A stretch of 64,000 nucleotides of DNA, taken from Candidatus Aminicenantes bacterium (lineage in GTDB: Bacteria; Acidobacteriota; Aminicenantia; UBA2199). The DNA lies in contig JAPKZK010000020.1 in assembly GCA_026393835.1 (NCBI GenBank), positions 13,034 to 77,033 on the forward strand. The letters run 5' to 3'. Shown here piece by piece: positions 1-64,000 of this stretch (positions within the stretch are counted from its first letter, which is position 1; every line of letters starts with the position of its first letter). The notes beneath the pieces are model-generated. The model was not told the origin of the DNA and made no database searches. It saw only the letters and a program-made list of their open reading frames with translations. The position numbers and the translations under genes were made by a program.

Positions 1-1372
1 CGCGAATTTCCGCGTAAAGCTCATCGATATTTCTACTATCCAGTACCGTCATAGAGAGCAGCACCTGGGCCAGCACATCCAGCGGGGCTTCGATGGGGGC
101 GATGGCTTCGATGGCTTCGTTGTCGATATTAGCGGCGATCACTGCCGCTTCCACCAGGTTGCGGGTATGCAGGGGAAAGAATACCCCGCGCGACGCCTGG
201 CCCACGCCGTGACCGGAACGGCCGATGCGTTGAACCGTGGTTGCAATGGAAAAGGGGGCCTGGATCAACACCACTTCATCCACGGAACCGATATCGATGC
301 CCAGTTCCAGGGAACTGGTGGCAATAATGGCTGCCAACTCGCCATCTTTGAAGCGTTTTTCCACCACCGAGCGGATTTCTTTGGAAAGGGAGCCGTGGTG
401 GGAGTAGACCCTGGGGCCTTCGGTTTCATTGAGAAAGCGGGCCACTTTTTCCACCATGCGCCGGCTGTTGGCGAAGAATAAGGACGAGCGATTTTTCATA
501 ATTTCCCGGCGTAGGGCGTCGGTCAGCGTCGACCACCAGAACTGGGAGTCCGTCGCGTCCGGATGACGGATGCTGCCTGGAGTGTCCGCTGTTTCGCCTG
601 TTTCCGGGAAATCCACGCGGATATCATATCTCTTTTTAATATCGGAGCGGATGATGGAGACGCGACGTTTTTGGTATTCATAGATCCCGTTGATTACTTT
701 TATTTCATAGCCGCCGATAAAATCAGCGGCCAGTTCCAGCGGTTTTACCGTAGCCGACAGGGCAATTCGTTGAAACTCGCCGCACAGGGGAACCAGGCGT
801 TCTACGGCTGTTGCCAGGTACGCGCCCCGTTTAGTGGGGGCGACCGCGTGGATTTCGTCCAGTATGACGACAGCGATGCCCGATAGCAATCTCTGGCCGC
901 TTTTGGAGGACAGCAGGACGTTCAGGCTTTCGGGGGTAGTAATCAGGATTTCCGGGGGATGGCGCAGCATCTGGCGGCGTTCCGACGGTTCCGTATCGCC
1001 GGAGCGGACTGCGGTTCGTATTTCCGGGAAGGTTTCTCCCGCGTCGGCAAAATATTTTCGTAGTTCTGCCAGGGGTGTTTCCAGGTTGCGTTGGATATCG
1101 TTGTTTAGGGCTTTAAGTGGGGAGATGTACAGCACCCTCATCGTTTCCGGCGGTTGGCGGTTGACCAGGAAGTTATTAATGGCCCATAGGAAAGCGGTCA
1201 GGGTTTTGCCGCTGCCGGTGGGGGCGGAGACCAGGGCATGGCGTTGTTTAGCGATTTCCGGCCAGGCGCGGGTTTGGATATCGGTGGGGGTTCCCACCCG
1301 TTCCGTGAACCATTTTCGGATCAAGGGATGGAAAAGGTTTAACGCATCGGTTGTTTCTATTTCTTTATTCAT
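1..1372 (-). CDS. lhr: Lhr-like DEAD/DEAH-box ATP-dependent helicase, N-terminal part (3' end runs off the window)
   Basis: Absent from the ORF track because it is open to the window edge. Reverse-strand translation from ATG (1372..1370) reads MNKEIETTDALNLFHPLIRKWF..., then SAPTGSGKT (Walker A), VILDEIH (DExH) and SATV. The + strand ORFs 167..481, 563..886 and 834..1448 are shadow frames of this gene. Confidence 0.85.
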   Translation of the reverse strand, partial: MNKEIETTDALNLFHPLIRKWFTERVGTPTDIQTRAWPEIAKQRHALVSAPTGSGKTLTAFLWAINNFLVNRQPPETMRVLYISPLKALNNDIQRNLETPLAELRKYFADAGETFPEIRTAVRSGDTEPSERRQMLRHPPEILITTPESLNVLLSSKSGQRLLSGIAVVILDEIHAVAPTKRGAYLATAVERLVPLCGEFQRIALSATVKPLELAADFIGGYEIKVINGIYEYQKRRVSIIRSDIKKRYDIRVDFPETGETADTPGSIRHPDATDSQFWWSTLTDALRREIMKNRSSLFFANSRRMVEKVARFLNETEGPRVYSHHGSLSKEIRSVVEKRFKDGELAAIIATSSLELGIDIGSVDEVVLIQAPFSIATTVQRIGRSGHGVGQASRGVFFPLHTRNLVEAAVIAANIDNEAIEAIAPIEAPLDVLAQVLLSMTVLDSRNIDELYAEIR

Positions 1373-1466
1373 CATTATCTCGGTATTTCAAAGCGCTTCA
1401 AAAAAATTATATCACACATTTGAAAAGAGAGATAGTATTGTGGTATGATTATGTCGGAGGTATTTT

Positions 1467-2066
1467 ATGGGATTAGCATTGAGAAAAGAAGTAGAAAGAT
1501 TTACCTATGGCGATTATCTATCATGGGATGATAGCGAGCGTTGGGAAATTATCGGAGGGGAAGTTTACAACATGACTCCGGCCCCCAATACCGCTCATCA
1601 ATCGATTCTCGTGGAATTGATTTTTCAGTTCAAAAGTCAACTTCAAGGAAAACCTTGTCAGGTTTTCGCTGCTCCTTTCGATGTTCGTTTGCCGGTGGGG
1701 AAGGAGAAAGAGGAAGATATCGAAAACATTGTGCAGCCGGATATTATGATTGTTTGCGACGCAAAGAAATTGGATAAAAAGGGCTGCCTGGGGGCGCCGG
1801 ATATGATAATCGAAATTCTTTCTCCATCTACTTCCAGGAAGGACCGGAAGGAGAAGTTTTTTCTTTACGAGCGGGTGGGGGTCAAAGAGTATTGGTTAGT
1901 ATCGCCGGATGAAAAATTGGTAGAGGTTTTTCGGTTGGGTCCCGGGGGAAAGTATGGCCGGCCGGAGATATATTGTGAGACCGACAAGGTTCAATTGGGT
2001 ATTCTCAAAGAAATCACCATCGATTTAAGTGCGGTTTTCAGTATTGAAGTTTCAATATCAAAATAA
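1467..2066 (+). CDS. Uma2-family (DUF820) putative restriction-endonuclease-like protein
   Basis: 199 aa. N-terminal FTYGDYLSWDDSERWEIIGGEVY..MTPAPNTAHQ and PDIMIVC...PDMIIEILSPST..D...K...Y...GVKEYWLV are typical of the Uma2 PD-(D/E)xK-like family. Confidence 0.8.
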   Translation: MGLALRKEVERFTYGDYLSWDDSERWEIIGGEVYNMTPAPNTAHQSILVELIFQFKSQLQGKPCQVFAAPFDVRLPVGKEKEEDIENIVQPDIMIVCDAKKLDKKGCLGAPDMIIEILSPSTSRKDRKEKFFLYERVGVKEYWLVSPDEKLVEVFRLGPGGKYGRPEIYCETDKVQLGILKEITIDLSAVFSIEVSISK

Positions 2067-2138
2067 TAGTACCCATTGCATTGTGTTTCTATTTTTTATA
2101 AAATTACCTATGACAAATCAAAAAAGTAGGAGAATCCA

Positions 2139-5100
2139 ATGAATAAGCTTATCATTTTCTTATTAACAATTTTTTTCCTCTTCCCCGGTGCATTACTAAC
2201 CGGCGAAAAGGGCGAAAAAGGCGAAAAAGGAAAGGATAAACCCGGTCCCTATACCGGTTTGGCATTCAGGAACATTGGCCCCGCCTTGATGTCGGGGCGT
2301 ATCAGTGATATTGCCATTCATCCTGATGATCGGCGCACGTGGTACATTGCCGTCGGTTCCGGTGGCGTATGGAAAACCGAAAATGCCGGCACCACCTGGA
2401 CCCCGATTTTCGACAATCAAACTTCTTATTCCATCGGCTGCGTTACTCTTGATCCCAATAACCCCGATACCGTGTGGGTGGGCACCGGTGAGAACGTCAG
2501 CGGTCGCCATGTGGGTTTCGGCGACGGCATATATAAAAGCCTTAATGGTGGAAAAACCTGGAAAAACATGGGCCTGAAGAATTCGGAACATATTTCCAGG
2601 ATACGAGTAGACCCCCGCGATTCCAACGTCATCTATGCGGCAGCCGAAGGCCCCTTATGGGCGCCCGGCGGCGACCGCGGCCTGTTCAAAAGCAGCGACG
2701 GCGGCGAGACCTGGATTCTCTCCCTTAAAATCGGTGAAAATACCGGGACCACGGATGTGGCCATGGATTCCGGCAACCCGGATATTCTCTACGCCGCCGC
2801 TTACCAGAGACGCCGGAGTGTGGCCGCGTTTCTCGGCGGGGGCCCGGAATCCGGGATTTATAAAACCACGGACGCCGGTAAAAACTGGCGCAAATTAACC
2901 GTCGGTCTCCCCGGCGGCCATATGGGAAAAATCGGCCTTGCCGTTTCACCCATGAAACCCGGCGTGGTCTATGCCACCATCGAAGCCCCGGAAGAAGAGA
3001 AAGGTTTTTACCGTTCCACCAACAGGGGCGAAAGCTGGGAAAAGCGCAGCAGTTATATCAGCGGCGGCACCGGTCCCCATTATTACCAGGAAATCTACGC
3101 CGATCCCCACCAATTTGACCGCGTGTACCAGATGGATGTGTGGATGAACGTTACCCACGACGGCGGGAAAACCTTCCAGGGGGTGGGCGAGAAGTATAAA
3201 CATTCGGACAATCATGCATTGGCCTTTGATCCCCATGATCCCGATTATTTGTTGGCGGGAACCGACGGCGGACTGTACGAGACCTGGGACCGCTGCCAGA
3301 CCTGGAAATTCACGGCCAATCTCCCGGTAACGCAATTTTACAAGATCGCCCTGGATAATGCGCTGCCGTTCTATAACATTCACGGCGGGACCCAGGACAA
3401 CGGTTGCCAGATGGGGCCTTCGCAAACCCTCACTGAGAATGGAATCGCCAACAGCGATTGGTTTCTCACTTCCTCCGCCGACGGTTACGCCTGCGCCATC
3501 GATCAGGAAGACCCCAATATCATCTACTGCGAGTCGCAGGTGGGCAACCTGGAGCGCTATGATAAAAAGAGCGGCGAATCGGCGGCCGTCCAACCCCAGC
3601 CGGAGAAAGGCGAAGCGCCGCCCCGTTGGAACTGGGATTCGCCGCTGCTCATCAGCCCGCATTCGCACACCCGGCTCTACTTCGGTTCGCAGCGGCTTTA
3701 TCGCAGCGATGACCGCGGCGATACCTGGACGCCCATCAGCCCGGACCTCTCTCGCGGCATTTTCCGCTACAACCAGGAAATCATGGGTAAACTCCGGAGC
3801 GTCGATTCCCTCTGGGACCACGACGCCATGTCTTTTTACGGAAACCTTACCGCCCTTTCCGAATCCCCCCTCCGGGAAGGGTTAATATACGCGGGTTCGG
3901 ATGACGGATTGGTCCAGGTAACCGAAGACGGCGGCAAGAACTGGCGCAAAATCGATAAATTCCCCGGCGTCCCGGAATTTTCTTTTGTCAATGATATCAG
4001 GGCCTCGAAACATGACGTTGACGTCGTGTTTGTTGTTTTCGATAACCACAAGCGGGGCGACTTTAAGCCTTATATTTTGAAAAGCAGCGATCGCGGGCGA
4101 ACCTGGACGTCTATTACCGGCGACCTGCCGGACCGGCATTTAACCTGGTCCATTGTCCAGGACCATGTGAAACCCGGGCTGTTATTTGTCGGAACCGAGT
4201 TCGGCATTTTCTTCACCCTGGACGGCGGTATGCGCTGGATCAAATTAACAGGCGGGCTTCCCACCATTTCTTTCCGCGACCTTGAAATCCAGGAGCGGGA
4301 AACCGACCTGGTGGGGGCGTCGTTCGGGAGGGGAATCTATATCTTAGACGATTATTCCCCGCTGCGCCAGGTAACGCCGGAGTTATTGGCAAAGGAAGCC
4401 GTGCTTTTCCCGGTTAAAAAGGCCTTGATGTATATTCCACGGAGCCCGTTGGGCGGCAGGGAAAAGGCGGACCAGGGGCATGCGTTTTTCACAGCGCCCA
4501 ATCCCCCGTTCGGCGCGGTATTTACCTATTATTTGAAAGATTCATTGCAAACCCGTAAGCAGCAGCGCCGGGAAAAAGAGAAAAAACTTGAAGCGGAAGG
4601 CAAATCCGTGCCTTTCCCCGGTTGGGATGAATTGCGGCTGGAGGATCAGGAAGGGCCGCCTGCCGTCATTTTGACCATAAAAGACCGGGACGGCCAGGTG
4701 GTGCGCCGCATTACCGGTCCGGTGGACAGCGGTTTGCACCGGGTGGCCTGGGATTTACGTTACCCCGCGGTGAATCCCACCCGGCTCAGCGATTCGGAGT
4801 CACTTCCCTGGTATAGGCATGCCGAAGGACCGTTGGCGGCGCCGGGAACATTCAGCGTCGATATTGCCCGAAGGGTAGATGGGGTATCGACGCCGTTAGC
4901 AGAACCGCAAACCTTTGTAGTGGAGTCGTTGGGTCTTGCCTCCCTGCCGGCAAAAGATAGGAATGAGCTCCTGGCTTTCCAGGCCAAAGCTGGCCAATTG
5001 CAGCGGGCCATGATGGGGACCGGCGCGGCGGCAAGAGAAGCGGCTGATCGTTTGAAATTCATAAAAAAAGCGCTCCTGGATACCCCCAAAGCAGACCCAC

Positions 5101-5435
5101 GGCTGCTTAACGAAGCCGATGCCCTTGAGAAACGTCTTAAGGAAATGACCGAAGAACTCAATGGCGATCAGACCCTCAGGAGTCGCAGTGAACCTATGTC
5201 GCCTTCGCTCATCCGTCGTGTGAGTGCGCAGTTGAACACCACGGCCCCGATTACTACGACGGGTAAACGCAATTACGAGATTGCGGCCGCGGATTTCGCC
5301 GTGTTGGAGGAAAAGTTTAGGCAATTGATCGAAGTGGAGCTAAAGAAGCTTGAGCAGGATGTGGAAGCGGCCGGCGCGCCCTGGACCCCGGGACGCGGCG
5401 TCCCCCGGTGGAAAGATATAGGAAAAAACTTGTAA
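2139..5435 (+). CDS. Secreted sortilin/VPS10-type BNR-repeat beta-propeller protein (glycosyl-hydrolase-like), paralogue 1
   Basis: 1098 aa with an N-terminal signal peptide (MNKLIIFLLTIFFLFPGALL). Repeated S-x-D-x-G-x-T-W (BNR/Asp-box) motifs are present (SLNGGKTW, SSDGGETW, TTDAGKNW, THDGGKTF, TEDGGKNW, SSDRGRTW). Clear paralogue of 18249..20945. Confidence 0.75.
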   Translation: MNKLIIFLLTIFFLFPGALLTGEKGEKGEKGKDKPGPYTGLAFRNIGPALMSGRISDIAIHPDDRRTWYIAVGSGGVWKTENAGTTWTPIFDNQTSYSIGCVTLDPNNPDTVWVGTGENVSGRHVGFGDGIYKSLNGGKTWKNMGLKNSEHISRIRVDPRDSNVIYAAAEGPLWAPGGDRGLFKSSDGGETWILSLKIGENTGTTDVAMDSGNPDILYAAAYQRRRSVAAFLGGGPESGIYKTTDAGKNWRKLTVGLPGGHMGKIGLAVSPMKPGVVYATIEAPEEEKGFYRSTNRGESWEKRSSYISGGTGPHYYQEIYADPHQFDRVYQMDVWMNVTHDGGKTFQGVGEKYKHSDNHALAFDPHDPDYLLAGTDGGLYETWDRCQTWKFTANLPVTQFYKIALDNALPFYNIHGGTQDNGCQMGPSQTLTENGIANSDWFLTSSADGYACAIDQEDPNIIYCESQVGNLERYDKKSGESAAVQPQPEKGEAPPRWNWDSPLLISPHSHTRLYFGSQRLYRSDDRGDTWTPISPDLSRGIFRYNQEIMGKLRSVDSLWDHDAMSFYGNLTALSESPLREGLIYAGSDDGLVQVTEDGGKNWRKIDKFPGVPEFSFVNDIRASKHDVDVVFVVFDNHKRGDFKPYILKSSDRGRTWTSITGDLPDRHLTWSIVQDHVKPGLLFVGTEFGIFFTLDGGMRWIKLTGGLPTISFRDLEIQERETDLVGASFGRGIYILDDYSPLRQVTPELLAKEAVLFPVKKALMYIPRSPLGGREKADQGHAFFTAPNPPFGAVFTYYLKDSLQTRKQQRREKEKKLEAEGKSVPFPGWDELRLEDQEGPPAVILTIKDRDGQVVRRITGPVDSGLHRVAWDLRYPAVNPTRLSDSESLPWYRHAEGPLAAPGTFSVDIARRVDGVSTPLAEPQTFVVESLGLASLPAKDRNELLAFQAKAGQLQRAMMGTGAAAREAADRLKFIKKALLDTPKADPRLLNEADALEKRLKEMTEELNGDQTLRSRSEPMSPSLIRRVSAQLNTTAPITTTGKRNYEIAAADFAVLEEKFRQLIEVELKKLEQDVEAAGAPWTPGRGVPRWKDIGKNL

Positions 5436-5440
5436 TAAAA

Positions 5441-5492
5441 AATTTTGGGAAGTCCAGAAACCTTTTTATAAAAAGGTTTCTGGTCGTCGAAG
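5441..5492 (+). terminator. Conserved hairpin element, copy 1 (AAAAnTTTGGGAAGTCCAGAAACC..loop..GGTTTCTGGTCGTCGAAG), probable intrinsic terminator
   Basis: A perfect 14-bp stem ccagaaaccttttt/aaaaaggtttctgg lies directly after the stop of 2139..5435. The same flanks recur at 18167..18243 (opposite strand), and a variant is at 62305..62362. Confidence 0.55.
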
Positions 5493-5870
5493 ACAATACT
5501 TTACAGTAGACTTTTCTTTTCTTTCAAACAGACCTTCGGCGCCGAATATCCAGGAAATGCATTAACTTAATCTGTTGTTTTTGGGCAAGTGCCTTCGGTT
5601 CCAAGACACCAAAACTCCGACTTGTCTCCTTATAACATTTATTATTCATAGCCACAAAGGCACGAAGGGAAAAGATAGAAGAGAAGAAGCGAAGAGCGGC
5701 TAAACCTGTTTTCCTATCTACGCGAACTGCGCATTCTTTACAGTCAAATCCTTCCGATACTCAGCAAACCAACTGTCCTTGATATACCGGCTTACTCGCG
5801 GCTCTTAATTCCTCATCGGCATATAGGTTCCGCAGCAGACGCTCCATATCCACTTTATCCAATTCTTCCC

Positions 5871-6284
5871 TTATTTTAAAAAATTGGAAATACTTTCACT
5901 TAATTCTTTTTTTTGAGATGCCTTTATTTCACATTGCCATATGATCATATATTTCCAGCAAAGGAGTTCCAGCCGCTTATAATTCGCTCTGTCTCTTTCG
6001 GCATTACCGGTAAGTTTTTTTTTCCAGAAATCGGCATTTGCAGTAGGTAAAGCGGAACGTTTACATCCCTCATGCCCATGCCAAAAACAACCGTGCACAA
6101 ATATTACTTTTTTATACTTTGTAAAAACCAAATCCGGGTTTCCCGGCAAATCTTTTTTATGTAAGCGGTATCGATATCCCATTGAGTGAACCAATTTCCG
6201 GATAAAGACTTCCTGTTTTGAACCTGTCGGTTTAATTTTTCTCATTATTTCCGAGCGTTTTTCGGGTGGGAAAATATCAGTCAC
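5871..6284 (-). CDS. vsr: Very-short-patch repair endonuclease Vsr
   Basis: 137 aa. RSEIMRKIK, PDLVF...KVIFVHGCFWHGH and ...FW..K...N..RD match Vsr. It overlaps the upstream C5-MTase by 8 nt, the classical dcm-vsr arrangement. Confidence 0.9.
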   Translation of the reverse strand: MTDIFPPEKRSEIMRKIKPTGSKQEVFIRKLVHSMGYRYRLHKKDLPGNPDLVFTKYKKVIFVHGCFWHGHEGCKRSALPTANADFWKKKLTGNAERDRANYKRLELLCWKYMIIWQCEIKASQKKELSESISNFLK

Positions 6285-7305
6285 GGTACTTCTCTAAATG
6301 GGAGATTATGTTTTTACTTTGAATATAGCTGAACTTCGGCGGTAAGGCATTTCCGATCAATAAGGCTATCGAGGTTTTGGATATATTCGTGGGGAATCGA
6401 TAATCTGGCGGAAACGTCTGCAATAAAGATGCTTCCCTGGCGGAAATAACCCGGTTCTCTTCCGGGTGTAAGAATCTGCCTTTGGAGGGATTCAAGCACC
6501 CGCTTGTTATTGTAGATGAGTAATCATCCCATCGTAAACGTCCATATACATCCTTAAATCCGACATTTTCTCGTTTATGGCATTTCAATATGAATTCAGC
6601 CGGTAAATCTGTCCTACTTCCCCCGTTTTTCGGTGTTTTTGTAATAATTTCCTTAACTTTTTGGGTATGGTTCGCCGTTATTCCATGAACGGGATCGTCG
6701 GTTCCTTGAACCGACTCAATGCCCCCGATAGTGTCTCTGACGGTCTTTCTTTCGCCGGTACCTTCGGCAACTTTCAATTCCAACTTTAGGGTCTTCAGCG
6801 CACCGACCAGTACGAGCCTTTTTCTTCTCTGCGGAACTCCGTAGGATTGGATATCCACAATCTCGACATTGACGGTATAGTATTTTTTAAGTTCGTCGCA
6901 CATTTCTTTAAAAAGGTCATAGTCTTTTAAACCCGGTACATTTTCCATCATAATTGTCGCGGGTTTTAAGCCTTTCACGAATCTTAAGAATTCCATAATC
7001 AGGTCGTTACGTTCGTCGGGGGCCGCTTTTTTTCGGTTGAGTCTTTTCATGGAGGAGAAGCCCTGGCAAGGCGGGCACCCAGCCAATAGGTGCGGTCTTT
7101 TACCGATCAATATCTTTTTCACGTCTTTTATTTTTAATTTCCGAATATCTTCTTGTAGAACCGTTGTTTCTGGGTGGTTCAGTTTATAAGTATTGACGGC
7201 ATCGGGGTCGATTTCGACGGCCAGTTCTACAGAAAACCCTGCCTGTTTCAAGCCTTCCGAAAGGCCACCGCAGCCGGAAAATAAATCAATTGCCGTGTAT
7301 CTCAT
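6277..7305 (-). CDS. dcm: DNA (cytosine-5)-methyltransferase
   Basis: 342 aa with motif I IDLFSGCGGLSEGL, motif IV GCPPCQGFS, motif VI MENVPGL, motif VIII QRRKRLVLVG and a C-terminal GNALPP. Confidence 0.9.
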   Translation of the reverse strand: MRYTAIDLFSGCGGLSEGLKQAGFSVELAVEIDPDAVNTYKLNHPETTVLQEDIRKLKIKDVKKILIGKRPHLLAGCPPCQGFSSMKRLNRKKAAPDERNDLIMEFLRFVKGLKPATIMMENVPGLKDYDLFKEMCDELKKYYTVNVEIVDIQSYGVPQRRKRLVLVGALKTLKLELKVAEGTGERKTVRDTIGGIESVQGTDDPVHGITANHTQKVKEIITKTPKNGGSRTDLPAEFILKCHKRENVGFKDVYGRLRWDDYSSTITSGCLNPSKGRFLHPEENRVISAREASLLQTFPPDYRFPTNISKTSIALLIGNALPPKFSYIQSKNIISHLEKYRD

Positions 7306-8770
7306 TTTCGAATATCTTTTTAAAATTTTTGGAAATTAAATCGGATACAACCTTCGGATAGTCTGGGGTTCCGTATCCGGATATTGTACTGAAAATATGC
7401 TGGATAAGGGGCGTTAAAAAGGGTTCGGATATTGTCGCGATTCTATTGAATTTGAAATCTCCAGCATATTTAAGGCTTCTTTCTTTTTTAGGAGTCGGAT
7501 TACCGTCTTCTTTCAATTCAATTTTTTGATTCATTAATTCTTGTGGGAAGAGTGAAAAATCTTTATAACCATTACTGCATTTTAGAAATGGTAATATCAA
7601 CATCCCTTTGATATATTCCGGGGAGGCTGAAAAGGAATTGAATTTTGCGTTGTCCATTAGTTTTTTTTTTTCTCGGGTCAGTGTGATTTGTTTTTTTAAA
7701 TGTTCATTGTCATTCTGTATTTCATGTATAGGGAGTAAATTTATATATCCGTAATTTTTGTGCCAAAATCTTGCCAAATCGCAATCGGCGGTAACGACTA
7801 TAAAGAATTTATTATCTTGTTCGAATATATCGCCCTTTCTGACGATATCGTCACTCGGGTTATAATAGAGCCTATATGCCCACAATTCTTGGGATATTTT
7901 ATCAATATTGGTCTTATTGTCGACTGGAAATTTACTCCGAGTATGTTCTAAGGCCGAAGATATTACATTATTTCTTATTTTTTCAGAAATCAAATCAAGC
8001 AATTGTTCCGATATTTCTCGATTTATCCCGCTATTTTTAAGGAATGCACATAATTCATCATCACAGACTAGATTGCCTTTTATCTTCTCTCCAATCATGT
8101 TTTTTAAATCGTCACTTATTTGTTCACCATTCCCCCCTAAAAGCTGCAACGTATCGTCAATATGCAATTCTCCCAATCGAATCAGTATCCTGTCCAATGC
8201 ATTTACCGTAGTTTTTCTTAATTGGCTACCGAATTTGAAAGAGAAATTCTCTTTATATAGAGCTCTTATTTTCGTCATTAGTTCAGTTGGGCTCGTTGAG
8301 TCTTTATTTAAATTGAGTTTATCGACATATTCCAATCTTTTTCTAAAACATTTAAATACATTATTATCTATTATTTTCTTAATTTCAATCTCTTTGTCGG
8401 CTCCTGAATAGATATATATATAAGAATAGCACTTATTTAATATTTCAAGTAATTTTTTTTCCTGGTCAATCGTAGGGGAAAAATCCCAATCGAAAATGAT
8501 GATTTCAACTCTAAGTAATTCTTTTTCATGGCTGTTTAAAAAAAACTCCGGATGGGTAAATGCATAAACATTCCAAATATAATCATTGCCTTCTTTCTCA
8601 TTCAAAAGTTTTGTAAATAATTCATATAAAGGAATCTCTTTTCCCCAATCCGCTTCTTCACTCAACAGTTTATGTAAAACAATTGAATTTAATAACGAAT
8701 TTTTTTTTATGTTGTGTGCGGCTGCAACTTGATTAATGCCGTCATCTATTATGCAGATTGAATATTGCAT
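7286..8770 (-). CDS. Hypothetical protein with an N-terminal receiver (REC)-like module and an uncharacterised C-terminal half (candidate effector)
   Basis: 494 aa, very AT-rich. ICIIDDG (aa 5-11), EIIIFDWDF (aa 89-97), YIYIYSGA (S122) and K140/K144 reproduce the DD...D...S/T...K spacing of receiver domains, with a ~40-aa insert after beta1. The C-terminal region contains GDIF..(9)..FIVVTADCDLARFWHK. I recognise no known nuclease family. It overlaps the neighbouring genes on both sides. Confidence 0.45.
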   Translation of the reverse strand: MQYSICIIDDGINQVAAAHNIKKNSLLNSIVLHKLLSEEADWGKEIPLYELFTKLLNEKEGNDYIWNVYAFTHPEFFLNSHEKELLRVEIIIFDWDFSPTIDQEKKLLEILNKCYSYIYIYSGADKEIEIKKIIDNNVFKCFRKRLEYVDKLNLNKDSTSPTELMTKIRALYKENFSFKFGSQLRKTTVNALDRILIRLGELHIDDTLQLLGGNGEQISDDLKNMIGEKIKGNLVCDDELCAFLKNSGINREISEQLLDLISEKIRNNVISSALEHTRSKFPVDNKTNIDKISQELWAYRLYYNPSDDIVRKGDIFEQDNKFFIVVTADCDLARFWHKNYGYINLLPIHEIQNDNEHLKKQITLTREKKKLMDNAKFNSFSASPEYIKGMLILPFLKCSNGYKDFSLFPQELMNQKIELKEDGNPTPKKERSLKYAGDFKFNRIATISEPFLTPLIQHIFSTISGYGTPDYPKVVSDLISKNFKKIFENEIHGN

Positions 8771-11472
8771 TAGTTGACCTCCTCCTTTTCGGCTGGTACT
8801 TTTTCAAAATCCAGAGTAAATTGAGCTCCTTTCATCTCCGGCAATCTATTCTTCGAGGACGTCCGGTATATATCGCCTTTCATAGATTGCATATAATGTT
8901 TACAAATATACAAACCAAGTCCACTCGGTGGAATTTTCAAACTGTAACCGGGTTCAAAGAGATAGGGCAATATCGCATTGTGAATACCGGAACCACTGTC
9001 GGTAAATAATAAGGTCCTATATTTTGAATCAAATTTAATTCGTATTATTTTTTCCATCGATTCGTCCTCGGTATCCAGCCAATATAAACTATTGTCGAAC
9101 AAATTTGAAAAAATTTGGACTATTTGTCCATATCGAGCGTAAATGAAAAAATCATCAGTGTCTTCAATTTCCGCCATGATATTGGCTTGCTCGAGCTTAT
9201 TTTTATAAATATCCAAGACATATTCCAATGCGTCAAATAGCTTAAACTTCACTTTTTTTTCGCTTTTTATCGCGCGTAATGGACTTAATCTTTTTAACTC
9301 TGAGTTAAGAGATGCTGATGACTCAACTATTTCCTTCATTTTTTCTTCATTAAATGGTTTTTTCTTAAGGGCTTCGGTTATTCCGTAGTAAAAATTTGAC
9401 GTAATTTTTGCAATTTCATGAATCGATACGGCTATCGCCAAACCGAAACCAGCTTGTTCCGTAAGTAGTTCTTTCTGTTGATTGATAAGTTTAAGACTGT
9501 CTCCTAAATTTTTAAGTGATAATTCGAGATTTATCAATTTTTCTTTTCTTTCTGAAGGTTCACCCATCTCTGCAAGAATGCCATGAGGATCTTCTTCAAT
9601 TGGATAATTATTTTTGATATTATTGACGAGAGTCTCATTTTGCTTCACAAAAGCCCTTAACTTCTTAGGATCTCTTATGATATCTTTCGTTAACGAATAA
9701 TAACTATCGCGTTTTCCTTGAAAATGTATCTCGACAAGAAGAATTACAGCTTTGGTAAGATTAATAAAATCATTATATGCGTCATTCTTTATTAGCCCCT
9801 CTCGATCGGTTTTATCTATTAAATTCAAATTATTGGTTTGATCCAATTCGATATTTCCAATCATATTGTAATAAGACATATGTTTTCCTTTTTTAATGTG
9901 CCTATTTGCAAGATCGAGCCAATCTATTTGCGCTCCCCATTCCGCCGGAAAGATATTAATGCCGTCTCTAAATACAGATATTCCGCCGAAATGATATAAA
10001 TAATCCAGCATTAAATCTTGATTAGGACCGTCAATCCAAGGAGGTTTTCTATACCAGACATCCAAATGCATAAAAAAAGCCCCACATTTAGGTTTTCTAA
10101 ACTTGTCGCTTAAAACGGCTTTCCATTTTGGCGATTCTATTTTTTTTAAATCAAAATTATTGTCTTTAATAACTTCCTCAGGCATAGGAACGGCCGGTTG
10201 CGGAGGTTTAAATTTAAGTGTATAATCCAATATACCTTCTTCAGTAACCAAACCGTCGAAGCTAAAAACAGGTTCAAATTCTTCCGAGATCAAACTGTCA
10301 GGCAAATCAGTATATTGAGGGCATTCTAAATAAGCCCGAAAAAATTCTTTTTTTGTCCCAGGGTGCGGATTGGGAGAGTTTAATCTTAAAATAGATAGAT
10401 TAAGTTCTTCAAGTGCGGTCTTATCCCAATGAAAGCCATCTCGTCCACCGAAAATGATCATTTGAGTGCCGGAACCCTTTATCCCATAATCACGAGTAAT
10501 TTTTTGACGCGTTAAACTTACACCGATCGAACTGAGATCGACTGTGGCATTCGATATGCAATCGAATTTATCCCAATCTATTTTTAAGACATATTCATAA
10601 TCCAATTCTTTTATTTTAGTATTAATGATCAGGTTCTTCCCCAGCCTATGCGAAGCGAATCTTCCGACTCCTTTTTCTCCCAATGGGATACGAGTTTTAG
10701 ATTCTTTTTTCAATTGCTTGGTTAAGCTGTCATAAGTCCCCAATGTTCCGGAGTCGAGAGCTTTTTGTCTTTCTCTTTTTATTTGTTCTTTGACATTGGT
10801 TTTAAGAGTCGATGCGGGGCGAAGCCAACCGACTTCAATAACTTCTTTCGTCATCCCGACTCCATCGTCTTCTACGACTATGACTGGTCCGTCATATTCA
10901 TTGAACTCATACATACTCTCGTCGATTATATGAAGCCCTTCGATTTTTTCAATTCTCACCCGGCAATAGCTTGCTTGTGCATCGTAGGCATTTTTTATCA
11001 ATTCGAGAATCCCTACTTTTTCAGAAGCGATCAATTGCTCACCCAATACTTTTATTAAATGGGCGTCGGATTTGAAATTTAATTGAATTCCCCCGTCGAG
11101 ACATATTTCGTCCAGGTCTTTTTCGGGTATTCTGCGAACCGCATCCTGGGGGTTGTAATGGGGCGCTGTTTCCCGCGGTCCTTCTTCGGTATCGAATGGA
11201 ACCGGGTTTGAGAACGGTTTAAAATCGCTTATCTCTACAAAATAAAAACCTTCCTCTCGTTGATCTTTAAAGGGCGGTTTCTTGATTTTCCCGTAACCGT
11301 AATATTCTCCCTTACCGTTTCGCTTCGGCTCATAATAAACAAACTCGATTACAAGTGCAGATAAAAGTTTGAGATACTTTCCCGGGAAATGGTAGAATTT
11401 TCCGACGAAATCGTTATATTCAGAGCCTTCTCTGCATTGGTCGAGCACTAAGAAGTTGTTTTTTGCGTCCAT
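8770..11472 (-). CDS. Three-module protein: N-terminal reader-like domain, MORC/HATPase_c_3-type GHKL ATPase, and a C-terminal HisKA-like plus HATPase_c histidine-kinase module
   Basis: 900 aa. GHKL module 1 has ELIKNAYDA (N-box, aa ~157), VEDDGVGM (G1) and GEKGVGRFA (G2). The C-terminal module has an H-box AVSIHEIAKI (His685, nt 9418..9420), an N-box IFSNLFDNSLYW, G1 DSGSGI and G2 SGLGLYICKHY. The N-terminal ~100 aa read KFYHFPGKY...FVYYEPKR...YYGYGKI...FYFVEISDFKPFSNPVPF. Confidence 0.6.
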   Translation of the reverse strand: MDAKNNFLVLDQCREGSEYNDFVGKFYHFPGKYLKLLSALVIEFVYYEPKRNGKGEYYGYGKIKKPPFKDQREEGFYFVEISDFKPFSNPVPFDTEEGPRETAPHYNPQDAVRRIPEKDLDEICLDGGIQLNFKSDAHLIKVLGEQLIASEKVGILELIKNAYDAQASYCRVRIEKIEGLHIIDESMYEFNEYDGPVIVVEDDGVGMTKEVIEVGWLRPASTLKTNVKEQIKRERQKALDSGTLGTYDSLTKQLKKESKTRIPLGEKGVGRFASHRLGKNLIINTKIKELDYEYVLKIDWDKFDCISNATVDLSSIGVSLTRQKITRDYGIKGSGTQMIIFGGRDGFHWDKTALEELNLSILRLNSPNPHPGTKKEFFRAYLECPQYTDLPDSLISEEFEPVFSFDGLVTEEGILDYTLKFKPPQPAVPMPEEVIKDNNFDLKKIESPKWKAVLSDKFRKPKCGAFFMHLDVWYRKPPWIDGPNQDLMLDYLYHFGGISVFRDGINIFPAEWGAQIDWLDLANRHIKKGKHMSYYNMIGNIELDQTNNLNLIDKTDREGLIKNDAYNDFINLTKAVILLVEIHFQGKRDSYYSLTKDIIRDPKKLRAFVKQNETLVNNIKNNYPIEEDPHGILAEMGEPSERKEKLINLELSLKNLGDSLKLINQQKELLTEQAGFGLAIAVSIHEIAKITSNFYYGITEALKKKPFNEEKMKEIVESSASLNSELKRLSPLRAIKSEKKVKFKLFDALEYVLDIYKNKLEQANIMAEIEDTDDFFIYARYGQIVQIFSNLFDNSLYWLDTEDESMEKIIRIKFDSKYRTLLFTDSGSGIHNAILPYLFEPGYSLKIPPSGLGLYICKHYMQSMKGDIYRTSSKNRLPEMKGAQFTLDFEKVPAEKEEVN

Positions 11473-11528
11473 TTTACCTGCTTACTTTTTCGTCTTCGTT
11501 TTGATTTTAAACCCAAACCGAATGTATA

Positions 11529-11557
11529 AATATAAACCATCTTGATTCAAAAATCAA
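11529..11557 (-). promoter_or_regulatory. Putative sigma70-type promoter for the 11472..5871 operon
   Basis: On the minus strand it reads TTGATT-17 nt-TATATT, about 55 nt upstream of the ATG at 11472. It overlaps a small hairpin, tcttgatt/aatcaaga. Confidence 0.3.
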
Positions 11558-11618
11558 GAGCGAATATTCCGGTAATATACCATTTTTTTCCATACCGACC
11601 CCTTTAACCAGATATACT

Positions 11619-11915
11619 CTACGTACATCGGGTATTGGAATATTTCCGTAAAGTAATGAATTTTGTCGGTCTTCCAAAATCCCAATTCCCGGCGGCTTCC
11701 TTAACCAATGGCGAAGGGTCCGGGAGATTGTCTTTGAATTTATTATAGGTATCGATAACCGCGTCTTTGGTGTTTTCAAGGACGCAGTCCATACGGCGCA
11801 AAACCACGAAAGGCAGTATCACATCGCCATATTCATGCTGTTTAAACGCGCCCCTTAAGATATCATCCGCCACCTGCCGGATAAAATTGGCCTTATCCTT
11901 GAAATTGTTCATCAA
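11619..11915 (-). pseudogene. hsdM: Truncated N-terminal fragment of a type I R-M methyltransferase (HsdM-like)
   Basis: KANFIRQVADDILRGAFKQHEYGDVILPFVVLRRMDCVLENTKDAV matches the conserved N-terminus of HsdM / N6-adenine MTases. The frame terminates after ~98 aa and no catalytic domain follows. Confidence 0.7.
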
Positions 11916-12041
11916 GACCTCTCTTGTAAAATATTATTAGAAAGCATTGCACCACCTTTTGCAATTAAAATAAAGTTAGCCGCGAAGAACGCGAAGGACC
12001 GCGAAGAGAGAAAAATTTTGCCTGTCTCCTTCTCCTTTTCC

Positions 12042-12067
12042 GTAGGGGCAGGCCCCCGTGTCTGCCC
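12042..12067. repeat. GTAGGG-hairpin REP-like element (gtaggggcaggc-ccccgt-gtctgccc)
   Basis: Imperfect 8-bp stem preceded by GTAGGG. Related copies are at 49588..49613 (inverted orientation, perfect stem) and 55809..55872 (twin copy). Confidence 0.6.
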
Positions 12068-12158
12068 GATTTTGGAAATAAAAAAGCGATAATTGTTAAT
12101 TGTTCTGACCTCTTTACCATTTTCCCCAGGAACATGGCATTTTCCAAAAGCGCCGCGA

Positions 12159-12305
12159 CCATTCCCGCATCTGCCGGCGCCATTCCCGCGGTTGCCGTGG
12201 CCATTCCCGCACCTGCCGGGACCATTCCCGCACCTGCCGGGACCATTCCCGCATCTGCCGGGGCCATGTTTACGATTGCCGGCGCCATGTGTCAGGGAGT
12301 AGGCG
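12159..12305. repeat. Tandem array of a 21-bp unit (ccattcccgcacctgccggga), 5 good and 2 degenerate copies
   Basis: Units start at 12159, 12180, 12201, 12222 and 12243, followed by two decayed units. ORFs on both strands across it (GNGPGRC / PFPHLPG heptads) have no start or RBS context and are probably artefacts of the 21-nt period. Confidence 0.85.
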
Positions 12306-12309
12306 GACA

Positions 12310-12365
12310 TTGGTCATTGGTCATTAACAATTAACCATTAACAATTGGCAATTAACAATTATCCC
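12310..12365. repeat. Heptanucleotide microsatellite (cattggt/cattaac/aattaac/aattggc, about 8 units)
   Basis: The sequence reads cattggtcattggtcattaacaattaaccattaacaattggcaattaacaatt when read directly. Confidence 0.8.
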
Positions 12366-12428
12366 TTTTCCTTGTCCATAATAGTAATAAATTTGCCTCT
12401 CCCCTTCTCCTTCTTATTATCAGCGCAA

Positions 12429-12554
12429 TAGTTTTCCCGCGCACAAATATAGTTTCCCCACGCACAGAAATAGTTCCGCCGCGCACAGATGTAGTTTTCC
12501 CGTGCAACGATAATGACCTCCCGCACAACAAAATAGTCATTAAATGCAGCGCCC
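12429..12554. repeat. Second 21-bp-phased degenerate tandem array (tagttttcccgcgcacaaata-like, about 6 units)
   Basis: The tag anchor recurs at 12429, 12450, 12471, 12492 and 12534, which is exact 21-nt phasing with one decayed unit at 12513. It shares a ttcccgc core with the 12159 array. Confidence 0.75.
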
Positions 12555-12904
12555 AGGTATCCCTACGCCCTGGAAATGGTTTCCTATTGACCGCTAATGG
12601 CCTTCTTTCTCGCTATTTACTCTTATTCCTTTATAAAACGATCTTTTCAGTGGGTTAATCCATTCTGCCCTGGAGACAAACCGTTCGCCTTAATCTGTTT
12701 CCGGGTTTCCCCTTTCGCGCCTTTTCTCCTATCCGCTTTAGCTCTGTACTCATTGTTCATTCACTCGTTGTATATTGTATAGTGACAATGTTTCTACCTC
12801 AGCGGGCATATAACGTGTAGAGAATGTTTTAAATTGGCGAATGGCGGGCGCCGGGTAACCGGCATTCCTACCGCGACAATAATGCTACTTTATTTTATGG
12901 CAAT

Positions 12905-14008
12905 CTAAAATAAGAACTCCCCGACGGCGCTAAAGATACGTTTAAAAAGTTCCTCCAGGTCCGAGAAGGAATTTAGGATAATAAATACCACTACCACTAC
13001 CGCCAACAAAATCCATAAAACCGATCTTCGCTTCGACTTTGTTTTCGTTTTCGTTCCTTTTGGAGTTCCCGGCGACCTGGGTTTTTCTAAAATTTTGGGT
13101 TTTTCCTTCGGCAGTACCGCGGTCCGGGTCTTAGAATCGACGCTCTTTGTTTTACCGCGGGTATTAATGGAACCATCGGCTTTTGAATTTACTTTTGTAG
13201 GTGTAAGATTCATAAGATTTTTAATGATTTCATTCAATTCCCTCCGGGAGTGGGGCCGTTTTTTCTTTTGCTTGGCCATCATCCTATCGATGATGGGTTG
13301 GTAGTATTTCAACGCCGACGGCAATACCGGTACGGGATCTTTCAGGTGTTTCATGGCAATGCCCAGGGTATCGTCGGCGTCATAAGGGGCTTTACCGGTG
13401 AGCATTTCGTACAGGACAACCCCCAACGAATAGATATCGCTGCGGCCGTCCAGGGATTCCGCATTGCATTGCTCGGGACTCATGTATTGGGGTGTGCCGA
13501 TGGACATGCCGGTTTTGGTTAATTTTGTTTTGGAATCCATGACTTTGGCAATGCCGAAATCCAGTACTACGGGCGCGCCGTCTTTCCTGAACAGGATATT
13601 ATCGGGCTTGATATCCCTGTGAACTACCCCCTTGTCATGGGCAAAGAACAACGCATCGCCCACCGGCATTATAATGTGAAGCGCTTCTTCCGGCGCGACT
13701 CGGCGGTCTTTTTTGATTTTATCTTTCAAGCTGTCCTGGAGGTATTCCATTACTATATAGTAATAGTGGTCCTTTTGGCCGACATCGTAAATGGTTACGA
13801 TATTGGGATGGATCAGCCGGGACAATGTCCGCGCCTCTTTGACGAACCGTTTGGCCAGGCGCGGGTTCCTGGCGGTCTGCAAGTTCAGGACTTTTATTGC
13901 CACCATGCGGCTGAGGTTTTCCTGTACCCCCAGGTAGACATCCGCCATACCGCCCTGACCGAGCTTCTTTTTGATCTTGTAACCGGGAATATCGGGAAAT
14001 TCAGCCAT
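12905..14008 (-). CDS. Ser/Thr protein kinase (Hanks type) with a C-terminal basic linker and a TM anchor
   Basis: 367 aa with LGQGGMADVY (G-loop), VAIK, HRDIKPDNILF, DFGIAK, GTPQYMSPE and a C-terminal WILLAVVVVVFIIL helix. Confidence 0.9.
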   Translation of the reverse strand: MAEFPDIPGYKIKKKLGQGGMADVYLGVQENLSRMVAIKVLNLQTARNPRLAKRFVKEARTLSRLIHPNIVTIYDVGQKDHYYYIVMEYLQDSLKDKIKKDRRVAPEEALHIIMPVGDALFFAHDKGVVHRDIKPDNILFRKDGAPVVLDFGIAKVMDSKTKLTKTGMSIGTPQYMSPEQCNAESLDGRSDIYSLGVVLYEMLTGKAPYDADDTLGIAMKHLKDPVPVLPSALKYYQPIIDRMMAKQKKKRPHSRRELNEIIKNLMNLTPTKVNSKADGSINTRGKTKSVDSKTRTAVLPKEKPKILEKPRSPGTPKGTKTKTKSKRRSVLWILLAVVVVVFIILNSFSDLEELFKRIFSAVGEFLF

Positions 14009-14173
14009 TTAAAACCTCCTCTGACTCTTATCCCAGGAAATATAAGTTTAGATTTTATAAAAATCCCAGGATAATGTAAAGGGTGTAAAGTGGGAAAATA
14101 GGGCAAAAAATTGTAATTCCTTTTGTATTGAGCTATAATTGATTCTAACAAAAAAACGAAAAGGAGTTATTCT

Positions 14174-15637
14174 ATGACACTCAATATTCTAACTATGAAA
14201 AAAAGGATTTTGTATACTCTTTGTTTGGGGGTAATGATGATGATACCTTGCACCGGCATCCGGGGTTCGGATAACAGTAATGTCCCGTTCGCCATCTATT
14301 TTGAAGACAAGACCATGAGGCTCGATTATTTCCATTCGGGGAATTCTGACCAGGAGCATTTTGCAGTGGACCGAATCGTTTCCGATGGAAAGTGGGCGGG
14401 CAGTAAAACTTTACTTAACGATGACTTAAACCTGGGTTTATACCGGTTTGAAATCTTCGCGAAAGAGAACGATGTACTTCTCTTCTCAGAGGGTTTTGCC
14501 AGCATCTTCGGCGAATGGCAAACCACGGGCGAAGCCAAAAAAGAGTGGGGCGCTTTCCACGAATCGATACGGTTTCCCTGGCCCAAAAAGCCGGTGAAGG
14601 TCGTTATAAAAAAGAGGAATAACTTGAATCGATTTGCAGCGCTGTGGAATACTGAAATCGATCCGGGCTCACGCCGCGTGAATCCCGAGGATTTGATACA
14701 GGCCAACAATATATTTACGGTCATGGAAAACGGCCCAACCGAGAAAAAAGTGGATATCGTTGTCCTGGGAGATGGGTATTCAAAAGAAGAAATGGGAAAA
14801 TTCCGCGGTGATACCCAACGCCTGATAGACGCGATGTTCAACGTAGAACCTTACAAATCCAGGAAAGCGGATTTCAACGTCCGGGCAGTGGAAACTCCTG
14901 CGCCGGTTTCCGGGGTCAGCCGGCCCCATTTCGGCGTCTTTAAACGCACCCCGTTATCGGTTCATTACAGCAGCTTCGATTCCGAGCGCTACGCCCTGAC
15001 CTATGATAACCGAACGGTGCGGGACATTGCTGCCGCGGTTCCTTATGAATCCATGATCATTCTAATCAATGAAAGGACCTACGGCGGCGGCGGTATTTAT
15101 GGTCTATATGCATCGTTGGCCGCCGACAACGCTTTTTCCGATTATCTTATCATCCATGAGTTCGGGCATCATTTTGCCGGGTTGGCGGATGAGTATTATA
15201 CCTCCCAGGTTTCATACGAATTGGACGAAAAAATCGCGGTAGAACCCTGGGAACCGAATGTTACGGCCCTGCTGGATAAGGATAACTTAAAATGGCAAGA
15301 CCTGGTAAAACCGGGAACCCCGATTCCTACGCCGTGGGAGAAAGGGGCTTTCGATGCATACAGCATATCGATCCAAAAAGAGAGGCAGCGTTTAAGAGAA
15401 ACCAGGGCCAAAGAGGAAGTAATGGAAGCGCTTTTTCAAAAGGAAAAGGAAAAAGAAATTGAAATGTTTTCTAAAATGAAATACGCCGGCGCAGCCGGGG
15501 CCTTTGAAGGGGCCGCATACTTTTCCAAAGGGATGTATCGCTCAGCCATTAATTGTATCATGTTCACCCGGGATTTAACATTCTGCCCGGTGTGCCAACG
15601 GTCCATCAGCCGCGTCATCGACCGGTACACCCGATAG
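14174..15637 (+). CDS. M64-family (IgA-peptidase-like) zinc metallopeptidase, secreted
   Basis: 487 aa with a signal peptide, a VDIVVLGDGY core and the HEFGHHFAGLADEY zinc site typical of peptidase M64. Confidence 0.8.
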   Translation: MTLNILTMKKRILYTLCLGVMMMIPCTGIRGSDNSNVPFAIYFEDKTMRLDYFHSGNSDQEHFAVDRIVSDGKWAGSKTLLNDDLNLGLYRFEIFAKENDVLLFSEGFASIFGEWQTTGEAKKEWGAFHESIRFPWPKKPVKVVIKKRNNLNRFAALWNTEIDPGSRRVNPEDLIQANNIFTVMENGPTEKKVDIVVLGDGYSKEEMGKFRGDTQRLIDAMFNVEPYKSRKADFNVRAVETPAPVSGVSRPHFGVFKRTPLSVHYSSFDSERYALTYDNRTVRDIAAAVPYESMIILINERTYGGGGIYGLYASLAADNAFSDYLIIHEFGHHFAGLADEYYTSQVSYELDEKIAVEPWEPNVTALLDKDNLKWQDLVKPGTPIPTPWEKGAFDAYSISIQKERQRLRETRAKEEVMEALFQKEKEKEIEMFSKMKYAGAAGAFEGAAYFSKGMYRSAINCIMFTRDLTFCPVCQRSISRVIDRYTR

Positions 15638-15711
15638 GGAAATTACTCTAGCCGTATAAGTCAAAAAGAGGTTCTTTTGACAGGTTAATGGATTTCCAAT
15701 AGAATTTAAAA

Positions 15712-16728
15712 ATGGAAGAATTTAAAAAACCGGCGTCGCTCAAGCAAGGCCTTATGCCCTACATGAAGAAGGTATCCATTATCATGCCCTGTTATAATGA
15801 AGAAAAATTTATCGCCCGCGCCATTGAAACCCTGGTAGACGATTATGTGCTGGAAAACGCGGAAATTCTCGTGGTGGACGGCCAAAGCACCGACCAAACG
15901 GCGGCCATTGTAACCGGGTTCATGGAAAAAGGCGACCCGGTTAAGCTGCTGGAAAATGAAAAGAAATTGCAGTGCCATGGTCTCAACCTTGGGATTTCAG
16001 TCGCTGTAGGAGAGTTCGTCGTGAGGGTAGATGCCCATAGTACTTACCCGGAAGGCTACGTAAAAAAGTTGGTCCACTTACTGGAAACCACGGATGCCGT
16101 CAACGTGGGCGGCGTGATGTCGCCGACGGGGCAACCACCGGTGCAGCAAGCCATTGCCCTTGCCATGCAGCACCCCATCGGCGTGGGGGACGCTAAATTT
16201 CACCTGGGGAATTTCAAAGGGTATGTGGATACGGTTTACCTGGGCGCTTTTCGCAAACGTATTTTTGAAACCGTGGGCTTGTTCGACACGAACTGTCGCA
16301 CCAATGAGGACGCGGAATTGAATATCCGGCTGCTAAAAGCGGGAGAGAAAATATACCTGGACAGTTCCATCCAGGTGGAATATCTTCCCAGGGATACATT
16401 TGGGAAATTGGCGCTCCAATATTTTCGCTACGGCATGGGCCGGGCGTATACCACGGTCAAACACCGGCTGTTTACTTCTTACCGGCAGGCGGCCCCCCCG
16501 CTCCTGGCGATTGGTCTGGCTGCTTCATTGGGCCTAAGTTTTTTAAATCCCTTATTCCTTTTATTTTGGGCGTGTTATATCCTGGCCATTGCGGCGGTTG
16601 CTTTATTTACCTGGCCGGGGCGAAACATTTCAATAAAACTCCGTGTTCTGATGGGCATCGCCTTCATGGTGATGCACACTACCTGGGGAACCGGGTTCCT
16701 TAGCTTTTTTATCAAGAGGACAAAATGA
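15712..16728 (+). CDS. Family 2 glycosyltransferase with C-terminal TM helices
   Basis: 338 aa with VSIIMPCYNEEKFI and VVDGQSTDQT, a DxH/ED region and a hydrophobic C-terminus. Confidence 0.8.
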   Translation: MEEFKKPASLKQGLMPYMKKVSIIMPCYNEEKFIARAIETLVDDYVLENAEILVVDGQSTDQTAAIVTGFMEKGDPVKLLENEKKLQCHGLNLGISVAVGEFVVRVDAHSTYPEGYVKKLVHLLETTDAVNVGGVMSPTGQPPVQQAIALAMQHPIGVGDAKFHLGNFKGYVDTVYLGAFRKRIFETVGLFDTNCRTNEDAELNIRLLKAGEKIYLDSSIQVEYLPRDTFGKLALQYFRYGMGRAYTTVKHRLFTSYRQAAPPLLAIGLAASLGLSFLNPLFLLFWACYILAIAAVALFTWPGRNISIKLRVLMGIAFMVMHTTWGTGFLSFFIKRTK

Positions 16729-18164
16729 ACGATAAACACAAAGTATTAATCATGCGGTGCGAAGATTACAATCTCGAAAGAATATCGAGAATCATTACCG
16801 AGGGCATGGCCGAACTGGGCGTTAAACCTTCCGGGAGAATCCTTCTTAAGCCCAATGCCGTCCTGGCGCATCCTACCCTTTTCCCTTATGCATTTACGCG
16901 CGGGGAGTTCCTGGACGGCGCGATTGCGGCCGCAAAAGCCAGGGCCGAAAATGTCAAAGAGATTGCCGTCGGCGAACGTTCCGGTATTACCATCGCCACC
17001 CGCTTCAGTTTCAAAAATGCAGGCTATTTGAAAGTTATTAAGAAACATAAGATCAAGGTTCATTATTTCGATGAAGTCAAACAGGTCCCGGTCCCACTGA
17101 AAAAAAACGGGAGTCTTAGAGAACAGATTTTTATCCCGAAACCGGTGGCGGAATGCGACTTTCTTATTAATCTACCTAAATTCAAAGCCCATCCCTGGTC
17201 CAGGCTTACCCTGAGTCTCAAAAACTTTATCGGCATCCAGGATGACCGACACCGGCTGGTGGACCACAATAGCTCCCTGGAATTCAAGATCGCCGACCTC
17301 CAGGAAGTTATTCAACCGAAATTTATCGCCGTCGATGCGATAACCGCCGGCCAGGAGACCATGCTGACCCCCACCCCTTTTCAAATGGGGGCCATCGTTA
17401 TGGGCGTGAATTCCTGCGCCGTGGATACGGTCTGCTGCCATATGGTAAACGTGAACCCCAGCGACGTACACCATCTCCGCTATTCCGCCGAAAGGGGTTT
17501 CGGACCGATAAATTTGGAAGAGATCGATGTCCTGGGAGATTTCCCCCTTGCCGAGGTACAGGAGAAGACCCGCGATTACAAATTTCTAATGCAGCGTATC
17601 GACGACTATTTCAACGGAAAAGGCAATCTTACCTGTACCGTAGGAAAATTCCCGGAAGCGCATTCCCCGGATTATTGTTGGGGCGGATGCCCCGGCGCCC
17701 TCCAGGAAGCGGTGCACATTTTTAGAAGCTTTTATCCGGGTGTAGATGAAACCATGAAAAAAGTCCGTTTCGTGGTGGGGAAAGTGGATGAACCGCTGGA
17801 CCTGGCCGAAGGCGAAAGGGTCATCTTTGCCGGCAACTGCACTGCCTGGCAAGGAAAAATCGACGGTAAAGAGGTCAGGATTGAAAGTAGCTATAAGACC
17901 CACAAGGAAGTGGATGAGAAAAAAACCAAAACCAACGATATGCTTGTGAAAATAATACAAAGCCTCTGGAATTGTTTCCGCAACCGGTCGTCCCGTTATA
18001 TCCACGCCAGGGGCTGCCCACTGTCCGTGGCTGAAATTGTGAATTATTTGTCTGCCGTGGGAAAAATCAAGAACCCGAATTTCGATTCCAGGGTTTTAAT
18101 ACCGGTCAACATCGCCTATTTGAAAATGCGCTTCAACCGTTTTATTAACCGGTTCCGGCAATAA
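16725..18164 (+). CDS. DUF362 domain-containing protein
   Basis: 479 aa. ILLKPNAV..., LPKFKAHPW...LSLKNFIG and VDAITAGQ are characteristic of DUF362. There is a 4-nt ATGA overlap with the GT2 gene. Confidence 0.7.
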   Translation: MNDKHKVLIMRCEDYNLERISRIITEGMAELGVKPSGRILLKPNAVLAHPTLFPYAFTRGEFLDGAIAAAKARAENVKEIAVGERSGITIATRFSFKNAGYLKVIKKHKIKVHYFDEVKQVPVPLKKNGSLREQIFIPKPVAECDFLINLPKFKAHPWSRLTLSLKNFIGIQDDRHRLVDHNSSLEFKIADLQEVIQPKFIAVDAITAGQETMLTPTPFQMGAIVMGVNSCAVDTVCCHMVNVNPSDVHHLRYSAERGFGPINLEEIDVLGDFPLAEVQEKTRDYKFLMQRIDDYFNGKGNLTCTVGKFPEAHSPDYCWGGCPGALQEAVHIFRSFYPGVDETMKKVRFVVGKVDEPLDLAEGERVIFAGNCTAWQGKIDGKEVRIESSYKTHKEVDEKKTKTNDMLVKIIQSLWNCFRNRSSRYIHARGCPLSVAEIVNYLSAVGKIKNPNFDSRVLIPVNIAYLKMRFNRFINRFRQ

Positions 18165-18166
18165 AT

Positions 18167-18243
18167 GCCTTCGGCCACCAGAAACCCTTTCGAGAAAGGC
18201 CCTCACAGAGGGCGAGGTTCCTGGACTTCCCAAAGCTTTTGAT
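18167..18243 (-). terminator. Conserved hairpin element, copy 2 (minus orientation), probable bidirectional terminator between convergent genes
   Basis: The reverse complement reads aaaagctttgggaagtccaggaacc...ggtttctggtggccgaagg, the same flanks as copy 1. It starts a few nt after the stop of the BNR paralogue 18249..20945. Confidence 0.55.
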
Positions 18244-18248
18244 TATTT

Positions 18249-20945
18249 TTAAGGTTCTTTTACTTCGAAGGGGCTTTCCAGGGAGATGGAACCCGCGGTC
18301 AATACCACCGTATATTTCCCGGGTTTGACATAAGCGGGAGCGGGTTCCTCATCTTCCTTTTTTACCTTTCCCGCTTCCGGCGGGGTCGGGGGCGTTATTA
18401 ATGCCAGATCTTGCGTCAAATCCCATACCGCACTATTCAATCCCACATCGCCGGTTCCTTTTATTTCCTTGATTATTTTACCGGAGGCGTCTTTTATCGC
18501 GAATTTCACTTCCTGGGGTTCTCTCAAATAATAATCGAAATAGGCGTCCTGCGCGCCGTACCACCCCCCCCAGTCTTCTACCGGGAGTTTCGCCGCCAGG
18601 ATATCGAACAGGTGCGCCTGTTTTGTCTTGATATCGCCGGTCAACTGCTGCAACTTGCTTACATCCATAACAAACATTCCCCGCCCATGGGTGGCGGCCA
18701 GCAAGATATTGTCCCGCGGATGAATCGCCAGGTCATGCACATACGTGGTAGGAAATTTGTCGGCCAGCGTCTGCCAATACTTACCGCCGTCGAGGGATAT
18801 ATAAACCCCCAGGTCCGTGCCCACGTACAGGATATTTTTATTCATCGGGTCTTCCCGGATCACATTCACCGGCCCACAAGGAATATTATTGGAGATATCC
18901 GTCCAGGTTTTCCCAAAATCAACGGATTTCCATACATACGCCGCAAAATCGTCATCCCGTTTGCCGTTTTGCGTCATGTAAACCGCGCCCAGGTCAAAGG
19001 CCGAAGCCTCCAATCGTGATACCCATTTGCCCTGCGGCAGCCCTTTTGTTATTTCAGCCCATGTTATCCCGCTGTCCCTGGTTACATGAACCCTGCCGTC
19101 ATCCGTTCCCACGTAGATCAACCCGAATTTCAGCGGCGATTCCGAAATGGTAAATATGGTTTGATACTGGATATCGCCCAGCTTATTCTTATCGTTGTAA
19201 GTTAAATCCGGGCTGATTTTTTCCCAGGAATCTCCGCGGTTCATGGAACGGAAGAGAAAATTCATGCCGTGGTAAAGGATGCGCGGGTTGTGGGGAGAAA
19301 GAATAAACGGCGCCAACCACTGGCCGCGCAGCGGGGGTTCGTCTTTCCCTGCCTTAGGTACAATGTTTACGCTTTTCTTTGTACTCAAATCCGTACGGAA
19401 TATCGTTCCGTAGAAATAAGCGGAATAGACGATATTGGGGTCGACGGGATCGATGGCGTGCCTGCTGCCTTCCCCACCCGGGGCTTCTTCCCATTCCTGG
19501 GCCGGGATTTGATTGCGTCCTTTGCCGAGATCCACTTTCGCCCGATAGCTGCCGTGGTCCTGGATGGAACCGTATACATAAAACGGCTCCGCCATATCAT
19601 AAGCCACAGTGAAAAATTGCACCAGTGGAAAGTTTTTAGTGAATGTTCTCCAGTTCTTGCCGCCGTCATAAGATACGGCCAGGCCGCCGTCATTGACATT
19701 TACCAGGTAATCGGTGTTGGCCGGGTCGATCCACAACCCGTGTTGGTCGAGGTGTATACCATCCAGCGTCCGGAAGGTTTCGCCCGCATCTTCGGATACA
19801 TTTAGGAAGAGTCCCATGACGTAAATTTTGTTTTCATTAAGGGGGTCTACGCGTACCTGGCCGAAAACCCAACCGTAAGTGGCGGAAAGTTGACGCATGT
19901 AATTATTATCGCGGCTCACCTGGCGCCAGTTTTGACCGCCGTTGTCGGAGCGAAATACGGTTGCGCCTTTAATCATACCTGTTTTAGGGCGACCGTAAGA
20001 ATCCGTCTCCCCTTCGGACCATTGGCCCACCACTTCGTAATTATCGATGAAAGCATAGATTACATTGGGTTTCGCCCGGCAGAGGTCGATCCCGATCCTA
20101 CCGCGGTATTTGGCGGGGGGCAGGCCGTTGTCCATGGGCAGCCAGGTTTTGCCGCCGTCCGTGGTTTTGAAGACACCGCTGCCGGTATAACCGGGGTCAT
20201 TCCTGGGGTCTTTCCATCTTTTCCGTATTCTCTGCCAGGTGGCGGCGTAGAGAGTGTCCGGGTTGGACGGGTCCATTACCAGGTCGATGACGCCGGTTTT
20301 CTCATTTATATAAAAAACCTGGGACCAGGTTTTCCCGCCATCCGTGGTTTTATAAAGGCCACGGTCCTTGTTATCGGTCCATTCATGGCCCGAAGCGGCC
20401 GCGTAAACAATATCCTGGTTTTCCGGGTGAATAATAATCCTGGGGATGGTGTGGGTTCCGGCCAGGCCCATATGCTGCCAGGTTTTACCCGCGTCTGTCG
20501 ATTTATAAACCCCGGCCCCGGCCATGGAACTGCGGAAAATGTTAGCCTCGCCGGTTCCTATCCATATAATATCCGGGTTGGAGGGGGCAATGGTCACATC
20601 GCCGATGGAAGTGGACGCCGCATGCTGGAAAATCGGTTCCCAGGTGACGCCCTCGTTAATGGTTTTCCAGAGACCGCCCGAAGCGCCGGCCGCATAAATG
20701 GTGTAATTTTTTCCTTTGGGGGCCACTATGGCCACATCGGTCATGCGGCCGCTGATGTTGGTGGGGCCGAGGAACTGCCAGGGGAGGTGTTTGAACATGG
20801 ATTTCTCTTTCATGGCCGCGTGGTCCTCGTACCATTTCAGTCGCTGGGCCGGTTCTGTGGCCGGGCTTAAAAAAATCGCCGTTAGAATGAGTAGTATCAT
20901 CATAAAGTTCATGCGTAAAATGTTTTTGTTTGACGATAAGGTCAT
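18249..20945 (-). CDS. Secreted sortilin/VPS10-type BNR-repeat beta-propeller protein, paralogue 2
   Basis: The ORF track gives 18249..21065. I prefer the ATG at 20945 (MTLSSNKNILRMNFMMILLILTAIFLSP signal peptide), which is preceded by GGAGGT. Repeated Asp-box motifs are present (STDAGKTW, TTDGGKTW, SDNGGQNW, SYDGGKNW, SVDFGKTW, SLDGGKYW). Confidence 0.75.
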   Translation of the reverse strand: MTLSSNKNILRMNFMMILLILTAIFLSPATEPAQRLKWYEDHAAMKEKSMFKHLPWQFLGPTNISGRMTDVAIVAPKGKNYTIYAAGASGGLWKTINEGVTWEPIFQHAASTSIGDVTIAPSNPDIIWIGTGEANIFRSSMAGAGVYKSTDAGKTWQHMGLAGTHTIPRIIIHPENQDIVYAAASGHEWTDNKDRGLYKTTDGGKTWSQVFYINEKTGVIDLVMDPSNPDTLYAATWQRIRKRWKDPRNDPGYTGSGVFKTTDGGKTWLPMDNGLPPAKYRGRIGIDLCRAKPNVIYAFIDNYEVVGQWSEGETDSYGRPKTGMIKGATVFRSDNGGQNWRQVSRDNNYMRQLSATYGWVFGQVRVDPLNENKIYVMGLFLNVSEDAGETFRTLDGIHLDQHGLWIDPANTDYLVNVNDGGLAVSYDGGKNWRTFTKNFPLVQFFTVAYDMAEPFYVYGSIQDHGSYRAKVDLGKGRNQIPAQEWEEAPGGEGSRHAIDPVDPNIVYSAYFYGTIFRTDLSTKKSVNIVPKAGKDEPPLRGQWLAPFILSPHNPRILYHGMNFLFRSMNRGDSWEKISPDLTYNDKNKLGDIQYQTIFTISESPLKFGLIYVGTDDGRVHVTRDSGITWAEITKGLPQGKWVSRLEASAFDLGAVYMTQNGKRDDDFAAYVWKSVDFGKTWTDISNNIPCGPVNVIREDPMNKNILYVGTDLGVYISLDGGKYWQTLADKFPTTYVHDLAIHPRDNILLAATHGRGMFVMDVSKLQQLTGDIKTKQAHLFDILAAKLPVEDWGGWYGAQDAYFDYYLREPQEVKFAIKDASGKIIKEIKGTGDVGLNSAVWDLTQDLALITPPTPPEAGKVKKEDEEPAPAYVKPGKYTVVLTAGSISLESPFEVKEP

Positions 20946-21064
20946 GGTGTTACCTCCGTTATATATAATTGGAATCTTCGTGCCTTTGGGGCTATTTTCT
21001 AGGTAGCCCAGGATATCTTGTAACATCAAAATTCTCAACCAAATTTGCTTTTGCTTGAATTTCA

Positions 21065-21295
21065 TTATTTCTTATCCAGGTTCATATAGTAGCTCAATTC
21101 TCCATCGGAAATAAATTTATCGGATTGGTCAACCACAGATGCTATTTCAATATCGAAATCCGTTGCGATTGCATCCGGTAAGGAAACAACCACTTTGTAT
21201 ATTGCTTTGGGCGTGGCGTATTCTTTAGGGCAGGATAAATGGCCGTCCTTTAACAACTGAGATTCAAATATTACTTCATGCATGTCAACCTCCAC
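21065..21295 (-). CDS. Small hypothetical protein (76 aa)
   Basis: ORF only, with no motif recognised. It lies between the NACHT gene and the BNR paralogue. Confidence 0.35.
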   Translation of the reverse strand: MEVDMHEVIFESQLLKDGHLSCPKEYATPKAIYKVVVSLPDAIATDFDIEIASVVDQSDKFISDGELSYYMNLDKK

Positions 21296-21459
21296 ATATT
21301 ATGATAGGTTTATTGAAAAGATTTGTCAAGTCCGCGCCGCGAGTACGCAGGCGTCAAACTATTAAGTAGTCAAATGATCAAAATACAAATGACTAATACA
21401 AAAAAACCGTCCGCGAAATAGGCGAAAAACAAAAATGAAAAGTGCAAAAGACCGGGTTA

Positions 21460-24159
21460 TCATGAATGGGTGCGAAGAACACGAAAACCGATCACATCGT
21501 ACAGGTAATCGGGGCCGCCGTTGCTGCGGGCAGCGCAACGCATATTATGTGCGCCATCATACCACGAACCGCCGCGAAGCGCATACCAATTATTCGCTGC
21601 ATCATAATAATTGTCCATCCATTCCCAGGCATTGCCGGCCATGTCCATTAAACCTTCGGGTGTGGCGCCTTCGGGGCAGTGCCCCACGGGAGTGGAGGCC
21701 CCGACATTTTTATTGTAATTGGCCAGGTTGGGGTTGGGTTCACCTTTGTATGCCGGCCAGGGATATTTACGCAGTGATCCGCCGGGTTCCCTACCGGCAG
21801 CCGCCCATTCCCATTCTTTTTCCGTGGGCAGCCTGTAAATAGATGCAAGCTGATGGATATCCGGATTTTCAATATCTCCCCTCATGGCAATATCCAGGCA
21901 GGAAAGCCAGAAACAATAAGCACGGGCCGCATACCAGCTTACCGCAACCACCGGTTGATCGTCATCATAAAATTTTTTATCATCATCCAGCCTGGAAGGG
22001 AGTTTAACCTGCCATTCCGTGAAGTTTTCGCCCAGGAATGCGGTATAACCTTTTATGGGCGTCGCAAATTTCAGGAGCCGCTGCGCAAATATTTCCAGTG
22101 GAAGAATTTCTAATAGTTCTTTTTCACGGCCTGCAAGGAAAGAGATGAAGCGCCGGTACCGTTTATTGGTAACCGGGTATTTGCATAAATAGAATCCCGG
22201 GATATTTTCTATTCTACCTGTAACTGAAAATTTATAGACGCCGCCGGGGATATTGATATATTCGACATTGTCTTCAAATGGATTACGAAAAGAGGATTGC
22301 ACAAGGCTCCCTTCGGGTTGTATTTGTTTCTTCAACTCTTGGAACCGGGGAGACGCTTCGGTGATGATATCATCGGCGTACGCCCGATTAACTTTATTCC
22401 AATTTTCATTATTCGCTGTTTCGATGGTCTGTATGGCTTCTGGGGTCCCGATGGTTTTTAAACAGTCCAATACATAACGTCTCTGGTTATTGTTTATTCG
22501 ATCGCTGTTTAAATATTCCTTCAGCGCATCAATTTTTTTCTGGGGGGCTTCCTTGATTAAAAGCTGCAATAAGTTTTGCTGATGGTCGTTCAGTTCCTTA
22601 CTAATATCGGCCTGGAAAAATAAATACATGAATCGATTGAAAATGTTATCATCAGACTCGTTGAAGAAAAAGCGTAGCGTTTCCGTCCACCAATCTTCGC
22701 CAAAATCGTGGATTAAAGCCTCCAAAAAGCCGGTTTCATAAGCTAACTTTCGCAATTCCTGTGCTGCCAGGAATTCCCGGAAGGATTTATGGCGAAAAGC
22801 ATAATAGTCTTTGCTGTGATCGACAATCAAGCCCACGCGGTCCCGTAAATACACACAAAATTCATCAGCCCACGGTGGACTGTTCAATTTATCTAGATAT
22901 TGCTGCATAAATTTATGCATCTCTTCTTTTAAAACCTCATTACTGCGTACTCCCATCTGCATCCAAAGGGCGACGGGAGTCAAAATACTACGTGATTCAT
23001 CAGCGGAAAGCAACGGACCAATCTCCTTTTGCCGGTCGCGATATTCCAGCAAATAGTTCAAGGACGCATCATATAAGTCCGACCGGGTTTCAGGTAAATA
23101 CCGGCGCTCCTTCCAGAGTATGGCCATAATATGCAGCAGCATGGGAACAGCGGCCAATTCTCGCACCGCTTTATTTTCTTCTTTTTTCAAAAAAGAAATA
23201 ATAATCTGCGATTGCCAGTCTGCCTTTTTAATTTGCTGTTCTTTCCATTTTTCCACCGACATATCCGGCGGGGGTAATTGGGTTGAAAAAGCCGCCCGGA
23301 ACCATTTTTTTAAAAATTCGTCCTGCTGTTGTGAAGAAAAATCCATAATATCTACCCGAAAATGGGGCATTTCCAATTCAATGCCGTCTTGCTTGCGGTA
23401 GCCGGCAGCGCGTGAAGTAACCACAAACTGCGTATTCCCCAATATTGAACAAAGATTTCCAAACCAGCGGCACACCTTTCGACGCCTTTCTTTACTGCCG
23501 ATTTCATCCAGCCCGTCCAGCAGCACCAGGGTGTTGTCATCGTCAAGCAACCCGGAAAAAAAATTCTTAGAGAAATTCAATAAACGTCTATCAAACCATT
23601 TTTCCAGGTTCACCGGTATAGATACCGGTTCATCATTTTCATCAAATTCCAATTCTCGCAGGGGAAAGTAAAGAGGAATTATCTTTCTTTCAAATCCCAA
23701 CCGTTTCCATTCTTCAGCGGTTTTATCAAGGCAGGCCAGTGCGTAATACTTCAATAGGGTGGTTTTCCCGGATCCCGGATCCCCGATAATCAGCAGCGGC
23801 TTGTGCTGATTAAAAGCCCTATTCAAGGCATCTTCGGGCGATAAAGGGGGTTCTTCTTCATAAATTCCCATGCCATCACGATTCTTAGAGCCATCGAATC
23901 GATCTTCACTACGCCGGGACACTGAGATACGCAACGAAACAAATGCGTCCTGAAGCCCGACAATCGAACTTTCTATATCCGGTGAACCCAATAAATGAAT
24001 CGTTCCCAGTTCCCTCTTCAGGGCTGTTGAGTACTTTTCTTGTTCTTGTTTTATTCCTTTTTTTGTTTCTTTATTGAGGCGAACAAATATGTAAATAATA
24101 TATCCCAAAATGGCAATACAAAATAAAGCTAATAATGTAAACGCAACTTCTACCGACAT
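21460..24159 (-). CDS. STAND NTPase: N-terminal TM helix, NACHT domain and C-terminal formylglycine-generating-enzyme (FGE/SUMF1)-like domain
   Basis: 899 aa with a TM helix (aa ~5-27), Walker A IIGDPGSGKTTLLKY, Walker B LVLLDGLDE, and a C-terminus YRLPTEKEWEWAAAG...GNAWEWMDNYY...LRGGSW...RCAARS...IGFRVLR, the FGE-sulfatase signature. Confidence 0.8.
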   Translation of the reverse strand: MSVEVAFTLLALFCIAILGYIIYIFVRLNKETKKGIKQEQEKYSTALKRELGTIHLLGSPDIESSIVGLQDAFVSLRISVSRRSEDRFDGSKNRDGMGIYEEEPPLSPEDALNRAFNQHKPLLIIGDPGSGKTTLLKYYALACLDKTAEEWKRLGFERKIIPLYFPLRELEFDENDEPVSIPVNLEKWFDRRLLNFSKNFFSGLLDDDNTLVLLDGLDEIGSKERRRKVCRWFGNLCSILGNTQFVVTSRAAGYRKQDGIELEMPHFRVDIMDFSSQQQDEFLKKWFRAAFSTQLPPPDMSVEKWKEQQIKKADWQSQIIISFLKKEENKAVRELAAVPMLLHIMAILWKERRYLPETRSDLYDASLNYLLEYRDRQKEIGPLLSADESRSILTPVALWMQMGVRSNEVLKEEMHKFMQQYLDKLNSPPWADEFCVYLRDRVGLIVDHSKDYYAFRHKSFREFLAAQELRKLAYETGFLEALIHDFGEDWWTETLRFFFNESDDNIFNRFMYLFFQADISKELNDHQQNLLQLLIKEAPQKKIDALKEYLNSDRINNNQRRYVLDCLKTIGTPEAIQTIETANNENWNKVNRAYADDIITEASPRFQELKKQIQPEGSLVQSSFRNPFEDNVEYINIPGGVYKFSVTGRIENIPGFYLCKYPVTNKRYRRFISFLAGREKELLEILPLEIFAQRLLKFATPIKGYTAFLGENFTEWQVKLPSRLDDDKKFYDDDQPVVAVSWYAARAYCFWLSCLDIAMRGDIENPDIHQLASIYRLPTEKEWEWAAAGREPGGSLRKYPWPAYKGEPNPNLANYNKNVGASTPVGHCPEGATPEGLMDMAGNAWEWMDNYYDAANNWYALRGGSWYDGAHNMRCAARSNGGPDYLYDVIGFRVLRTHS

Positions 24160-24227
24160 TGTAATACCTGCGGCGTTCCTTTAAAAGGTTTTGAACCATG
24201 AGAAAATCTTATTTTTTTCATCATTCT

Positions 24228-24256
24228 ATTGTATAGAAAATTGCTTCCTATTTCAA
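24228..24256 (-). promoter_or_regulatory. Putative sigma70 promoter for the NACHT gene
   Basis: The minus strand reads TTGAAA-17 nt-TACAAT, about 70 nt upstream of the start at 24159. Confidence 0.4.
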
Positions 24257-24273
24257 TAGGGAAAAAGGAATTG

Positions 24274-25050
24274 TTAATCCTTCGATACATATTCACCAAA
24301 CCCCGCAGCTCTAAAATAAGCTCTACGAAAACCGGCAAATCGCTTATTTGCCCTGGTATCTTCTTTAATTTTATTAAGGAATTCATTTTTTAACTCTTGA
24401 TTATTGGTATATTTAGCAAGAATTATTGTTCCAACAATGGTTTGAAAACGATCAATTAGTCCCGTCCGCTCTTCCTTAACCTCCTCCTTATTGATTGCCG
24501 TTAATTCAAAGGCAGTTTTATGACCGCGGCCTTCCTTATCCAATCCCACGGCTATAACCAAGTTTTCATTAACTTCCTGCCAGACAAACCCGATAAATTT
24601 TTCCGGGTCCTCATCAACCGGATTTATTAATACCGGTTTTTCCAGTTTCAAGTCATCTTCACCTGTGAAAGCCCTTTTACTTCCTCCCAGTAGGGGAAAT
24701 TGAGTCTTTTTGATTTCCTGGTTGCAGCTTTTGCAGGCCAGGAAAAGGTTTTCCCATTCATAGGCCAGCCACCAATAACCGGGATGTCCATTCTCATCCG
24801 ATATTCCTGCTTTGGGCCGGAAATGCTCCACATCGAATTCCCGTTTATCCCGTTTACGTTCACAATAGCAGCATTTACCATCATGCCATTGCCAGAGATA
24901 TTCCTTGATATCGTGCCAGTGTGGTTCAAAATCCGCGGATTTTAAGTTAATTCCGGCTTTAATCATATTTTCGATTTGCTTTTTGGTATCCTCGACTTTT
25001 TTTGATTTCAATGATTCGGGTATAGGGGGCCGTGTTCTTAGTCTAATCAT
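24274..25050 (-). CDS. HNH endonuclease of the PtuB / TIGR02646-like type (Septu-like partner)
   Basis: 258 aa. GKCCYCERKR..FDVEHFRPKA...WENLFLACKSCNQ..K gives CxxC...H...N...CxxC. There is an 8-nt overlap with the upstream ATPase gene. Confidence 0.75.
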   Translation of the reverse strand: MIRLRTRPPIPESLKSKKVEDTKKQIENMIKAGINLKSADFEPHWHDIKEYLWQWHDGKCCYCERKRDKREFDVEHFRPKAGISDENGHPGYWWLAYEWENLFLACKSCNQEIKKTQFPLLGGSKRAFTGEDDLKLEKPVLINPVDEDPEKFIGFVWQEVNENLVIAVGLDKEGRGHKTAFELTAINKEEVKEERTGLIDRFQTIVGTIILAKYTNNQELKNEFLNKIKEDTRANKRFAGFRRAYFRAAGFGEYVSKD

Positions 25051-27376
25051 GTTCGTTTTTTGGGGTTGTTAATTGCTCGAGATTTTTCAACATCTTCTCC
25101 AGCCGCTGCTGCATCAGCCGGGTTTCAGCGTCTTCGGCCGCCCCGGGCAAGGTTTTTTCCAGTAACTCGCCTAATCCTTTAAATTCCTCTTCTTCTTGCT
25201 GCGTACGGGATCCTTTTAGATAGAGGGTCCCGAGTCTTTCCAGCTTTTCTGCTGTTTCCGGGTTGCGTGTGGTGGGCAGTTCAAACGCCTCCGATGTCAG
25301 GATTTGATCGGCCCTCAACCCACGCAGAGAAAAAATTGGGACTAATTCTACCGGTTCATTGGGTATCTTATGAAATCGTAATACCTGGTACTCATCATCA
25401 TCCAGGTCTGTAATACCGGCAACGCACATGGGAGAATGCGTTGCGGCAATAAATTGGATGCCGGGAAATTGTTCTTTTAACAATTGGATAATATATCGCT
25501 GCCACCGGGGATGTAAATGCTGCTCGATTTCATCCACCAGTACTATCCCGGATATCAGATTGGGGTCAAGCTGCCGGTCGTCCAGCATATTCCAGGCAAT
25601 AAGATCCAGCGCCCAGGCCGCCGTATTCTTATAACCATCTCCTTGATCTTGCAACCTGGACCGCCCCCCGGCATTAACCAATTCGATACCTCTGCCGGTT
25701 AACTCGATATGTTCCTTCCCGGTGAAAAGGAACAGTCTTTCGATTAACTTGTAGACAAGATAAAGTATTTCTTGTTCGGCCTCTCTTTCCCGGTCTTTAG
25801 GGGCCCTGCTTCGCGCTTCCAATGCCAGCAGGCTTAAACTGAGTTCCGGGCCCTGCAGGGGTTGGTCATAACGAAAAAGAGTTTCAACTGCTTCTATTAC
25901 CCTGTACTGTTCCGGTTGTTTCCTTAGTTCACTTAAAATCCGCCCGGCACCGTACCCGCAAACAAACAAAAGATGCCGGGGAAAATTCCCCGGTAATATG
26001 AGCTCGACTTCTCCGCTGTCGGAAATATAAAAATATTCCTTTCTTACCTGTTCGGAGCCATTCATCCGGTCGAAGCGGGTAACGATACGATATTGTCCTA
26101 TCCCGGGGGCATTCAACCGGATATCGATGGTTCCCGTCCGTTGGCCGTCTCGAATAAATTTTCCATGGAAATCGGCCAACAATGCCGAGGCATTAGGCTC
26201 ATCGCATATCCCCAGGATCAGGCAGCGGAGAAATGACGTTTTACCCGTGCTGTTATCTCCCAGTAAAAGGGTAAACAACGGCGTATTATTTTTTTCCGAA
26301 ATGAAACCGGCGGATAATGATTCGAACCCCTGGATATTTTCTAAACGGACCCCGGTTAGATAAAAGCTCTTTTGCTCCGATGGCGGCAAAGCGATTTTAC
26401 GCTTTGATTTGAAGGTAAAATAGAATCTTCCATCTTCGCTGTCCGGGTTGACTTCGGTGTTTTTTCTCCATTGTTCATGCTCAGGCAGGTATTTATAGAA
26501 TTGTACCGTTGTCTTACTTTTGATCAAATCGATCTCTACCAGGTTAAAGGAGTTTGGGGTTCGATGTGATGGCTCATCCATCAAATTACCGATCACAACG
26601 GCTTTACCTTTTGTCCCGGCACTGAAGGCAGCGATGGGTGTATGGGTGTGCCCGGTCATGATCATATCTGTTTTTCGCACCAGCAATTCTTTTGATACCT
26701 CATCAACCGGATGGAAAATGGAAAAAGGATGATGAAAGAAAGCAATAGAAAAATGCGCATTTTCATCTAAGGCAGCCAATGCGTTTTCCACCTGGTATAA
26801 TCCCAACGCCGGTTCTTCTTTGCCATCGATGCTGTAACCGGTGAATAAAGCGCTGTTCAGACCGACCATATTAATTTTGATCGATTGCCCCTGCTTATCA
26901 ATATCCATGGTTTCGACGAAACGGTAGGTGGTATCTGTAAATAGACGGCGCCCCATGGCCTTTTCGGCAAAGGCATTGAAAGCGGTAAATTTGCGTAAAA
27001 GTTTCGGCAAATAAAAGGAGTCGGTCAATAGTTTAGTAATGTCATCCTGGTTTTCAAATGAATACAAACGTTCAATATCTATATCCGAGATTTTTTCCCG
27101 TCGATTAATATCATGATTCCCCGGCACGATAAAAAGACGTTGCGCAGGTAAACCGGTAACGGTTAGAAGTTTCTCGCAAAATGATTCCGCTTCCTTATAT
27201 TCTTCCTCTTTGCCACTGGATGCAATGTCGCCGGAAATAATAATGAAATCAATAAGTTTCTCCCGGGCAACCAGATCTTTGATGGCGTCCAGCATGGAAC
27301 GGGTAACGATGTCCCCGGTTTTTCCCGGGTTGGCGCGCAACTGGAGATCGGATAAGTGAAGATAGCAAAGTTTCAT
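25043..27376 (-). CDS. Fusion of a calcineurin-like metallophosphoesterase (aa ~1-290) and an ABC/SMC-like AAA ATPase (aa ~340-720; PtuA/OLD-ATPase-like)
   Basis: 777 aa. MPE motifs are HLSDLQL, SGDIASSG, VPGNHD, FFHHP and TGHTH. ATPase motifs are LLGDNSTGKTSFLR (Walker A), GDGYKN (signature-like), VLVDEIEQHLHP (Walker B / D-loop) and ATHSP (H-loop). Confidence 0.8.
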   Translation of the reverse strand: MKLCYLHLSDLQLRANPGKTGDIVTRSMLDAIKDLVAREKLIDFIIISGDIASSGKEEEYKEAESFCEKLLTVTGLPAQRLFIVPGNHDINRREKISDIDIERLYSFENQDDITKLLTDSFYLPKLLRKFTAFNAFAEKAMGRRLFTDTTYRFVETMDIDKQGQSIKINMVGLNSALFTGYSIDGKEEPALGLYQVENALAALDENAHFSIAFFHHPFSIFHPVDEVSKELLVRKTDMIMTGHTHTPIAAFSAGTKGKAVVIGNLMDEPSHRTPNSFNLVEIDLIKSKTTVQFYKYLPEHEQWRKNTEVNPDSEDGRFYFTFKSKRKIALPPSEQKSFYLTGVRLENIQGFESLSAGFISEKNNTPLFTLLLGDNSTGKTSFLRCLILGICDEPNASALLADFHGKFIRDGQRTGTIDIRLNAPGIGQYRIVTRFDRMNGSEQVRKEYFYISDSGEVELILPGNFPRHLLFVCGYGAGRILSELRKQPEQYRVIEAVETLFRYDQPLQGPELSLSLLALEARSRAPKDREREAEQEILYLVYKLIERLFLFTGKEHIELTGRGIELVNAGGRSRLQDQGDGYKNTAAWALDLIAWNMLDDRQLDPNLISGIVLVDEIEQHLHPRWQRYIIQLLKEQFPGIQFIAATHSPMCVAGITDLDDDEYQVLRFHKIPNEPVELVPIFSLRGLRADQILTSEAFELPTTRNPETAEKLERLGTLYLKGSRTQQEEEEFKGLGELLEKTLPGAAEDAETRLMQQRLEKMLKNLEQLTTPKNEHD

Positions 27377-29118
27377 TTTTTTCCTTTTCCTGTTTTTTTT
27401 CCTGTTTTTTTTTCTTCTTTTTTAGTTTCGGCGGCTTCCCATTTTTTCAATTCGACTTTTCCCTCGGTGCCGATGTAATAGGTGTCGGTATCGCGGCTGG
27501 TAATTTCAGGCATTCTCAATATCCGCGGCGTGATGCTTAATAATATATCGGTGCGTTCGCTGTTCTTGGTGTTGGAGGAAAATATCTCTTTGAGAATCGG
27601 CAGCCGGTTTAAGAAGGGAATACCGGTGACGCCGCTGCTGCTGGTTCCTTTCATCAGCCCCGCGATGATACCCGTCTCCCCGTCCCTCAAGCGTAATTTT
27701 GTCGTTACTTTACGGCTTCCCAATGTGGGCGGCACATAGTTACTTCCCATATCGATCACGTTGGTTAACTCGAATTGCAGTTCCATGGTGACTTCCCGGT
27801 TGGAATGGACGACAGGGGTAAGAGTTATGGATATACCCACATCGGTCATGGCAAAGGAAGTAATGGGCTGCTGGTTGACGCCGCCGCTGGCAATGGGGAC
27901 AAAAGTGGTCCTGGGGATGGGGCGCTGCTCGCCCAATTGAACGGTTATTTTTTCTTTGTCCAGGCCCCTTATTTTAGGTTGGGCCAATATTTTCGAATCC
28001 GTGATGGATGAGTAAAACTTCCAGACCATTTGCGGCACCGACATGATGATGTCGCTGGAACTGATATTATCGATTTCATTGACATTGATCCCGGAATCGG
28101 TTCCTTCGACCTTTGCGCCCACCTGCCAGGACGAAAGTTCTGCGCCATATTCACTCAATTTTTTGTTGTTGACTTCCAATATTTCGATTTCCACTTCGAT
28201 TTCTGCTTTTCTTTTATCGATAAATTGGGCTAACTTTTCAACCAATAGCAGGTTTTCCAGGGAATCGGTGACAACCAGGGAATTGGTCAGGTCATTTAAG
28301 GTCATTTGTTCGGGTTTGAAAGTTTTCTCGATGATCTTTTTGGCGTCTTCGGCGCCGACATTGGCAAAATAGATATTCTTTATCAATAGCTTTTTGTAAC
28401 GTTTAGCGCTGTCCCCGGTGTTCAGCGCGATGACGATGTTCTTATCATCCAGGATATAATAGCTGCATTTATAAATCCGGCAGATATGTTCCAGGGCTTC
28501 ATGAAATGTCACATCCAGGAGTTTCAGGGTTACCCGTATGTCTTTAAATTCAGAGTCGAAAAGAATGTTCACATCTCCTGTTTTTGCTAAAACCCCGAAT
28601 ATAGCCATCAGGCTTGTAGGGGATTTGAATTCCAGGTCCAGGCGTTCCTGGCTTTTCATTATTGCCGGCAGTCCGGTGTTGATTTCTACCTCTTTTTTTA
28701 ACTCCTCGATGGGTTTAACCGCTAGTTCACCCCGGCCAAGTTCCAGCAAGTTTTTTCTTACTTCGCTGTTGCCGGGGTCGAATTGGAGGGATTTTTTATA
28801 GAGAAAGAGCGCTTTGGTTTTATTGCCGGCCTCTTCTTCAGCTTTGCCCGCTTGAAAATAATAAATAGAAGCCTCTTTCAATACCCGGTCGATCTCGACT
28901 TTTAGGGCGATGCGTTTTGGGTGGGATTTTAGGGCTTTGAAATAGTATGTCAGGGCTTCTTCGTATTGTTTATTTTTTTTAAGAAACTCCGCCCGTTTGA
29001 GATGGTGGCCGGTACACCCGGGGAAAAGAAGGGGGATGATGACCAGGCCGGCAAGAAAAAGTAAAAGCGCCCGCTTCCCATGAAAAAACTTTGTATAGTT
29101 CCTATTGTTCATTCTCAT
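27373..29118 (-). CDS. Orphan secretin-family outer-membrane protein with lipoprotein signal and N-terminal TPR repeats
   Basis: 581 aa with LLFPGC (lipobox), TPR-like helices, a Secretin_N-like module (...VVTDSLENLLLVEKLAQFIDK) and a C-terminal secretin core (GETGIIAGL...GIPFLNRLPILKEIF....TDILLSITPRIL). The ATGA stop/start overlaps the downstream MPE-ATPase gene. Confidence 0.8.
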   Translation of the reverse strand: MRMNNRNYTKFFHGKRALLLFLAGLVIIPLLFPGCTGHHLKRAEFLKKNKQYEEALTYYFKALKSHPKRIALKVEIDRVLKEASIYYFQAGKAEEEAGNKTKALFLYKKSLQFDPGNSEVRKNLLELGRGELAVKPIEELKKEVEINTGLPAIMKSQERLDLEFKSPTSLMAIFGVLAKTGDVNILFDSEFKDIRVTLKLLDVTFHEALEHICRIYKCSYYILDDKNIVIALNTGDSAKRYKKLLIKNIYFANVGAEDAKKIIEKTFKPEQMTLNDLTNSLVVTDSLENLLLVEKLAQFIDKRKAEIEVEIEILEVNNKKLSEYGAELSSWQVGAKVEGTDSGINVNEIDNISSSDIIMSVPQMVWKFYSSITDSKILAQPKIRGLDKEKITVQLGEQRPIPRTTFVPIASGGVNQQPITSFAMTDVGISITLTPVVHSNREVTMELQFELTNVIDMGSNYVPPTLGSRKVTTKLRLRDGETGIIAGLMKGTSSSGVTGIPFLNRLPILKEIFSSNTKNSERTDILLSITPRILRMPEITSRDTDTYYIGTEGKVELKKWEAAETKKEEKKTGKKTGKGKK

Positions 29119-29171
29119 GTGTTATCTTCAAAGAGATAAGAAGTATAACACAAGTTGGAAGTTTTTAAAAG
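29066..29171. repeat. Direct repeat copy 1 (106 bp): the first 17-18 codons of the secretin gene plus 53 nt upstream
   Basis: 101/106 identical to 35741..35846 by manual alignment. Confidence 0.9.
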
Positions 29172-29221
29172 GATTTTACTGGTCCCAGGGCGAAACTCGC
29201 ATCATGATGAACTACCATGAG

Positions 29222-29432
29222 CAAAAAAGGATAAATCGACGACCTAAAAGGACAGGGCGACTTCAAAAAAGGATCAACATACGCTAAAATAAGATCAACA
29301 TTCAATAAAATAAGATCAACACACAAGAGCGATGGACAAAAATTCACTAAAAAAAGATAAAAAAACGCTGAGAATGGGCAAACGGAGATCAAGAAAAGAT
29401 AAACAAGCAGACAGAAAGGGTAATTGCCGATC
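29222..29432. repeat. 21-bp-phased degenerate array, about 10 units, A-tract-leading orientation (aaaaGGAtcaacat...)
   Basis: The anchor RG dinucleotide that follows each A-run recurs at 29230, 29251, 29272, 29293, 29314, 29335, 29356, 29377, 29398 and 29419, which is an exact 21-nt period. Confidence 0.8.
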
Positions 29433-29460
29433 ATTGACAGGCTATATGTTTGTCCCTCTG

Positions 29461-29670
29461 GCGTCGATGATGCCCCTATTGGTGTGATTGATGACCTTAT
29501 TTGCATCGATGATGACCTTATTCCAGTGAACAATGACCTTTTTTTTCGGTTGATTTATCCTCGTCGCCTATCCATTAACCTTTTTTGGTTATAGGTTAAT
29601 CTTTTTCAATGAGATGTTTGTCCTTTTTGCCGCATCGATTACCTTTTGCATTGGTTTGTTCCAGTTCGCC
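29461..29670. repeat. 21-bp-phased degenerate array, about 10 units, in inverted orientation relative to 29222..29432
   Basis: tgatgMcc anchors occur at 29468, 29489, 29510 and 29531, then units decay at a 20-22 nt period. The reverse complement of the unit tgcatcgatgatgaccttatt (aataaggtcatcatcgatgca) matches the forward units (aaaaaggatcaacatacgct). Confidence 0.7.
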
Positions 29671-29842
29671 AACCGGTTTTCGTATCTCCCGGGAGTGCCC
29701 AGGTCGTTGAGAAATTCCACGCTTCATAAAAACGAGAGAATTCATTTATAGCAAAATTCACAAGAATATCTTATCCAAAAACTTCCCCCATTCGTTTCCA
29801 TTTTTTGACGGCATATTCCGGCTGATTAACTTAAAAACAAAA

Positions 29843-30163
29843 TCATGCCCCCGAACTCTGGTAAATGATTTCGCCTGTGCTCAGGATTTCCTCGAAAAAA
29901 CCAGACAGGTCTTTATGATCTCTTTCGATTAAAACCGGCTCGATCCTGCAATCGATATCAGTTCCAAGTTTGAATAATTGTTGCCTGGATTTGAGGTAAT
30001 CTTTATCATTATGATCGACGACAACAGCCACATCGATATCGCTGTGTTCCCTACCGCAATTTTTGGCATATGAGCCGAATAGTATCACCATGCGAACCGG
30101 GAAGTTTTTTTTTACTACTTCCGCATATTTTTTTACTTTGCTTATAACTTCTGCTTTATCCAT
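29843..30163 (-). CDS. Nucleotidyltransferase (MNT-type) antitoxin-like protein
   Basis: 106 aa with the minimal NTase motif ILFGSYAKN...SDIDVAVVV. It overlaps the upstream HEPN gene. Confidence 0.8.
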   Translation of the reverse strand: MDKAEVISKVKKYAEVVKKNFPVRMVILFGSYAKNCGREHSDIDVAVVVDHNDKDYLKSRQQLFKLGTDIDCRIEPVLIERDHKDLSGFFEEILSTGEIIYQSSGA

Positions 30164-30534
30164 AGCTGGAATTCCTTTGTTTGAGTTAAAATGTCACGGC
30201 ATCTTTCCTGGTTTAAAATTTGATTGATACGCTCTTTATAGGAAGGATACCTGGCTTCGACATTTAAAGGCCGGATTAGATTGATGAAATCTTTTTGATC
30301 GTCGGATAGTTCCTCCGATATACCCACTTCCCTTGTCAATGACGTTAAATTGTGTGAATAGGGAGGAGTGGATTTTAGGGTTGAAACATATAATGCTTTA
30401 AGAATTTTTTCAATTACCTGGTGGCACATGAAGCCAACATATAAAAATCGTTTGCTTTCGAGCATGACCTGGGCGGTTTCCAGATCGTAATCGGATAATT
30501 CTACCCAATAGATAATTTTTTCCTCTATTTCCAT
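30142..30534 (-). CDS. HEPN domain protein (toxin-like partner of MNT)
   Basis: 130 aa. A..DL..A..ML, CHQVIEKILKAL, HNL and EARYP are typical of HEPN. Confidence 0.75.
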   Translation of the reverse strand: MEIEEKIIYWVELSDYDLETAQVMLESKRFLYVGFMCHQVIEKILKALYVSTLKSTPPYSHNLTSLTREVGISEELSDDQKDFINLIRPLNVEARYPSYKERINQILNQERCRDILTQTKEFQLWIKQKL

Positions 30535-30616
30535 AGAGGTATTATATTATGAAATTCTTTATTTTTCAATAAGGAGACTCGATTCGGCAGACACTGTCTA
30601 ACTTGCTATTTTAAAA

Positions 30617-31888
30617 TCATTTCTTGCCCAGGATAATATCCGGTACTTGCGGCAGGGCCAACCATTGGGCAAATTTGTTATAGGTCCGGCCAACTTTTTG
30701 CGCCAACTCCACCCCTTTTTTTGTTCCTTCCAATATCTTGCTAAACTTTGAATCTTTATCGCCCATCTTCTCCAATAAACGGCCTAATTTATTTAACGGT
30801 TTGGCCAGTTCCTTTTCCTTCGCTTTCATGGTTAACCCATCCAGGCCGTCTTCGACTTTTGCCAATTCCGCCAATTCCTTTTCCAGGGCCGGGACAAGGG
30901 TGTCGAAACCTTCGTTGTTTTTGCAGGAGACGCGGTAAAAGCTTTTAAGGTTGGGGTATTTATCTTGCAGGAATTTACGATTCAGCTCGAAACCCGGGTT
31001 TGCATCGGTTTTGTTGATGACCACCAGCACCGGGGAGTGGCCGCCGAAGCTTTCGATGTGTTTAAGCCAGTATTCGGTTTTTTCATCCTTGCGGCCGTCC
31101 AGTACCAGGAGGTAAAGGCTGCGTTTGGACAGGAAGAATTGGTGGGTGGCGTGCATGATTTCCTGGCCGCCGAAATCCCAGAGATGGGCTTTGATGGTTT
31201 TGCCGTCTTGTTTAACGGTCCAGGGTTTGATATTAATGCCGTGGGTTTGGGGTTCGCCGATATTAAAGTCCAGGCCCAGGAGGCGATTGACCAGGGAGGT
31301 TTTACCGGCGGCGCCGTCGCCCACCAGCAGGACTTTGACTTCATTTAACGGCAGGGTATCTTCCTTTAAGGAATCGAAATAAGCCTTTATGGCAGTTTTG
31401 CCCTGTTTAATAATCTCCAGCGGCGGTTTTTCCAGGGGGTTGCCGTAGAGATTCAAGCTGTAAAAAGATAAATCATCTTTCCACTCCATTGCCATGCCGG
31501 GCCACAAGGAGGTGAAATCGGGAGAAAGTTCTCGGATGAGATTTTTGTGGACATCCAATGTTGTTAAATGCTTCAATTCCCTCAGCGGCGTGAGGTCGGC
31601 GATTTGATTGTTACTTAAATAAAGCTCTGTCAGGTTCGACAGGGCCATCAGCGGCATGAGGTCCGTGATTTGATTACTACTTAAATACAGATGGGTTAAG
31701 CCGCTTAAACTCCTTAGAAACGAAATATCTTTAATTTCTCTGTTATCCAGGTTCACCCCCTGCACCTGCCCCGTTTTATCCAGGGCATAGCCATTTTCAA
31801 TCCCCCATATTCCCTCAAGCGGACGTGGTTTTAATTTTCCCCCGGTTAGCTTCTCGATCTTTCTTATAATCTCCATATCATGGGCCAT
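30617..31888 (-). CDS. Leucine-rich-repeat plus Roc/Ras-like small GTPase protein (Roco-like, no recognisable COR domain)
   Basis: 423 aa. There are LRRs (LTHLYLSSNQITDL, LTELYLSNNQIADL, LTTLDVHKNLI) and a GTPase module with G1 LVGDGAAGKTSL, G3 WDFGGQE and G4 INKTD. The ~80-aa helical, lysine-rich tail is shorter than any COR domain. Confidence 0.75.
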   Translation of the reverse strand: MAHDMEIIRKIEKLTGGKLKPRPLEGIWGIENGYALDKTGQVQGVNLDNREIKDISFLRSLSGLTHLYLSSNQITDLMPLMALSNLTELYLSNNQIADLTPLRELKHLTTLDVHKNLIRELSPDFTSLWPGMAMEWKDDLSFYSLNLYGNPLEKPPLEIIKQGKTAIKAYFDSLKEDTLPLNEVKVLLVGDGAAGKTSLVNRLLGLDFNIGEPQTHGINIKPWTVKQDGKTIKAHLWDFGGQEIMHATHQFFLSKRSLYLLVLDGRKDEKTEYWLKHIESFGGHSPVLVVINKTDANPGFELNRKFLQDKYPNLKSFYRVSCKNNEGFDTLVPALEKELAELAKVEDGLDGLTMKAKEKELAKPLNKLGRLLEKMGDKDSKFSKILEGTKKGVELAQKVGRTYNKFAQWLALPQVPDIILGKK

Positions 31889-32055
31889 ATGATCTCCTTA
31901 GGAGTTGTAATGAAATAAATTGATCGTTTTAGCATTCGGAATTTTTCCCTCAAATCAAGGGCAAATTTCAAGAACAATTCAGACCATTCGGTACAATAAA
32001 GGTATTCTTGCGATGTTTTTTGCCTTTCATACGGCCTTTTTAAGTATCCTTAACC

Positions 32056-32202
32056 GGTGGGAATGTCATTTTCAGTGGTGGGCAGATCGTTTTCATTGGC
32101 GGGAATGTCATTTTCAGCGGTGGGCAGATTGTTTTCATTGGTGGGAATGTCATTTTCAGTGGTGGGCAGATCGTTTTCATTGGTGGGAATGTCATTTTCA
32201 TG
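32056..32202. repeat. Tandem array of seven 21-bp sub-units alternating between two types (ggtgggaatgtcattttcagt / ggtgggcagatcgttttcatt), i.e. 3.5 copies of a 42-bp unit
   Basis: Near-perfect copies when read directly. Degenerate T-tract units continue upstream to about 32008. The ORF 31920..32303 (WECHFQW/WADRFHW heptads) is probably an artefact of the period. Confidence 0.9.
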
Positions 32203-32437
32203 AGTTAGAATGTTATTTCCCGGGTGAAAAATGGCGTAAACTGAAGATTTTTCCCGTCAAAAGGTTGAAAGGAATGATTCTCATGGAAAACAAGACTATA
32301 TGATTTGTTCCAAAAGGCAGCGAAAATGATCCAGTTATTTCATTACAATGCCTTATCGCTTTAAATGGGCGTTGAAACCGCGTTACAAGTTACAAGTTTC
32401 AATAATCAATCATACCACAGCAGGGAAATAAAAGAAA

Positions 32438-32637
32438 GAATGATGAATGATGAATGATGATAGGTGAGTGGTAGAGTGGTGGAGTAGTAGAATGGTAAAA
32501 AAAAATCTGTGTTAATCTGTGTAATCTGTGGACACATCTTTCTCTCCTTACTCGTGGGCTGTTTTTGTTTTGAATTTTGAGCTTTTGAATTTTGAATTTG
32601 TTTCGAATTTCGAGTTTCGGATTTCGGATTTTTTTCA
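32438..32637. repeat. Composite simple-repeat block
   Basis: Read directly: (gaatgat)x3 plus decayed 7-mers at 32438..32500, aatctgtg x3 at 32504..32531, and ttttgaa/tttcgag/tttcgga 7-mers at 32562..32637. The overlapping ORFs 32399..32648 look spurious. Confidence 0.8.
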
Positions 32638-32769
32638 AATCCTGCCAAAAAATGTCAGGATTTCACGGGTTATTAATTAGTGACATTCTGGATATGCATA
32701 AAAAATGTTCTTGTTTACGGTCGCCATAGTGTTGGATTAACGGTAACACATCGGTGGGGAATTTAATCT

Positions 32770-33753
32770 TTAAGCCTTCTTCTTTAACTCTTTTACGGCT
32801 AGATCAAAATCAGAAATCATATTCTTACTTCGTTCAGCCCTATATTTTTCAAATTCATCTTCAGTTTTTTGGGCAGCGGTTTCGGCGCTCACATTCCCGG
32901 CGTGGGTCAACAGTTCTTTTTCACTCAGCTTCAAAAAAGCATCCAATTTGGCAATCCAATCGTTCATTTTCATCAAGCGGCCGTTGGTTGCCTGCAATTC
33001 GGCAAAATCAAGATACAGCGAAACAATCAGGTTGAGTTGATGCAACTCTTTTTCCGTTAGGTAGTTCTTGGCAATTTTTGCATCCTGCGCGGTAATATAG
33101 TTACCTTTAAAGTTTACCAGCCCCATCAGGGGCTTTGTGCTATCGGCGCGGCTTACAATCATCTGGGCGGCGGTTTGGCCGTGCACGGCATAATGCATTT
33201 TGTTCTGGACCGTCGCAAAGAAGGTTTTTGTCAACGCATCGTCGCTTCGATAATCAATGCTGGTGGCATAAATATCGGTTACTTTCTGGTAAAAATTACG
33301 CTCGCTGCTTCGTATATCACGGATGCGCTGTAATAATTCTTGAAAATAACGCGCCTTTTGTCCACCCTGTTTTAAGCGCTCATCATCTAAGGTAAAACCT
33401 TTTATGATGTATTCCTTAATTCTTTGGGTTGCCCAGCTACGGAACTGGGTGCCCTGGACTGATTTAACGCGGTAGCCAACAGAAATTATGACATCCAGAT
33501 TATAGAAATTGGTTGGCTTGGTAGAAAATTCGGAAATTCCGAATTTTCTCATGGTTGATTCTTCTGTAAGTTCTTGCTCTTCATATACATTTTTTATATG
33601 TTCGTTAATCGTTGACTTTGACTTTCCATATAAATCCGCCATTTGATCTTGTGTCAGCCAGACCGTCTCATCTTCCAAACGAACTTCCAATTTTGTCTGC
33701 CCGTTTTTTCCCTGGTAAATAATAATTTGTGACTCGTTTCCCGGGGTCTTCAT
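32770..33753 (-). CDS. RhuM-family virulence/Fic-associated protein
   Basis: 327 aa. IIIYQGKNGQTKLEVRLEDETVWLTQDQMADLYGKSKSTINEHIKN...NLDVIISVGYRVKS..GTQFR.WAT is highly characteristic of RhuM. Confidence 0.8.
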   Translation of the reverse strand: MKTPGNESQIIIYQGKNGQTKLEVRLEDETVWLTQDQMADLYGKSKSTINEHIKNVYEEQELTEESTMRKFGISEFSTKPTNFYNLDVIISVGYRVKSVQGTQFRSWATQRIKEYIIKGFTLDDERLKQGGQKARYFQELLQRIRDIRSSERNFYQKVTDIYATSIDYRSDDALTKTFFATVQNKMHYAVHGQTAAQMIVSRADSTKPLMGLVNFKGNYITAQDAKIAKNYLTEKELHQLNLIVSLYLDFAELQATNGRLMKMNDWIAKLDAFLKLSEKELLTHAGNVSAETAAQKTEDEFEKYRAERSKNMISDFDLAVKELKKKA

Positions 33754-33951
33754 TCTACTTCCTCCGCTTCAATCAAGCTATTCCTGACTTTTTTCTTCAT
33801 GGGCATAGTATTATATTGCAAATCCTGTTTTTTTGCAACTCTCGAAAAACCTCCCGGAACTTTTGCTAATCAAAAGGGCTTTCCGAACGCCCCGACGCGG
33901 GGGAGGTTTTTAAGAATTGAATTTATTCCTATTTTGCGGTATTATTATCCC

Positions 33952-35670
33952 ATGAAAAAACACAGCCCGAAACGTGAAAAACAATATTTACCGCTAAGTA
34001 AATCCACCTTTTCAAAATATGTCGAAGACAATTGCATATATGTGGATAAAACCCGTTATATTCATCCCCTGGTCCAGGCGGGCGGCGCTTATTTCTTATC
34101 ACGCCCCAGGCGCTTCGGCAAATCATTAACGGTTTCCGTCCTGAAAGAAATCTTCCAGGGCAACCGGGAGCTTTTTAAAGGCTATTGGATTTATAACCGC
34201 ATCAACTGGGGAAAATACCCGGTTATTCACCTGGACTTCCTTAAAATCGATTTCAGGGCCCTGGGCATTGAAAAAGCCATCGACAACGAATTGCAACGAA
34301 TCGCGCAAGATTATGGCATCCCATGCCGCGGGGACAGCATCTCGGAAAAATTCAGCTTTTTAATCGATCAATTATCGCAGGACCGGCGTATCGCTGTCCT
34401 CATCGACGAATACGATAAACCGGTTACCGATTACCTCGAAGATATTAACACCGCTGTCTATAATAGGGATATCCTCAGAAACTTCTATTCGGTTCTTAAA
34501 AGTCGGGAAGGAAATATCAAATTTCTCTTCATGACCGGCATCTCTCGCTTTACCCGCCTGTCGATTTTCAGCGACCTGAACCACCTCATCGATATCTCTT
34601 TCCATAAGGATTACACAAAACTACTGGGCTATACCGGGGAAGAGATCGAAATGTACTTCGACGCTTATATCAATGACTGGCTGCAACTGCATAAGGGAAG
34701 CGGCAGCGGAAACGGAAGCGGAAGCACGAAAGCCGAATTAATGGAAAAATTAAAAAATTATTACAACGGCTATTCCTGGAATGGGAAAGATTTTGTCTAT
34801 AACCCGTATTCCATCAACAACTTTTTCTACAGCATGGAATTCAAAAATTATTGGTTTGCCAGCGGAACCACGACTTCCCTGGTAAAATTGGTCAAGGAAA
34901 AAAATATCGCCGTCGAAAACTGGGAGTACCTGGAGGTTCGCGAGCAATTCTTCGATAAATTCGATATCACCGACATTAATATTAATTTAATGCTTTTCCA
35001 GACCGGGTATTTAACGGTAAAAAAACGCCTCGAGGATACCTATGTCTTATCGTACCCCAACCGGGAAGTAGAGTCTGCTTTATTAAATAATTTAATGGAG
35101 GCATATTCAGGACACAGCCTGGAAGATACGGAAAAATTAATCAAAGATATAAAGGAGGCATTGGAAAAAAAACAATTGGACTCCTTTATCAATCAAATGA
35201 AAGCCTTTATTGCTTCTATACCCTATAATCTTGTGGAGGCCGGGGCGGAGAGATTTTATCACCTGGTTTTTTACATGGCCCTGAAATTATTGATCGGCAA
35301 AGTCTACCCTGAGAAATATACCAACCTCGGCCGGATCGATACCGTCGTAGAGACCGGCGGTTTCATTTATCTTATCGAATTCAAGATGGGCAGTGCCGCT
35401 GAAGCGTTAACGCAAATCCTGGAAAAGAAGTATTATGAACAATATCTTGCCCAACCAAAAAAAATAATCTTATTGGGAATCGGTTTTAGCGTAAAGGATA
35501 GGAATATCTCCGGTTATGAAGCCATTGAAAAAACAGGCTATCCCGGGGCCGAAGAGAAGCCCGGAAAGACCGTCGATTTACTCGAAAAAGCCGTCGCCGC
35601 CATCGAGGCCTTGGAGTGCAGCGCTGAAGTGAAAGAGCGCTTAAAAGCGGTCCTGGAAGAAAAGAAATAA
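33952..35670 (+). CDS. AAA-ATPase-like (PF09820-type) plus PD-(D/E)xK nuclease (PDDEXK_9-type) protein, copy 1
   Basis: The ORF track starts at 33799. I prefer the ATG at 33952 (MKKHSPKREKQYLPLSKSTFSKYVEDNCIYVDKTRYI...FLSRPRRFGKS). The C-terminus has GRIDTVVE...IYLIEFK. Paralogue of 56046..57791. Confidence 0.7.
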   Translation: MKKHSPKREKQYLPLSKSTFSKYVEDNCIYVDKTRYIHPLVQAGGAYFLSRPRRFGKSLTVSVLKEIFQGNRELFKGYWIYNRINWGKYPVIHLDFLKIDFRALGIEKAIDNELQRIAQDYGIPCRGDSISEKFSFLIDQLSQDRRIAVLIDEYDKPVTDYLEDINTAVYNRDILRNFYSVLKSREGNIKFLFMTGISRFTRLSIFSDLNHLIDISFHKDYTKLLGYTGEEIEMYFDAYINDWLQLHKGSGSGNGSGSTKAELMEKLKNYYNGYSWNGKDFVYNPYSINNFFYSMEFKNYWFASGTTTSLVKLVKEKNIAVENWEYLEVREQFFDKFDITDININLMLFQTGYLTVKKRLEDTYVLSYPNREVESALLNNLMEAYSGHSLEDTEKLIKDIKEALEKKQLDSFINQMKAFIASIPYNLVEAGAERFYHLVFYMALKLLIGKVYPEKYTNLGRIDTVVETGGFIYLIEFKMGSAAEALTQILEKKYYEQYLAQPKKIILLGIGFSVKDRNISGYEAIEKTGYPGAEEKPGKTVDLLEKAVAAIEALECSAEVKERLKAVLEEKK

Positions 35671-35740
35671 AATTCACCATCATTTTGTTTCCGGGAGGCC
35701 AGGGCCTTTTTACTAATACCTCAAAAAGGGAATTTTCCTT

Positions 35741-35846
35741 AGCGCCCGCTTCCCATGAAAAAACTTTGTGCAGTTCCTATTGTTCATTCTCATGTGTTAT
35801 CTTCAAAGAGAAAGGAAGTATAACACAAGTTGGAAATTTTTAAAAG
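35741..35846. repeat. Direct repeat copy 2 (106 bp): orphan copy of the secretin promoter and 5' end (remnant reads MRMNNRNCTKFFHGKRA then stops after 26 codons)
   Basis: 101/106 identical to 29066..29171, in the same orientation. Confidence 0.9.
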
Positions 35847-35864
35847 TATGGTTAAGTTTTAGTT

Positions 35865-36383
35865 TCAGGGCGTCTTACTCAGGAGGGTAAAGGTAACCAA
35901 CAATTTGGCTTTATTCTTTTTGGAACCCTGGATTATTAAATAACCCTTTTCCGGCATTTGTGGGGTGGCGCCGACATTGTCCAGGGGCATATCCGAACGT
36001 CTATCCGCTTGATCAGCCAGGAGATAAATATCTTTGAAATCCGGGATCGAATCGAAGAAAACGCCATCTTTGCCATCCTTTTGTAGAACCGGTTTATATT
36101 TGCCAAGATTGGCCAACATTTTTTGAGCTTCGGTGCGCAATTCGATCTTTACTTCTTCTTTAATAGCAAACTTTTCCAGCTCTTGTTTGATGGGGGTCAT
36201 GTCCAACCGGAACGGTTTCACCGGTTCATTGGAAGGGGGGGCATTATTAACCTTCAGGTTCGTCAGCATATTGCTGTTTTGCAGGAGTTCCCAGGGGTTC
36301 TGGTTCTCGTCCGCGGGTTGCGCCAATCCACAAATACCGGCAGTTAAAATGGTGATAAATAATAATAAATTGAATCGTTTCAT
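35865..36383 (-). CDS. Secreted hypothetical protein
   Basis: ORF 35865..36410. The ATG at 36383 (MKRFNLLLFITILTAGICGLA signal peptide) is preceded by GGAGGA. No family recognised. Confidence 0.55.
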   Translation of the reverse strand: MKRFNLLLFITILTAGICGLAQPADENQNPWELLQNSNMLTNLKVNNAPPSNEPVKPFRLDMTPIKQELEKFAIKEEVKIELRTEAQKMLANLGKYKPVLQKDGKDGVFFDSIPDFKDIYLLADQADRRSDMPLDNVGATPQMPEKGYLIIQGSKKNKAKLLVTFTLLSKTP

Positions 36384-36547
36384 ATTTCCTCCAGGGATAG
36401 TCCGAAGCAAGCTAAATGCCGGGGTAAAAATAAAAATAAGATCAAAAATGTACTATAAAAAGGACAATCATTGGGTCAATGTCCTTTATCCGGGGCATTC
36501 TCTTTTATAGGGTTTTCATTTACCGCGAAATCGATTATAATTAATAA

Positions 36548-37747
36548 ATGAATGATGCAAATGACCAATACAAAAAAATCTTTCTCAAGAAAGACCAGGA
36601 AAAGCGTATTATAAGAGGCGAACCCTGGATCTACAAAGACGAAATCCAGGGCGGCGTCGGCGGTTTTATGCCCGGCGAACTGGTGAAAATCTATTCCTGG
36701 AAAAATGAATATATCGCCACCGGCTATGTGAATACTGCTACCACTATCGCTGTCAGAGTTTTGACCCGCGATGAAAACCAGGCCATCGATGAAACCTTTT
36801 TCAAACAACGAATCCAGGTGGCCGACAATTTAAGAAAGCAACTATACCCGGATAACCGGTATTACCGTGTAGTTTACAGTGAAGCCGACCAACTTCCCGG
36901 GCTGGTCATCGACCGCTACGATGATTATTTCGTCGTCCAGGTCACCACCGCCGGCATGGAAAACTTCAAACAAAACATTTTTGCCATCATTGCCCAATTG
37001 TACCCCGGCAGTGTTATTATCGAGAAATCCATCGGCGCTTCGCGAGAAAAGGAAAAACTGGAAACCGTCAACCGCTTGATTAGCCCAGACCGATCGCCGG
37101 AAAAGATCATCGAAATCAATGGCCTACGGTTTAAACTTCATTTCCTGGAAAGCCAGAAAACCGGTTTTTTCCTGGATCAACGCGAAAACTACCTGTTATT
37201 GAAAAACATTTCACAGGGAAAAGAAGTCCTGGATGTTTTTTCTTATGCCGGGGCCTGGGGGCTTCATGCACACCTGTTCGGGGCAAAGAGCGTTCAATTC
37301 CTGGAAGTTTCCCGTCGGTACCTGGACCAGACGCAAGAAAATATATCGCTCAATGGATTCGACAGTGGGGCTTTTATATTGACCCATGGAGATGCCGTCC
37401 CCGTATTAAAAGAAATGAGCCGCGATAATACCTGGAAAGATATCATTATCCTGGACCCCCCCGCCTTTATCAAATCCAGGAGCAAAATCAAAGAGGGACT
37501 GCGGGGCTATAAGGAAATCAATCTCAGGGCCATCAAAATGATCAAACCCGGGGGTTTTTTGATCACTTGTTCCTGCTCCCATTTTTTCAGCCGGGAAGAT
37601 TTCCTCGATGTCATTGACAAGGCCGCTTTCGACGCCCGGAGGCGGATTAAATTGTTGGTCTACAAAACCCAACCATACGATCACCCCATTCTACTTCCTC
37701 TCTATCAATCGGAATATTTAAAATGCGGCCTGTTCGCCGTGGCTTAA
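36548..37747 (+). CDS. rlmI: PUA-domain class I SAM-dependent rRNA (cytosine-C5) methyltransferase, RlmI-like
   Basis: 399 aa with GEPWIYKDEI (PUA N-terminus), VLDVFSYAGAWG (SAM motif I), IILDPPAF and ITCSCS. Confidence 0.7.
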   Translation: MNDANDQYKKIFLKKDQEKRIIRGEPWIYKDEIQGGVGGFMPGELVKIYSWKNEYIATGYVNTATTIAVRVLTRDENQAIDETFFKQRIQVADNLRKQLYPDNRYYRVVYSEADQLPGLVIDRYDDYFVVQVTTAGMENFKQNIFAIIAQLYPGSVIIEKSIGASREKEKLETVNRLISPDRSPEKIIEINGLRFKLHFLESQKTGFFLDQRENYLLLKNISQGKEVLDVFSYAGAWGLHAHLFGAKSVQFLEVSRRYLDQTQENISLNGFDSGAFILTHGDAVPVLKEMSRDNTWKDIIILDPPAFIKSRSKIKEGLRGYKEINLRAIKMIKPGGFLITCSCSHFFSREDFLDVIDKAAFDARRRIKLLVYKTQPYDHPILLPLYQSEYLKCGLFAVA

Positions 37748-38169
37748 GACTTCTAACCAGTGGGAACCGGTAAATTTTACAAAGTGTCAGGAAAATGACG
37801 CCGGTTATTTTGGGGGCAAATAATGAAAAACACTCATATAAAAAGGTTTCCCGGGATTCGTTACATTGGCATTGAATTTGCTAAGGTATACCTGGAGGTT
37901 AAATGTATATGGATGCGATGACATATTTGGATGTTTCAGATGCCGGCGTGAAAGGCCGAAAATCCAGTTATAAAGGATTTTTTGAAGGTATGCACATATC
38001 GCATCCAATTGTACCCGGTTTTTTGACACCTTGTAGGGTTAAAACCCCCGATATTACTACAAAAAAAAATAAAAAAAGTTTATTTGACGGAAATCAATTC
38101 GTATTGCGCATTTCGGGGAATAAGAATACTGAGATTGGCTATATTGCTGTAAAAAAAATAAAAAAATGC

Positions 38170-38198
38170 TTGACATTTGATTATTGCTGTGCTAGAAA
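38170..38198 (+). promoter_or_regulatory. Putative sigma70 promoter upstream of pilM with an A-tract UP-like element
   Basis: TTGACA-17 nt-TAGAAA, preceded by aaaaaaaataaaaaaa. A similar A-tract/ttgac module occurs about 90 nt upstream. Confidence 0.3.
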
Positions 38199-38240
38199 CA
38201 GGTGGGTTGTGAAAATGAAGAAAAATAAACGGAGATATTC

Positions 38241-39320
38241 ATGGCATTTCTGAGTTTTGCAAAGAAGAAAATAGTGGGCCTTGATATGGGTTCTTTTGCT
38301 TTAAAATTGGTCGAATTGAGCCCCAGGAAAAAAGGAAAAGAAACCACCTACGAGTTGGTGGCCCTGGGATATGAACCTGTGCCATATCAATCCATCGTCG
38401 AAGGTAGTATCATGGATTCCACGGCAGTGGCCGACGCTATCCAGCACGTTTTTTATGAAAGTAAGACCAAAACCACCGATATGTCGTTCGGCGTATCGGG
38501 TAGTTCGGTGATTGTGAAACGGATCGAAGTGCAGCGACTCAGCCCCGGCGAGATGCATGAACATATATTATGGGAAGCAAGACCCCATATCCCTTTTACG
38601 CCCGAAGAAGTTAATATCGATTACCAGATCATCGAATCCACGGACATCCACCCGGACCGGGTGGGGGTAGTCTTAGCCGCCACCAAAAAAGAAAAACTGA
38701 ACGATTATTTAAATGTGATCGCCATTGCCAATAAAAATCCCAGGATCGTCGATCTTGAATCGTTTGCCGTATTAAACAGCGTCCTTATCAATTACGAAAT
38801 GTATCATAATCGCTGCGTTGCCATCATAAATATAGGCGCTTCCATCACCAATGTGATTATCGCGCGCAACGGGGCCCCGGTTTTTGTAAGGGATATTGCC
38901 TTCGGAGGTAACCAGTTTACGGATTTGATTCAAAAAGAGTTGAACCTTAAATATGAAAAGGCCGAATCCGTCAAAAAAGGAAGGCAGGTGGAGGGCGTGT
39001 CCCCCGCGGCCGTTAAACCGGTGATTAATTTAATATTCAGCGAACTTAAAAGTGAAATTAAGAAAACCTTCGAATTTTATCGCTCCAACACCACCGAAGG
39101 CAGGATCGATAACATTTTACTCAGCGGAGGAACCGCAAACCTGGAATCCATCATCGATTTCTTTTCCCAGGAGTTCGATATGCCGGTGGAGATAGTGAAT
39201 CCATTTAACAGTATCGAAATCAACCCCAAAAAATTCGACCTGGATTTCATCCGGGAAATGGCGCCGGTTTTTAATGTGGCAATGGGATTGGCGTTGCGAG
39301 CCGTTGGAGATGAAAAATGA
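38241..39320 (+). CDS. pilM: Type IV pilus assembly ATPase-like protein PilM
   Basis: 359 aa with an actin-like fold signature (VGLDMGSFALKLVEL, INIGASITN, LSGGTANL). First gene of the pilMNOPQ order. Confidence 0.85.
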   Translation: MAFLSFAKKKIVGLDMGSFALKLVELSPRKKGKETTYELVALGYEPVPYQSIVEGSIMDSTAVADAIQHVFYESKTKTTDMSFGVSGSSVIVKRIEVQRLSPGEMHEHILWEARPHIPFTPEEVNIDYQIIESTDIHPDRVGVVLAATKKEKLNDYLNVIAIANKNPRIVDLESFAVLNSVLINYEMYHNRCVAIINIGASITNVIIARNGAPVFVRDIAFGGNQFTDLIQKELNLKYEKAESVKKGRQVEGVSPAAVKPVINLIFSELKSEIKKTFEFYRSNTTEGRIDNILLSGGTANLESIIDFFSQEFDMPVEIVNPFNSIEINPKKFDLDFIREMAPVFNVAMGLALRAVGDEK

Positions 39321-39955
39321 TTAGAGTTAACTTATTAAGCCCTGAGAAGAAAGATGTTCCCGGCGGTGCACCGGAGCCCGGCGCTCTTACCGAAGAAAAA
39401 AAAGGGGGCAAGATCAGTACCCCTTCCGCCGTTGCAGCCGGCTTGCTTACGGTCGGGATCATCGGTTTACTGTATATAACGCAAGCAAAAACCCTGGAAG
39501 ATAAAACAAACCTCCTGAATGATATGAACGCCAAAAAAACAACCTTGAAAAATGTGGAAAACACATTAGCGGAATTGGAGGCGGCGAAAAACGACCTGAC
39601 CCGCAAGGTGGGCCTGATCAATAAACTAAGGAGCCAGCAGCAGAGCACCGTTAAAATGATGGATGCCGTATCCAATGCACTCCCCGAATGGGTATGGCTG
39701 ACGAGCCTCGGTTTTTCAGGTAACCGCTTAAGCCTCGCCGGGAAAGCGATCCACAATAATTTGATCGCTGATTTTATTAATAATTTAAAGGCCTCCAACT
39801 CTTTCAGCGATGTCCAGTTCCAGGGCTCTACCAAGCAGAACCAGGCCGGCGTGGATGTTTTTAATTTTACCTTAAACTGCACTTACGTTGAGGTCGAGGA
39901 AAAACCGGCGGAAAAAGAAACAACTAAAAGTACAAGTACAAATAAGGCAGGTTAA
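39317..39955 (+). CDS. pilN: Type IV pilus assembly protein PilN
   Basis: 212 aa with an IRVNLLSPEKK N-terminus and a single TM. Its position and 4-nt overlap with pilM fit pilN. Confidence 0.8.
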   Translation: MIRVNLLSPEKKDVPGGAPEPGALTEEKKGGKISTPSAVAAGLLTVGIIGLLYITQAKTLEDKTNLLNDMNAKKTTLKNVENTLAELEAAKNDLTRKVGLINKLRSQQQSTVKMMDAVSNALPEWVWLTSLGFSGNRLSLAGKAIHNNLIADFINNLKASNSFSDVQFQGSTKQNQAGVDVFNFTLNCTYVEVEEKPAEKETTKSTSTNKAG

Positions 39956-39957
39956 AA

Positions 39958-40599
39958 ATGGAATTACAAAATTTGCCCTGGTATGGTCAGTTGTTGGTTT
40001 TTTTGTTAATAGGCGGGATTCTTTTCGGTATTTTTTACTTTGCTTATTATTCGGATAACCAGTCCAGGATAGTATCTATTTCCACTCAAATAGAGAACCT
40101 AGAGAAAGAGATCCGGACGCTTGAAAAAAAGAAGACCCAGGTAAAAGAACTGGAAGCGGAAGTGGCGACAAATAAAGCGACCCTGGAAAAGCTAAAGGAA
40201 ATCTTACCGGAACAAAAGGAAGTCAGCCAAATACTGAAAAAGGTCCAGTCCATTATCACCAGCGCCAGGTTGGATATCCAAAAATGGTCCACATTGTCGG
40301 AACAGCAAAAGGAAATTTATGTCGAGGTTCCCTTCGGTATTACCGTTGACGGCAATTATCATAACCTGGGGATGTTTTTTGACCAGTTGGCCAAATTAAA
40401 GAAAATATTCACTGTCAACAACCTGACGCTGAAACCGCTTTCCAAGATGACCCGTGATTTTACGGTAAAGGCGACCTTTAATGCCGTAACTTATACCTTC
40501 AAAGAAAAAAAATCAGCCCCGGCCAAACAGGCTGCGCCCCCCAGAAGAAAAAGCCCACCGCCCTCGGATGAGGGGGGAAAAGAAATGGAAGGAGTTTAG
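39958..40599 (+). CDS. pilO: Type IV pilus assembly protein PilO
   Basis: 213 aa with a TM, a coiled coil, and the ...VPFGITVDGNYHNLGMFFDQLAKL motif. Confidence 0.8.
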   Translation: MELQNLPWYGQLLVFLLIGGILFGIFYFAYYSDNQSRIVSISTQIENLEKEIRTLEKKKTQVKELEAEVATNKATLEKLKEILPEQKEVSQILKKVQSIITSARLDIQKWSTLSEQQKEIYVEVPFGITVDGNYHNLGMFFDQLAKLKKIFTVNNLTLKPLSKMTRDFTVKATFNAVTYTFKEKKSAPAKQAAPPRRKSPPPSDEGGKEMEGV

Positions 40600-41169
40600 A
40601 TGAAAATGAAAGTATTTTTATTCGGTATATTATTGGCAGCGGCGCTGGTTGCACTCAGCGGGTTGAGCGGACTGGCCCAGGAAAAACAGCCGCCCCAGGA
40701 GAAAAATAAAAAAACCACTACCCAGGAAGTCGATGTTGAGGAACAAAAAGTTGAAACCGATGCAAACCTGGAATCGACCGAGAGTATGGATGAGGATTCG
40801 GAAATGGGGACGGATACAGGAGAATTTGTTTACAGGCCAAAGGGCAGACGGGACCCATTCTGGGACTTGCTGATGGGCAAAAGCACCAAGGTGAAAAAAG
40901 AAGCCAAAGAAGGGATCGCGGGCCTGGAAATCGAACAATTGGAACTGGAAGGGATCGTTAACCGGAATGGCAAGTATATCGCATTATTCAAAGGGCCCGA
41001 CAGTAAACCCTATGATGTCCAGATCGGGCAAAGCGTCTATGACGGTGAAATTATCGAAATAAATGCCAATAGTGTGGTTTTTAAAAAAATATTAACCATT
41101 GCCCTGGGGGGCACCAAAGAAAAAACAGTTATCAAATGGTTAAATCCTGAAAAGGAGAAAGAACAATGA
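40600..41169 (+). CDS. pilP: PilP-like pilus assembly protein
   Basis: 189 aa with a signal peptide, an RDPFWDLL motif and a C-terminal beta domain (LEGIVNRNGKYIALFKG...VYDGEIIEINANSVVF). Confidence 0.7.
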   Translation: MKMKVFLFGILLAAALVALSGLSGLAQEKQPPQEKNKKTTTQEVDVEEQKVETDANLESTESMDEDSEMGTDTGEFVYRPKGRRDPFWDLLMGKSTKVKKEAKEGIAGLEIEQLELEGIVNRNGKYIALFKGPDSKPYDVQIGQSVYDGEIIEINANSVVFKKILTIALGGTKEKTVIKWLNPEKEKEQ

Positions 41170-43640
41170 GGATTAAAACGATTGCAATATTAGCCTTCTT
41201 CACGGCGGTAAACCTTTTGTGTTTACCCCTGGATGCCAGGGCGAAATTTGCTGTTACAGATGTCGAATATCTAAAAGGAGACGATTTCGTTCAATTGCAT
41301 TTTATCACCGATGCAATTATTCCCATCCCCGATCTTTTTTACCCTGAGGAAGATAACACCAGGCTCATTGTAATGAGAATCCCGGATGTCGATTTTGTCG
41401 TACCCAAAGATATGTTCAAATTCGAATCCCCTGTGATCGATACTGTCAAGGTCGAAAAAAAAGAAAAATTTGTCGATGTCAGTATTAAGTTAAAAGAAAA
41501 GGCCAATTACAGGGTATTTACAAACCAGGAGGGATTATTCATCGAATTCCCTAACATCAAGCGACTCGCCGCCAATAAGGCTAATGAGACCGAAAGTAAA
41601 ACCATACCCACACCCGCCGCCGCGGCGCCGCCTTTGCCTTCACCTGCACCCACAGCGACGCCCACGCCGACTCCTACAGCGACGCCTTCGGCGACACTTA
41701 AGCCCGCGGCTGTTAAAACCTATGGCATCAGCGAAATAAAAGATTTTAAATTGGCGGGAAAAGATGATAACCGGGTTCGATTCGAGTTCGTGCTCTCCGG
41801 GCCGGTGGATTATGAAGTGATCCCTGTGATGCAGGCGCCGGTGCGCTTGGCCGTCGATCTAAAAAATACCCGGGCAAAACAGTTTAAACAGGAAATCAAT
41901 TGTTTAAATGTAAAAACCCTCAGGGGCGCCCTAAATACACCTACGGTGTTCCGTGTGGTATTTGATTTAGCGTATTTAAAGAATTACAACGTATCTTTCA
42001 ACAATGAAAATAATGTATTGGTGGTGGAATTTTTCAATGTAATCGATAAGGCGGCCGATGAATCGAATAAGTCGCGTAAAACCTCTCCAAAAGAGATGAT
42101 AGTAGAAACCAAACCGCCCGATATTATGGCCCAGGCCCCAAACCGGGAAGGTGAAACCGCCGCGGCGGTCAGCACGTCCGGCGCTCCCTCCCCCCATACC
42201 ATTGAGACTGCCCCACAGGTCAAAAACGACCTGGGCGAAACCATCCCCGCACGACAGGAGAATGACTTCTTCGCCGAGGAAAAATCGCAAGTCGCCGGGA
42301 GTACCCTGAATACATTGGCTGCATCGAAGCCGGAGCGTAAAAATTCGAACGACCCGGAAATGGAGGATATCAGCTCAGGCAACCAAAAATCGTTTTTGCT
42401 GCAAGAGGTTGGCGGCAGCGATAAAAAATATTTGGGCGACCCAATGGATTTTGATTTTAAAAATGCGGACCTGGAAAACGTTATCTTATTTTTCTCCAAA
42501 TTATCCGGGTTAAGTATCGTTATCGACCCCGGGGTCACCGGCACCATTACCGCCCGTATGTACCAGGTGCCATGGGATCAGGCGCTTCAATATTTTTTGA
42601 AAGTAAACGGCCTGGACATGGTGCGGGAAGGCAATCTCTTGCGTATCGGGAAAGTTGCCGTGTTGGCCAGTGAGGCCCAGGCCAGGAGAAAGTTAAGAGA
42701 GTCCAGGGAAATGGAGGGTGAACTGAGGACTTTTACCCGTACACTGAGTTATGCGCAGGTGGGGCAACTGGCCCCGATTTTAAAAAAGCAGTTGTCCCAG
42801 AGGGGTGAAATAATCACGGATACCAGGAGTAACACGTTAATCATTTCAGAGGTCCTCGATAAGATCGAGATATTGGATCGCTTGATCCAGACCCTGGATG
42901 CCGCGAACCCACAGGTGTCCATTGAAGCCCGGATCGTAGAAACCAATTCCAATTACACCAAGAGTCTCGGTATCCAATGGGGTTTCGGTTTTGCGGCGGA
43001 CGCCGCTTATGGCAACCAGACCTCGTTGAAATTTCCCAATTCTATCACGGCCAATGGTTTACTGGGGGGATATGCGGTGAATCTCCCGGCCTCCGGCGCC
43101 AACAGTGGGGTTAGTTTTTCATTGGCCAATGCGTCCGATAGTTTTCGATTGGATATGGCGCTTTCCGCCATGGAGGCCTCGGGTAAAGGACGAATTATAT
43201 CGGCGCCCAGGACCACCACCCAGAACAATATGGAAGCCGCCATTATGCAGGGTAAATCCATCCCTGTCCAGACCGTCCAGAACAACACCATCCAGGTTAG
43301 ATATATACCGGCGGCCCTGGAATTGACGGTAAAACCTCAAATTACCGCCAAAGGGACCATTATTATCGAAGTGGATATCAAGAACAACGCCCCTGATTTT
43401 GCCAATAGGGTGAATGATATCCCACCCATTACCACCCAGACCATTAAAACCACGGTACAGGTAGATGATGGCGGTACGATCGTTATTGGCGGGCTGTACA
43501 GGGTGGAGGATGCCGATTCCGGCGAAAGTACACCTTTCTTTAGTAAGATACCGATATTGGGCAACCTCTTCAAAAAGTCCAGCCGCACAAGTTCACAAAA
43601 AGAGTTATTGATTTTTATAACTCCAAGAATTGTAAAGTAG
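41166..43640 (+). CDS. pilQ: Type IV pilus secretin PilQ (AMIN domains, Pro/Thr linker, secretin core)
   Basis: 824 aa with two AMIN-like modules, a PTATPTPTPTATP linker, Secretin_N and a secretin core ending GESTPFFSKIPILGNLFK....ELLIFITPRIV. Confidence 0.85.
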   Translation: MRIKTIAILAFFTAVNLLCLPLDARAKFAVTDVEYLKGDDFVQLHFITDAIIPIPDLFYPEEDNTRLIVMRIPDVDFVVPKDMFKFESPVIDTVKVEKKEKFVDVSIKLKEKANYRVFTNQEGLFIEFPNIKRLAANKANETESKTIPTPAAAAPPLPSPAPTATPTPTPTATPSATLKPAAVKTYGISEIKDFKLAGKDDNRVRFEFVLSGPVDYEVIPVMQAPVRLAVDLKNTRAKQFKQEINCLNVKTLRGALNTPTVFRVVFDLAYLKNYNVSFNNENNVLVVEFFNVIDKAADESNKSRKTSPKEMIVETKPPDIMAQAPNREGETAAAVSTSGAPSPHTIETAPQVKNDLGETIPARQENDFFAEEKSQVAGSTLNTLAASKPERKNSNDPEMEDISSGNQKSFLLQEVGGSDKKYLGDPMDFDFKNADLENVILFFSKLSGLSIVIDPGVTGTITARMYQVPWDQALQYFLKVNGLDMVREGNLLRIGKVAVLASEAQARRKLRESREMEGELRTFTRTLSYAQVGQLAPILKKQLSQRGEIITDTRSNTLIISEVLDKIEILDRLIQTLDAANPQVSIEARIVETNSNYTKSLGIQWGFGFAADAAYGNQTSLKFPNSITANGLLGGYAVNLPASGANSGVSFSLANASDSFRLDMALSAMEASGKGRIISAPRTTTQNNMEAAIMQGKSIPVQTVQNNTIQVRYIPAALELTVKPQITAKGTIIIEVDIKNNAPDFANRVNDIPPITTQTIKTTVQVDDGGTIVIGGLYRVEDADSGESTPFFSKIPILGNLFKKSSRTSSQKELLIFITPRIVK

Positions 43641-43665
43641 ATGTATGACAATTAGGAGGAATTCC

Positions 43666-44274
43666 ATGAAGCATAAATTATTATTACTGTTGATAATAAG
43701 CTTAATAACTTCACTCACGGTCATAATGAGCGGCGGGTGCAATAAAATAGAGAATCTATCCAACTCCGGGTCGAGACTGATCGTCGACCTCGTTACCGGC
43801 AGGGCGCTGGACGGGACGGATAAATCAACCACGGTGTTTTCCGATGTGATAACTATGGTAGATGGAGAGCCGACTATTGAAAATGACAATGCCTCGGCCA
43901 CCTTGCGGGCTGAGTTGCTAAACCCTGCGCCGAACAATGTATCAAATTACCAGGATGTTATCGTGGATCAAATCGATATTTCTTATACCCGCTCGGATAG
44001 GCCAAACGCGGTAGAAGGAAAGGATGTGCCTTACGGCTTTTCACAGAGAGTGAATTTCCTGGTTGCATTAGGGAGTTCCGCGGAATACGGTTTCATGTTG
44101 ATCCAACATACTGCCAAAAGAGAGTCCCCTTTGGTGGAACTGATCTACAACGGCTTAGTAATAAAGTTAGAAGCCAATATGACGTTTTATGGCAAAGACC
44201 TGGCAGGCAAGCGGGTGGCCCCGGTGACCACAAGTATATCGGTCTGGTGCGCCGATTTTGCCGATCCAAAATGA
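43666..44274 (+). CDS. Lipoprotein, function unknown (downstream of pilQ)
   Basis: The ATG at 43666 is preceded by AGGAGG. It has a signal peptide and lipobox (LTVIMSGGC). Confidence 0.55.
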   Translation: MKHKLLLLLIISLITSLTVIMSGGCNKIENLSNSGSRLIVDLVTGRALDGTDKSTTVFSDVITMVDGEPTIENDNASATLRAELLNPAPNNVSNYQDVIVDQIDISYTRSDRPNAVEGKDVPYGFSQRVNFLVALGSSAEYGFMLIQHTAKRESPLVELIYNGLVIKLEANMTFYGKDLAGKRVAPVTTSISVWCADFADPK

Positions 44275-44295
44275 CATTAAAAAGGAGGTAGCATT

Positions 44296-45705
44296 ATGAA
44301 ACGATCGACAGCGATGTATTTACTTATCTTTTTGTTATTTATAGGGCTTTTAAGCAGCATCTCCTGTAAGAGGAATTCGCAAAACGACCCGGGCATGAAA
44401 CCTGGCGTCAATTATCGCATACTATCGGGCGCCGCCAGCCCTTCTACACTTTACGTACCGAGAACTAACAATACGGCTTCTTCCCACATCACTGTAACTG
44501 CGACATATAATGACGGAACACCCATAGCCTTTAAGAATGTGGTCTTCCAGGCGGGCAAATATGGATATCTCGACGGTAACCAGATCAGCGATGTTCGTAC
44601 CACGAATGCCGGCGGCGTGGCGGAAATTAATTTTCATATTCCAGCCAGCGCAGATGTTTCGACGACGGAAACGGTCTATGTATCCGCCACACTGGTAGAT
44701 GACAATGCGCCCGACAGCGTATACTCACAAGTTTCCGAGTATATCGCCATCGTGGTTATCCCTTATATAGACCGGGGATTTCACATCACGGGACATGTCT
44801 ATACACCGGCTTTGGTCGGTATTGGGGAGGTAGTGGTCCAGTTTAAGGGCGATGCCGGCCATGCCAGCGGAAATGCCGTCAGCGTCCTGCCCTCCGGCGA
44901 GTACGGGTTCTATGTGAGCCCCGGTTGGTATGGGACCATTGAGGCAGGCTCCGGTTCAGGCGGTGGAACTCCTATCCCAGACGCCGGATGGGCAGGCATT
45001 ACCGCCGGCGAAGATTATACTTTTACCCCGACTTCGTATATCATCGATGTGTCGAACCCGGTGAGTACGAACGTCTATAACCAGGATTTTATTGCCACAT
45101 CAACCACGGCTGTCGATAAACTGTCTACGGACATTCTAACCTGGGACGCCCCTAACGACGGCGGCTCCCAATTGGTGAATGTTTATAACATCAGCAATGA
45201 GGCCCAGATCGCTTATGTTGTGATACCGAATGTAAACTGGCTAACGGTTTCGCCTTCCTCCGGCGCCACACCGGGAAATTTCATTATGACCGCCAACGAG
45301 AACACAACTACTGCCACTCGAAGCGGCAAGTTTACGATCTCGGCGACAAATACCCTGAGCAGCGAAGTGGTCATCACGGTTAACCAGTTGATTAGCGATG
45401 TGACCCCGTCGCTTGCCGCTGCACCCAGCGACATTTACGTCCCGGCCAGCGGTAATGTCAAATATACCGTCACTGTTTCCAATCCTACCACCGACGACGT
45501 ATTGAATTGGACCCTGGACAGCGACGCCACCTGGCTCGGTATTAAACCCACCAGCGGCGATACTTTGCATAATGATACGTTCGAGGTAAAGGTACAGGGT
45601 GCAAATCCCGATCCCACTGACAGGGTAGGCAAAATTTATATTACGGCAACATATACAGGCGGTACAACCGTAGCAATAGTAAAGGTCCGTCAACAAGGGG
45701 CTTAG
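44296..45705 (+). CDS. Secreted lipoprotein with Ig-like and two BACON-like C-terminal domains
   Basis: 469 aa with the lipobox LSSISC. There are two repeats of the pattern ...NWLTVSPSSGATPGNF...N.....R.G..TI.A......V.V.Q, which is BACON-like. Confidence 0.5.
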   Translation: MKRSTAMYLLIFLLFIGLLSSISCKRNSQNDPGMKPGVNYRILSGAASPSTLYVPRTNNTASSHITVTATYNDGTPIAFKNVVFQAGKYGYLDGNQISDVRTTNAGGVAEINFHIPASADVSTTETVYVSATLVDDNAPDSVYSQVSEYIAIVVIPYIDRGFHITGHVYTPALVGIGEVVVQFKGDAGHASGNAVSVLPSGEYGFYVSPGWYGTIEAGSGSGGGTPIPDAGWAGITAGEDYTFTPTSYIIDVSNPVSTNVYNQDFIATSTTAVDKLSTDILTWDAPNDGGSQLVNVYNISNEAQIAYVVIPNVNWLTVSPSSGATPGNFIMTANENTTTATRSGKFTISATNTLSSEVVITVNQLISDVTPSLAAAPSDIYVPASGNVKYTVTVSNPTTDDVLNWTLDSDATWLGIKPTSGDTLHNDTFEVKVQGANPDPTDRVGKIYITATYTGGTTVAIVKVRQQGA

Positions 45706-45735
45706 TATCTGCCGGGAAATCGTTAAGAGTTAAGA

Positions 45736-46848
45736 ATGGTTGATTTGAAAAATGAACGAATACAGTTGCATGCTTTGGAGAATCTCTTTAGACAAAAGAG
45801 ATTTTCCGAAGCCCTTACCTTTGCTGAAAAATTAATCGGCGATTTCCCTAATTCGTATTATATCGGTATTTTACACGTAAAGATTTTAAAGGAATTGAAC
45901 CGCTTGAGAGATGCCGAGGCCGCGGCGTTAAAAATGATTCAATCATCCCCGGATAATATTAATTTGCTCTCGGAACTGGGAACCATTAGCTTGAAATTAA
46001 ATAAATTCGATGAATCCCATGATTATTTTAATAAGGTCCTGTTCCAAGACCCCTTTAACGAAGAGGCCCGGGATTCCATGGAAAAGATCAAGGGCCTGAA
46101 AAAAGTGAACGGCGCGGGTGAACCGAAAGGAAAAAATTTGATGGATTTTATCTCTCAGCCCCAGGTGAACGCCGATGATGAGGATACTGTCCCGGAACTT
46201 GACGGGGAAACATTGTCGCCGCTGAATCTAGGCATAGGCGTGGACTTTGAAACGATGGAACCGGGAGAAAGGCCGGTGGAATTCGTCGAACCCGGCGAAC
46301 CCGGCGAACCTCCGCCTATACCGCCAATGACGGCTATAGAGGGAGTTGAAACGGAGTTTGTCGATATTTCCCAATTGGAAGAGGCGCCGCCGGAAGTGGT
46401 TGATGTGGTTGATTTCGCTAAAATGACTGAAGCGGCTGACGCGGTTGACGCGGCGGAAATAGCGGAAATAGCGGAAATAGCGGAAATGGCTGAAATCCCG
46501 GAAGTAGGCGATGTAGCCGCGGAAATCGATTCCGTGGCCGCCCAAACCGCCGAACCCTACTCCGAGTTCTATAACGAAGAGACGGTTGAATCCGTGGAAG
46601 AACCGGCGCCAGTAGAAGAGAATGCGCCCGCGGCAGCGGCGGAATTTGTGACGGAAAGTGCGGCGGAACTTTATTTGTCCCAGGGTCTTTATGATGACGC
46701 CCTGGGTATTTATGAAAAGTTGTATGCCGCCCGAAAGGAAGGCCGGTTTTTATTGAGGGTAAAGCAATTGAGGGCCCACCGGGTGGGCCGGGAAAAGATT
46801 CGACGGTTGGGCGAATTCTTAAAATCGATTCAAATGAAAGGAGATTAA
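45736..46848 (+). CDS. TPR protein with a long acidic low-complexity linker and a FimV-C-terminal-like helix pair
   Basis: 370 aa with N-terminal TPRs and an acidic PE/AE-rich linker that includes a 9-bp tandem repeat (gcggaaata x3, ~46455..46485, AEIAEIAEIAEM). The C-terminus AAELYLSQGLYDDALGIYEKL resembles the FimV C-terminal motif. Confidence 0.5.
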   Translation: MVDLKNERIQLHALENLFRQKRFSEALTFAEKLIGDFPNSYYIGILHVKILKELNRLRDAEAAALKMIQSSPDNINLLSELGTISLKLNKFDESHDYFNKVLFQDPFNEEARDSMEKIKGLKKVNGAGEPKGKNLMDFISQPQVNADDEDTVPELDGETLSPLNLGIGVDFETMEPGERPVEFVEPGEPGEPPPIPPMTAIEGVETEFVDISQLEEAPPEVVDVVDFAKMTEAADAVDAAEIAEIAEIAEMAEIPEVGDVAAEIDSVAAQTAEPYSEFYNEETVESVEEPAPVEENAPAAAAEFVTESAAELYLSQGLYDDALGIYEKLYAARKEGRFLLRVKQLRAHRVGREKIRRLGEFLKSIQMKGD

Positions 46849-46849
46849 C

Positions 46850-47200
46850 TTGTTCGACGATACTTTTTGCAAGCTTCATGAAAAAAATAAAGAAATAAAA
46901 ATGATGGGTATATGGGGAAAGGATGGACTGGAACTGGAAAGGAAATACTTTTCCGGGGCCGTGGAAATAGACCTGGAGCTTGCCGGGGCTGAAATGGCGG
47001 ATATTATCTCAAAGCTTGACAGCCTGAAGTTTTCACTGGAGAAATATTTTATAAAGCTTCATTTTCACGGGTATTTTTTGATCATTTTCTCGGTAACGCC
47101 GGAATATTTTTTAATGTTGATCACCAACCCCTCTATTATCCCGGGGAAACTGAATTTCTATTTCGACCTGTATAAACATGAATTAATCGCCGCCCTGTAA
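46850..47200 (+). CDS. Roadblock/LC7 (MglB-like) domain protein
   Basis: 116 aa. The TTG start is preceded by AAAGGAG. The pattern ...MMGIWGKDGLELE....AGAEMADIISK....HFHGYFLIIFSVTPEYFLMLIT... fits the Roadblock/LC7 fold. Confidence 0.45.
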   Translation: MFDDTFCKLHEKNKEIKMMGIWGKDGLELERKYFSGAVEIDLELAGAEMADIISKLDSLKFSLEKYFIKLHFHGYFLIIFSVTPEYFLMLITNPSIIPGKLNFYFDLYKHELIAAL

Positions 47201-47223
47201 TTTGTTTCGACTTAGGGTGATAA

Positions 47224-48267
47224 TCAGATATTTTTAGAGCTGATATATCCCGCGGCAACAATCACCTCATTATCATAAAACGCCCCTACCTGACCCGGCG
47301 TAATCGACCGCACCGGCTTCTCAAACGACGCCCTTATCAAAAAATCCGATACTTCCGTAATACACACATTGCTAAAAGAACTCATGTACCTGAACTTGGC
47401 CTTGAATACTTCTCCTTTCTTTATTTCCCGCCAAAAAACAGGTTTCACAATGGTTACCCCCTGCGAATAAAGACACTTCTCCTCTCCCAACGTAATCGTA
47501 TTATTCTTAACGTCTTTATTAACCACATACAACTTGCGGTCCGACGAAAATCGCGTTCCCCTGCGTTGACCTATGGTAAAATATACCGCCCCCCTGTGCC
47601 GGCCGATCTTGTTCCCTTCCGCGTCCAGGAAATCACCCTCCCGGAAATACGGCGGCGGCAAATACTCCCGGAGAAATTCGATCAATTTTTGATCATGCAA
47701 GAAACACACATCCTGACTCTCGGCTTTATTGGCCAGCGGCAAATCTTTCACCTTTTCCCGCACCTGCCCGATAGAAATATCCGCTATTGGGAAAAGCACC
47801 TGCTTCAACGCTTCATTGCCGATCATGGAGAGAAAATAGATCTGCGATTTTTTCCGGTCTTCCGGTTCGGTTAAGAAGAACCGGCCGTGGATTTCGATTT
47901 TTTTTGCATAATGACCGGTGGCATAAAAATCCGCCCCCTGGTTTTCCAGCGCCTCTTTCATCAGCAGGTTGAATTTAATCTCATTGTTGCACACTACGCA
48001 AGGATTCGGCGTCAAACTATCGGCATAGGCATTTATAAAATAATCGATAACTTTTTGCTTAAACGTTTGCCTGATATCCACCGTTGAAAAAGGGACCCCC
48101 AGCACGTCGGCCAGGTGTTTTATTTTTATAATCCGTTCCTCTTCATCTTGTAGACCTAATTTCATGGTCAGCGCATGGACGTCATACCCTTGCTCTTTCA
48201 GCAGCAGCACAGCGGTGGTAGAATCTTTACCTCCGCTCAGACCGACAACTACTTTTTGCTTTTTCAT
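47224..48267 (-). CDS. mnmA: tRNA 2-thiouridine(34) synthase MnmA
   Basis: 347 aa with the VVVGLSGGKDSTTA PP-loop, NPCVVCN and ATGHYA. Confidence 0.9.
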   Translation of the reverse strand: MKKQKVVVGLSGGKDSTTAVLLLKEQGYDVHALTMKLGLQDEEERIIKIKHLADVLGVPFSTVDIRQTFKQKVIDYFINAYADSLTPNPCVVCNNEIKFNLLMKEALENQGADFYATGHYAKKIEIHGRFFLTEPEDRKKSQIYFLSMIGNEALKQVLFPIADISIGQVREKVKDLPLANKAESQDVCFLHDQKLIEFLREYLPPPYFREGDFLDAEGNKIGRHRGAVYFTIGQRRGTRFSSDRKLYVVNKDVKNNTITLGEEKCLYSQGVTIVKPVFWREIKKGEVFKAKFRYMSSFSNVCITEVSDFLIRASFEKPVRSITPGQVGAFYDNEVIVAAGYISSKNI

Positions 48268-48314
48268 ACCTTAATTATACTCCATTCCGAGCCAAAAGGC
48301 ACACGTCACCTGTC

Positions 48315-48374
48315 CACAGATTTCGCAGATTTTCACAGATTGTTTTTTCCGCTCTTCCGCTCTTCTGCTCTTCC
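48315..48374. repeat. Simple repeats (cacagattt-type x3, then ccgctcttc x3)
   Basis: The sequence reads cacagatttcgcagattttcacagattg....ccgctcttccgctcttctgctcttcc when read directly. The cagatt motif is the same as at 32504..32531 and 55300..55340. Confidence 0.7.
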
Positions 48375-48394
48375 TAACTTCCTTTTTTTTGCCC

Positions 48395-49516
48395 CTATTG
48401 ACGCCTGAGTGTGTCGCTGGGGTTGGCAGAGGCTGCCTTAAATGTCTGAAAACCGACAGTCAATAAGGCTATAACAGACGTCAAAATTCCTGACAATACA
48501 AAAGGCCAGGGCCCGATACGGATACGATAGGCAGAATTCCGGATTAATAAAGCGTCCAGCAGAATATAAGCGATGGGCCAGGCTAAAAGGTTTGCCGTTA
48601 TAATCCATTTCATGAATTGGCATGAAAACAACCGCCATACATCGGTCCCTGAAGCGCCGAATACTTTACGGATACCGATCTCCCGGGTCCGCTGTTCCGC
48701 CAGGAAAACGGACAGGCCATACAAACCATGACAGGCAATAAATATCGCCAGGAGCGATAAATAGATGAATATCATCATTACCCGTTTCTCCGCTGTAAGC
48801 ATTCCGTCGGGGAACTTATCCACAATATTTTTTATGTAATCCAGTTGCCGGTAAATAGCCATGCTGCCTACCAGGAAAATAACGGCAAGAGAAAATTGAA
48901 AAATCACCAGCGCCTTCCGGAACAGTCCGCCGCTTGTTCCTGGTTTTAATGTACTTTTCAGCACTTTTACCGGTTGAAAGGAGGAGAGGAAAAAAGCCGG
49001 GTAACTGCCGGCCATAATGCCTGTAACAAGTGTTACAACAATCATGCCTGGAAGAATAAAGGGGTTGCCCAACCAGGTGGACATTAATTGTTTTCCGGTG
49101 AGTCGGCTGAAGGCCGGGAGCAGCAGTTCCACAAAGATAGCGGCCAGGATCAGCGCAAAGAAAGCCAGTAAGAAGGATTCGCTTAAAAATTGGTTTATAA
49201 TCCCGCTGCGTCTCGCCCCCACTACTTTCCGGATGCCCACTTCTTTCAACCGATCGGCGCCCCTGGCGGTGGTCAAATTCATAAAATTGATGCAGGCCAT
49301 CAGTAGAATAATAAAAGCGATGGCTGAGAATAGATAAATATTCGTAATATCGCCCGCCCCCGGGACATTTGTCCGAAGCTGCGACTCATCGTAAACCCAC
49401 AACATGATGAGAATGCATATTGCCATTCCCAGGGCCAGTCCGGAGACATTGATGAATGAGTAACCTTTGCGTCTGCCGATGTTTCGGACGGCAATTTTCA
49501 AGTAATTTCTAAACAT
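48395..49516 (-). CDS. FtsX/MacB-family ABC permease lacking both periplasmic domains
   Basis: 373 aa. It has the canonical N-terminus MFRNYLKIAVRNIGRRKGYSFINVSGLALGMA and two FtsX cores (...CINFMNLTTAR...EVGIRKVVGA... and ...LAEQRTREIGIRKVFGAS...). Only short linkers occupy the positions where ~200-aa extracytoplasmic domains normally sit. Confidence 0.7.
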   Translation of the reverse strand: MFRNYLKIAVRNIGRRKGYSFINVSGLALGMAICILIMLWVYDESQLRTNVPGAGDITNIYLFSAIAFIILLMACINFMNLTTARGADRLKEVGIRKVVGARRSGIINQFLSESFLLAFFALILAAIFVELLLPAFSRLTGKQLMSTWLGNPFILPGMIVVTLVTGIMAGSYPAFFLSSFQPVKVLKSTLKPGTSGGLFRKALVIFQFSLAVIFLVGSMAIYRQLDYIKNIVDKFPDGMLTAEKRVMMIFIYLSLLAIFIACHGLYGLSVFLAEQRTREIGIRKVFGASGTDVWRLFSCQFMKWIITANLLAWPIAYILLDALLIRNSAYRIRIGPWPFVLSGILTSVIALLTVGFQTFKAASANPSDTLRRQ

Positions 49517-49587
49517 CCCGTTCTCCGTAAACTCCCGGTCTATTTCAAATCAGTGTTCGCCCCAAATAGTTGTTATTCTTCAATATT

Positions 49588-49613
49588 GGGCAGACACATA
49601 GGTCTGCCCCTAC
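49588..49613. repeat. GTAGGG-hairpin REP-like element (gggcagac-acatag-gtctgccc-ctac), inverted orientation
   Basis: Perfect 8-bp stem between the permease and ATPase genes. Confidence 0.6.
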
Positions 49614-49618
49614 ATAAT

Positions 49619-50317
49619 TTAGACGTGGAATTCCTTGCTGTTGATATTTTCCGTGACGATATGGCCGTCGAAGAGATGGACCACCCGCTGGGCAAATTCC
49701 GAATATGCCGGGGAATGGGTTACCATAATAATCGTGGTTCCTGCTTCATGTAATTGGGTGACAAGTCGCATGACCTCTTCGCCGTTGGCGGAATCCAGGT
49801 TTCCGGTGGGTTCGTCGGCCAGGATTAATTTGGGTTCGCTGACAATGGCCCTGGCCACTGCCACGCGCTGCTGCTGACCGCCGGACAATTGCTGGGGAAA
49901 GTGGTTTCTCCTGGGAATCAATTGCATCCGTTCAAGTACATTGGAGACTTTTTGTTTCCGTTCAGAGGCAGGCATTTTGAGGTATAGGAGTGGGAGTTCG
50001 ACATTTTCATAAACGGTTAATTCATCGATAAGATTAAAACTCTGGAATACAAAGCCGATATTTTTTTTCCGTAAATGGGCCCGCTGCTTTTCAGTATACC
50101 TTGCTACTTCGGAATCCAGGAAGAAATATTCCCCATCGGTGGGGTTGTCCAGCAATCCCAGGATGTTTAAGAGGGTGGATTTGCCGCAGCCCGAAGGTCC
50201 CATAACGGCTACGAATTCTCCTTCCTTCACTTTTAAATTAACTTTGTTAAGGGCAGTGGTTTCCACTTCTTCAGTCATGTAAATTTTTCTTAAATTTTTA
50301 GTTTCGATCATAATCAT
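49619..50317 (-). CDS. ABC transporter ATP-binding protein (MacB/LolD type)
   Basis: 232 aa with GPSGCGKST, LSGGQQQRVAVARA and LILADEPTGNLD. Confidence 0.9.
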   Translation of the reverse strand: MIMIETKNLRKIYMTEEVETTALNKVNLKVKEGEFVAVMGPSGCGKSTLLNILGLLDNPTDGEYFFLDSEVARYTEKQRAHLRKKNIGFVFQSFNLIDELTVYENVELPLLYLKMPASERKQKVSNVLERMQLIPRRNHFPQQLSGGQQQRVAVARAIVSEPKLILADEPTGNLDSANGEEVMRLVTQLHEAGTTIIMVTHSPAYSEFAQRVVHLFDGHIVTENINSKEFHV

Positions 50318-50407
50318 TCTCCTATGTTAAAAGCCGCAGGCTGCACTTTCTTCGTCCGTGTTTGTCGCGACGTCGTGTAGGTCCGCGGCCAAATTTTTTC
50401 ATTTTAA

Positions 50408-51664
50408 TTATTTTAATACCAGGCGCTCCATGTCGCCGTAATTTTCGTAAGATGAAGTGATGACCTGTTCGCCGGGTTTCAAGCCTTCCAGTACTTCGAA
50501 GAATTCCGGGTTTTGTCTGCCCAGCCGGATTTGTCTTTTTATGGCGTATTTTCCGGACGGGTCCATTATATAGATCCAATTGCCGCCGGTAGTTTGATAA
50601 AAACCACCCCTGGGAATAAGGATGGCTACGGATATGTCGCTCAATTGTAAGCGGATATGAAGGGTTTGGCCTCGCCTGATACCTTCGGCGTTTTTACCCA
50701 CAAATTCCATATCTACTTCAAACTGTCCGTTCCTGACCTCCGGGTAGACTTTACTTACTTTCAGATCAAAGGTATTGTCGGAAAAATCGAACTGCCCGGT
50801 TTTTCCTACTTCGACCCGGGCAATGTAATGTTCGTCGATGGGGGCCCTTACTTTGAAACCGGTTACGTCGTCGATTTGTCCCAGCCTTTCGCCCGGGGCT
50901 TTGGACTGGCCGACTTCCGCCAATAGCGAAGTAAGGTGACCCGAGATGGGGGCCTTGACGGTCAAATTTTCCAGTTGCGCTTTGAGCAGGGTCAGGCTTG
51001 CTTCCATCTGTTTTACCGAGACTTCCAATTGCTTTACCTGTTCCTCGCTGAATTTTAGATCCTTTTCCTGGCTTTCGATAGTTAATTCTCTATTCTTTTT
51101 CTGGAATTCATATTCATCTTTCAAATCATCAAAATCTTGTTTTGAGAGATAGCCGTCCTTGAATATTATCTCGTTGCGTTCAAACCTGCGTTTGATCCTT
51201 TTTAAGAAATAATCCCCTTCCGTCCGTTGTCTTTTCAGTTCCAGGCGGTTTCGTTCCAGTTGCAGGCGGGTAGTACGAAGGTCATTGCTGGCCCGGTTGA
51301 TTTGTGCTTCGTTATTTAAGAGGGTCATCAGTAAGTTCGTATTTGACAGCATCAGGATTATATCGCCTTGTTTTACCTGGGCGCCGGCTTCAAGGTAGAT
51401 TTTTTCCACGCTTCCGCCGATGACGGAATCCAGGTAAATGGTCCTATGTGGGAGTACATTTCCAATAATAGGAATAAATTCCTGGAACGGTCCTTTTGTC
51501 ACGGTGGAGATGGTCACACGTTCTTTTTCCACATTCAGGGTAGATCTTCCTGCTTGAAAGATCAGCAGGTATCCGACCACCAGGATAAATAGGCCGATAC
51601 TACTGTATGTTATTATCCGTTTCGGCGGCCACTTCTTTTTTTCTATTGCTTTATCCATACCCAT
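50408..51664 (-). CDS. HlyD/MacA-family periplasmic adaptor subunit
   Basis: 418 aa with an N-terminal TM, a lipoyl/coiled-coil hairpin and a beta-barrel pattern (APISGHLTSL...). Confidence 0.8.
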   Translation of the reverse strand: MGMDKAIEKKKWPPKRIITYSSIGLFILVVGYLLIFQAGRSTLNVEKERVTISTVTKGPFQEFIPIIGNVLPHRTIYLDSVIGGSVEKIYLEAGAQVKQGDIILMLSNTNLLMTLLNNEAQINRASNDLRTTRLQLERNRLELKRQRTEGDYFLKRIKRRFERNEIIFKDGYLSKQDFDDLKDEYEFQKKNRELTIESQEKDLKFSEEQVKQLEVSVKQMEASLTLLKAQLENLTVKAPISGHLTSLLAEVGQSKAPGERLGQIDDVTGFKVRAPIDEHYIARVEVGKTGQFDFSDNTFDLKVSKVYPEVRNGQFEVDMEFVGKNAEGIRRGQTLHIRLQLSDISVAILIPRGGFYQTTGGNWIYIMDPSGKYAIKRQIRLGRQNPEFFEVLEGLKPGEQVITSSYENYGDMERLVLK

Positions 51665-51916
51665 GTTATTTTTCTCCTAGGGATAGTATTAGCAAGAAGC
51701 GTGCCGGAATTGAAGCAAGTATATTTTCAGCCTGGAGATAAACGCTTTATTGCCGATTCCCGGTTTTCGTTCCAAATAAAGTTTATTGTTTACCGGGGTT
51801 TGGGTGGCCGCAGTCGTACACTGGGTGTCCGCTGGCGTACAGTTTTCTCCCGCTTGTAATAAAGCGGAATTTTTGTTATCATATAGCTGGAAGAATAGAT
51901 AAACAGGAATACCGAA

Positions 51917-52798
51917 ATGGACACTGGAACCAAGATCGATCTTTTTGAACTGGCGGATGCCAATAAAAAACAGTTAGAATCGGAATATCAACGCATTAAA
52001 TTGAAATCCGATCGGAAGAAATCCGATCTGTTGGAAAGCTTCGGCGCCAGGGTTAAAAATGAATGGCATCTCTCGATAAATATGCACGACTGGCCTCTGT
52101 TCGAAGTTTTGGATTCCGGGAAATACGTGAATGTCTATGAACTGAAAGACAATCAAGCTGAACAACTGATGAAAGTGGGAAAACTGGACGATTCCAGTGC
52201 GAAAAGCGCGAAAGAAGAAGCAGTAAGAAAACATTTAAAGACCTTTTACGAAGGGCGGAAAATCTTTGACTCTTCAATTAGCAAAGGGGAAAAAGCCAGG
52301 TATGCCGCTCTGAACATAGGGGGAGTGGGAACAACCGGGTATGGCCGGTACTGTATTGTTATTAAAAGGGAAAAAGCTGAAAAATATAAAAGATTGGCAT
52401 TTATCAAAGAAGACAGCGCAGTAAGTTACGTGGATAATGGATGCCTTTTGCTGGATAAATTGATGCGGGATGTGACAAATAAAGAATGCGTCGATATCCT
52501 GGCTGTGGTTAAGCATGAGAACGAGATAGAAACCATATCGTCCGAAAACTGGAATAGAATGGTTTGTAATGATTCAAGCAATATTGAAGCCGTGACCCTG
52601 GATGATATTTTAAGGTCTCACATCAAGTGTGTAAGGATTGATAAAACATATTATAAGGAAATATATTGGGATTCTCTGGCTAAGATATTCAACTCGGAAT
52701 TAACGGAGATTGAGCGGTACCGCTTAACCCTGGTAAAAAAGGTATTTAAAGAACTGGAGAAACGTGGGATCGAATTGGAGATCATCGATGAAAATTAA
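51917..52798 (+). CDS. Hypothetical protein A of a three-gene operon (no recognised domain)
   Basis: 293 aa, with no signal peptide or TM. Its stop overlaps the start of the next gene. Confidence 0.5.
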   Translation: MDTGTKIDLFELADANKKQLESEYQRIKLKSDRKKSDLLESFGARVKNEWHLSINMHDWPLFEVLDSGKYVNVYELKDNQAEQLMKVGKLDDSSAKSAKEEAVRKHLKTFYEGRKIFDSSISKGEKARYAALNIGGVGTTGYGRYCIVIKREKAEKYKRLAFIKEDSAVSYVDNGCLLLDKLMRDVTNKECVDILAVVKHENEIETISSENWNRMVCNDSSNIEAVTLDDILRSHIKCVRIDKTYYKEIYWDSLAKIFNSELTEIERYRLTLVKKVFKELEKRGIELEIIDEN

Positions 52799-53408
52799 AA
52801 TGATTGCGATTGCGCCGTATGACGGGTGGGCGTTTATTATAAAAGAGGAACGATTGTATTTGCTTCGTCCCCCTTACCGGTCGAAGGATTTACTGGAAGT
52901 CGAGGAAAAAGACCTGGAAAATGCCATTCATAAATGCGGATTCCAGGAATGCGCTCAGGCCTTTAATAACCTTGCCGAAGTCATCGGTTTTCTGGACGAG
53001 AAATACATTGAGGCTATGAAGAAAAGGGGGATTGCACTCCCGGATAAAGAACAATTGAAAGAGCTCCTGGAGTATGCTACGGAGGAGATATTGACAGGAT
53101 ACCTTGAGAAAGCGGAGCGGGAATTCATTCCACAGCGAAACCTGGATGCGGCGGAATCTATTGCACTCGCATTACTGCCGTTGGAAAAAGTTATACAAAA
53201 TGAAGTGATTTTTCAAAAAACAATCGCTATCTTAAATCGCTGTAAGGAAGAAAGGGAAAAGCTGGATAATATTATTAAGACGCCCAATAAAACACTCGGT
53301 ATATTTCCGATAGCAGGATCAATATATACTGTAGAAGCAATTTTTGAATATATGGAATTCGTTTATATGAAGAAACAATTACTCCCGGTTGGGGAGTTAA
53401 GGGGGTGA
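52788..53408 (+). CDS. Hypothetical protein B of the three-gene operon
   Basis: The ORF track starts at the GTG at 52764. The ATG at 52788 (MKIKMIAIAPYDG) has GGAG 7 nt upstream and overlaps gene A by 11 nt. Confidence 0.5.
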   Translation: MKIKMIAIAPYDGWAFIIKEERLYLLRPPYRSKDLLEVEEKDLENAIHKCGFQECAQAFNNLAEVIGFLDEKYIEAMKKRGIALPDKEQLKELLEYATEEILTGYLEKAEREFIPQRNLDAAESIALALLPLEKVIQNEVIFQKTIAILNRCKEEREKLDNIIKTPNKTLGIFPIAGSIYTVEAIFEYMEFVYMKKQLLPVGELRG

Positions 53409-53411
53409 TTG

Positions 53412-55187
53412 ATGGAAACCATCACTTTTTATTCTTATAAAGGCGGCGTTGGGCGGACTTTGTCCCTTGCCAATATTGCCGTTTACCTTTCACGATTTGG
53501 ATTAAATGTATGTATCGTCGATTTCGACCTTGAAGCGCCGGGCATCCATTATAAGCTGCAATCGATTTTTCCTGGTCCCGTTGAAAGAGGATTGGTGGAT
53601 TATATCTATGAGTTTACATCAGGTGGAAGTATTCCCGGCTCCCTTAACGACTATGTCTTGACCGCTGAAAATATACCCGAGGGAGAAGGAAATATCCAGT
53701 TGATTCCCGCCGGGAATGTTTTATCGTCGGAATATTGGAAAAAACTGGCTTCCATCGATTGGCACAGTTTGTTTTATGAAATCGGAGGGGAAGGAGTACC
53801 GTTTTTTCTTGAATTCAAGGAAAAAATTCGCAGCGAACTCCAACCCGATATTTTATTGATCGACTCCCGGACCGGGATTACCGAGATGAGTGGGATATGC
53901 ACGGCGCTTTTACCAGATAAGGTGGTTTTTTTGATCACCAACAACCGGGAAAATATCGAAGGTTCACGCCAGATAATGAGAGGCATTCAAAAGGCAAAGC
54001 GTTTTAAAGGACAGAAACCGATAGAAGTATTTTTTGCCTTAACTCGAATCCCGAACCCGCAAAATGCCGAAGAAAATGAAAATGAACAAAAAATAATCGC
54101 TAGTATTCTGAGTTTCTTAAATGAGAGTACGGCGAACCTGGAAGACCAGTTGAATATTCCTGAAATCTTCGTACTGCATTCCGACAGGGACCTGGAACTT
54201 TCGGAATCGTTACGGTTAAATCAATATGAATTCAGAGATAAACCATTGACCCAGGATTATTTGAAGCTTTTTTTAAAAATAATCCCCAGGGAAATCACGG
54301 AGTCAAAAATTAATAGTGTTGTTGAACGAGTAATCACAGAAGATCGATTGCTTGAAGAACCGGATAAGGTGCAGGAAGAATTGGAGGCTTTGGCGGCGTC
54401 CTATCCATCCCCACAGACCTATGAAAAGCTGATTGATTTTTATATTCTTCGTAACATGGATAAATCTAAAATATTAGCTGTGTACAGCAGCTTATTTAAA
54501 GTCACCCGAACGCTCAGTGAAAAAATGTATGCAAAATTCATTCAGGCATTTAAGAAAGCGAGTATTTATTGGATAGAGAAAGATATTCTGGAAAAGGTTG
54601 AAGAATATCTTCAATCGAATCCAGGCGAAAAAAAGGACATAGCACTGAAATTAGCGGATGCATATTATGATAAACGTTTGTATGAACGTGCCTTAGAATG
54701 GTATTTAAACCTTTTGGATAAAGTGAAAGATCCATCTGAAATTTTGGAGAAAATATTTGCTATCTATCGTCAGGACAAAATAGGAAATGGGAGGGATGTA
54801 TTAAAGGTGTATGTAACATATAATTCTCTCATTTTAGAAAAAACTTCGTTGAAGATAAAGGCTTTAGAGGCGCTTTATGAAAAAGGTGAAATCGAACAAG
54901 TTAAAAAATTGATCGATCGAATCGATATTACTGAAGATTCTTTTATTGAGCATTCATCCGGATTATTTTATGAAATAATAAAATCCTACGGAAGTGAAAA
55001 CACCGTGAATGAGAAACTCTCCGCCTGGCTAAAAATTGCATTGAAGAGGCGAGATTCGGAAAGGGTGTACAAACTTGGGAGAATTTTTTTTGAACTTGGA
55101 AAAGCGGAGGAATTCAGGAAAGCAATACCTGAAGGTTTCCCAATTAGAGAAAAAATTTTAAATGATTTAGAGCGGAAATTTCGGTAA
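53412..55187 (+). CDS. KGGVGR-motif ParA/MinD-like (SIMIBI) ATPase fused to a C-terminal TPR-like helical repeat array
   Basis: The ATG at 53412 follows GGGGGTGA and lies 3 nt after the gene B stop. It has the deviant Walker A FYSYKGGVGRTLSLAN, then VDFDLEAPG and LLIDSRTGITE. The C-terminal ~270 aa are helical repeats (YAKFIQAF..., ALKLADAYYDKRLYERALEWYL...). Confidence 0.7.
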   Translation: METITFYSYKGGVGRTLSLANIAVYLSRFGLNVCIVDFDLEAPGIHYKLQSIFPGPVERGLVDYIYEFTSGGSIPGSLNDYVLTAENIPEGEGNIQLIPAGNVLSSEYWKKLASIDWHSLFYEIGGEGVPFFLEFKEKIRSELQPDILLIDSRTGITEMSGICTALLPDKVVFLITNNRENIEGSRQIMRGIQKAKRFKGQKPIEVFFALTRIPNPQNAEENENEQKIIASILSFLNESTANLEDQLNIPEIFVLHSDRDLELSESLRLNQYEFRDKPLTQDYLKLFLKIIPREITESKINSVVERVITEDRLLEEPDKVQEELEALAASYPSPQTYEKLIDFYILRNMDKSKILAVYSSLFKVTRTLSEKMYAKFIQAFKKASIYWIEKDILEKVEEYLQSNPGEKKDIALKLADAYYDKRLYERALEWYLNLLDKVKDPSEILEKIFAIYRQDKIGNGRDVLKVYVTYNSLILEKTSLKIKALEALYEKGEIEQVKKLIDRIDITEDSFIEHSSGLFYEIIKSYGSENTVNEKLSAWLKIALKRRDSERVYKLGRIFFELGKAEEFRKAIPEGFPIREKILNDLERKFR

Positions 55188-55250
55188 GTTTTTGACTTCA
55201 TTTGGAGTGTGAAATGATGGAGGTGGGGAACAGGCAAAAAGTACTCACAA

Positions 55251-55361
55251 AATGTCTGAACCGCGGATTACGCTGAGATAACACTGATGACGCTGATTAG
55301 ACACTCTTATAATGTAATCTGAGTAATCTGCGCCATCTGCGTCATCCGTGGTTCAGACATT
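55251..55361. repeat. 111-bp imperfect palindromic element with 18-bp terminal inverted repeats
   Basis: aatgtctgaaccgcggat (55251..55268) pairs with atccgtggttcagacatt (55344..55361), 17/18 complementary. The interior holds nested pairs (tgatgacgc/gcgtcatc) and aatctg motifs. Confidence 0.65.
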
Positions 55362-55505
55362 CTATCAGAGAGTGCAATAATTGAGGTATCTTTAGTAGGG
55401 GTATCTTTAGGTGTCAGGCCAATTTTTCCCCTATCTCAGGAAGCCCCATGGAACAAAAGAAAAGTAAACCGGCTGTTCTGATTTGGAAAAATTTTGAAAA
55501 TATGT

Positions 55506-55534
55506 TTGACAATATATGAAATTTCAATTATGTT
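55506..55534 (+). promoter_or_regulatory. Putative sigma70 promoter for the 73-aa ORF
   Basis: TTGACA-17 nt-TATGTT, followed by a GAGGTG RBS 6 nt before the ATG at 55553. Confidence 0.45.
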
Positions 55535-55552
55535 AAAGGCTGAGGTGATAAA

Positions 55553-55774
55553 ATGGATACCATACAATTAGGCGTTGATGAACGGATACTTAAGAAATTC
55601 GGAGAAGAAATGATCAAGGAATATGTGAACAAAATGATCTCCTTGAAAAAATTGGAATTTTTCACGGATTTGATCTCAAAATCCATTGAGATGCCTCAAG
55701 AAGAATATGATAAGGAACTGGAAGAGATCCGAAAGGAAAGCTGGCAAGAATATAAAAAAGACCTCCCTTGCTAG
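55553..55774 (+). CDS. Small acidic helical protein (73 aa), possibly antitoxin-like
   Basis: Good promoter and RBS context, but no motif recognised. The stop codon lies in the target-site duplication of the adjacent MITE-like element. Confidence 0.5.
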   Translation: MDTIQLGVDERILKKFGEEMIKEYVNKMISLKKLEFFTDLISKSIEMPQEEYDKELEEIRKESWQEYKKDLPC

Positions 55775-55907
55775 AGCCTATCCGAAAACTCATGGATGCT
55801 TTAAAATTGTAGGGAACAGGCATTGCCTGTTCCCACTGGCATTTGAGGAACAGGCAATGCCTGTTCCCTACCAATTTACGCCCCGTGCATACCTTTTCGG
55901 ATAGGGT
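55774..55907. mobile_element. 134-bp MITE-like element with 14-bp terminal inverted repeats, twin GTAGGG hairpins inside, and a flanking 7-bp direct repeat CTTGCTA
   Basis: The left end (55775..55788) reads agcctatccgaaaa and the right end (55894..55907) reads ttttcggatagggt, 13/14 complementary. CTTGCTA occurs at 55767..55773 and 55908..55914. The interior holds gtagggaacaggcattgcctgttccc and its inverted copy. Confidence 0.65.
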
Positions 55908-56045
55908 CTTGCTAACGAGAGATAATAAGCTCTATAAGGGCTTGAAAAAAAAGCAATTTGAAAATGTTATTTTATTCGATAGCTTTTTGAAATATTTGGA
56001 TGAAAAGTAGGCCCTGGGGGCAGGTCAATTGTCAATTGGGATTCG

Positions 56046-57791
56046 CTAACCCTCTCTGATGGTTACTTCTTTGCCATTAAATACAATGGCCAATTTCTTA
56101 TAATTTTTTACTCCCCTTTCCACCAGTTCTGTTTCGTACTTTTTGTCTTCGATCTGTTTTAACGCAGCATTCACGGCTGATTCCACGGTTTCGTTATCGT
56201 CCGCATCGACGGTCTTGAATTCGATCACATAACCGGTTAAACGGAGATCATGGGGGATAATCGAAATATCATATCTGCCATACCCGGATTCACGGTTGGA
56301 TTTTATTTCATGGGTATTGGAAATCCATACCAACAATCCCGCCACCAATGCATGATATACTTTCTCCGGCTCAGACCCGAAATCATGATAACTGAAAACA
56401 GCGGCAATCACTTTTCGCAGCATTTTTTCAAAAAGCTTTACATCCCCGTCGATTAATGCTTTAAGCATGATTTCCAATTTGTTATTTTCGATTTTATCGG
56501 TAAAATACCGCTGGATAATCCGTTTATAAATGGTCCTCACTTCCATATTGGGTATGGACAGCTTATAGTAGATACTCCCGGAGGCGTCCATCCGCTTTTC
56601 GGTCTGCTTTAAGTATCCACCCATCAAGAGAAAACTCCATAAGGAATCTTCATCGGATTCGATGTCTTTCAAGATAATATTCTTTTCGATTGTCTTTTCT
56701 ATAAACTCTCCCCGGAAGAGTTGTTCCATTTCCGCCTTGAGTTCTTTGCCCCCCCTGGACAGTAAGGATTCCACAACTTTGTTGTCGGAAGTATTAATCC
56801 AGTAAGGTTCCAATTCTTTTCCTTTGCTGGCGAGAAAATTAATGACGGACCAGGGATTGTAAATAATGGTGTTACCGAACTTATATCCGTTATACCACTG
56901 CTGGACCTGTTCATACATGTGGAGGACATTGAAATCCGCCAGCATTGTTTCCACTTCCTTTTCCGTGAAGCCGAATTTATCGTCGAATTCCTCCGCCAGG
57001 AGGGTATACACGCCCGGGTTGTTGAGGCCGGAGAAAATCGATTCCCTGGCGATCCTCATAATCCCGGTAATAACACTTTTTTCCAGGTACTGGCCGGTAT
57101 CTTTCAGGCCGGCGCACAGGAAATTGCGCATAAAATCGATGATTTCATCATAATAGTTGTTGGTAAAGCCCGCATGAATAGGGGCGTCATATTCATCGAT
57201 CAAAATAACCGCCCGCCTGCCGTAATACCGGTTTAAGAAAATAAGCAGATATTCCAGGCTGTTTTCATAGTCTTCCTTTTCGCCCTCCAGGTCGATAATT
57301 TTTTGAAAATAATCCAGTTCAAAGGGCATTAGTACTTTACTGTTTAAGAGACAGCAATGCCTGGCATACTCTTGCCGAATAAGTTTTTTTATTTTCCTGT
57401 AGGTTGTTTCCCAGTCGGATTCCTTGATGTTTTTAAAGGTTAAAAAAATAACCGGGTGTTGGCCCATTTTCTCCAGGTATTGAGGTCCTGCTTTAGAGAT
57501 GGCCAGGGAATCGAATAGACTTTTATAGGTGTTGCCGGGTGTAACCGGTTTACTTTCCAGGAAAGGGGCTCCGGTCTGCCGGGGCAAGTCTTCGGGGCAG
57601 CAGTCGTAAAAGTACTTTAGCATTGAAATATTAATGGTTTTCCCGAAACGCCGGGGACGGGGAAGAAGTAAAATCGTATCCCCCCTGTCGATGATTTCCT
57701 TGATAAAAAGGGATTTATCTACATAGTAGTAATTCTCAGTAATAATTTTTTTAAAATCGGACTCACCGACAGCCAGTTTTTTCATATCCAT
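56046..57791 (-). CDS. AAA-ATPase-like plus PDDEXK_9 nuclease-family protein, copy 2
   Basis: 581 aa with LAVGESDFKKIITENYYYVDKSLFIKEII....LLPRPRRFGKT, VILIDEYD and a C-terminal GRYDISIIP....GYVIEFK. Confidence 0.7.
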   Translation of the reverse strand: MDMKKLAVGESDFKKIITENYYYVDKSLFIKEIIDRGDTILLLPRPRRFGKTINISMLKYFYDCCPEDLPRQTGAPFLESKPVTPGNTYKSLFDSLAISKAGPQYLEKMGQHPVIFLTFKNIKESDWETTYRKIKKLIRQEYARHCCLLNSKVLMPFELDYFQKIIDLEGEKEDYENSLEYLLIFLNRYYGRRAVILIDEYDAPIHAGFTNNYYDEIIDFMRNFLCAGLKDTGQYLEKSVITGIMRIARESIFSGLNNPGVYTLLAEEFDDKFGFTEKEVETMLADFNVLHMYEQVQQWYNGYKFGNTIIYNPWSVINFLASKGKELEPYWINTSDNKVVESLLSRGGKELKAEMEQLFRGEFIEKTIEKNIILKDIESDEDSLWSFLLMGGYLKQTEKRMDASGSIYYKLSIPNMEVRTIYKRIIQRYFTDKIENNKLEIMLKALIDGDVKLFEKMLRKVIAAVFSYHDFGSEPEKVYHALVAGLLVWISNTHEIKSNRESGYGRYDISIIPHDLRLTGYVIEFKTVDADDNETVESAVNAALKQIEDKKYETELVERGVKNYKKLAIVFNGKEVTIREG

Positions 57792-57933
57792 GATTATTCA
57801 CCGGTGTAAGTATAGCATACCGCATTATGATTTGCAAATAGAAGTCGCCCCGTACGCGAATCCTTTCCCTATGATTGACTTTATGGAGTCTAACTGCATT
57901 TACACCGCTCAGGTTCTTGGTGTAGGTTTCCAC

Positions 57934-58278
57934 TTAATGAACATGAAAAGCATGCGATGCAAACAATAAAATCAAAGCTGTCGTTATTATAAATGCAATA
58001 ATGGCCTCCCGCTTCAACTGGGAAAACATATGTGCTTTGGCGACAACATATTGCTTTATCGGCTTGATATTGTAGAAGATGTGAATTAATGCGGCAACAA
58101 GAAAGATAATGCCGGCGAAGTTGTGTACCGCCATTGCTGCGTGACGTAACTGAGACACTTCAGCCCTATCCGTGAGATGGAGAATGATACCTGATGGCGG
58201 TAACCAGACAAAAGAAAAGAGCATTGTCAACGACACCAGCGCACGGGAATTTAATTTTTGCTGCTGGGGATTAGACAT
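57934..58278 (-). CDS. DUF4405-like small membrane protein
   Basis: 114 aa with 3-4 TM helices and conserved His residues (ILHLTD..., AVHNFAGIIF..., LIHIFYN). Confidence 0.5.
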   Translation of the reverse strand: MSNPQQQKLNSRALVSLTMLFSFVWLPPSGIILHLTDRAEVSQLRHAAMAVHNFAGIIFLVAALIHIFYNIKPIKQYVVAKAHMFSQLKREAIIAFIITTALILLFASHAFHVH

Positions 58279-58367
58279 AACGACCTCCCGATACTATGGC
58301 GCTTTGATAATATATATTGCTCCACATAAAAGTCTGCGCTTCGCTCATATTGACCTCCATTCTCCAC

Positions 58368-59270
58368 TCACTTTATCGTAACGAACACGCCGGCCAGGAC
58401 CACGACGCCGCCGATTAAAAACGGCCACCCCAACGGCTCGGCAAGAAATAGAAACGCCGCCACCGAAGCGATTATGGGCTGAACGTTCTGAAAAACCGCG
58501 ATCCGGGTGGCTTCAATGTGTTTAATCAACCAGTACCAGAGCACATAAGCCGCCACGGATAAACCTAACGCCAGGTAAAGCACCGCCAACCACGCGCCTA
58601 CAGTGGGCCTGGAATAATCGAATCTCAAGGCATGATACAACCCGAAAGGAAAATACAATAGGGTCCCGGAAGACAGGGCGTATGCGGTAATCCTGAAGGC
58701 GCCGTATTTGATCACCAGGGGCCGTCCTATAATGGTATAGCCTACCCAGGCGAATACGGAAATGAGTATAATCAAATCGCCCAGCAGGTACTTTGTTCCT
58801 AATTGGAGAGCGCCGTATGCCATGATAAGCGCTACCCCCATCAGCCCCAATGCAACCCCCACGGCGCGCCTCCAAACGAATTTCTCTCTAAAAAAAACCA
58901 GGGCCGCCAGGAAAAGCCAGATGGGCGTCGTGGCAAATAACAACGCCCCGTGCCCGGCCCCGGTTAAACTCTGTCCGTAAAGATACATGAGCTGGTTGAA
59001 CGGGATAATCAAACAACCCAGGCCGATGATTTTCAAGTAATCCCCCTTCTCGATGGCCGGCTTGCGGGACCTGAGCCGCGTGATGACCAGCAGCACAAGC
59101 GCGGATATGACAAACCGGTAAAAAGCCACTGTGAAAGGATCGATCATGGAAAGGCCGAATTTGGCTATGGGATAGGCCACGCCCCCCAGGGACTGCTGGA
59201 ATAATAGGATGGGAATGAGATATAGCTTGTTATCCAGGTAAGACGGATCAAAGGAACGGCGGCTTTTCAT
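58368..59270 (-). CDS. EamA/DMT-family transporter
   Basis: 300 aa with ten predicted TM helices and a duplicated EamA pattern. Confidence 0.8.
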   Translation of the reverse strand: MKSRRSFDPSYLDNKLYLIPILLFQQSLGGVAYPIAKFGLSMIDPFTVAFYRFVISALVLLVITRLRSRKPAIEKGDYLKIIGLGCLIIPFNQLMYLYGQSLTGAGHGALLFATTPIWLFLAALVFFREKFVWRRAVGVALGLMGVALIMAYGALQLGTKYLLGDLIILISVFAWVGYTIIGRPLVIKYGAFRITAYALSSGTLLYFPFGLYHALRFDYSRPTVGAWLAVLYLALGLSVAAYVLWYWLIKHIEATRIAVFQNVQPIIASVAAFLFLAEPLGWPFLIGGVVVLAGVFVTIK

Positions 59271-59755
59271 TAAAATTTATAACCGATTTTACGCAGGAAA
59301 TCCTTACGCCAGGTAATGTCTTCCTCGGTCTCGATGCCCAGGCTGGTCATGCCGTCGATAACTCCCAGGACCCCCCTACCCAACTCTGTGTTGGCCACAA
59401 TGGCCTCCACCGGGTTGGCCGTGGCGCAAAAAATACGGCAGATTTCCGGCACATCCTTGATAATGCGCAGCACATTGATGGGGAAGAAACCATTGCCCAG
59501 GAAAATGATAAACGTATGCCCGGCGGCAAGTTTATGGGCATTTTTCGTTGCCAGTTTGATGAGCTCATCGTCCGTTCCACTCCACCGGACCAACCGTTTC
59601 CCCGAAGCCTCGCAAAAAGCCAACCCGAACTTGATGCCGGGTACGGTGTTCACCAAAGCTTCATGCACATCCTCAACGGTCTTGATAAAATGGGAATGCC
59701 CTAAAATAAAATTCAATTCCCCAGGGTTTTCGATCTTTACGACTTCTAACTCCAT
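59270..59755 (-). CDS. Adenosine-specific kinase family protein (PF04008-like)
   Basis: 161 aa. ILGHSHFIKTVEDVHEALV..VPGIKFGLAFCEASG, FPINVL..IK.VPE.C.I.CATANPVE and GRGVLGVIDG match that family. Confidence 0.7.
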   Translation of the reverse strand: MELEVVKIENPGELNFILGHSHFIKTVEDVHEALVNTVPGIKFGLAFCEASGKRLVRWSGTDDELIKLATKNAHKLAAGHTFIIFLGNGFFPINVLRIIKDVPEICRIFCATANPVEAIVANTELGRGVLGVIDGMTSLGIETEEDITWRKDFLRKIGYKF

Positions 59756-59875
59756 GTCATTACCTCCATATTAATCATTATTAATCATTTTTGGTATATT
59801 TGTTTTTATCACAAATAGAGAAGTATTTCAATAGCCTATTGACTTTATCTGTAACCTGGATTATAAATTACTTCC

Positions 59876-61288
59876 ATGGATGAAAAAAAAATTATTTTCG
59901 AATGTCCCCTGTCTTTCTCGTTACTGAACGATGACCAACAGGTCCAAACAAAAGGCAGCGCCCGCGCCCAAATCGATAAAGAACATCTCACGATCCTGTC
60001 CGAGGCCGGCGACGCCCTGGTCTTTCCCCTCCGGGAATTGGTTCAAATCGAAGAAAAAGAGTATCACCTTTTTCTTCCTTTTACCTTTAACCAACAATTG
60101 AACCTCTTTAACCTGGGCTTTAAATTCGAAGATTTCACCAGGACCCTGAGCAAATGCCACCACGAAATCATTATGCAGGATATGCTGGTTAAAGAAAACA
60201 TCCGCAAAAAAGACGTAACCGCGGAATATATCCGGTTCAATAAAAAAGGCGAAAAGGATCGTCAGGGGAAATGCGAGTTGCGGATTTTTGAAACCACCCT
60301 GGCGGTGCTCCCGGAAAAAGGCGACATTATCCGGCTGCCGCTGTGCAACATCCGCGACCTCCGGTCGGAAGACTACGGCCTGGCCGTCAACATGGAGTCC
60401 GGTGAAAAGGTGGTTCTTTCGCAAATGGGAACCCAACTGGACCCTTTTAAAAAAGTCCTTTCCGATATCCTTAGCAATCTCTCTTTAAAAACCCAGACCT
60501 TTCTCCAGGGACTGCTGCCGGAAACCGATGCGCCCACGATCTATAAAGTTTCCCATCTTTTAAAAGAAGGAAGAATCGCCGCTCGAAAAGATATCGAGGT
60601 TATTTCGGCCCCGGTATGGACCGGCATTGAAAAAAAGATCGCCCTCTCCCCCCTGGGCGATGAATATGATTTCCTTAAACCCCTGGGCCGACAGGATAAA
60701 ATAGGCGTGGGTTTTAAAAGGGGATTACTGGGAGGGGATGAAAGCGATTACTTCTGGTTTTTAATTCCCATCTACGGGGGTAAACCCGGGGAACCGGGGA
60801 ACGCCGCGGTCCTGGAAGCAGGATTGATTCGCCTGCCCAAAGAGGGCGAAGTGGATGAATCGGTCGAAGATGCGGCGGAAATGGGTGAAGGCGAAGAAAA
60901 CGCGGCCGCCGAGGACCTTTTAAAACAGGAAGGCAAGGCCACTTATTTTTTCCGCATCGTTAGCAGGGAAACCTACGCCGCCCTCAAAGATAAGACGGAA
61001 CTTGACATGAAGTACGACGAATTCATCAGTTCATTTAACCGCTGCATGCAGGAAGTCAATTTCCGCCGCGAACCCATTTATTTACCGGAAAAGCGGTTGG
61101 ACGAACCGCGCTATGTGAAATACCGGTACGCCCTCAAACGGCTGCCGGAGCTGCGCAAATTAAGGGAGCTCTTTATCGGCCGGGTGTTCCACCAATCCCA
61201 GGAACAGTGGAGAAAAGATACCCTGGCGTTACTGGCTTTCAATACCCAATCGCGCAGTGATAGTGAAAAGTGGGGAAAAGGTGAATAA
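59876..61288 (+). CDS. Hypothetical protein (470 aa)
   Basis: ORF with coding-like composition and an acidic insert (EGEVDESVEDAAEMGEGEENAAAED). No family recognised. Confidence 0.5.
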   Translation: MDEKKIIFECPLSFSLLNDDQQVQTKGSARAQIDKEHLTILSEAGDALVFPLRELVQIEEKEYHLFLPFTFNQQLNLFNLGFKFEDFTRTLSKCHHEIIMQDMLVKENIRKKDVTAEYIRFNKKGEKDRQGKCELRIFETTLAVLPEKGDIIRLPLCNIRDLRSEDYGLAVNMESGEKVVLSQMGTQLDPFKKVLSDILSNLSLKTQTFLQGLLPETDAPTIYKVSHLLKEGRIAARKDIEVISAPVWTGIEKKIALSPLGDEYDFLKPLGRQDKIGVGFKRGLLGGDESDYFWFLIPIYGGKPGEPGNAAVLEAGLIRLPKEGEVDESVEDAAEMGEGEENAAAEDLLKQEGKATYFFRIVSRETYAALKDKTELDMKYDEFISSFNRCMQEVNFRREPIYLPEKRLDEPRYVKYRYALKRLPELRKLRELFIGRVFHQSQEQWRKDTLALLAFNTQSRSDSEKWGKGE

Positions 61289-61300
61289 GGAGAATAAAAT

Positions 61301-61579
61301 ATGCCCGGATATAAACATCCCTGTCGATACTGCGGCAAATTAGTCGCGTCCGACGCCAACGTATGTCCTTTTTGTGGGAAAGGAACCCCCACGGGTTTTT
61401 TACGTTGTCCAAAATGTAAAAGCCCCATCGAGGAAGGCTGGAAAAATTGCAGCCACTGCGGCTTATCATTGGAAACCACCTGTTCTCAATGTAAAAAATT
61501 AACCTTCTTCGGTCCCAATTGCCAACATTGCGGCGCGGTTTTAACATACAGCGATCCCGCTCAAGGGAAAAAGAAATGA
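61301..61579 (+). CDS. Double zinc-ribbon protein (92 aa)
   Basis: Four CxxC pairs: CRYCG, CPFCG, CPKC, CSHCG, CSQC and CQHCG. Confidence 0.65.
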   Translation: MPGYKHPCRYCGKLVASDANVCPFCGKGTPTGFLRCPKCKSPIEEGWKNCSHCGLSLETTCSQCKKLTFFGPNCQHCGAVLTYSDPAQGKKK

Positions 61580-61631
61580 ATCATATAAACAGGTATAAAT
61601 ATAGACACACAAAACAATAGGAGGAACAACT

Positions 61632-62297
61632 ATGACAATGCAGGCTTTTACAGATAATTACCAGGATAATAGTACTGAAGCAGGATTTCAATTTACTTTT
61701 TTTTGCGATCTTTGCCATGAAGGGTATAAGACCAAATTCGATGAATCGACGACATACAAGAAGGGGAAATTTTTCGGCGGCCTGGGTAAGGCGATTTCCT
61801 TTGGGGCTTCCCTGATCGGTAAAGACGATTTGGGGTATCATGCGCAGCGTGGTTCCGATATGTTATCGGAACGGTTCCACGGCATGTCGCCGGAATGGCA
61901 AAAAGAGCATGATTCTGCTTTCGAGCAAGCGCAGAATGAAGCCAAAGGGCATTTTATTCGCTGTCCCCGGTGCAAACGCTGGGTATGTGAAAACGACTGG
62001 AATGAGCAGGAAGGTCTTTGCGTGGAAGACGCCCCGCGTATGGCCGTAGAAGTGGCCGCCGCCAAGGCCGAAAAAATGGTGGTGGATATCAAGGAAAAAG
62101 CGGCCGCTACCACGGTGTTTACCGGCGAGATCGAGAGTAAACAAACGATCTGTCCCCAGTGTGGGAAACCAGCCGGGGAAGGCAAATTCTGCAGCAATTG
62201 CGGCGCGTCGATGGGCATGGCCCAGTGTCCCCGCTGCGGCGCTAAGAATTCAGCGGCTTCGCGGTTCTGCGGCGAATGCGGCAACGTTTTAAAGTAA
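61632..62297 (+). CDS. Zinc-ribbon domain protein (221 aa)
   Basis: CxxC pairs CPRCKRW, CPQCG...CSNCG and CPRCG...CGECG at the C-terminus. Confidence 0.6.
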   Translation: MTMQAFTDNYQDNSTEAGFQFTFFCDLCHEGYKTKFDESTTYKKGKFFGGLGKAISFGASLIGKDDLGYHAQRGSDMLSERFHGMSPEWQKEHDSAFEQAQNEAKGHFIRCPRCKRWVCENDWNEQEGLCVEDAPRMAVEVAAAKAEKMVVDIKEKAAATTVFTGEIESKQTICPQCGKPAGEGKFCSNCGASMGMAQCPRCGAKNSAASRFCGECGNVLK

Positions 62298-62304
62298 CTA
62301 ATTA

Positions 62305-62362
62305 TCAAAAGTTTTGTGGGGTCCAGGGGCGATTTTTCAAAAGAGCCCCTGGCCGCCGGAGG
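62305..62362 (+). terminator. Conserved hairpin element, copy 3 (variant): caaaagttttgtggggtccaggggc...gcccctggccgccggagg
   Basis: The 8-bp GC stem ccaggggc/gcccctgg lies between convergent genes. The flank architecture matches copies 1 and 2. Confidence 0.5.
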
Positions 62363-62377
62363 CCCGGATGCGCGGGC

Positions 62378-64000
62378 TCAATCCCAGTGATTATCAATTA
62401 ACCACTGCATGGTTTGAAACATCGACTCCGCATACGCCTTCATGATTTCCACCTTTTGCGGGTACTGTGAAAGGTAATCCCGCGGATCCCCGGTTTTGTA
62501 TTTATACAGGCCGGGGTTCCTTTCTTCCCTCACAATCAAATAATATTCATCATCCAGGACGCCGTACTTATCATCCGCGCTAAAGTATATATAGGGACGT
62601 TTTTCTTTTTCGTTCAGCAGGTCGATACCCAGGGTGTTGTTGACATAAGGATATTTCAGCAGGCCCATAATGGTAGGAAAGACATCGATCTGCCCGCCCA
62701 GGCAGGTGAAACGCCGGCCTTCTTTGATTAAGCGCGGGGAAAATATGATGAAAGGGGTATGATTCAAATTCAGCGGCATGTCATAGACGGCATTAATGGC
62801 CAACCCATGGTCGGAAATAAAAACAAACAGCGTGCGCTTAAACCAGCCCCGCCGCGACGCCATGCGGATGAATTTTTGCAGCGCCCAATCCGAATATTCC
62901 ACGATTTGTTTTTCTTCTTCTTTACCCCGGGGCTTGAAATACCGGGGCACAATAAATGGCCGGTGGTTACTGCCGGTCATCATTACCGCCAGGAAAGGTT
63001 TTTCCCTTTGGGCCAGATCATCGAGGATGGGCATTGAAAAATCGAACATGAAATCATCCGGCACCCCCAGGGTGCTCCGACTCTTATCCCCGGGGTAATC
63101 AGCCAGGGACACGATTCTTTCAAAATCATTGGCCCTTAAGAAACCGCCGATATTGTCGAACTGGGCATCGTGGGTGGTAAAATAGACGGTGGAATAACCG
63201 TGTTTCCGCAATTCCGCCGCCATACCGGAATTTTTTTTCATGGAAACGGTTTTTAAAGGGTGTTGTTTGCGGATGGCCGGGTAGGAAAACAGCGCGGCGT
63301 AGATCCCGTTAAAGGTATGAATCCCGGACGTATAGACGTTGTCGAAACAATAACCCCGGTCGGCAATCCTATCCAGGAAGGGGGTCAGGTTGTCCGGGTT
63401 CCCGTACCGTTTCATATGGGCCGCGCTTAAGCCTTCCATGATGATCAAAACCACGTTGGCGTTAAGGGCCGGTTGGTCCGGGGTAATATTCCTGGCAATG
63501 GGCGATTGCTGCTGTATATCACCGGGTATGTTCAAATACTTGCGCACATTATCGATGGCTTTTTGGCTGTCCATTAAATGAATCGATTTGTTTTCCGCCT
63601 GGAGGGAATTAATATAACTGTGAAAAAACGTATAAACAGGGTTTAATCCCAGTTGGTTGGCAAAAGCATAATCGCAAAAATAAGCAGTGCCGATCTTGAT
63701 GGGGGATTTCTCCCCTACCCTACCCCGCACGCCGATAAATAGTACGACGACGGCCGCCAGGGAAAGGCCGATATTAACGGCAAGATACGCGGCCTTGCTT
63801 TTCGAGGTAGGCAGGGGCCTTTCGATTAAAGTTTTGCGGGCGATCTTTTTTGCCGCTAAGTAATAGGCGACGGCAAAGATAATAAAAGGAATGAAGCCCC
63901 ACCAGAGTTTAAAATCCTGGAATATCATTTTAAGGAGAAAACCGGCGTCGTCTATCCAGGTAAATACCACCGAGGAAAGATGCGAAAAAAAGTGGTTAAA
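62378..64000 (-). CDS. LtaS-like sulfatase-family phosphoglycerol/phosphoethanolamine transferase (5' end probably beyond the window)
   Basis: The ORF track begins at the GTG at 63970, but the frame stays open to nt 64000. It has N-terminal TM helices and a sulfatase core (VVLIIMEGLSA..., MMTGSNHRPF, FVFISDHG). Confidence 0.75.
   Translation of the reverse strand, partial: FNHFFSHLSSVVFTWIDDAGFLLKMIFQDFKLWWGFIPFIIFAVAYYLAAKKIARKTLIERPLPTSKSKAAYLAVNIGLSLAAVVVLFIGVRGRVGEKSPIKIGTAYFCDYAFANQLGLNPVYTFFHSYINSLQAENKSIHLMDSQKAIDNVRKYLNIPGDIQQQSPIARNITPDQPALNANVVLIIMEGLSAAHMKRYGNPDNLTPFLDRIADRGYCFDNVYTSGIHTFNGIYAALFSYPAIRKQHPLKTVSMKKNSGMAAELRKHGYSTVYFTTHDAQFDNIGGFLRANDFERIVSLADYPGDKSRSTLGVPDDFMFDFSMPILDDLAQREKPFLAVMMTGSNHRPFIVPRYFKPRGKEEEKQIVEYSDWALQKFIRMASRRGWFKRTLFVFISDHGLAINAVYDMPLNLNHTPFIIFSPRLIKEGRRFTCLGGQIDVFPTIMGLLKYPYVNNTLGIDLLNEKEKRPYIYFSADDKYGVLDDEYYLIVREERNPGLYKYKTGDPRDYLSQYPQKVEIMKAYAESMFQTMQWLIDNHWD

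Follow-up and report, generated by a model that had tools for sequence, protein, structure and literature searches.

A methylase-linked kinase and receiver cassette with a predicted toxin-fold effector in Candidatus Aminicenantes

A four-gene cassette in the window (the whole 64,000-nucleotide stretch of a Candidatus Aminicenantes genome that was analysed) joins a Dcm-type methylase and a Vsr endonuclease to a 900-aa kinase fusion and a 494-aa receiver protein. We put it forward as a candidate methylation-linked phosphorelay gating a toxin-fold effector, a reading that we consider to have about an even chance of being correct. The kinase fusion and the receiver protein occupy the place of the restriction enzyme in an R-M-like mobile module.

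A tightly packed operon in a low-GC island

As described in the earlier note, vsr, dcm, the 494-aa gene and the 900-aa gene are overlapping minus-strand ORFs (Table 1), and the overlaps were exactly those reported: 1 nt between the 900-aa and 494-aa genes (TAATG at 8770, with a Shine-Dalgarno-like run, GGAGGAGG, shortly upstream), 20 nt between the 494-aa gene and dcm (7286-7305), and 8 nt between dcm and vsr (6277-6284). Homologous cassettes (e.g., L001, L017, and L028) likewise have tight or overlapping junctions, and thus the packing is conserved and not due to chance. The names given to the Dcm and Vsr genes also stood, with both products passing curated Pfam/TIGR cut-offs: Dcm scored 199 bits against PF00145 and 161 bits against TIGR00675 and has the motifs FxGxG, PCQ (79), and ENV (121), and Vsr scored 105 bits against PF03852 and 135 bits against TIGR00632 (cut-off 97.85). 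The GC content of the cassette is 32-42%, compared to 50-56% in the flanks. A type I hsdM remnant adjoins it, and no other immediate neighbour is a defence gene. The cassette was acquired horizontally. The first reading had recognised no restriction nuclease here, and Pfam, PADLOC, and curated profile searches likewise found no restriction-nuclease family in the 900-aa or 494-aa protein, nor did either contain a PD-(D/E)xK, HNH, GIY-YIG, or PLD signature.

Table 1. Genes of the cassette and domains of the two large proteins (positions in the window)
Feature	Positions	Strand	Assignment or basis
vsr	5871-6284	minus	Vsr very-short-patch-repair endonuclease
dcm	6277-7305	minus	C5 cytosine DNA methyltransferase (Dcm-type)
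494-aa gene	7286-8770	minus	Receiver protein with predicted MazF/PemK-fold C-terminal domain
MazF/PemK(CcdB)-fold domain, residues ~305-494	7289..7858	minus	Presumed effector; AlphaFold + Foldseek
All-helical linker, residues ~156-304	7859..8305	minus	Helices 160-301 in model
Receiver (REC) domain, residues 1-155	8306..8770	minus	AlphaFold model + Foldseek
900-aa gene	8770-11472	minus	N-terminal domain + paraMORC-type GHKL ATPase + middle region + DHp + CA
Histidine-kinase catalytic ATP-binding (CA) domain	8773..9252	minus	HATPase_c, PF02518
DHp (H-box) helices	9253..9552	minus	Phospho-acceptor candidate H685-E686; profile alignment + conservation
Middle region, residues ~341-640	9553..10452	minus	Dense invariant columns, no family match
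GHKL (Bergerat-fold) ATPase, MORC/paraMORC type, residues ~129-340	10453..11088	minus	HATPase_c_3
N-terminal domain, residues 1-128	11089..11472	minus	Possible PUA/EVE-like reader

The 900-aa sensor protein

The 900-aa protein is 100% identical to a protein annotated as "sensor histidine kinase" in a Candidatus Aminicenantes MAG and has a median identity of 53.6% to 41 homologues from other genomes. Its sequence supports both a genuine GHKL ATPase and a histidine-kinase core that is complete, in agreement with the kinase module proposed initially. Pfam matched HATPase_c_3 (PF13589) at residues 153-303, where the GHKL motifs I (E157, N161, D164), II (D202-x-G204-x-G206), and III (G265-E-K-G268-V-G270) are invariant, and HATPase_c (PF02518) at residues 783-889 with 61 bits. 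The CA domain also gave profile matches to ThkA, FixL, HK853, PhoQ, and AdeS, and its N box (N790/N794), G1 box (D825-x-G827), and G2 box (G851-L-G853) are invariant. Both H685 and E686 are invariant among 38 homologues, and profile alignment sets "vsvHEiak" on the "HELNQ" H-box of YF1/FixL (4gcz), with H685 at the position of the FixL phospho-histidine. The window kinase matched a bona fide E. coli HEF_HK protein (E 1e-8), and 21 of the 38 kinase homologues weakly matched PF19191 HEF_HK (best E 0.0016).

The N-terminal domain has many invariant aromatics and glycines (Y19, G24, Y27, H28, F29, Y46, G59, G61). It had no match in Pfam and nothing significant in a sequence search of the PDB, and the sole signal towards the "reader" label of the earlier note was a weak EVE (PF01878) match obtained for 2 of 21 homologues (best E 0.02). 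This domain is confined to the 900-aa protein family, in which one otherwise complete cassette (L071) is without it. The middle region, with invariant positions such as W473, R475, G496, G497, S533-Y535, D553, T555, R557, G559, and N563, is presumed to form the paraMORC module's transducer/S5-like part.

A receiver fused to a predicted MazF/PemK-fold domain

The receiver-like residue spacing pointed out in the earlier note belongs to what is, by structural modelling, a true receiver fold. The AlphaFold model of the 494-aa protein's N-terminus (pLDDT 90) shows a (beta-alpha)5 topology in which the alpha1 region is enlarged, and Foldseek matched it to PhoP (1mvo), HupR (2jk1), PmrA (9of8), and CheY4 (4h60) with prob 1.0 and TMt 0.6-0.7. 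In this model, D9/D10, D94, S122, and K151 lie at the ends of beta1, beta3, beta4, and beta5, respectively, and the sequence also has D96. Across 99 homologues D94 and K151 are invariant; D9/D10 are invariant or nearly so, and position 122 is S or T. PF19192 Response_reg_2 was weakly matched by 23 of 36 receiver-family members, and the partner of the E. coli HEF_HK protein has a G-x-I...YLCVSAACDL motif in common with the 494-aa family. Conserved features of the linker include an NFSFKFG motif (F176, S177, F178), W297, and R300, and ~40 linker residues are absent from many homologues. Pfam and Foldseek searches detected no HTH or other DNA-binding output domain in the 494-aa protein.

The effector, which had been left as unknown in the first reading, can now be narrowed to the C-terminal domain fused to the receiver, which we presume from its modelled structure to be a toxin-like effector of MazF/PemK fold. 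For this domain, modelled separately by AlphaFold (pLDDT 91.8), MazF toxins made up 48 of the 50 top Foldseek matches in the PDB (prob 0.95-1.0, TMt 0.52-0.69), and the top seven in BFVD comprised five PemK-like proteins, one protein annotated as an endoribonuclease, and one entry without a name. The alignment by hhalign of VRKGDI...FIVVTADC with the MazF RGDI...RPVVV motif was weak (E 0.007, prob 5%), and Pfam PemK was not matched. The predicted fold and strand order, as well as an (R/K)-G-(D/E)-I motif at the N-terminus with a hydrophobic beta2 strand after it, resemble those of MazF/PemK/Kid (CcdB) toxins. In contrast to MazF, the domain is without the S1-S2 loop bearing E24 and the catalytic Arg (R29), the Thr/Ser site (T52 position) is variable, a ~40-residue insertion and two extra C-terminal helices are present, an invariant set of its own (R300, D314, C330, W336, F451) lies in or near it, and it is fused to a receiver instead of being paired with a MazE-type antitoxin. 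Because the canonical catalytic loop and residues are missing, the fold does not by itself imply nuclease activity and the effector probably uses a chemistry other than MazF's; the domain could instead serve in binding. Among 1.84 billion proteins it occurred in 216 representatives, always fused to this receiver.

Conservation and distribution of homologous cassettes

The co-occurrence check suggested at the outset came out clearly: a kinase gene then a receiver gene, together with a closely related C5 methylase (Dcm), is kept in 69/69 complete loci, drawn from many bacterial phyla and some archaea, and Vsr is near 45 of them. The Dcm homologues of these 69 cassettes have a median identity of 58.9%, and the sensor is similarly conserved (54%); that of the receiver-effector protein was 30%, i.e., fast-evolving, and in 25 related cassettes the effector region is exchanged for unrelated modules while kinase and Dcm stay fixed. 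Such a conserved sensor and methylase with a fast or exchanged receiver-effector is a pattern typical of conflict systems. Most members of the clade belong to uncultured Aminicenantes, Bacteroidota, Patescibacteria, Acidobacteriota, and archaea. A search of 72,556 plasmids yielded no copy of the receiver protein, and an E. coli relative sits in a remnant integrative element.

Relation to known systems

The architecture is not of an undescribed kind: Bellieny-Rabelo, Pretorius & Moleleki reported HEF_HK/Response_reg_2 pairs associated with C5 methylases and Vsr in 2021 (PMC8011034), and the related Ambrosia was validated in 2025. Like the window cassette, HEF_HK systems have a soluble kinase-like protein (N-terminal HATPase_c_3, H-E DHp motif, C-terminal HATPase_c), an adjoining receiver-like protein without other known domain, a C5 methylase next to the pair with Vsr nearby, and paraMORC ancestry. 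The window cassette differs in that its 900-aa and 494-aa proteins fall under the Pfam thresholds of PF19191 and PF19192, respectively, its kinase has the additional 128-residue N-terminal domain, and its clade comes mainly from uncultured lineages, not Proteobacteria. Whereas PMC8011034 gives the receiver's C-terminal half no fold or role, it is modelled here as MazF/PemK-like.

Ambrosia is a five-gene RM-plus-two-component system with anti-phage activity that requires all genes and the receiver aspartate (bioRxiv 10.1101/2025.09.30.679545). It does not act as a classical type II R-M; since its methylase does not protect phage DNA and its authors prefer a model in which the two-component pair controls transcription (same preprint), the logic in relatives may differ from classical self-marking. 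Ambrosia and the window cassette alike cluster a DNA methylase gene with genes for a kinase/HSP90-like ATPase and a receiver. However, when compared by description, the Ambrosia genes include those for an N6-adenine methylase, a receiver whose output is a winged helix, an HNH nuclease as a separate protein, and an XRE regulator, whereas in the window cassette the methylase is of C5 type, Vsr is present, XRE and HNH are both absent, and the receiver carries the predicted MazF-fold domain. The window ATPase also resembles paraMORC/MORC proteins (Iyer, Abhiman & Aravind 2008, PMC2292703) in its N-terminal Bergerat ATPase with intact motifs and in its laterally mobile operon with cytosine methylase and Vsr partners; kinase/receiver partners are not described in that paper, in which "receiver" does not occur. 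In paraMORC3/Shedu VcSduA, defence depends both on the GHKL ATPase and on the nuclease fused to it, whose activity needs the ATPase (PMC12137116), whereas the window ATPase is neither fused to nor paired with a nuclease or helicase, being fused instead to a histidine-kinase core that would signal to a separate receiver-effector protein.

The nearness to Detocs (Rousset et al. 2023; preprint 10.1101/2023.01.24.525353) raised in the earlier note was not borne out, as PADLOC v2.0.0 (defence-system models up to 2023, possibly without Detocs) matched neither large protein. Detocs reportedly consists of a TPR-type sensor kinase, a buffer receiver, and a PNP ATP-nucleosidase effector, with no methylase. 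A methylase, GHKL-MORC module, and Vsr, all present in the window cassette, are foreign to it, and only the working logic would be alike, i.e., a defensive phosphorelay in which the kinase detects infection and an effector fused to a receiver is switched on.

Proposed working and alternatives

From their established family functions, Dcm would methylate a specific cytosine motif on host DNA, and Vsr would repair T:G mismatches arising from 5mC deamination. We hypothesize that the 900-aa protein is a soluble sensor whose paraMORC GHKL ATPase and N-terminal domain engage DNA and report its state; the signal would most likely be target sites left unmethylated, on incoming DNA or once the cassette has been lost. 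Sensing would alter autophosphorylation of the conserved H685 by the C-terminal kinase domain, and the phosphoryl group would pass to D94 in the receiver fold, where phosphorylation may relieve or impose autoinhibition of the MazF/CcdB-fold domain. This switch probably involves receiver-driven dimerisation, proposed because MazF toxins work as dimers. The effector would then harm nucleic-acid metabolism, by RNA or DNA cleavage or CcdB-like target poisoning, such that phage would be stopped or methylase-losing cells killed.

With both large genes in the REase position beside Dcm and Vsr, they might instead encode the R component of a type II-like R-M, an ATP-dependent complex in which unmethylated DNA is cut directly, either by the effector domain or by a so far unrecognised site in the middle region of the 900-aa protein, with its many invariant polar residues, and phosphotransfer merely licenses cleavage, i.e., classical restriction with the host unharmed. 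ParaMORCs typically partner nucleases in R-M operons (PMC2292703), VcSduA restricts phage without host killing (PMC12137116), and E. coli MazF, among the Foldseek matches, can bind a single-stranded DNA analogue (5cr2). Yet neither protein carries any of the nuclease signatures searched for, and the predicted effector fold is that of toxins acting on RNA or gyrase, not of known REases, so a restriction complex appears rather unlikely.

Alternatively, the C-terminal barrel may be a nucleic-acid- or protein-binding output and not a toxin, in a regulatory system of the Ambrosia type whose pair senses infection or stress and controls methylase and Vsr or unlinked genes. SH3-like barrels often bind nucleic acids, and the missing MazF catalytic residues are consistent with such a role. 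Infection-induced expression and a required receiver aspartate are reported for Ambrosia (10.1101/2025.09.30.679545), and signalling control of R-M was proposed in 2021 (PMC8011034). We regard this as unlikely, however, given that no DNA-binding output domain was detected, that genes translationally coupled to dcm/vsr in a single operon could hardly be controlled differentially, and that modules exchanged while kinase and Dcm remain fixed fit effectors better than a cognate operator-binding domain. Post-segregational killing occurs with some type II R-M systems, and the cassette might likewise be selfish addiction only, its sensor detecting falling methylation after cassette loss and firing the toxin domain with no anti-phage role. 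The strict Dcm linkage, a toxin-superfamily fold of the sort that plasmid addiction modules typically carry, the patchy spread over distant phyla, the low-GC island, and the integrative-element setting of an E. coli relative would all suit this, but the receiver protein is absent from the plasmids searched and the related Ambrosia defends against phage (10.1101/2025.09.30.679545), and we find addiction alone quite improbable; addiction and defence are not mutually exclusive.

Conclusions

By sequence comparison, the window cassette is a divergent clade of HEF_HK/Response_reg_2 systems travelling with DNA methylases. Although the gene family itself was already described in 2021, the presumed toxin-fold effector on its receiver is a new, testable prediction.

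Organization of the cassette and its surroundings

The four minus-strand genes of the cassette lie exactly where the earlier note had placed them, with junction overlaps of 1 nt (TAATG, with GGAGGAGG before it), 20 nt, and 8 nt, and the junctions of homologous cassettes elsewhere are likewise tight or overlapping. The block forms a low-GC island (32-42% GC vs 50-56% in the flanks), and identical entries for its proteins are recorded from a Candidatus Aminicenantes metagenome-assembled genome. Neither a tRNA gene nor flanking direct repeats were found at the island borders, promoter and terminator scans did no better than on shuffled sequence, and the whole cassette had no match in E. coli genomes.

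Directly upstream, on the same strand, a 98-aa ORF matches only the first ~50 positions of HsdM_N (E 1.3e-12) and, judged from this match, is a truncated remnant of a type I R-M methylase gene (hsdM), which suggests that the cassette inserted into, or took the place of, an older R-M locus. The remaining neighbors encode a Ser/Thr kinase, an M64 peptidase, glycosyltransferases, and BNR/sortilin proteins. Within a few kb of the cassette there is also a "putative restriction endonuclease" gene of the Uma2 family (PF05685, E 1.8e-36); a large BNR/sortilin-repeat gene lies between the two, and a link of the Uma2 gene to the cassette is not evident. The 435-nt gap between vsr (which ends at 5871) and a convergent BNR gene (which ends at 5435) contains a near-perfect 20+20-nt palindrome that is likely a bidirectional terminator, and that the simple terminator scan left unflagged. 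A 34-nt inverted repeat brackets the three tandem arrays that separate the island from the Ser/Thr kinase gene, and the ORFs called at 11912-12310, which run through the first array (GNGPGRC repeats), are probably spurious.

Coordinates of the cassette genes and of neighboring features in the window
Feature	Position	Strand	Type or location
Uma2-family gene	1467-2066	+	
Palindrome, 20+20 nt	5449-5488		gap between BNR gene and vsr
vsr	5871-6284	-	ORF
dcm	6277-7305	-	ORF
494-aa gene	7286-8770	-	ORF
900-aa gene	8770-11472	-	ORF
98-aa ORF, hsdM remnant (by sequence)	11619-11915	-	ORF
Inverted repeat, 34 nt	12069-12102 / 12349-12382		around the tandem arrays
Tandem array, 21 nt x 5.5	12152-12267		1-kb gap, island to Ser/Thr kinase gene
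Tandem array, 7 nt (ATTAACA) x 5.6	12323-12361		1-kb gap, island to Ser/Thr kinase gene
Tandem array, 21 nt x 3.8	12428-12506		1-kb gap, island to Ser/Thr kinase gene

A paraMORC-type ATPase fused to a histidine kinase core

Pfam places HATPase_c_3 (PF13589) at residues 153-303 and HATPase_c (PF02518) at residues 783-889 of the 900-aa protein. Across an alignment of 38 homologues (55-68% identity), the Bergerat ATPase motifs I-III are intact and invariant (E157/N161/D164, D202xG204xG206, and G265xxG268xG270), and so are an H685-E686 pair positioned between the two domains and the N (N790/N794), G1 (D825xG827), and G2 (G851xG853) boxes of the kinase. The kinase family profile matches solved histidine kinases (ThkA, FixL/YF1, HK853, PhoQ, and AdeS), with H685 falling on the H-box histidine of YF1/FixL, and the sequence thus holds the DHp histidine and the CA domain with N, G1, and G2 boxes that are expected of a canonical phosphorelay. 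Taken together, the conserved motifs and profile matches show an ATPase of the MORC/paraMORC type that continues into a complete kinase core, and the GHKL and kinase modules proposed for this protein in the earlier note are borne out. NCBIfam gave generic kinase-domain similarity only, far under its cut-offs, for the large proteins, and Pfam had no family match for residues 341-640.

Residues 1-128, which the earlier note labeled a "reader," form a separate conserved domain that lacks a Pfam match in the window protein. Its profile had no significant match among PDB sequences (chance-level topoisomerase V only) and brought back only fragments of the same kinase family, with no new architectures; a weak EVE-domain match in 2 of 21 homologues is the only signal. 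In an Anaerolineales MAG (L071:6135-11530), a complete cassette of kinase, 519-aa receiver protein, Dcm, and Vsr has a kinase that begins directly at the GHKL domain, without the 128-residue N-terminal domain, which is thus dispensable. A reader role for this domain is thus a reasonable but tentative lead.

A receiver domain joined to a predicted MazF/PemK-fold domain

All 102 homologues of the 494-aa protein are unnamed, and a PDB sequence search with this protein returned nothing. Its AlphaFold model (pLDDT 90.1, pTM 0.82, from a 99-sequence alignment) matched the receiver domains of PhoP, HupR, PmrA, CheY4, and RR468 in a Foldseek search against PDB (probability 1.0, TMt 0.6-0.7). In the model, D9/D10, D94, S122, and K151 occupy the ends of strands beta1, beta3, beta4, and beta5, as in canonical receivers, and D94 and K151 are invariant in the 99 sequences, so the receiver reading first made of this N-terminus holds at the level of predicted structure.

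Since receiver matches crowded out all others in Foldseek, residues 283-494 were modeled separately (pLDDT 91.8). MazF/PemK toxins (from E. coli, B. subtilis, S. aureus, M. tuberculosis, Deinococcus, and Klebsiella) accounted for 48 among the best 50 PDB matches to this model, with a probability of 0.95-1.0 and TMt of 0.52-0.69. Among the best seven matches in BFVD, an independent viral structure library, five were PemK-like, one was an annotated endoribonuclease, and one was unnamed. The C-terminal domain is thus predicted to be an SH3-like barrel with the MazF strand order. At the profile level, Pfam PemK_toxin had no match in the 494-aa protein, which places it outside MazF/PemK/CcdB membership by that measure, and hhalign, with a MazF profile checked first against PDB MazF entries, set VRKGDI...FIVVTADC weakly on the MazF hallmark RGDI...RPVVV (E 0.007, probability 5%). 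A PD-(D/E)xK reading of D314...D329-C330-D331...K338 was set aside, as the fold search was uniformly MazF, without REase folds.

The S1-S2 loop that carries E24 and R29 in MazF is absent here, and the residue at T52 varies across the family alignment, leaving the domain without the catalytic Arg and Thr/Ser of MazF. We therefore do not take MazF-type RNase chemistry as fact, and the missing residues argue for other chemistry or a binding role. Within the family, R300, D314, C330, W336, and F451 are invariant, and D307, R311, K338, S379, and E449 are near-invariant. We searched 1.84 billion representatives exhaustively with phmmer and obtained 216 matches, in which the C-terminal domain occurs only in the same receiver-fused architecture, and we found no paper in the searched literature joining a receiver domain, PemK, and an output domain. 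This predicted MazF/PemK-fold effector, together with its conservation pattern, is what is added here.

A fixed sensor-methylase pair with a variable output module

The Dcm and Vsr proteins of the window both score above curated thresholds, and the methylase is of the C5 type, with FxGxG, PCQ, and ENV motifs. With the kinase alignment as query and one genome per species, we recovered 267 kinase relatives and fetched loci for 80 of them, from Aminicenantes, Acidobacteriota, Bacteroidota, Patescibacteria, Chloroflexota, Planctomycetota, Alphaproteobacteria, Desulfobacterota, and several archaea. The linkage of kinase, 494-aa homologue, and C5-MTase/Vsr, named earlier as a check on the proposal, is evident in the 69 complete loci (kinase gene intact, with 3 kb or more of sequence after it): every one has a receiver-protein gene immediately downstream of the kinase and a close homologue of Dcm, and 45 of the 69 have Vsr. 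A tblastn search of plasmids with the receiver protein gave no match.

Median identity to the window proteins was 54% for the kinase, 59% for Dcm, and 48% for Vsr, vs 30% for the receiver protein. Moreover, 25 loci, mostly from Bacteroidota (L014, L015, L016, L021, L026, L027, L031, L032, and 17 more; e.g., L014:12742-14142), hold a variant cassette with the same kinase and Dcm, in which the partner (~290 aa) is homologous in the receiver domain only, has an unrelated tail after it, and is followed by an extra ORF of ~175 aa (170-183 aa). This ORF carries the motifs CHTN(I/L)TGG, GGE, and SDRYG, with invariant H-T-N, G-G-E, and S-D-R-Y-G; it had no Pfam or other family match, its profile had no PDB sequence match, and it may be an alternative effector. 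The sensor and methylase are therefore a fixed pair, and their output module evolves fast or can be exchanged.

[quoted passage not shown] 2021, who defined HEF_HK (PF19191) and Response_reg_2 (PF19192) in a purely computational study, reporting 91.6% linkage of the two gene families, C5 methylases enriched around them, Vsr adjoining the receiver-like gene, descent from paraMORCs, and no further domain in the receiver-like protein (PMC8011034). The window kinase has the HEF_HK "group 1" architecture (HATPase_c_3, a DHp His-acidic pair, and HATPase_c), and the cassette family shows the same gene adjacency, C5 methylase, and frequent Vsr. By profile, the window kinase had no PF19191 match at E <= 1 and so falls short of the curated threshold, and 21 of the 38 kinase homologues had weak matches (best E 0.0016). 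PF19192 did not match the window 494-aa protein; it matched 23 of 36 receiver family members at E <= 1, mostly weakly (best 5.9e-7), and is a precomputed domain in 3 of the 102 receiver homologues. The DHp-CA region of the window kinase matches (E 1e-8) an E. coli protein scoring above the HEF_HK threshold, which makes the window kinase a divergent relative of bona fide HEF_HK proteins. The cassette is therefore a divergent variant of an architecture known from computational work, one relative of which has been validated experimentally.

The E. coli HEF_HK locus (L082:2738-6332, AJ304858.2) is a "remnant integrative element" beside prophage CP-1639. Its HEF_HK (614 aa) lacks the N-terminal GHKL domain and, with a Response_reg_2 protein (582 aa, 109 bits to the Response_reg_2 model), lies beside a fragment of an integrase; the two genes have no methylase between them. 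The Response_reg_2 partner aligns its GTIFFDTESNKWYLCVSAACDL to the window's GDIFEQDNKFFIVVTADCDL, and its ...YLCVSAACDL resembles ...FIVVTADCDL of the window. A human fecal contig labeled "Bacteriophage sp." (L081:764-5620, MT837790.1) encodes, in order, an N6/N4 methylase, a kinase-like protein with HATPase_c_3 and HATPase_c but no N-terminal domain, and a 446-aa partner with the motif GDFF...INIRPACDC, and by its sequence is an adenine/N4-methylase version of the cassette design. The Cys-Asp motif shared by both partners weakly suggests that the MazF-fold domain is common to the whole superfamily.

Known defense systems and rival readings

Neither large protein matched any PADLOC family at E <= 0.1, and the cassette is thus not filed under Detocs or any other catalogued system. 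Detocs reportedly consists of a sensor kinase (DtcA), a buffer receiver (DtcB), and a receiver-PNP effector (DtcC), whereas Pfam finds neither PNP nor TPR in the cassette, which has a single receiver protein and shares the general logic alone. The earlier note's interpretation is partly supported: its ATPase, kinase, and receiver modules and its Dcm linkage hold, and the cassette is not close to Detocs.

ATP-dependent direct restriction of DNA by the cassette is one rival reading, and work on paraMORC3/Shedu VcSduA indicates that a GHKL ATPase can be needed for the activity of a fused defense nuclease (PMC12137116); the 2008 paraMORC paper had no kinase or receiver partner (PMC2292703). Family searches on the cassette proteins and fold searches on the 494-aa protein revealed no known REase family or fold, in agreement with the initial failure to recognize a restriction nuclease, though the two large proteins may yet cleave DNA. 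An Ambrosia-like transcriptional role is another. Ambrosia, which comprises an XRE regulator, an N6-adenine methylase, a kinase/HSP90-like ATPase, a receiver-wHTH protein, and an HNH nuclease, was validated as anti-phage by experiment, with all genes and the receiver Asp needed (2025 preprint, 10.1101/2025.09.30.679545), and is the nearest functional precedent; it differs in gene content from the cassette, which has a C5 methylase and lacks XRE, HNH, and wHTH. The cassette might also be a purely selfish addiction module, and the reading that we favor itself allows an outcome that is either defensive or addictive.

The mechanism that we propose builds on key residues that are intact in the ATPase, kinase, and receiver, on the predicted receiver and MazF-superfamily folds, and on the strict Dcm linkage. 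The paraMORC and N-terminal modules would sense DNA state, the phosphoryl group would pass from H685 to D94, and phosphotransfer would gate the toxin-fold domain, probably via dimerization. Tentatively, and with more doubt than confidence, we hypothesize that such a methylation-gated phosphorelay toxin replaces the restriction enzyme of an R-M-like module, with the paraMORC-kinase reading methylation and a His-to-Asp relay switching on a receiver-fused MazF/CcdB-fold effector that has its own Cys-containing active site. That this reading holds and, jointly, that it is a methylation-dependent abortive-infection or addiction mechanism common to the whole HEF_HK/Response_reg_2 superfamily, including the E. 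coli ...CDL relatives, is likewise a speculative proposal.

Comparative genomics brought methylase-adjacent two-component-like pairs to light in 2021, and in 2025 a relative was shown to defend against phage. The large C-terminal half of the receiver protein was previously without an assigned fold or role. The confident MazF/CcdB-fold prediction offers the field a concrete effector, with conserved residues R300, D314, C330, K338, and E449, and a simple model of receiver-driven toxin dimerization. Under the methylation-gated toxin hypothesis, if true, the effector would be the first MazF-superfamily output domain controlled by a receiver. Should the model hold, response regulators would gain a new output class, and epigenetic self-marking would be linked with MORC-type DNA sensing and His-Asp signaling, three things that were previously separate. 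The co-conserved sensor and methylase, as opposed to the fast-evolving or swappable effector, provide a design rule for finding further systems.

Follow-up and report, generated by a model that had tools for sequence, protein, structure and literature searches.

The 64,000-nucleotide stretch of DNA analyzed here (the window) contains a Septu-type gene pair, consisting of a metallophosphoesterase (MPE)-fused PtuA ATPase and a PtuB HNH nuclease, directly 3' of a gene for a TPR-lipoprotein secretin, and the start codon of the first overlaps the stop codon of the second. This arrangement raises the question of whether a defense cassette was inserted right at the 3' end of the secretin gene or whether the secretin, ATPase, and HNH proteins are functionally linked, the two alternatives put forward in a first-pass annotation. 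Coupling of a secretin to an anti-phage nuclease would, if true, represent a new class of envelope-coupled immunity. The absence of the cassette from relatives, the positions of the homology breakpoints, and the recurrence of the cassette elsewhere strongly support the first alternative. The favored reading, with a probability of about 0.9, is that a mobile three-gene anti-phage cassette was inserted between the secretin gene and a BNR/Sortilin gene in this Aminicenantes-type lineage.

Gene organization and host genes

Open reading frames and a re-reading of the sequence placed the three genes (24274-29118, minus strand) and both overlaps where the first-pass annotation had put them. The secretin stop codon TGA and the ATPase start codon ATG share ATGA at 27373-27376 (minus strand, GGAAAAGGAAAAAAATGAAACTT), and the ATPase stop codon TAG and the HNH ATG lie within an 8-nt overlap, ATGATTAG, at 25043-25050 (minus strand, GAACATGATTAGAC). 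Four-nucleotide ATGA overlaps are a common class.

The secretin (581 amino acids [aa]; 27373..29118, minus strand) is encoded by a host core gene and is 90 to 92% identical to homologues P0001 to P0004. It contains TPRs, an invariant lipobox (G34-C35), and a C-terminal domain (residues 372 to 535) that matches Pfam Secretin PF00263 (7.9e-31) and aligns to GspD, PilQ, and RcpA structures (PDB chains). It scores far below the cutoff of every NCBIfam secretin equivalog. HxcQ is a self-piloting lipidated secretin, and PilF, PilW, and Tgl are TPR-lipoprotein pilotins of PilQ; the window secretin would resemble both, as it combines lipobox Cys, TPRs, and secretin domain in one polypeptide. Unlike conventional secretins, it is encoded in an operon without T2SS, T4P, or Tad partner genes, and no such gene (platform, ATPase, or pilin) adjoins any secretin orthologue examined. 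The orthologues instead adjoin genes for BNR/Sortilin, Peptidase_S74, or Big_1 surface-type proteins. The earlier remark that pilQ is located elsewhere was correct: a true PilQ (AMIN, N0, and Secretin domains) is encoded at 41166..43640, and the nearby, divergently oriented pilMNOPQ cluster has a PilQ of its own.

The native downstream neighbor of the secretin gene encodes a BNR/Sortilin-Vps10 protein (18249..20945, minus strand; 898 aa when read from the ATG at 20945; Pfam Sortilin-Vps10, 1.6e-32) that carries a signal peptide. It is 87 to 88% identical to the gene following the secretin in four independent close relatives (L001, L088/L103, L101, and L102). The native upstream neighbor encodes a conserved secreted protein of 172 aa (35865..36383, minus strand).

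The Septu pair and its third gene

MPE-PtuA (777 aa; 25043..27376, minus strand) consists of an N-terminal DS-8-type metallophosphoesterase (residues ~1 to 320) fused to a Septu PtuA ABC-type ATPase (~335 to 770). Pfam matches are Metallophos (3.2e-11, residues 6 to 247), AAA_21 (2e-15), and AAA_15 (1.2e-10); PADLOC matches are PtuA (9.4e-54, residues 334 to 756) and an MPE effector model (1.3e-31). The protein also matches PDB PtuA chains. NCBIfam matches to DS8_antiphage (3.2e-32) and PtuA (2e-30) are both below the curated cutoffs. The DS8_antiphage match, at 111 bits, is far below the 790-bit cutoff, and homology between the MPE and DS8 therefore exists at the domain level only. Across 11 homologues, no variation occurs in Walker A (G373, D374, N375, G378, and K379), Walker B (D615 and E616), or H647. 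In the MPE, the motifs GD (49-50), GNHD (86-89), HH (215-216), and GHTH (242-245) are conserved, with D10 being almost invariant. The window protein has Gln in place of the motif I (DxH) His, which the family does not conserve. The fusion is rare: among 1.84 billion representative proteins, only four 50%-identity clusters fully cover its profile, and a literature search on Septu-metallophosphoesterase fusions found nothing relevant. Plasmid and phage collections contained no full-length MPE-PtuA, with matches restricted to the ATPase half (at ≤31% identity in plasmids), and thus yielded no candidate plasmid or phage vehicle.

PtuB (258 aa; 24274..25050, minus strand) matches PADLOC PtuB (7.5e-54) and Pfam HNH (2.7e-5). 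Its HNH/Zn-finger residues C60, C63, H76, N101, C106, C109, and N110 are invariant, and a PDB sequence search with PtuB gave no match.

The third conserved gene of the cassette lies outside the coordinates considered by the first-pass annotation. It encodes a membrane-anchored NACHT-FGE-sulfatase STAND NTPase (899 aa; 21460..24159, minus strand; Pfam NACHT, 2.3e-11; FGE-sulfatase, 1.3e-36) with an N-terminal hydrophobic helix and no recognizable enzymatic effector domain. The trio of MPE-PtuA, PtuB, and NACHT-FGE recurs in five other contexts (L005/L008, L100, L006, L105, and L106), where the flanking sequences are unrelated and a secretin is absent, and its proteins are 54 to 71% identical across the six independent contexts. 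In all of these, NACHT-FGE follows PtuB after a gap of ~100 to 250 nt, usually ~100 to 115 nt and longer in L106. An independent search for NACHT-FGE homologues gave three closest matches, all of them likewise located in MPE-PtuA/PtuB trios. The NACHT-FGE family as a whole is very large and paralogue rich in Aminicenantes (>1,000 homologues at E ≤ 1e-30, about 100 of those listed being 50 to 66% identical to the window protein), with mostly stand-alone members, and more distant MPE-PtuA/PtuB pairs are without the NACHT gene.

Origin of the secretin-Septu juxtaposition

In the window, the BNR gene has been displaced from the secretin by ~6.4 kb, which the first-pass annotation did not mention. 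The four close relatives, which are ~87 to 92% identical and, like all comparison genomes, are metagenome assemblies, have the BNR gene directly after the secretin and no cassette, with a gap of 115 nt in L001 and 4 nt in each of L088/L103, L101, and L102. Comparison by blastn with L001, L003, and L004 and junction alignments delimited an insertion of 6,418 bp (insertion A; 20959..27376), located between secretin codon 581 and the BNR ribosome-binding site and missing from all close relatives. Homology to the relatives is lost at 27377/27397 and picks up again at 20958, a point 13 nt before the BNR start codon. Besides the trio, insertion A contains a 72-aa open reading frame without a family match near its right end (21065..21283, minus strand). 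This frame has a strong promoter-like site ahead of it (21329-21301), and the NACHT-FGE stop codon is followed by a hairpin resembling a terminator (21426-21410). For insertion A there is no integrase or other mobility gene, tRNA, target duplication, or flanking repeat, and the whole window is without tRNA genes. Its GC content is 0.441, compared to ~0.45 to 0.46 in the flanks, and its tetranucleotide composition is matched or exceeded in distance by 30% of random core chunks; neither it nor insertion B (below) is separable from the rest of the window on composition.

Host homology ends in an A-run immediately before the ptuA ATG, in low-complexity sequence (GGAAAAGGAAAAAAA). The junction alignments place the left breakpoint where the secretin gene ends in A-rich Lys codons, and precisely at the cassette start codon. 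A junction exactly at a start codon is unusually neat and, like the lack of a mobility signature and the unremarkable composition of insertion A, counts against the insertion model. The Lys-rich C-terminal tail of the window secretin stops 1 to 9 residues short of those of its closest orthologues. On the cassette side, nucleotide homology to L005 and L006 (65 to 75% identity) begins at the ptuA ATG (27376) and extends as far as the NACHT-FGE stop codon (~21460). The ptuA genes of L005, L008, L100, L006, and L099 start with ATGAAACTTCG after unrelated upstream DNA; the cassette start ATGAAACTT is found in the closer relatives of the cassette (L005, L008, L100, L006, L099, and L106), L007 starts with ATGAAA, and only the most distant homologue, L009, differs. 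Such a start would terminate any upstream open reading frame that reached it in one particular frame of the three. The overlap at 27373..27376 is therefore attributable to the conserved ATGAAA start of the cassette itself, which provides both ATG and TGA, gives the secretin a new in-frame TGA, and marks the left edge of the inserted cassette.

An ancestral order of secretin, Septu, NACHT, and BNR genes, with clean deletion of the cassette in the relatives, is very improbable. Deletions of defense genes are frequent, and the secretin-BNR spacer does vary among relatives (115 versus 4 nt), but under this scenario the cassette must have been excised precisely, either at least once in an ancestor of the four sampled relatives or several times independently, and in a way that restored a longer secretin tail, homologous from one relative to the next. 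More distant secretin orthologues also lack the cassette, and the cassette occurs at unrelated loci elsewhere.

The second alternative, a functional three-protein system in which, for example, the ATPase-nuclease pair watches an outer-membrane channel for phage or DNA entry, has a slim chance of being correct. The ATGA overlap and the lack of a promoter-like site upstream of ptuA make co-expression likely, and the secretin is outside any conventional T2SS, T4P, or Tad operon. Nevertheless, the association was seen only once. The PtuA loci examined comprised 85 loci (690 kb), searched by tblastn and HMM from the listed secretin homologues of >400 aa, plus L105 and L106. A marginal secretin-HMM match in L005 (E = 7e-4) was rejected as a Lactamase_B-TPR protein matched via its TPR region. 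None of the 87 PtuA loci contained a secretin, and neither PtuA nor PtuB was present in any of 17 secretin-orthologue loci. The closest relatives have only the 4-nt gap between secretin and BNR, the cassette stays together elsewhere in the absence of a secretin, no PADLOC defense model matches the secretin, and a literature search on secretins in defense islands found nothing relevant. The gene-neighborhood comparison proposed by the first-pass annotation, with secretin and MPE-ATPase as queries, thus found the secretin-Septu link to be unique to this genome. That annotation had also named two signs of a chance arrangement: homologues of the ATPase-HNH pair never being next to secretins, which is what the PtuA loci revealed, and secretin orthologues lying in conventional secretion or pilus operons, which they do not. 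The absence of the link from relatives and from other PtuA loci indicates that the juxtaposition is fortuitous and due to insertion inside an operon.

A metagenome assembly chimera at the A-rich run is hardly credible, since, despite a low-complexity left junction and the apparent origin of the window from an uncultured genome, assembler k-mers greatly exceed the A-run in length, the sequence rejoins the syntenic BNR gene after 6.4 kb in the correct orientation and exactly at the ribosome-binding site, and two compensating misjoins would be required.

The other side of the secretin gene is also interrupted. Insertion B (~6.6 kb; 29175..35740), delimited by blastn, separates the secretin from the native upstream 172-aa gene and, according to Pfam matches, carries genes for HEPN/MNT, LRR-Roc GTPase, RhuM, and AAA-ATPase_like/PDDEXK_9 proteins. 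It is bracketed by a 109-nt direct repeat (29066..29174 and 35741-35849; 94% identity), the proximal copy of which spans the promoter region of the secretin gene and extends 53 nt into its coding sequence; despite this repeat, insertion B contains no integrase. The secretin locus is therefore an insertion hotspot, with accessory insertions on both sides.

Predicted expression and function of the cassette

Following insertion of the cassette, read-through from the secretin promoter probably drives transcription of the Septu pair, as neither intergenic DNA nor a promoter-like site remains upstream of ptuA; the secretin and NACHT-FGE genes have one promoter-like site each, that of the secretin at 29142-29169. 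The secretin Gly-Lys codons (AAGGAAAAAA) occupy the position expected of a Shine-Dalgarno sequence for ptuA, and secretin and ptuA would, judging from the gene layout, be cotranscribed and translationally coupled. This promoter capture may have been tolerated by selection because neither flanking gene was disrupted. The cassette most likely functions like other Septu systems, with the PtuA ATPase oligomer holding and licensing the PtuB HNH nuclease, which would cleave nucleic acid on infection, the target being tRNA-Tyr in characterized systems. Its PtuA would carry a DS-8-type metallophosphoesterase as an additional effector domain, and the secretin would have no part in defense.

Comparison with known defense systems

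As in type I Septu (Doron et al. 2018; PDB 8EE4), ptuA precedes ptuB with overlapping stop and start codons, PtuA is an ABC-type ATPase (Walker A, Walker B, and H-loop), PtuB is an HNH protein with CxxC...CxxC, and each matches its PADLOC model at ~1e-53. In contrast to type I, PtuA has a ~320-aa N-terminal metallophosphoesterase domain, a NACHT-FGE STAND gene always follows in the close relatives of the cassette, and both proteins are far below the NCBIfam PtuA and PtuB equivalog cutoffs. The MPE on PtuA and the conserved third gene make this a Septu variant rather than canonical type I. For the ATPase C-lobe and the HNH gene, the best PDB and NCBIfam matches are PtuA and PtuB of type I-A retrons (Ec78/Eco7 and Ec83), modules that cleave tRNA-Tyr once activated (PMC12640716, PMC13096335). 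Unlike those retrons, the locus has no reverse transcriptase, and an Rfam search of 18 to 38 kb detected no families and no retron ncRNA.

DS-8 is a single-protein metallophosphatase-NACHT defense system that requires its metallophosphatase catalytic residues (DefensePredictor, bioRxiv 10.1101/2025.01.08.631726). The window MPE matches both DS8_antiphage and PADLOC PDC-S60 (1e-27) and shares 45 to 50% identity with the MPE at the N terminus of many MPE-NACHT-FGE proteins. It differs in being fused to PtuA and not to a STAND NTPase, and the window NACHT-FGE has a transmembrane helix where the MPE would be. The latter protein shares a NACHT NTPase and a C-terminal FGE-sulfatase domain with defense STAND NTPases that have an FGE-sulfatase sensor (Nature 2026, PMC13581612), but is without a recognizable effector domain, is N-terminally membrane anchored, and is consistently linked to MPE-PtuA/PtuB in this sublineage.

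The retention of the trio in six contexts and the location of the closest NACHT-FGE homologues in trios raise the tentative idea that the three proteins form one immune system, in which the effector-less, membrane-anchored STAND sensor licenses a Septu ATPase-nuclease bearing a DS-8-type MPE. This would resemble DS-8 with its effector domain relocated onto the neighboring PtuA. The idea is doubtful, as distant pairs lack the NACHT gene, the family is mostly stand-alone, and NACHT-FGE has its own promoter-like site.

Implications

The secretin-ptuA overlap is an insertion scar, and the idea of secretin-coupled immunity should therefore be dropped. The locus provides a clean, base-resolved case of a defense cassette inside an operon, apparently capturing a host promoter and ribosome-binding context and leaving both flanking genes undisrupted. 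The remaining novelty is modest and consists of a rare form of Septu in which an MPE is fused to PtuA and which is accompanied by a gene for a membrane-anchored NACHT-FGE protein. The presence of a DS-8-type MPE on PtuA, with a NACHT-FGE partner, suggests that STAND and Septu systems have exchanged effector domains. For the Aminicenantes TPR-liposecretin family, the constant neighbors among the orthologues examined are genes for surface proteins rather than for secretion machinery.

Gene organization at the secretin locus

The first-pass annotation described a TPR-lipoprotein secretin gene running into an overlapping ATPase-HNH pair that resembles Septu, and its account of open reading frames, overlaps, domains and a separate PilQ is right in all details. 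The secretin (27373..29118, minus strand, 581 aa) combines a lipobox (G34-C35), which does not vary among orthologues, with TPR repeats and, at its C terminus, a Secretin domain (7.9e-31); the true PilQ (41166..43640) contains AMIN, N0, and Secretin domains. The secretin TGA and the ATG of the Septu ATPase gene, ptuA, share ATGA (GGAAAAGGAAAAAAATGAAACTT on the minus strand). Residues 6 to 247 of the PtuA protein (25043..27376, minus strand, 777 aa) form a metallophosphoesterase (MPE) domain (Metallophos, 3.2e-11), while its C-terminal part is an AAA_21/AAA_15 ATPase matching PADLOC PtuA models (9.4e-54) and, in a sequence search, PDB PtuA chains; Walker A (G373-K379), Walker B (D615-E616), and H647 do not vary among 11 homologues. 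ptuA overlaps ptuB by 8 nt (GAACATGATTAGAC, minus strand). The HNH nuclease PtuB (24274..25050, minus strand, 258 aa) matches PADLOC PtuB (7.5e-54) as well as Pfam HNH; the residues of its CxxC...H...N...CxxC motif do not vary, and a sequence search gave no PDB match.

Secretin orthologues and their neighbors

The secretin family is mainly limited to Aminicenantes/Acidobacteriota metagenome genomes. Four independent close relatives (L001, GCA_040961635.1; L103, the same record as L088, GCA_030837085.1; and L101 and L102, from two Logan runs) encode secretins 90 to 92% identical to that of the window, with DNA about 86 to 91% identical. Their gene order is PUA-methyltransferase, 172-aa secreted protein (missing in L101), secretin, and BNR/Sortilin-Vps10 protein (BNR), with 4 nt between secretin stop and BNR start in L101, L102, and L103 and 115 nt in L001. 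Within this lineage, the secretin is naturally partnered by the BNR gene rather than by Septu. More distant orthologues lie amid Peptidase_S74-domain paralogues (L002, L089, L093, L094, and L096) or adjoin Big_1 Ig-like proteins (L091 and L092). No T2SS, T4P, or Tad operon surrounds any of the orthologues examined, which bears out the label “orphan” originally given to the secretin. TPR-lipoprotein secretins (those of the window, L002, L089, L091 to L096, and L101 to L103) are always found beside predicted surface or exported proteins and never beside T2SS, T4P, or Tad genes, and this constant adjacency suggests that the Aminicenantes TPR-lipoprotein secretin is a stand-alone secretin with dedicated cargo.

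Insertion between the secretin and BNR genes

Alignment with L001 by blastn places homology at 18160-20958 (BNR), 27397-29174 (secretin), and 35747-36509 (172-aa gene), and the layout relative to the relatives therefore indicates two insertions in the window, A and B. Insertion A (20959-27376), between the secretin and BNR genes, carries MPE-ptuA, ptuB, and a gene for a NACHT-FGE-sulfatase STAND protein (NACHT-FGE). At its left junction, host homology extends through ...ACAGGAAAAGGAAAAAA and ends at the ptuA ATG, and the secretins of relatives continue for 1 to 9 Lys-rich codons before their own stop. At the right junction, homology restarts at CGGAGGTAA, the BNR ribosome-binding site, located 13 nt ahead of the BNR start codon (ATG at 20945). 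That a secretin-cassette-BNR arrangement is ancestral and the cassette was lost in relatives is very improbable, as it requires at least one precise excision restoring a homologous secretin tail.

The closer cassette relatives elsewhere start with ATGAAACTT, preceded by unrelated DNA, and L007 with ATGAAA; only L009, the most distant, differs. The ATGA is therefore intrinsic to the cassette, and any open reading frame arriving in the right frame would end at its TGA. The last roughly 500 bp of insertion A contain a terminator-like hairpin, a 72-aa open reading frame (21065-21283) with no family match, and, preceding the latter, a sigma-70-like promoter match (11 of 12; 21301-21329) from which the displaced BNR gene may now be transcribed. 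Neither insertion stands out in sequence composition; no tRNA was found in the window, no Rfam family in 18-38 kb, and no integrase in either insertion.

The cassette in other genomes

Full-length homologues of MPE-PtuA are rare: a search of 5.8 billion proteins gave about a dozen, and among 1.84 billion representative proteins only four 50%-identity clusters cover the whole fused profile. The plasmid and phage collections gave no full-length MPE-PtuA. The recurring order, MPE-PtuA, overlapping PtuB, and NACHT-FGE after about 100 to 250 nt, is complete in L005/L008, L100, L105, L106, and L006 (PtuA identity to the window of 71, 70, 69, 67, and 63%, respectively), and none of these loci has a secretin. 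Flanks differ at each cassette locus and include AraC with ExbBD, a TIR protein, TumE, and PIN-MazE. Nucleotide homology of the window to L005 and L006 (65 to 75% identity) starts exactly at the PtuA ATG (27376) and extends as far as the stop codon of NACHT-FGE (to 21461 and 21458, respectively). The NACHT gene is absent beside the distant pairs of L099 (53%), L007 (42%), and L009 (38%).

The two explanations initially offered for the junction, landing of a cassette at the end of the secretin gene and a functional link among secretin, ATPase, and HNH protein, fared differently. Both secretins of the window served as tblastn queries against 85 loci of PtuA relatives (690 kb) and two later loci, and the loci were also scanned with an HMM made from those listed secretin homologues that exceed 400 aa; none of the 87 encodes a secretin. 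The sole marginal match (E = 7e-4) is a Lactamase_B-TPR protein. Conversely, PtuA or PtuB was found at 0 of 17 secretin-orthologue loci (39 to 92% identity). The association is therefore unique to the window genome and is accounted for by insertion; a functional secretin-Septu linkage is contradicted by these neighborhood statistics and is highly improbable. Landing of the cassette is strongly supported, as relatives retain the secretin-BNR pair and the cassette occurs elsewhere without a secretin. An assembly chimera is also highly improbable, since it requires two compensating mis-joins that bring the sequence back to the syntenic BNR gene precisely at the ribosome-binding site of that gene. 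The locus is a defense-cassette insertion inside a secretin-BNR gene pair.

Insertion B and other rearrangements

Insertion B (about 29175-35740; about 6.6 kb), between the secretin and the upstream 172-aa gene, encodes a HEPN/MNT pair, an LRR-Roc GTPase, RhuM, and an AAA-ATPase_like/PDDEXK_9 protein. It has no integrase or tRNA. A 109-nt direct repeat (29066-29174 and 35741-35849; 94% identity) lies with one copy on each side of it and covers the secretin promoter region together with the opening 53 nt of the secretin coding sequence. In the LRR-Roc/RhuM gap, a 21-nt unit occurs about nine times in tandem (32035-32221), alternating GGTGGGAATGTCATTTTCAGT and GGTGGGCAGATCGTTTTCATT; the open reading frame spanning it is unconvincing as a gene. 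The DUF362 gene (16725-18164), between a GT2 glycosyltransferase gene and the BNR gene, is absent at that position in L001, and this stretch (16716-18159) is therefore a third indel within a 20-kb region. The AAA-ATPase_like/PDDEXK_9 gene of insertion B (33799-35670) has a paralogue at 56046-57791. In L001, the orthologue of that paralogue is just about 4 kb away from the secretin, a sign of further rearrangement between the two genomes.

Expression and predicted function of the cassette

A sigma-70 consensus scan, applied here to an uncultured organism, placed promoter-like sites upstream of the secretin (29169-29142, inside the 109-nt repeat), NACHT-FGE (24256-24228), and the 72-aa open reading frame (21329-21301). 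Because it placed none directly upstream of ptuA, ptuA and ptuB might be read through from the secretin promoter. The secretin Gly-Lys codons put AAGGA about 5 to 6 nt before the ptuA ATG, and this could serve as a Shine-Dalgarno sequence for ptuA.

Homology to characterized Septu and retron I-A PtuAB modules predicts that PtuA oligomerizes and controls the HNH nuclease PtuB; in those PtuAB systems that have been studied, the PtuB-type nuclease cuts tRNA-Tyr on infection (PMC12640716, PMC13096335). The MPE domain of PtuA matches the PADLOC PDC-S60 model and, below cutoff, NCBIfam DS8_antiphage (3.2e-32). DS-8, a single metallophosphatase-NACHT protein, depends for defense on the catalytic residues of its metallophosphatase (bioRxiv 10.1101/2025.01.08.631726), and an association with defense is reported for STAND proteins that have FGE-sulfatase sensor domains (PMC13581612). 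Many MPE-NACHT-FGE STAND proteins carry an N-terminal MPE that shares 45 to 50% identity with the MPE domain of PtuA, a hint that Septu and DS-8-like systems have exchanged effector domains.

NACHT-FGE (21460-24159) is a member of a very large family rich in paralogues, with >1,000 homologues at E ≤ 1e-30. It lacks a recognizable enzymatic effector and has an N-terminal hydrophobic membrane helix rather than an MPE. It always follows MPE-PtuA/PtuB where PtuA identity is ≥63% (L005, L006, L100, L105, and L106). That the three proteins act as a three-component system, rather than merely traveling together, is possible, at odds well short of even. Neither a Septu-metallophosphoesterase fusion nor a secretin-defense link is described in the searchable literature, and the novelty of the locus is limited to a rare Septu architecture, in which MPE is fused to PtuA, and to the NACHT-FGE gene conserved alongside it.

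Follow-up and report, generated by a model that had tools for sequence, protein, structure and literature searches.

In a window of 64,000 nucleotides from a Candidatus Aminicenantes bacterium (the whole stretch of DNA that was analyzed), one gene joins a calcineurin-like metallophosphoesterase (MPE) to a PtuA-type ATPase and is directly followed by a gene for an HNH nuclease. The locus raises the question of what kind of MPE this is and what it would do on an ATPase that already has a nuclease partner.

A metallophosphatase module is fused to PtuA in a Septu operon

The open reading frame proved to run exactly from 25043 to 27376 on the (-) strand and to encode 777 aa, as the first-pass annotation had stated, and all of the MPE and ATPase motifs that it quoted are present in the translation. 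Pfam and PADLOC bore out its description of the gene as a fusion of an MPE and a PtuA-type ATPase that has an HNH PtuB for a partner. The features of the locus are as follows.

25043..27376, (-): MPE-PtuA fusion gene; ORF of 777 aa plus stop; Pfam Metallophos and AAA_21/AAA_15; best PADLOC PtuA match, E 9e-54
26402..27376, (-): N-terminal MPE module, aa 1-325 (catalytic core and C-terminal β cap); NCBIfam, PADLOC, AF2 model, and fold search
27341..27349, (-): motif I codons Asp10-Leu11-Gln12 (Gln for the metal-binding His); translation, alignment of 113 modules, and pairwise alignment with P0025
25046..26362, (-): PtuA ABC ATPase domain, aa 339-777; PADLOC, PDB sequence matches to PtuA and retron ATPases, and AF2 model
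24274..25050, (-): PtuB HNH nuclease gene, 258 aa; PADLOC PDLC00339, E 7.5e-54; Pfam HNH, E 2.7e-5; NCBIfam PtuB and TIGR02646
24228..24256, (-): promoter-like site, TTGAAA-17-TACAAT, within the 114 nt that separate ptuB from the next gene; consensus match only
21460..24159, (-): NACHT and FGE-sulfatase STAND gene, 899 aa; Pfam
27373..29118, (-): secretin/TPR gene, upstream, context only; Pfam Secretin, E 8e-31

The motifs of MPE-PtuA lie at these positions.

aa 7-10: HLSD
aa 49-55: GDIASSG
aa 86-89: GNHD
aa 213-217: FFHHP
aa 242-245: GHTH
aa 373-380: GDNSTGKT, Walker A
aa 612-623: VLVDEIEQHLHP
aa 645-649: ATHSP, H-loop

Pfam Metallophos covers aa 6-247 (E 3e-11), and AAA_21/AAA_15 lie in the C-terminal half. 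When PADLOC was run on the locus, its PtuA profiles aligned with aa 334-770 (ATPase region aa 339-770) and left the MPE uncovered; the long PtuA profiles have a PtuB-like N terminus instead. The Walker B motif of the PtuA part reads VLVDEIE, and G373, K379, D615, E616, and H647 are invariant in an alignment of 11 fusions. The AF2 model of the ATPase part (∼440 aa, pLDDT 89.5) has an insert with β strands and a pair of short helices (15 and 20 residues), and no long coiled coil with a hook was seen in it. When this model was compared with known structures (VIA), it matched PtuA with Z scores of 28-29, Rad50 with ∼20-21, and SbcC with 19.3.

The start of ptuB overlaps the stop of ptuA by 8 nt, and the translated PtuB contains the residues CxxC...H...N...CxxC. 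Because a gene for an HNH PtuB directly follows the fusion with this overlap, we conclude that the locus is a Septu operon; the Septu features that were looked for (a PtuA-type ABC ATPase, an adjoining HNH PtuB, and intact ATPase motifs) are all present. The locus shares the ATPase fold, the adjoining HNH PtuB, and intact Walker A/B and H-loop motifs with PtuA-PtuB of E. coli Septu (8EE4/8EEA) and with the PtuAB pairs of retrons Ec78/Eco7 and Ec83. Stand-alone PtuA of E. coli is without an N-terminal module, whereas the window protein has a 325-aa metallophosphatase. In retron PtuA, the N-terminal extension is limited to a short segment that docks the reverse transcriptase, and in retron Ec78 this extension is an adaptor to the regulator (PMC12819146). 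A survey of ORFs and Pfam domains across 16.7-35.7 kb showed neither a reverse transcriptase nor an ncRNA next to the operon.

The operon lies in a setting of defense-type genes. Upstream, the stop of the secretin/TPR gene overlaps the start of MPE-PtuA (ATGA); this neighbor is not conserved in L079, a related metagenomic locus. A promoter/terminator scan gave 21 sites versus 15.7 ± 4.9 in shuffled sequences, a number not clearly above that background, and the site in the gap downstream of ptuB is a hint.

The MPE is related to modules of STAND NTPases

The MPE module matched NCBIfam DS8_antiphage (NF053861) over aa 7-306 (E 3e-32; 111 bits versus a full-length cut-off of 790) and the DS9_1 phosphoesterase (NF053862) over aa 5-103 only (E 6e-15, below the full-length cut-off). 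PADLOC matched it to PDLC00736 (E 1e-31) and PDC-S60 (aa 6-309, E 1e-27). Its identity is 49% with the MPE part of an MPE-NACHT-FGE protein of 1074 aa and 41-50% with MPEs that are joined to NACHT/NB-ARC, TIR, or further domains; elsewhere, the partners of the same module are STAND NTPases, SAVED, TIR, and SIR2. We conclude that, by homology, this MPE is a module of STAND NTPase N termini, including that of the validated anti-phage protein DS-8, and is not Mre11/SbcD-like.

The comparison with named systems defines how far this relationship goes. In DS-8 (DefensePredictor, NF053861) and PDC-S60, the same MPE family stands at the N terminus of an oligomerizing NTPase. An N-terminal MPE is found here as well, but no NACHT/STAND region follows it; instead, the window has a PtuA ABC ATPase and a separate HNH effector, and the motif-I His is lost. 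Defense by DS-8 needs the MPE catalytic residues and the NACHT (PMC13092281). Metis MisA/DS-9A, which combines a PUA-like sensor with a calcineurin-like metallophosphatase, has a related domain (the aa 5-103 match), but the window protein has neither the PUA-like sensor nor a HAD partner. The MisA metallophosphatase converts NAD+ to NMN and AMP (bioRxiv 10.1101/2025.11.05.686725) and is the only member of the wider MPE group with a known substrate. The MPE of MPE-PtuA appears related to this NAD+-cleaving domain by partial and distant homology, and NAD+ as its substrate would be carried over two homology steps, from the window protein to DS-8 and from DS-8 to DS-9A/MisA.

A Foldseek search with the AF2 model of the MPE (pLDDT 89.5) returned B. 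subtilis YydB at the top (E 9e-23, TMq 0.78, 22% identity), followed by GpdQ, Rv0805, SMPDL3, and purple acid phosphatases (E ∼1e-10); a Mre11-Rad50 entry ranked 36th (E 6e-8). No other fold match comes near that to YydB, whose entry (PDB 9a6c chain B, YydD-YydB) was built by integrative modeling with the help of deep learning and is neither a crystal nor a cryo-EM structure. No chain of 9a6c appeared in the PDB-chain sequence searches, YydD was absent among the matches listed for the PtuA-domain model, and a literature search found no paper on the YydB-YydD pair. A homodimer prediction with two copies of aa 1-335 scored 0.00 versus a mark of 0.42, which speaks neither for nor against binding.

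Within the 8.2-Mb assembly of the same genome, nine other matches to the MPE region were found (one to aa 28-92 only), all at 27-38% identity; no recent donor of the MPE was found in this genome. The Ppl defense gene, which Gao and colleagues reportedly described in 2020 as a PHP phosphoesterase and an ATPase in one gene, resembles MPE-PtuA in concept as a phosphoesterase-ATPase fusion and differs in that PHP has a fold unrelated to Metallophos.

A metal ligand is lost throughout the clade of the window protein

The MPE had been called complete in the first-pass annotation, and this did not hold. Motif I of the window MPE reads S-D-L-Q, without the DxH and with Gln12 at the position of the metal-binding His, so that the canonical dinuclear ligand set (DxH, GD, GNH(D/E), H, GHxH) is one residue short. 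The module keeps D10, D50, N87, H88, H215/H216, H243, and H245. None of the eight members of the fused clade has the motif-I His; five have Q, two have Y, and one has L in its place. Among the 113 aligned modules, 112 have a residue at this position and 102 of them have the His; outside the fused clade, the figure is 102 of 104. Three of the eight clade members (P0005, P0007, and P0009) have also lost the second motif-V His, and P0014 additionally carries D10N and H243P. Any such ligand loss was found in 2 of the 105 modules outside the fused clade.

Other positions are retained in this clade. D50, N87, H88, D89, H215, and H216 are invariant across it, and the identity of the MPE tracks that of PtuA (71 versus 71%, 60 versus 66%, and 47 versus 58%). 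The MPE module appears to be still under selection, and the pattern of ligand loss fits a pseudoenzyme as well as an altered enzyme.

MPE and PtuA are partners in more than one lineage

Seven other proteins, from other assemblies, align with MPE-PtuA over its full length at 38-71% identity, so the fusion is no assembly accident. Genomic context was read at three fused loci, the window, L002, and L079. L002 was the only full-length fusion among at least 78 loci listed in a scan of genome contigs, and a metagenome scan with patterns from close relatives added one further full-length fusion, L079. PtuB follows the fusion in both L002 (42% identity) and L079 (71% identity). By these alignments and scans, the MPE-PtuA fusion is conserved and rare. 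A PtuB-like ORF after PtuA, or fused to it, was found at 45 of the 49 PtuA loci scanned.

PtuA relatives were collected by one length-restricted search and by another that took the best 150 matches, which makes the collection a biased one. In this biased set, 65 of 110 PtuA domains have an N-terminal extension of at least 88 aa. The earlier statement that canonical PtuA lacks an N-terminal module is thus correct for E. coli PtuA and fails for this subfamily. Pfam analysis of 50 N-extended PtuAs identified TIR in 22, PNP_UDP_1 in three, and caspase, CHAT, SIR2, HD-CE, REC, and MPE in one each. We read the N terminus of this PtuA subfamily as a slot for effector domains.

The PtuA tree places the two MPE-fused clades at a large distance from each other. 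Forcing both into one clade was rejected (lnL difference 251, p-AU 4e-49), and in the MPE tree the MPEs of one fall into another starred clade than those of the other. On the evidence of these trees, we conclude that MPE and PtuA were joined in at least two independent events. At L039 and L044, a stand-alone canonical MPE gene lies directly upstream of PtuA-PtuB. Every canonical motif is kept in the MPEs of the second fused clade and in the unfused MPEs of L039 and L044.

A literature search on Septu/PtuA with metallophosphoesterase, TIR, and fused found no paper describing an MPE-PtuA fusion, and the two papers that contain all of the terms of one such search have them in unrelated places; the ABC-ATPase classification of Krishnan et al. 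2020 may list such fusions.

Alternative readings of the locus

The first-pass annotation had proposed a single-chain architecture like SbcCD/Mre11-Rad50. As such a machine, the MPE would be a DNA-end nuclease, driven by an SMC-like ATPase, that recognizes and processes phage DNA ends. An MPE and an ABC ATPase are formally the SbcD/SbcC domain pair at the superfamily level, the window protein gives weak superfamily profile matches (SbcD, E 9e-6; Mre11, E 8e-4; N-terminal half of Rad50, E 6e-3), and the ATPase model is, after PtuA, closest in fold to Rad50 heads. However, the SbcD and Mre11 matches cover only aa 3-89 (motifs I-III) and are no better than that to GpdQ (2e-5), NCBIfam sbcd scores 15.7 bits versus a cut-off of 77.65, and the Mre11-Rad50 fold ranks well behind all of the fold matches named above. 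The MPE is of another family, with no Mre11/SbcD-family nuclease domain found, and the ATPase, which matches PtuA best, has an insert without a long coiled coil and zinc hook. The protein is a single chain with an HNH partner in a defense-type setting, and the other partners of the module (STAND, SAVED, TIR, and SIR2) point to nucleotide chemistry, not to DNA ends. The SbcCD analogy is only superficial, and we regard such a machine as very improbable. We give hardly any credence, either, to a three-gene system or insertion scar, in which ptuA-ptuB would have landed inside an MPE-NACHT-FGE gene, separating its MPE from its NACHT, and the NACHT-FGE protein would still use the MPE in trans. Such an insertion would leave the order seen here (MPE-PtuA, PtuB, and NACHT-FGE on one strand), and the same three genes adjoin in L079 (71% identity for the fusion and 63% for NACHT-FGE). 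The NACHT-FGE neighbor is also 22-32% identical to the post-MPE part of MPE-NACHT-FGE proteins, which are among the closest relatives of the MPE. But the family of this neighbor is MPE-less, PF00149 being present in none of the best 120 (46-66% identity) of its 1232 homologs at E ≤ 1e-20, and its best MPE-bearing matches (P0105, P0107, P0081, and P0040) have MPEs outside the clade of the window MPE. On these two grounds, an insertion of ptuAB into an MPE-NACHT-FGE gene was rejected. The NACHT-FGE gene is, moreover, absent from L002 and in the window is preceded by the 114-nt gap and its promoter-like site; it is probably a separate system.

The ligand losses lend more weight to the possibility that the MPE is a dead pseudoenzyme, which would have lost one metal site after fusion and would serve as a ligand-sensing or docking domain (for a nucleotide or a phosphorylated end, for example) that regulates the PtuA-PtuB nuclease and is not an effector. 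Erosion singles out the fused clade, with the motif-I His gone from every member versus the rare losses elsewhere; at least four further losses occurred in separate lineages (the motif-V His of P0005, P0007, and P0009, and the two changes in P0014); the presence of Q, Y, or L at the His position looks like relaxed constraint there; and the branches of the clade in the MPE tree are longer than those of neighboring STAND-fused MPEs. An effector, PtuB, is already present, and the adaptor role of the N-terminal addition in retron Ec78 PtuA offers a precedent. The β-site ligands and the catalytic His of GNHD, however, are invariant in 8/8 members, which is not expected of a purely structural domain, and MPEs with unusual α-site ligands can be active, as in purple acid phosphatases (Tyr) and Dbr1 (Cys). 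Because the second fused clade and the MPEs of L039 and L044 keep all canonical motifs, the MPE-PtuA partnership needs no inactive MPE in general. We consider a dead module possible but doubtful.

Discussion

On balance, we think it probable that the locus is a variant of Septu that has captured an accessory module, hydrolytic or regulatory, and that the metal site of this module has been remodeled. As a Septu variant of this kind, ptuA-ptuB would be a translationally coupled two-gene anti-phage operon in which PtuA captured a metallophosphatase module of ∼320 aa that is the output domain of many other immune proteins, among them DS-8-type STAND NTPases, CBASS SAVED effectors, and TIR/SIR2 fusions. 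By analogy with PtuAB complexes solved for Septu and retrons, PtuA would form an ATP-regulated oligomer that restrains the PtuB HNH nuclease and, on infection, releases or activates it. Since the MPE occupies the position taken by TIR, PNP, SIR2, or caspase domains in sister PtuAs, it is most likely a second, nucleotide-directed output or a modulatory domain on the same ATPase switch. The α metal site appears to have been remodeled in the lineage of the window protein, with the motif-I His lost in all members and further ligands in some, so weak or altered catalysis would be expected, and PtuB would be the main killing activity.

A broader proposal, which we offer as speculation and think unlikely as a whole, is that ABC ATPases of the PtuA type serve in general as a chassis for effectors at their N terminus (TIR, SIR2, PNP, caspase, and MPE), in parallel to STAND NTPases, and that Septu is the HNH-in-trans form of this wider class. 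As parts of the same conjecture, the N-terminal domains would be NAD+- or nucleotide-degrading or proteolytic, and the metallophosphatase without its α metal site would be a nucleotide sensor gating the HNH nuclease, an effector turned receptor.

The locus is a variation on known parts and not a new principle, and it is known here from sequence and models. These show the architecture and its homologies, the operon structure, the recurrent pairing of MPE with PtuA, and the erosion of ligands; the oligomeric switch, the substrate, and a role against phages are inferred. Septu has been seen as a two-part system of ATPase and nuclease; in one PtuA subfamily, an enzymatic domain at the N terminus appears routinely to make a third part, and such domains belong to the types that serve STAND and CBASS systems as effectors. 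Because MPE was fused to PtuA at least twice and also occurs as a separate gene directly upstream, we argue for a real functional link between a newly validated class of defense phosphatases (DS-8 and Metis) and the PtuA switch. The clade-specific loss of ligands provides a natural experiment, in which the eroded module of the window can be set against the canonical modules of the second clade, L039, and L044, and this comparison could tell an effector role of such modules from a sensor role.

An Extended PtuA ATPase in a Septu Operon

Translation of the window showed that the segment at 25043-27376 on the minus strand is a single 777-aa ORF (its product is P0001 here), and every motif quoted in the first-pass annotation was found in it. 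By Pfam, Metallophos spans aa 6-247 (E 3e-11) and AAA_21/AAA_15 occupies the C-terminal half, while PADLOC profiles for PtuA, the ABC ATPase of Septu, match aa 334-770 (best E 9e-54). The ATG of ptuB, which encodes the HNH nuclease partner, sits 8 nt within the ptuA 3' end.

Genes of the operon and its surroundings in the window
21460-24159, minus strand, NACHT + FGE-sulfatase gene, downstream of ptuB past a 114-nt gap
24274-25050, minus strand, PtuB HNH nuclease (PDLC00339, E 7.5e-54; Pfam HNH, E 2.7e-5)
25043-27376, minus strand, fusion of a calcineurin-like metallophosphoesterase (MPE) to PtuA
29165-29533, 122-aa ORF, probably not a gene
29843-35670, defence-type genes: MNT nucleotidyltransferase (PDC-S09) with HEPN partner; 423-aa LRR-Roc GTPase without COR domain; RhuM-family gene (PDC-S05, E 5e-139); AAA-ATPase_like + PDDEXK_9 gene

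These matches bear out the proposal that an MPE and a PtuA ATPase share one chain beside an HNH partner, and the two overlapping genes are a Septu operon whose ATPase carries an additional N-terminal domain. The fusion is no artefact, because seven further proteins from separate assemblies (P0004-P0009 and P0014) align with P0001 from end to end at 38-71% identity; in the two relatives with retrieved DNA (L002 and L079), ptuB likewise comes after the fusion. Literature searches on Septu or PtuA with metallophosphoesterase turned up no account of such a fusion. The PADLOC PtuA profiles match the ATPase but leave the MPE uncovered.

The ATPase Part Has a PtuA Fold

Walker A, Walker B and the H-loop are intact in the PtuA part, and its closest solved relatives by sequence are the PtuA proteins of retron Ec83, retron Ec78 and E. 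coli. The AF2 model of this part (pLDDT 89.5) gave VIA Z scores of 28-29 to the retron and E. coli PtuA structures, against 21 to Rad50, about 20 to SMC heads and 19.3 to both SbcC and GajA. In the same model, the insert separating the two ATPase halves consists of beta strands and two short helices, with no long coiled coil. The SMC/SbcC-like character assigned to the ATPase in the first-pass annotation is not upheld beyond superfamily resemblance; in the placement among the PtuA, GajA and SbcC families, made by these structure scores, PtuA came out best. A search of 1.84 billion cluster representatives returned 19,560 matches to P0001 with E <= 1e-3. Of the 150 best, P0007, P0008 and P0014 alone were aligned over both halves; P0149 also has the two domains, but they are more distantly related.

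The MPE Module Belongs to a Family of Defence Effectors

The N-terminal 320 residues are matched by PADLOC profiles PDLC00736 (an "Effector" profile of the CBASS group, E 1e-31) and PDC-S60 (E 1e-27). By NCBIfam, the N terminus of DS8_antiphage matches aa 7-306 (E 3e-32) and the DS-9 phosphoesterase matches aa 5-103 (E 6e-15). Each score falls well short of its full-length cut-off, as is expected of a partial match in which a domain is shared. In a collection of 5.8 billion proteins, this ∼320-aa module also occurs on proteins with recorded Pfam NACHT + FGE-sulfatase, NB-ARC + TPR, TIR, SIR2_2, SAVED or CHAT domains. The best carriers lacking PtuA are 41-50% identical to P0001 (P0025, 49% over aa 1-327).

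In the published account of DS-8, a protein of MPE-NACHT type with proven anti-phage activity in E. coli, defence is lost on mutation of MPE catalytic residues or of NACHT (PMC13092281). The account of Metis, a DS-9-like system, describes cleavage of NAD+ to NMN and AMP by the calcineurin-like domain of MisA, triggered when a PUA-like domain senses m6dAMP, and its authors expect such chemistry to be widespread in defence (bioRxiv 10.1101/2025.11.05.686725).

The AlphaFold2 model of aa 1-335 (pLDDT 89.5, pTM 0.91) was compared with known structures by Foldseek. The B. subtilis YydB chain 9a6c_B, taken from an integrative model of YydD-YydB, matched at E 9e-23 (TMq 0.78), followed by GpdQ, Rv0805, SMPDL3A/B and purple acid phosphatases (E about 1e-10 to 1e-8); an Mre11-Rad50 entry stood at rank 36 (E 6e-8). 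Based on this ranking, the modeled module groups with nucleotide and phosphodiester hydrolases and not, as had been suggested, with Mre11/SbcD.

One Metal Site of the MPE Is Eroded

Metal ligands were compared in an alignment of 113 MPE modules, 8 from the close fusions including P0001 (the fused clade) and 105 others. The motif-I His is absent from all eight fusions (replaced by Q five times, Y twice and L once; Gln12 in P0001), so the description of this MPE as complete does not hold; among other modules, it is kept in 102 of the 104 with a residue there, the exceptions being P0068 and P0098. The second His of GHxH is missing from three of the eight fusions (P0005, P0007 and P0009) and from 2/105 other modules, again P0068 and P0098. 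P0014 additionally has D10N and H243P, and the only further loss outside the fused clade is an N at the D50 position of P0098.

The eroded positions are what we take to be alpha (M1) metal ligands, as in Mre11 and related structures. In contrast, none of the eight fusions departs from D50, N87, H88, D89, H215 or H216, the positions of the beta-site ligands and the catalytic GNHD histidine. Thus, the possibility of degenerate MPE motifs raised in the first-pass annotation applies to the alpha site and not to the beta site. MPE and PtuA identities also move together within the clade (71 versus 71%, 60 versus 66%, 47 versus 58% and 37 versus 43%), and the domain as a whole is still conserved. Set against the alpha-site losses, these results show erosion of one metal site in a domain that keeps its fold and its other site.

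Recurrent Pairing of MPE and PtuA

An N-terminal extension of at least 88 aa is present in 65 of 110 collected PtuA domains, a set biased by a length-limited search and a top-150 listing. Pfam assigned TIR to 22 of 50 extended PtuAs, PNP_UDP_1 to three, and caspase, CHAT-STAND, SIR2-NACHT, HD-CE, REC and MPE to one each; LRR-Roc-COR-TIR chains were also present. The N terminus of the PtuA subfamily around P0001 is therefore a slot for effector domains typical of conflict systems.

All eight close fusions fall inside one 15-row clade of the PtuA-domain tree with support of 100 (FastTree, 110 rows; IQ-TREE, 52 rows). Their closest PtuA relatives, nested among them in both trees, lack the MPE: P0010-P0012 have an AAA_16-like P-loop, P0147 has a weak PNP_UDP_1-like match, and P0013 and P0124 have no N-terminal domain. 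These mixed N termini indicate that the head domain was exchanged or lost within the clade. A second fusion group (P0039, P0041, P0043 and P0149) is monophyletic, lies far from the first and has canonical motifs (DWH and GHQH). Constraining both groups to one clade was 251 log-likelihood units worse (p-AU 4e-49), with the grouping chosen after the first tree was viewed. The groups are likewise separated in the MPE tree, where they lie in different starred clades among STAND-fused modules.

In two further loci, PtuA and a 228-aa PtuB are directly preceded by a stand-alone MPE of ∼290 aa with all motifs canonical.

Loci with a stand-alone MPE, PtuA and PtuB
L039:4835-7967, Scalindua MAG
L044:2339-5285, deltaproteobacterial MAG

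The MPEs of L039 and L044 are homologs (E 3e-52). PADLOC gives weak matches for one of them (PDC-S60, E 3e-8) and no match for the other. Among 49 PtuA loci scanned, the MPE is fused in 2 and encoded upstream in 2, and a PtuB-like ORF follows or is fused to PtuA in 45. The MPE-PtuA association is rare yet recurrent, and this recurrence favors a functional link over accident. At L040:6049-7564, in the MAG of L002, a PtuB-like gene is immediately preceded by part of an MPE (profile positions 65-246), without an intervening PtuA; it is possibly a decayed MPE-PtuA-PtuB locus.

Genomic Surroundings

Upstream lies a secretin/TPR gene whose stop codon and the fusion start share the sequence ATGA (27373-27376), so the Septu cassette may be transcribed by read-through from the promoter of the secretin gene. 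L079 does not share this junction. The 114-nt gap downstream of ptuB holds a promoter-like site. The NACHT-FGE gene beyond it adjoins the operon in L079 too (63% identity), which gave rise to the idea that ptuAB had been inserted into an MPE-NACHT-FGE gene. This idea was rejected: the best 120 of 1232 neighbor homologs all lack an MPE, the best MPE-bearing matches have MPEs of other clades, and the gene is absent from L002. The family is very large (the 1232 homologs were found at E <= 1e-20), and many members are named as Aminicenantes. More distant NACHT-FGE proteins, unlike the best 120, do bear an MPE.

The HEPN/MNT, LRR-Roc, RhuM and AAA-ATPase_like + PDDEXK_9 neighbors show that defence-type genes cluster around the operon; a family match was sought for the 122-aa ORF and none was found. 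At 6001-12000, GC falls to 0.33-0.40, from about 0.45-0.53 in the flanking sequence. Nine other MPE-region matches were found in the assembly (8.2 Mb, 212 contigs), several in 1040-1134-aa frames as in STAND fusions. Its AAA_21 matches number about 100, an unusually large conflict-system repertoire.

Proposed Function

The observed core is that ptuA and ptuB form a coupled operon, that the ATPase has a PtuA fold and has captured an MPE of an effector family, that this pairing recurs and that one metal site is eroded. Published accounts of Septu and retron PtuAB describe a PtuA oligomer with PtuB bound between C-terminal domains, a nuclease controlled by ATP binding or hydrolysis, and DNA nicking or tRNA-Tyr loss as outputs (PMC12065111, PMC12819146, PMC12673091, PMC13096335). 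By analogy, the PtuA part of the fusion would oligomerise and hold PtuB in the same way, with ATP binding or hydrolysis governing the nuclease. The MPE would be a second domain under the same ATPase switch, on a ∼13-residue linker to the first ATPase strand. Both the family of the MPE and the domains it is joined to in other proteins (TIR, SIR2, SAVED) suggest that its substrate is a nucleotide, perhaps NAD+, rather than DNA ends.

Since the alpha site is remodeled across the fused clade, weak or altered catalysis is expected, and a second domain of the PtuA switch with such catalysis is the best explanation, which we hold to be somewhat better than an even bet. Its main rival is a dead MPE that serves as a ligand-binding regulatory domain; we think this unlikely, if well ahead of the others. 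An SbcCD-like machine, the analogy drawn in the first-pass annotation, has MPE-plus-ATPase architecture in its favor, but with both halves closer in structure to other families it is very improbable. A three-gene system seems just as far-fetched.

The fusion is a variant built on known Septu parts. The eroded MPEs of the fused clade and the canonical MPE partners of other PtuA proteins provide a natural contrast, which adds to its usefulness.
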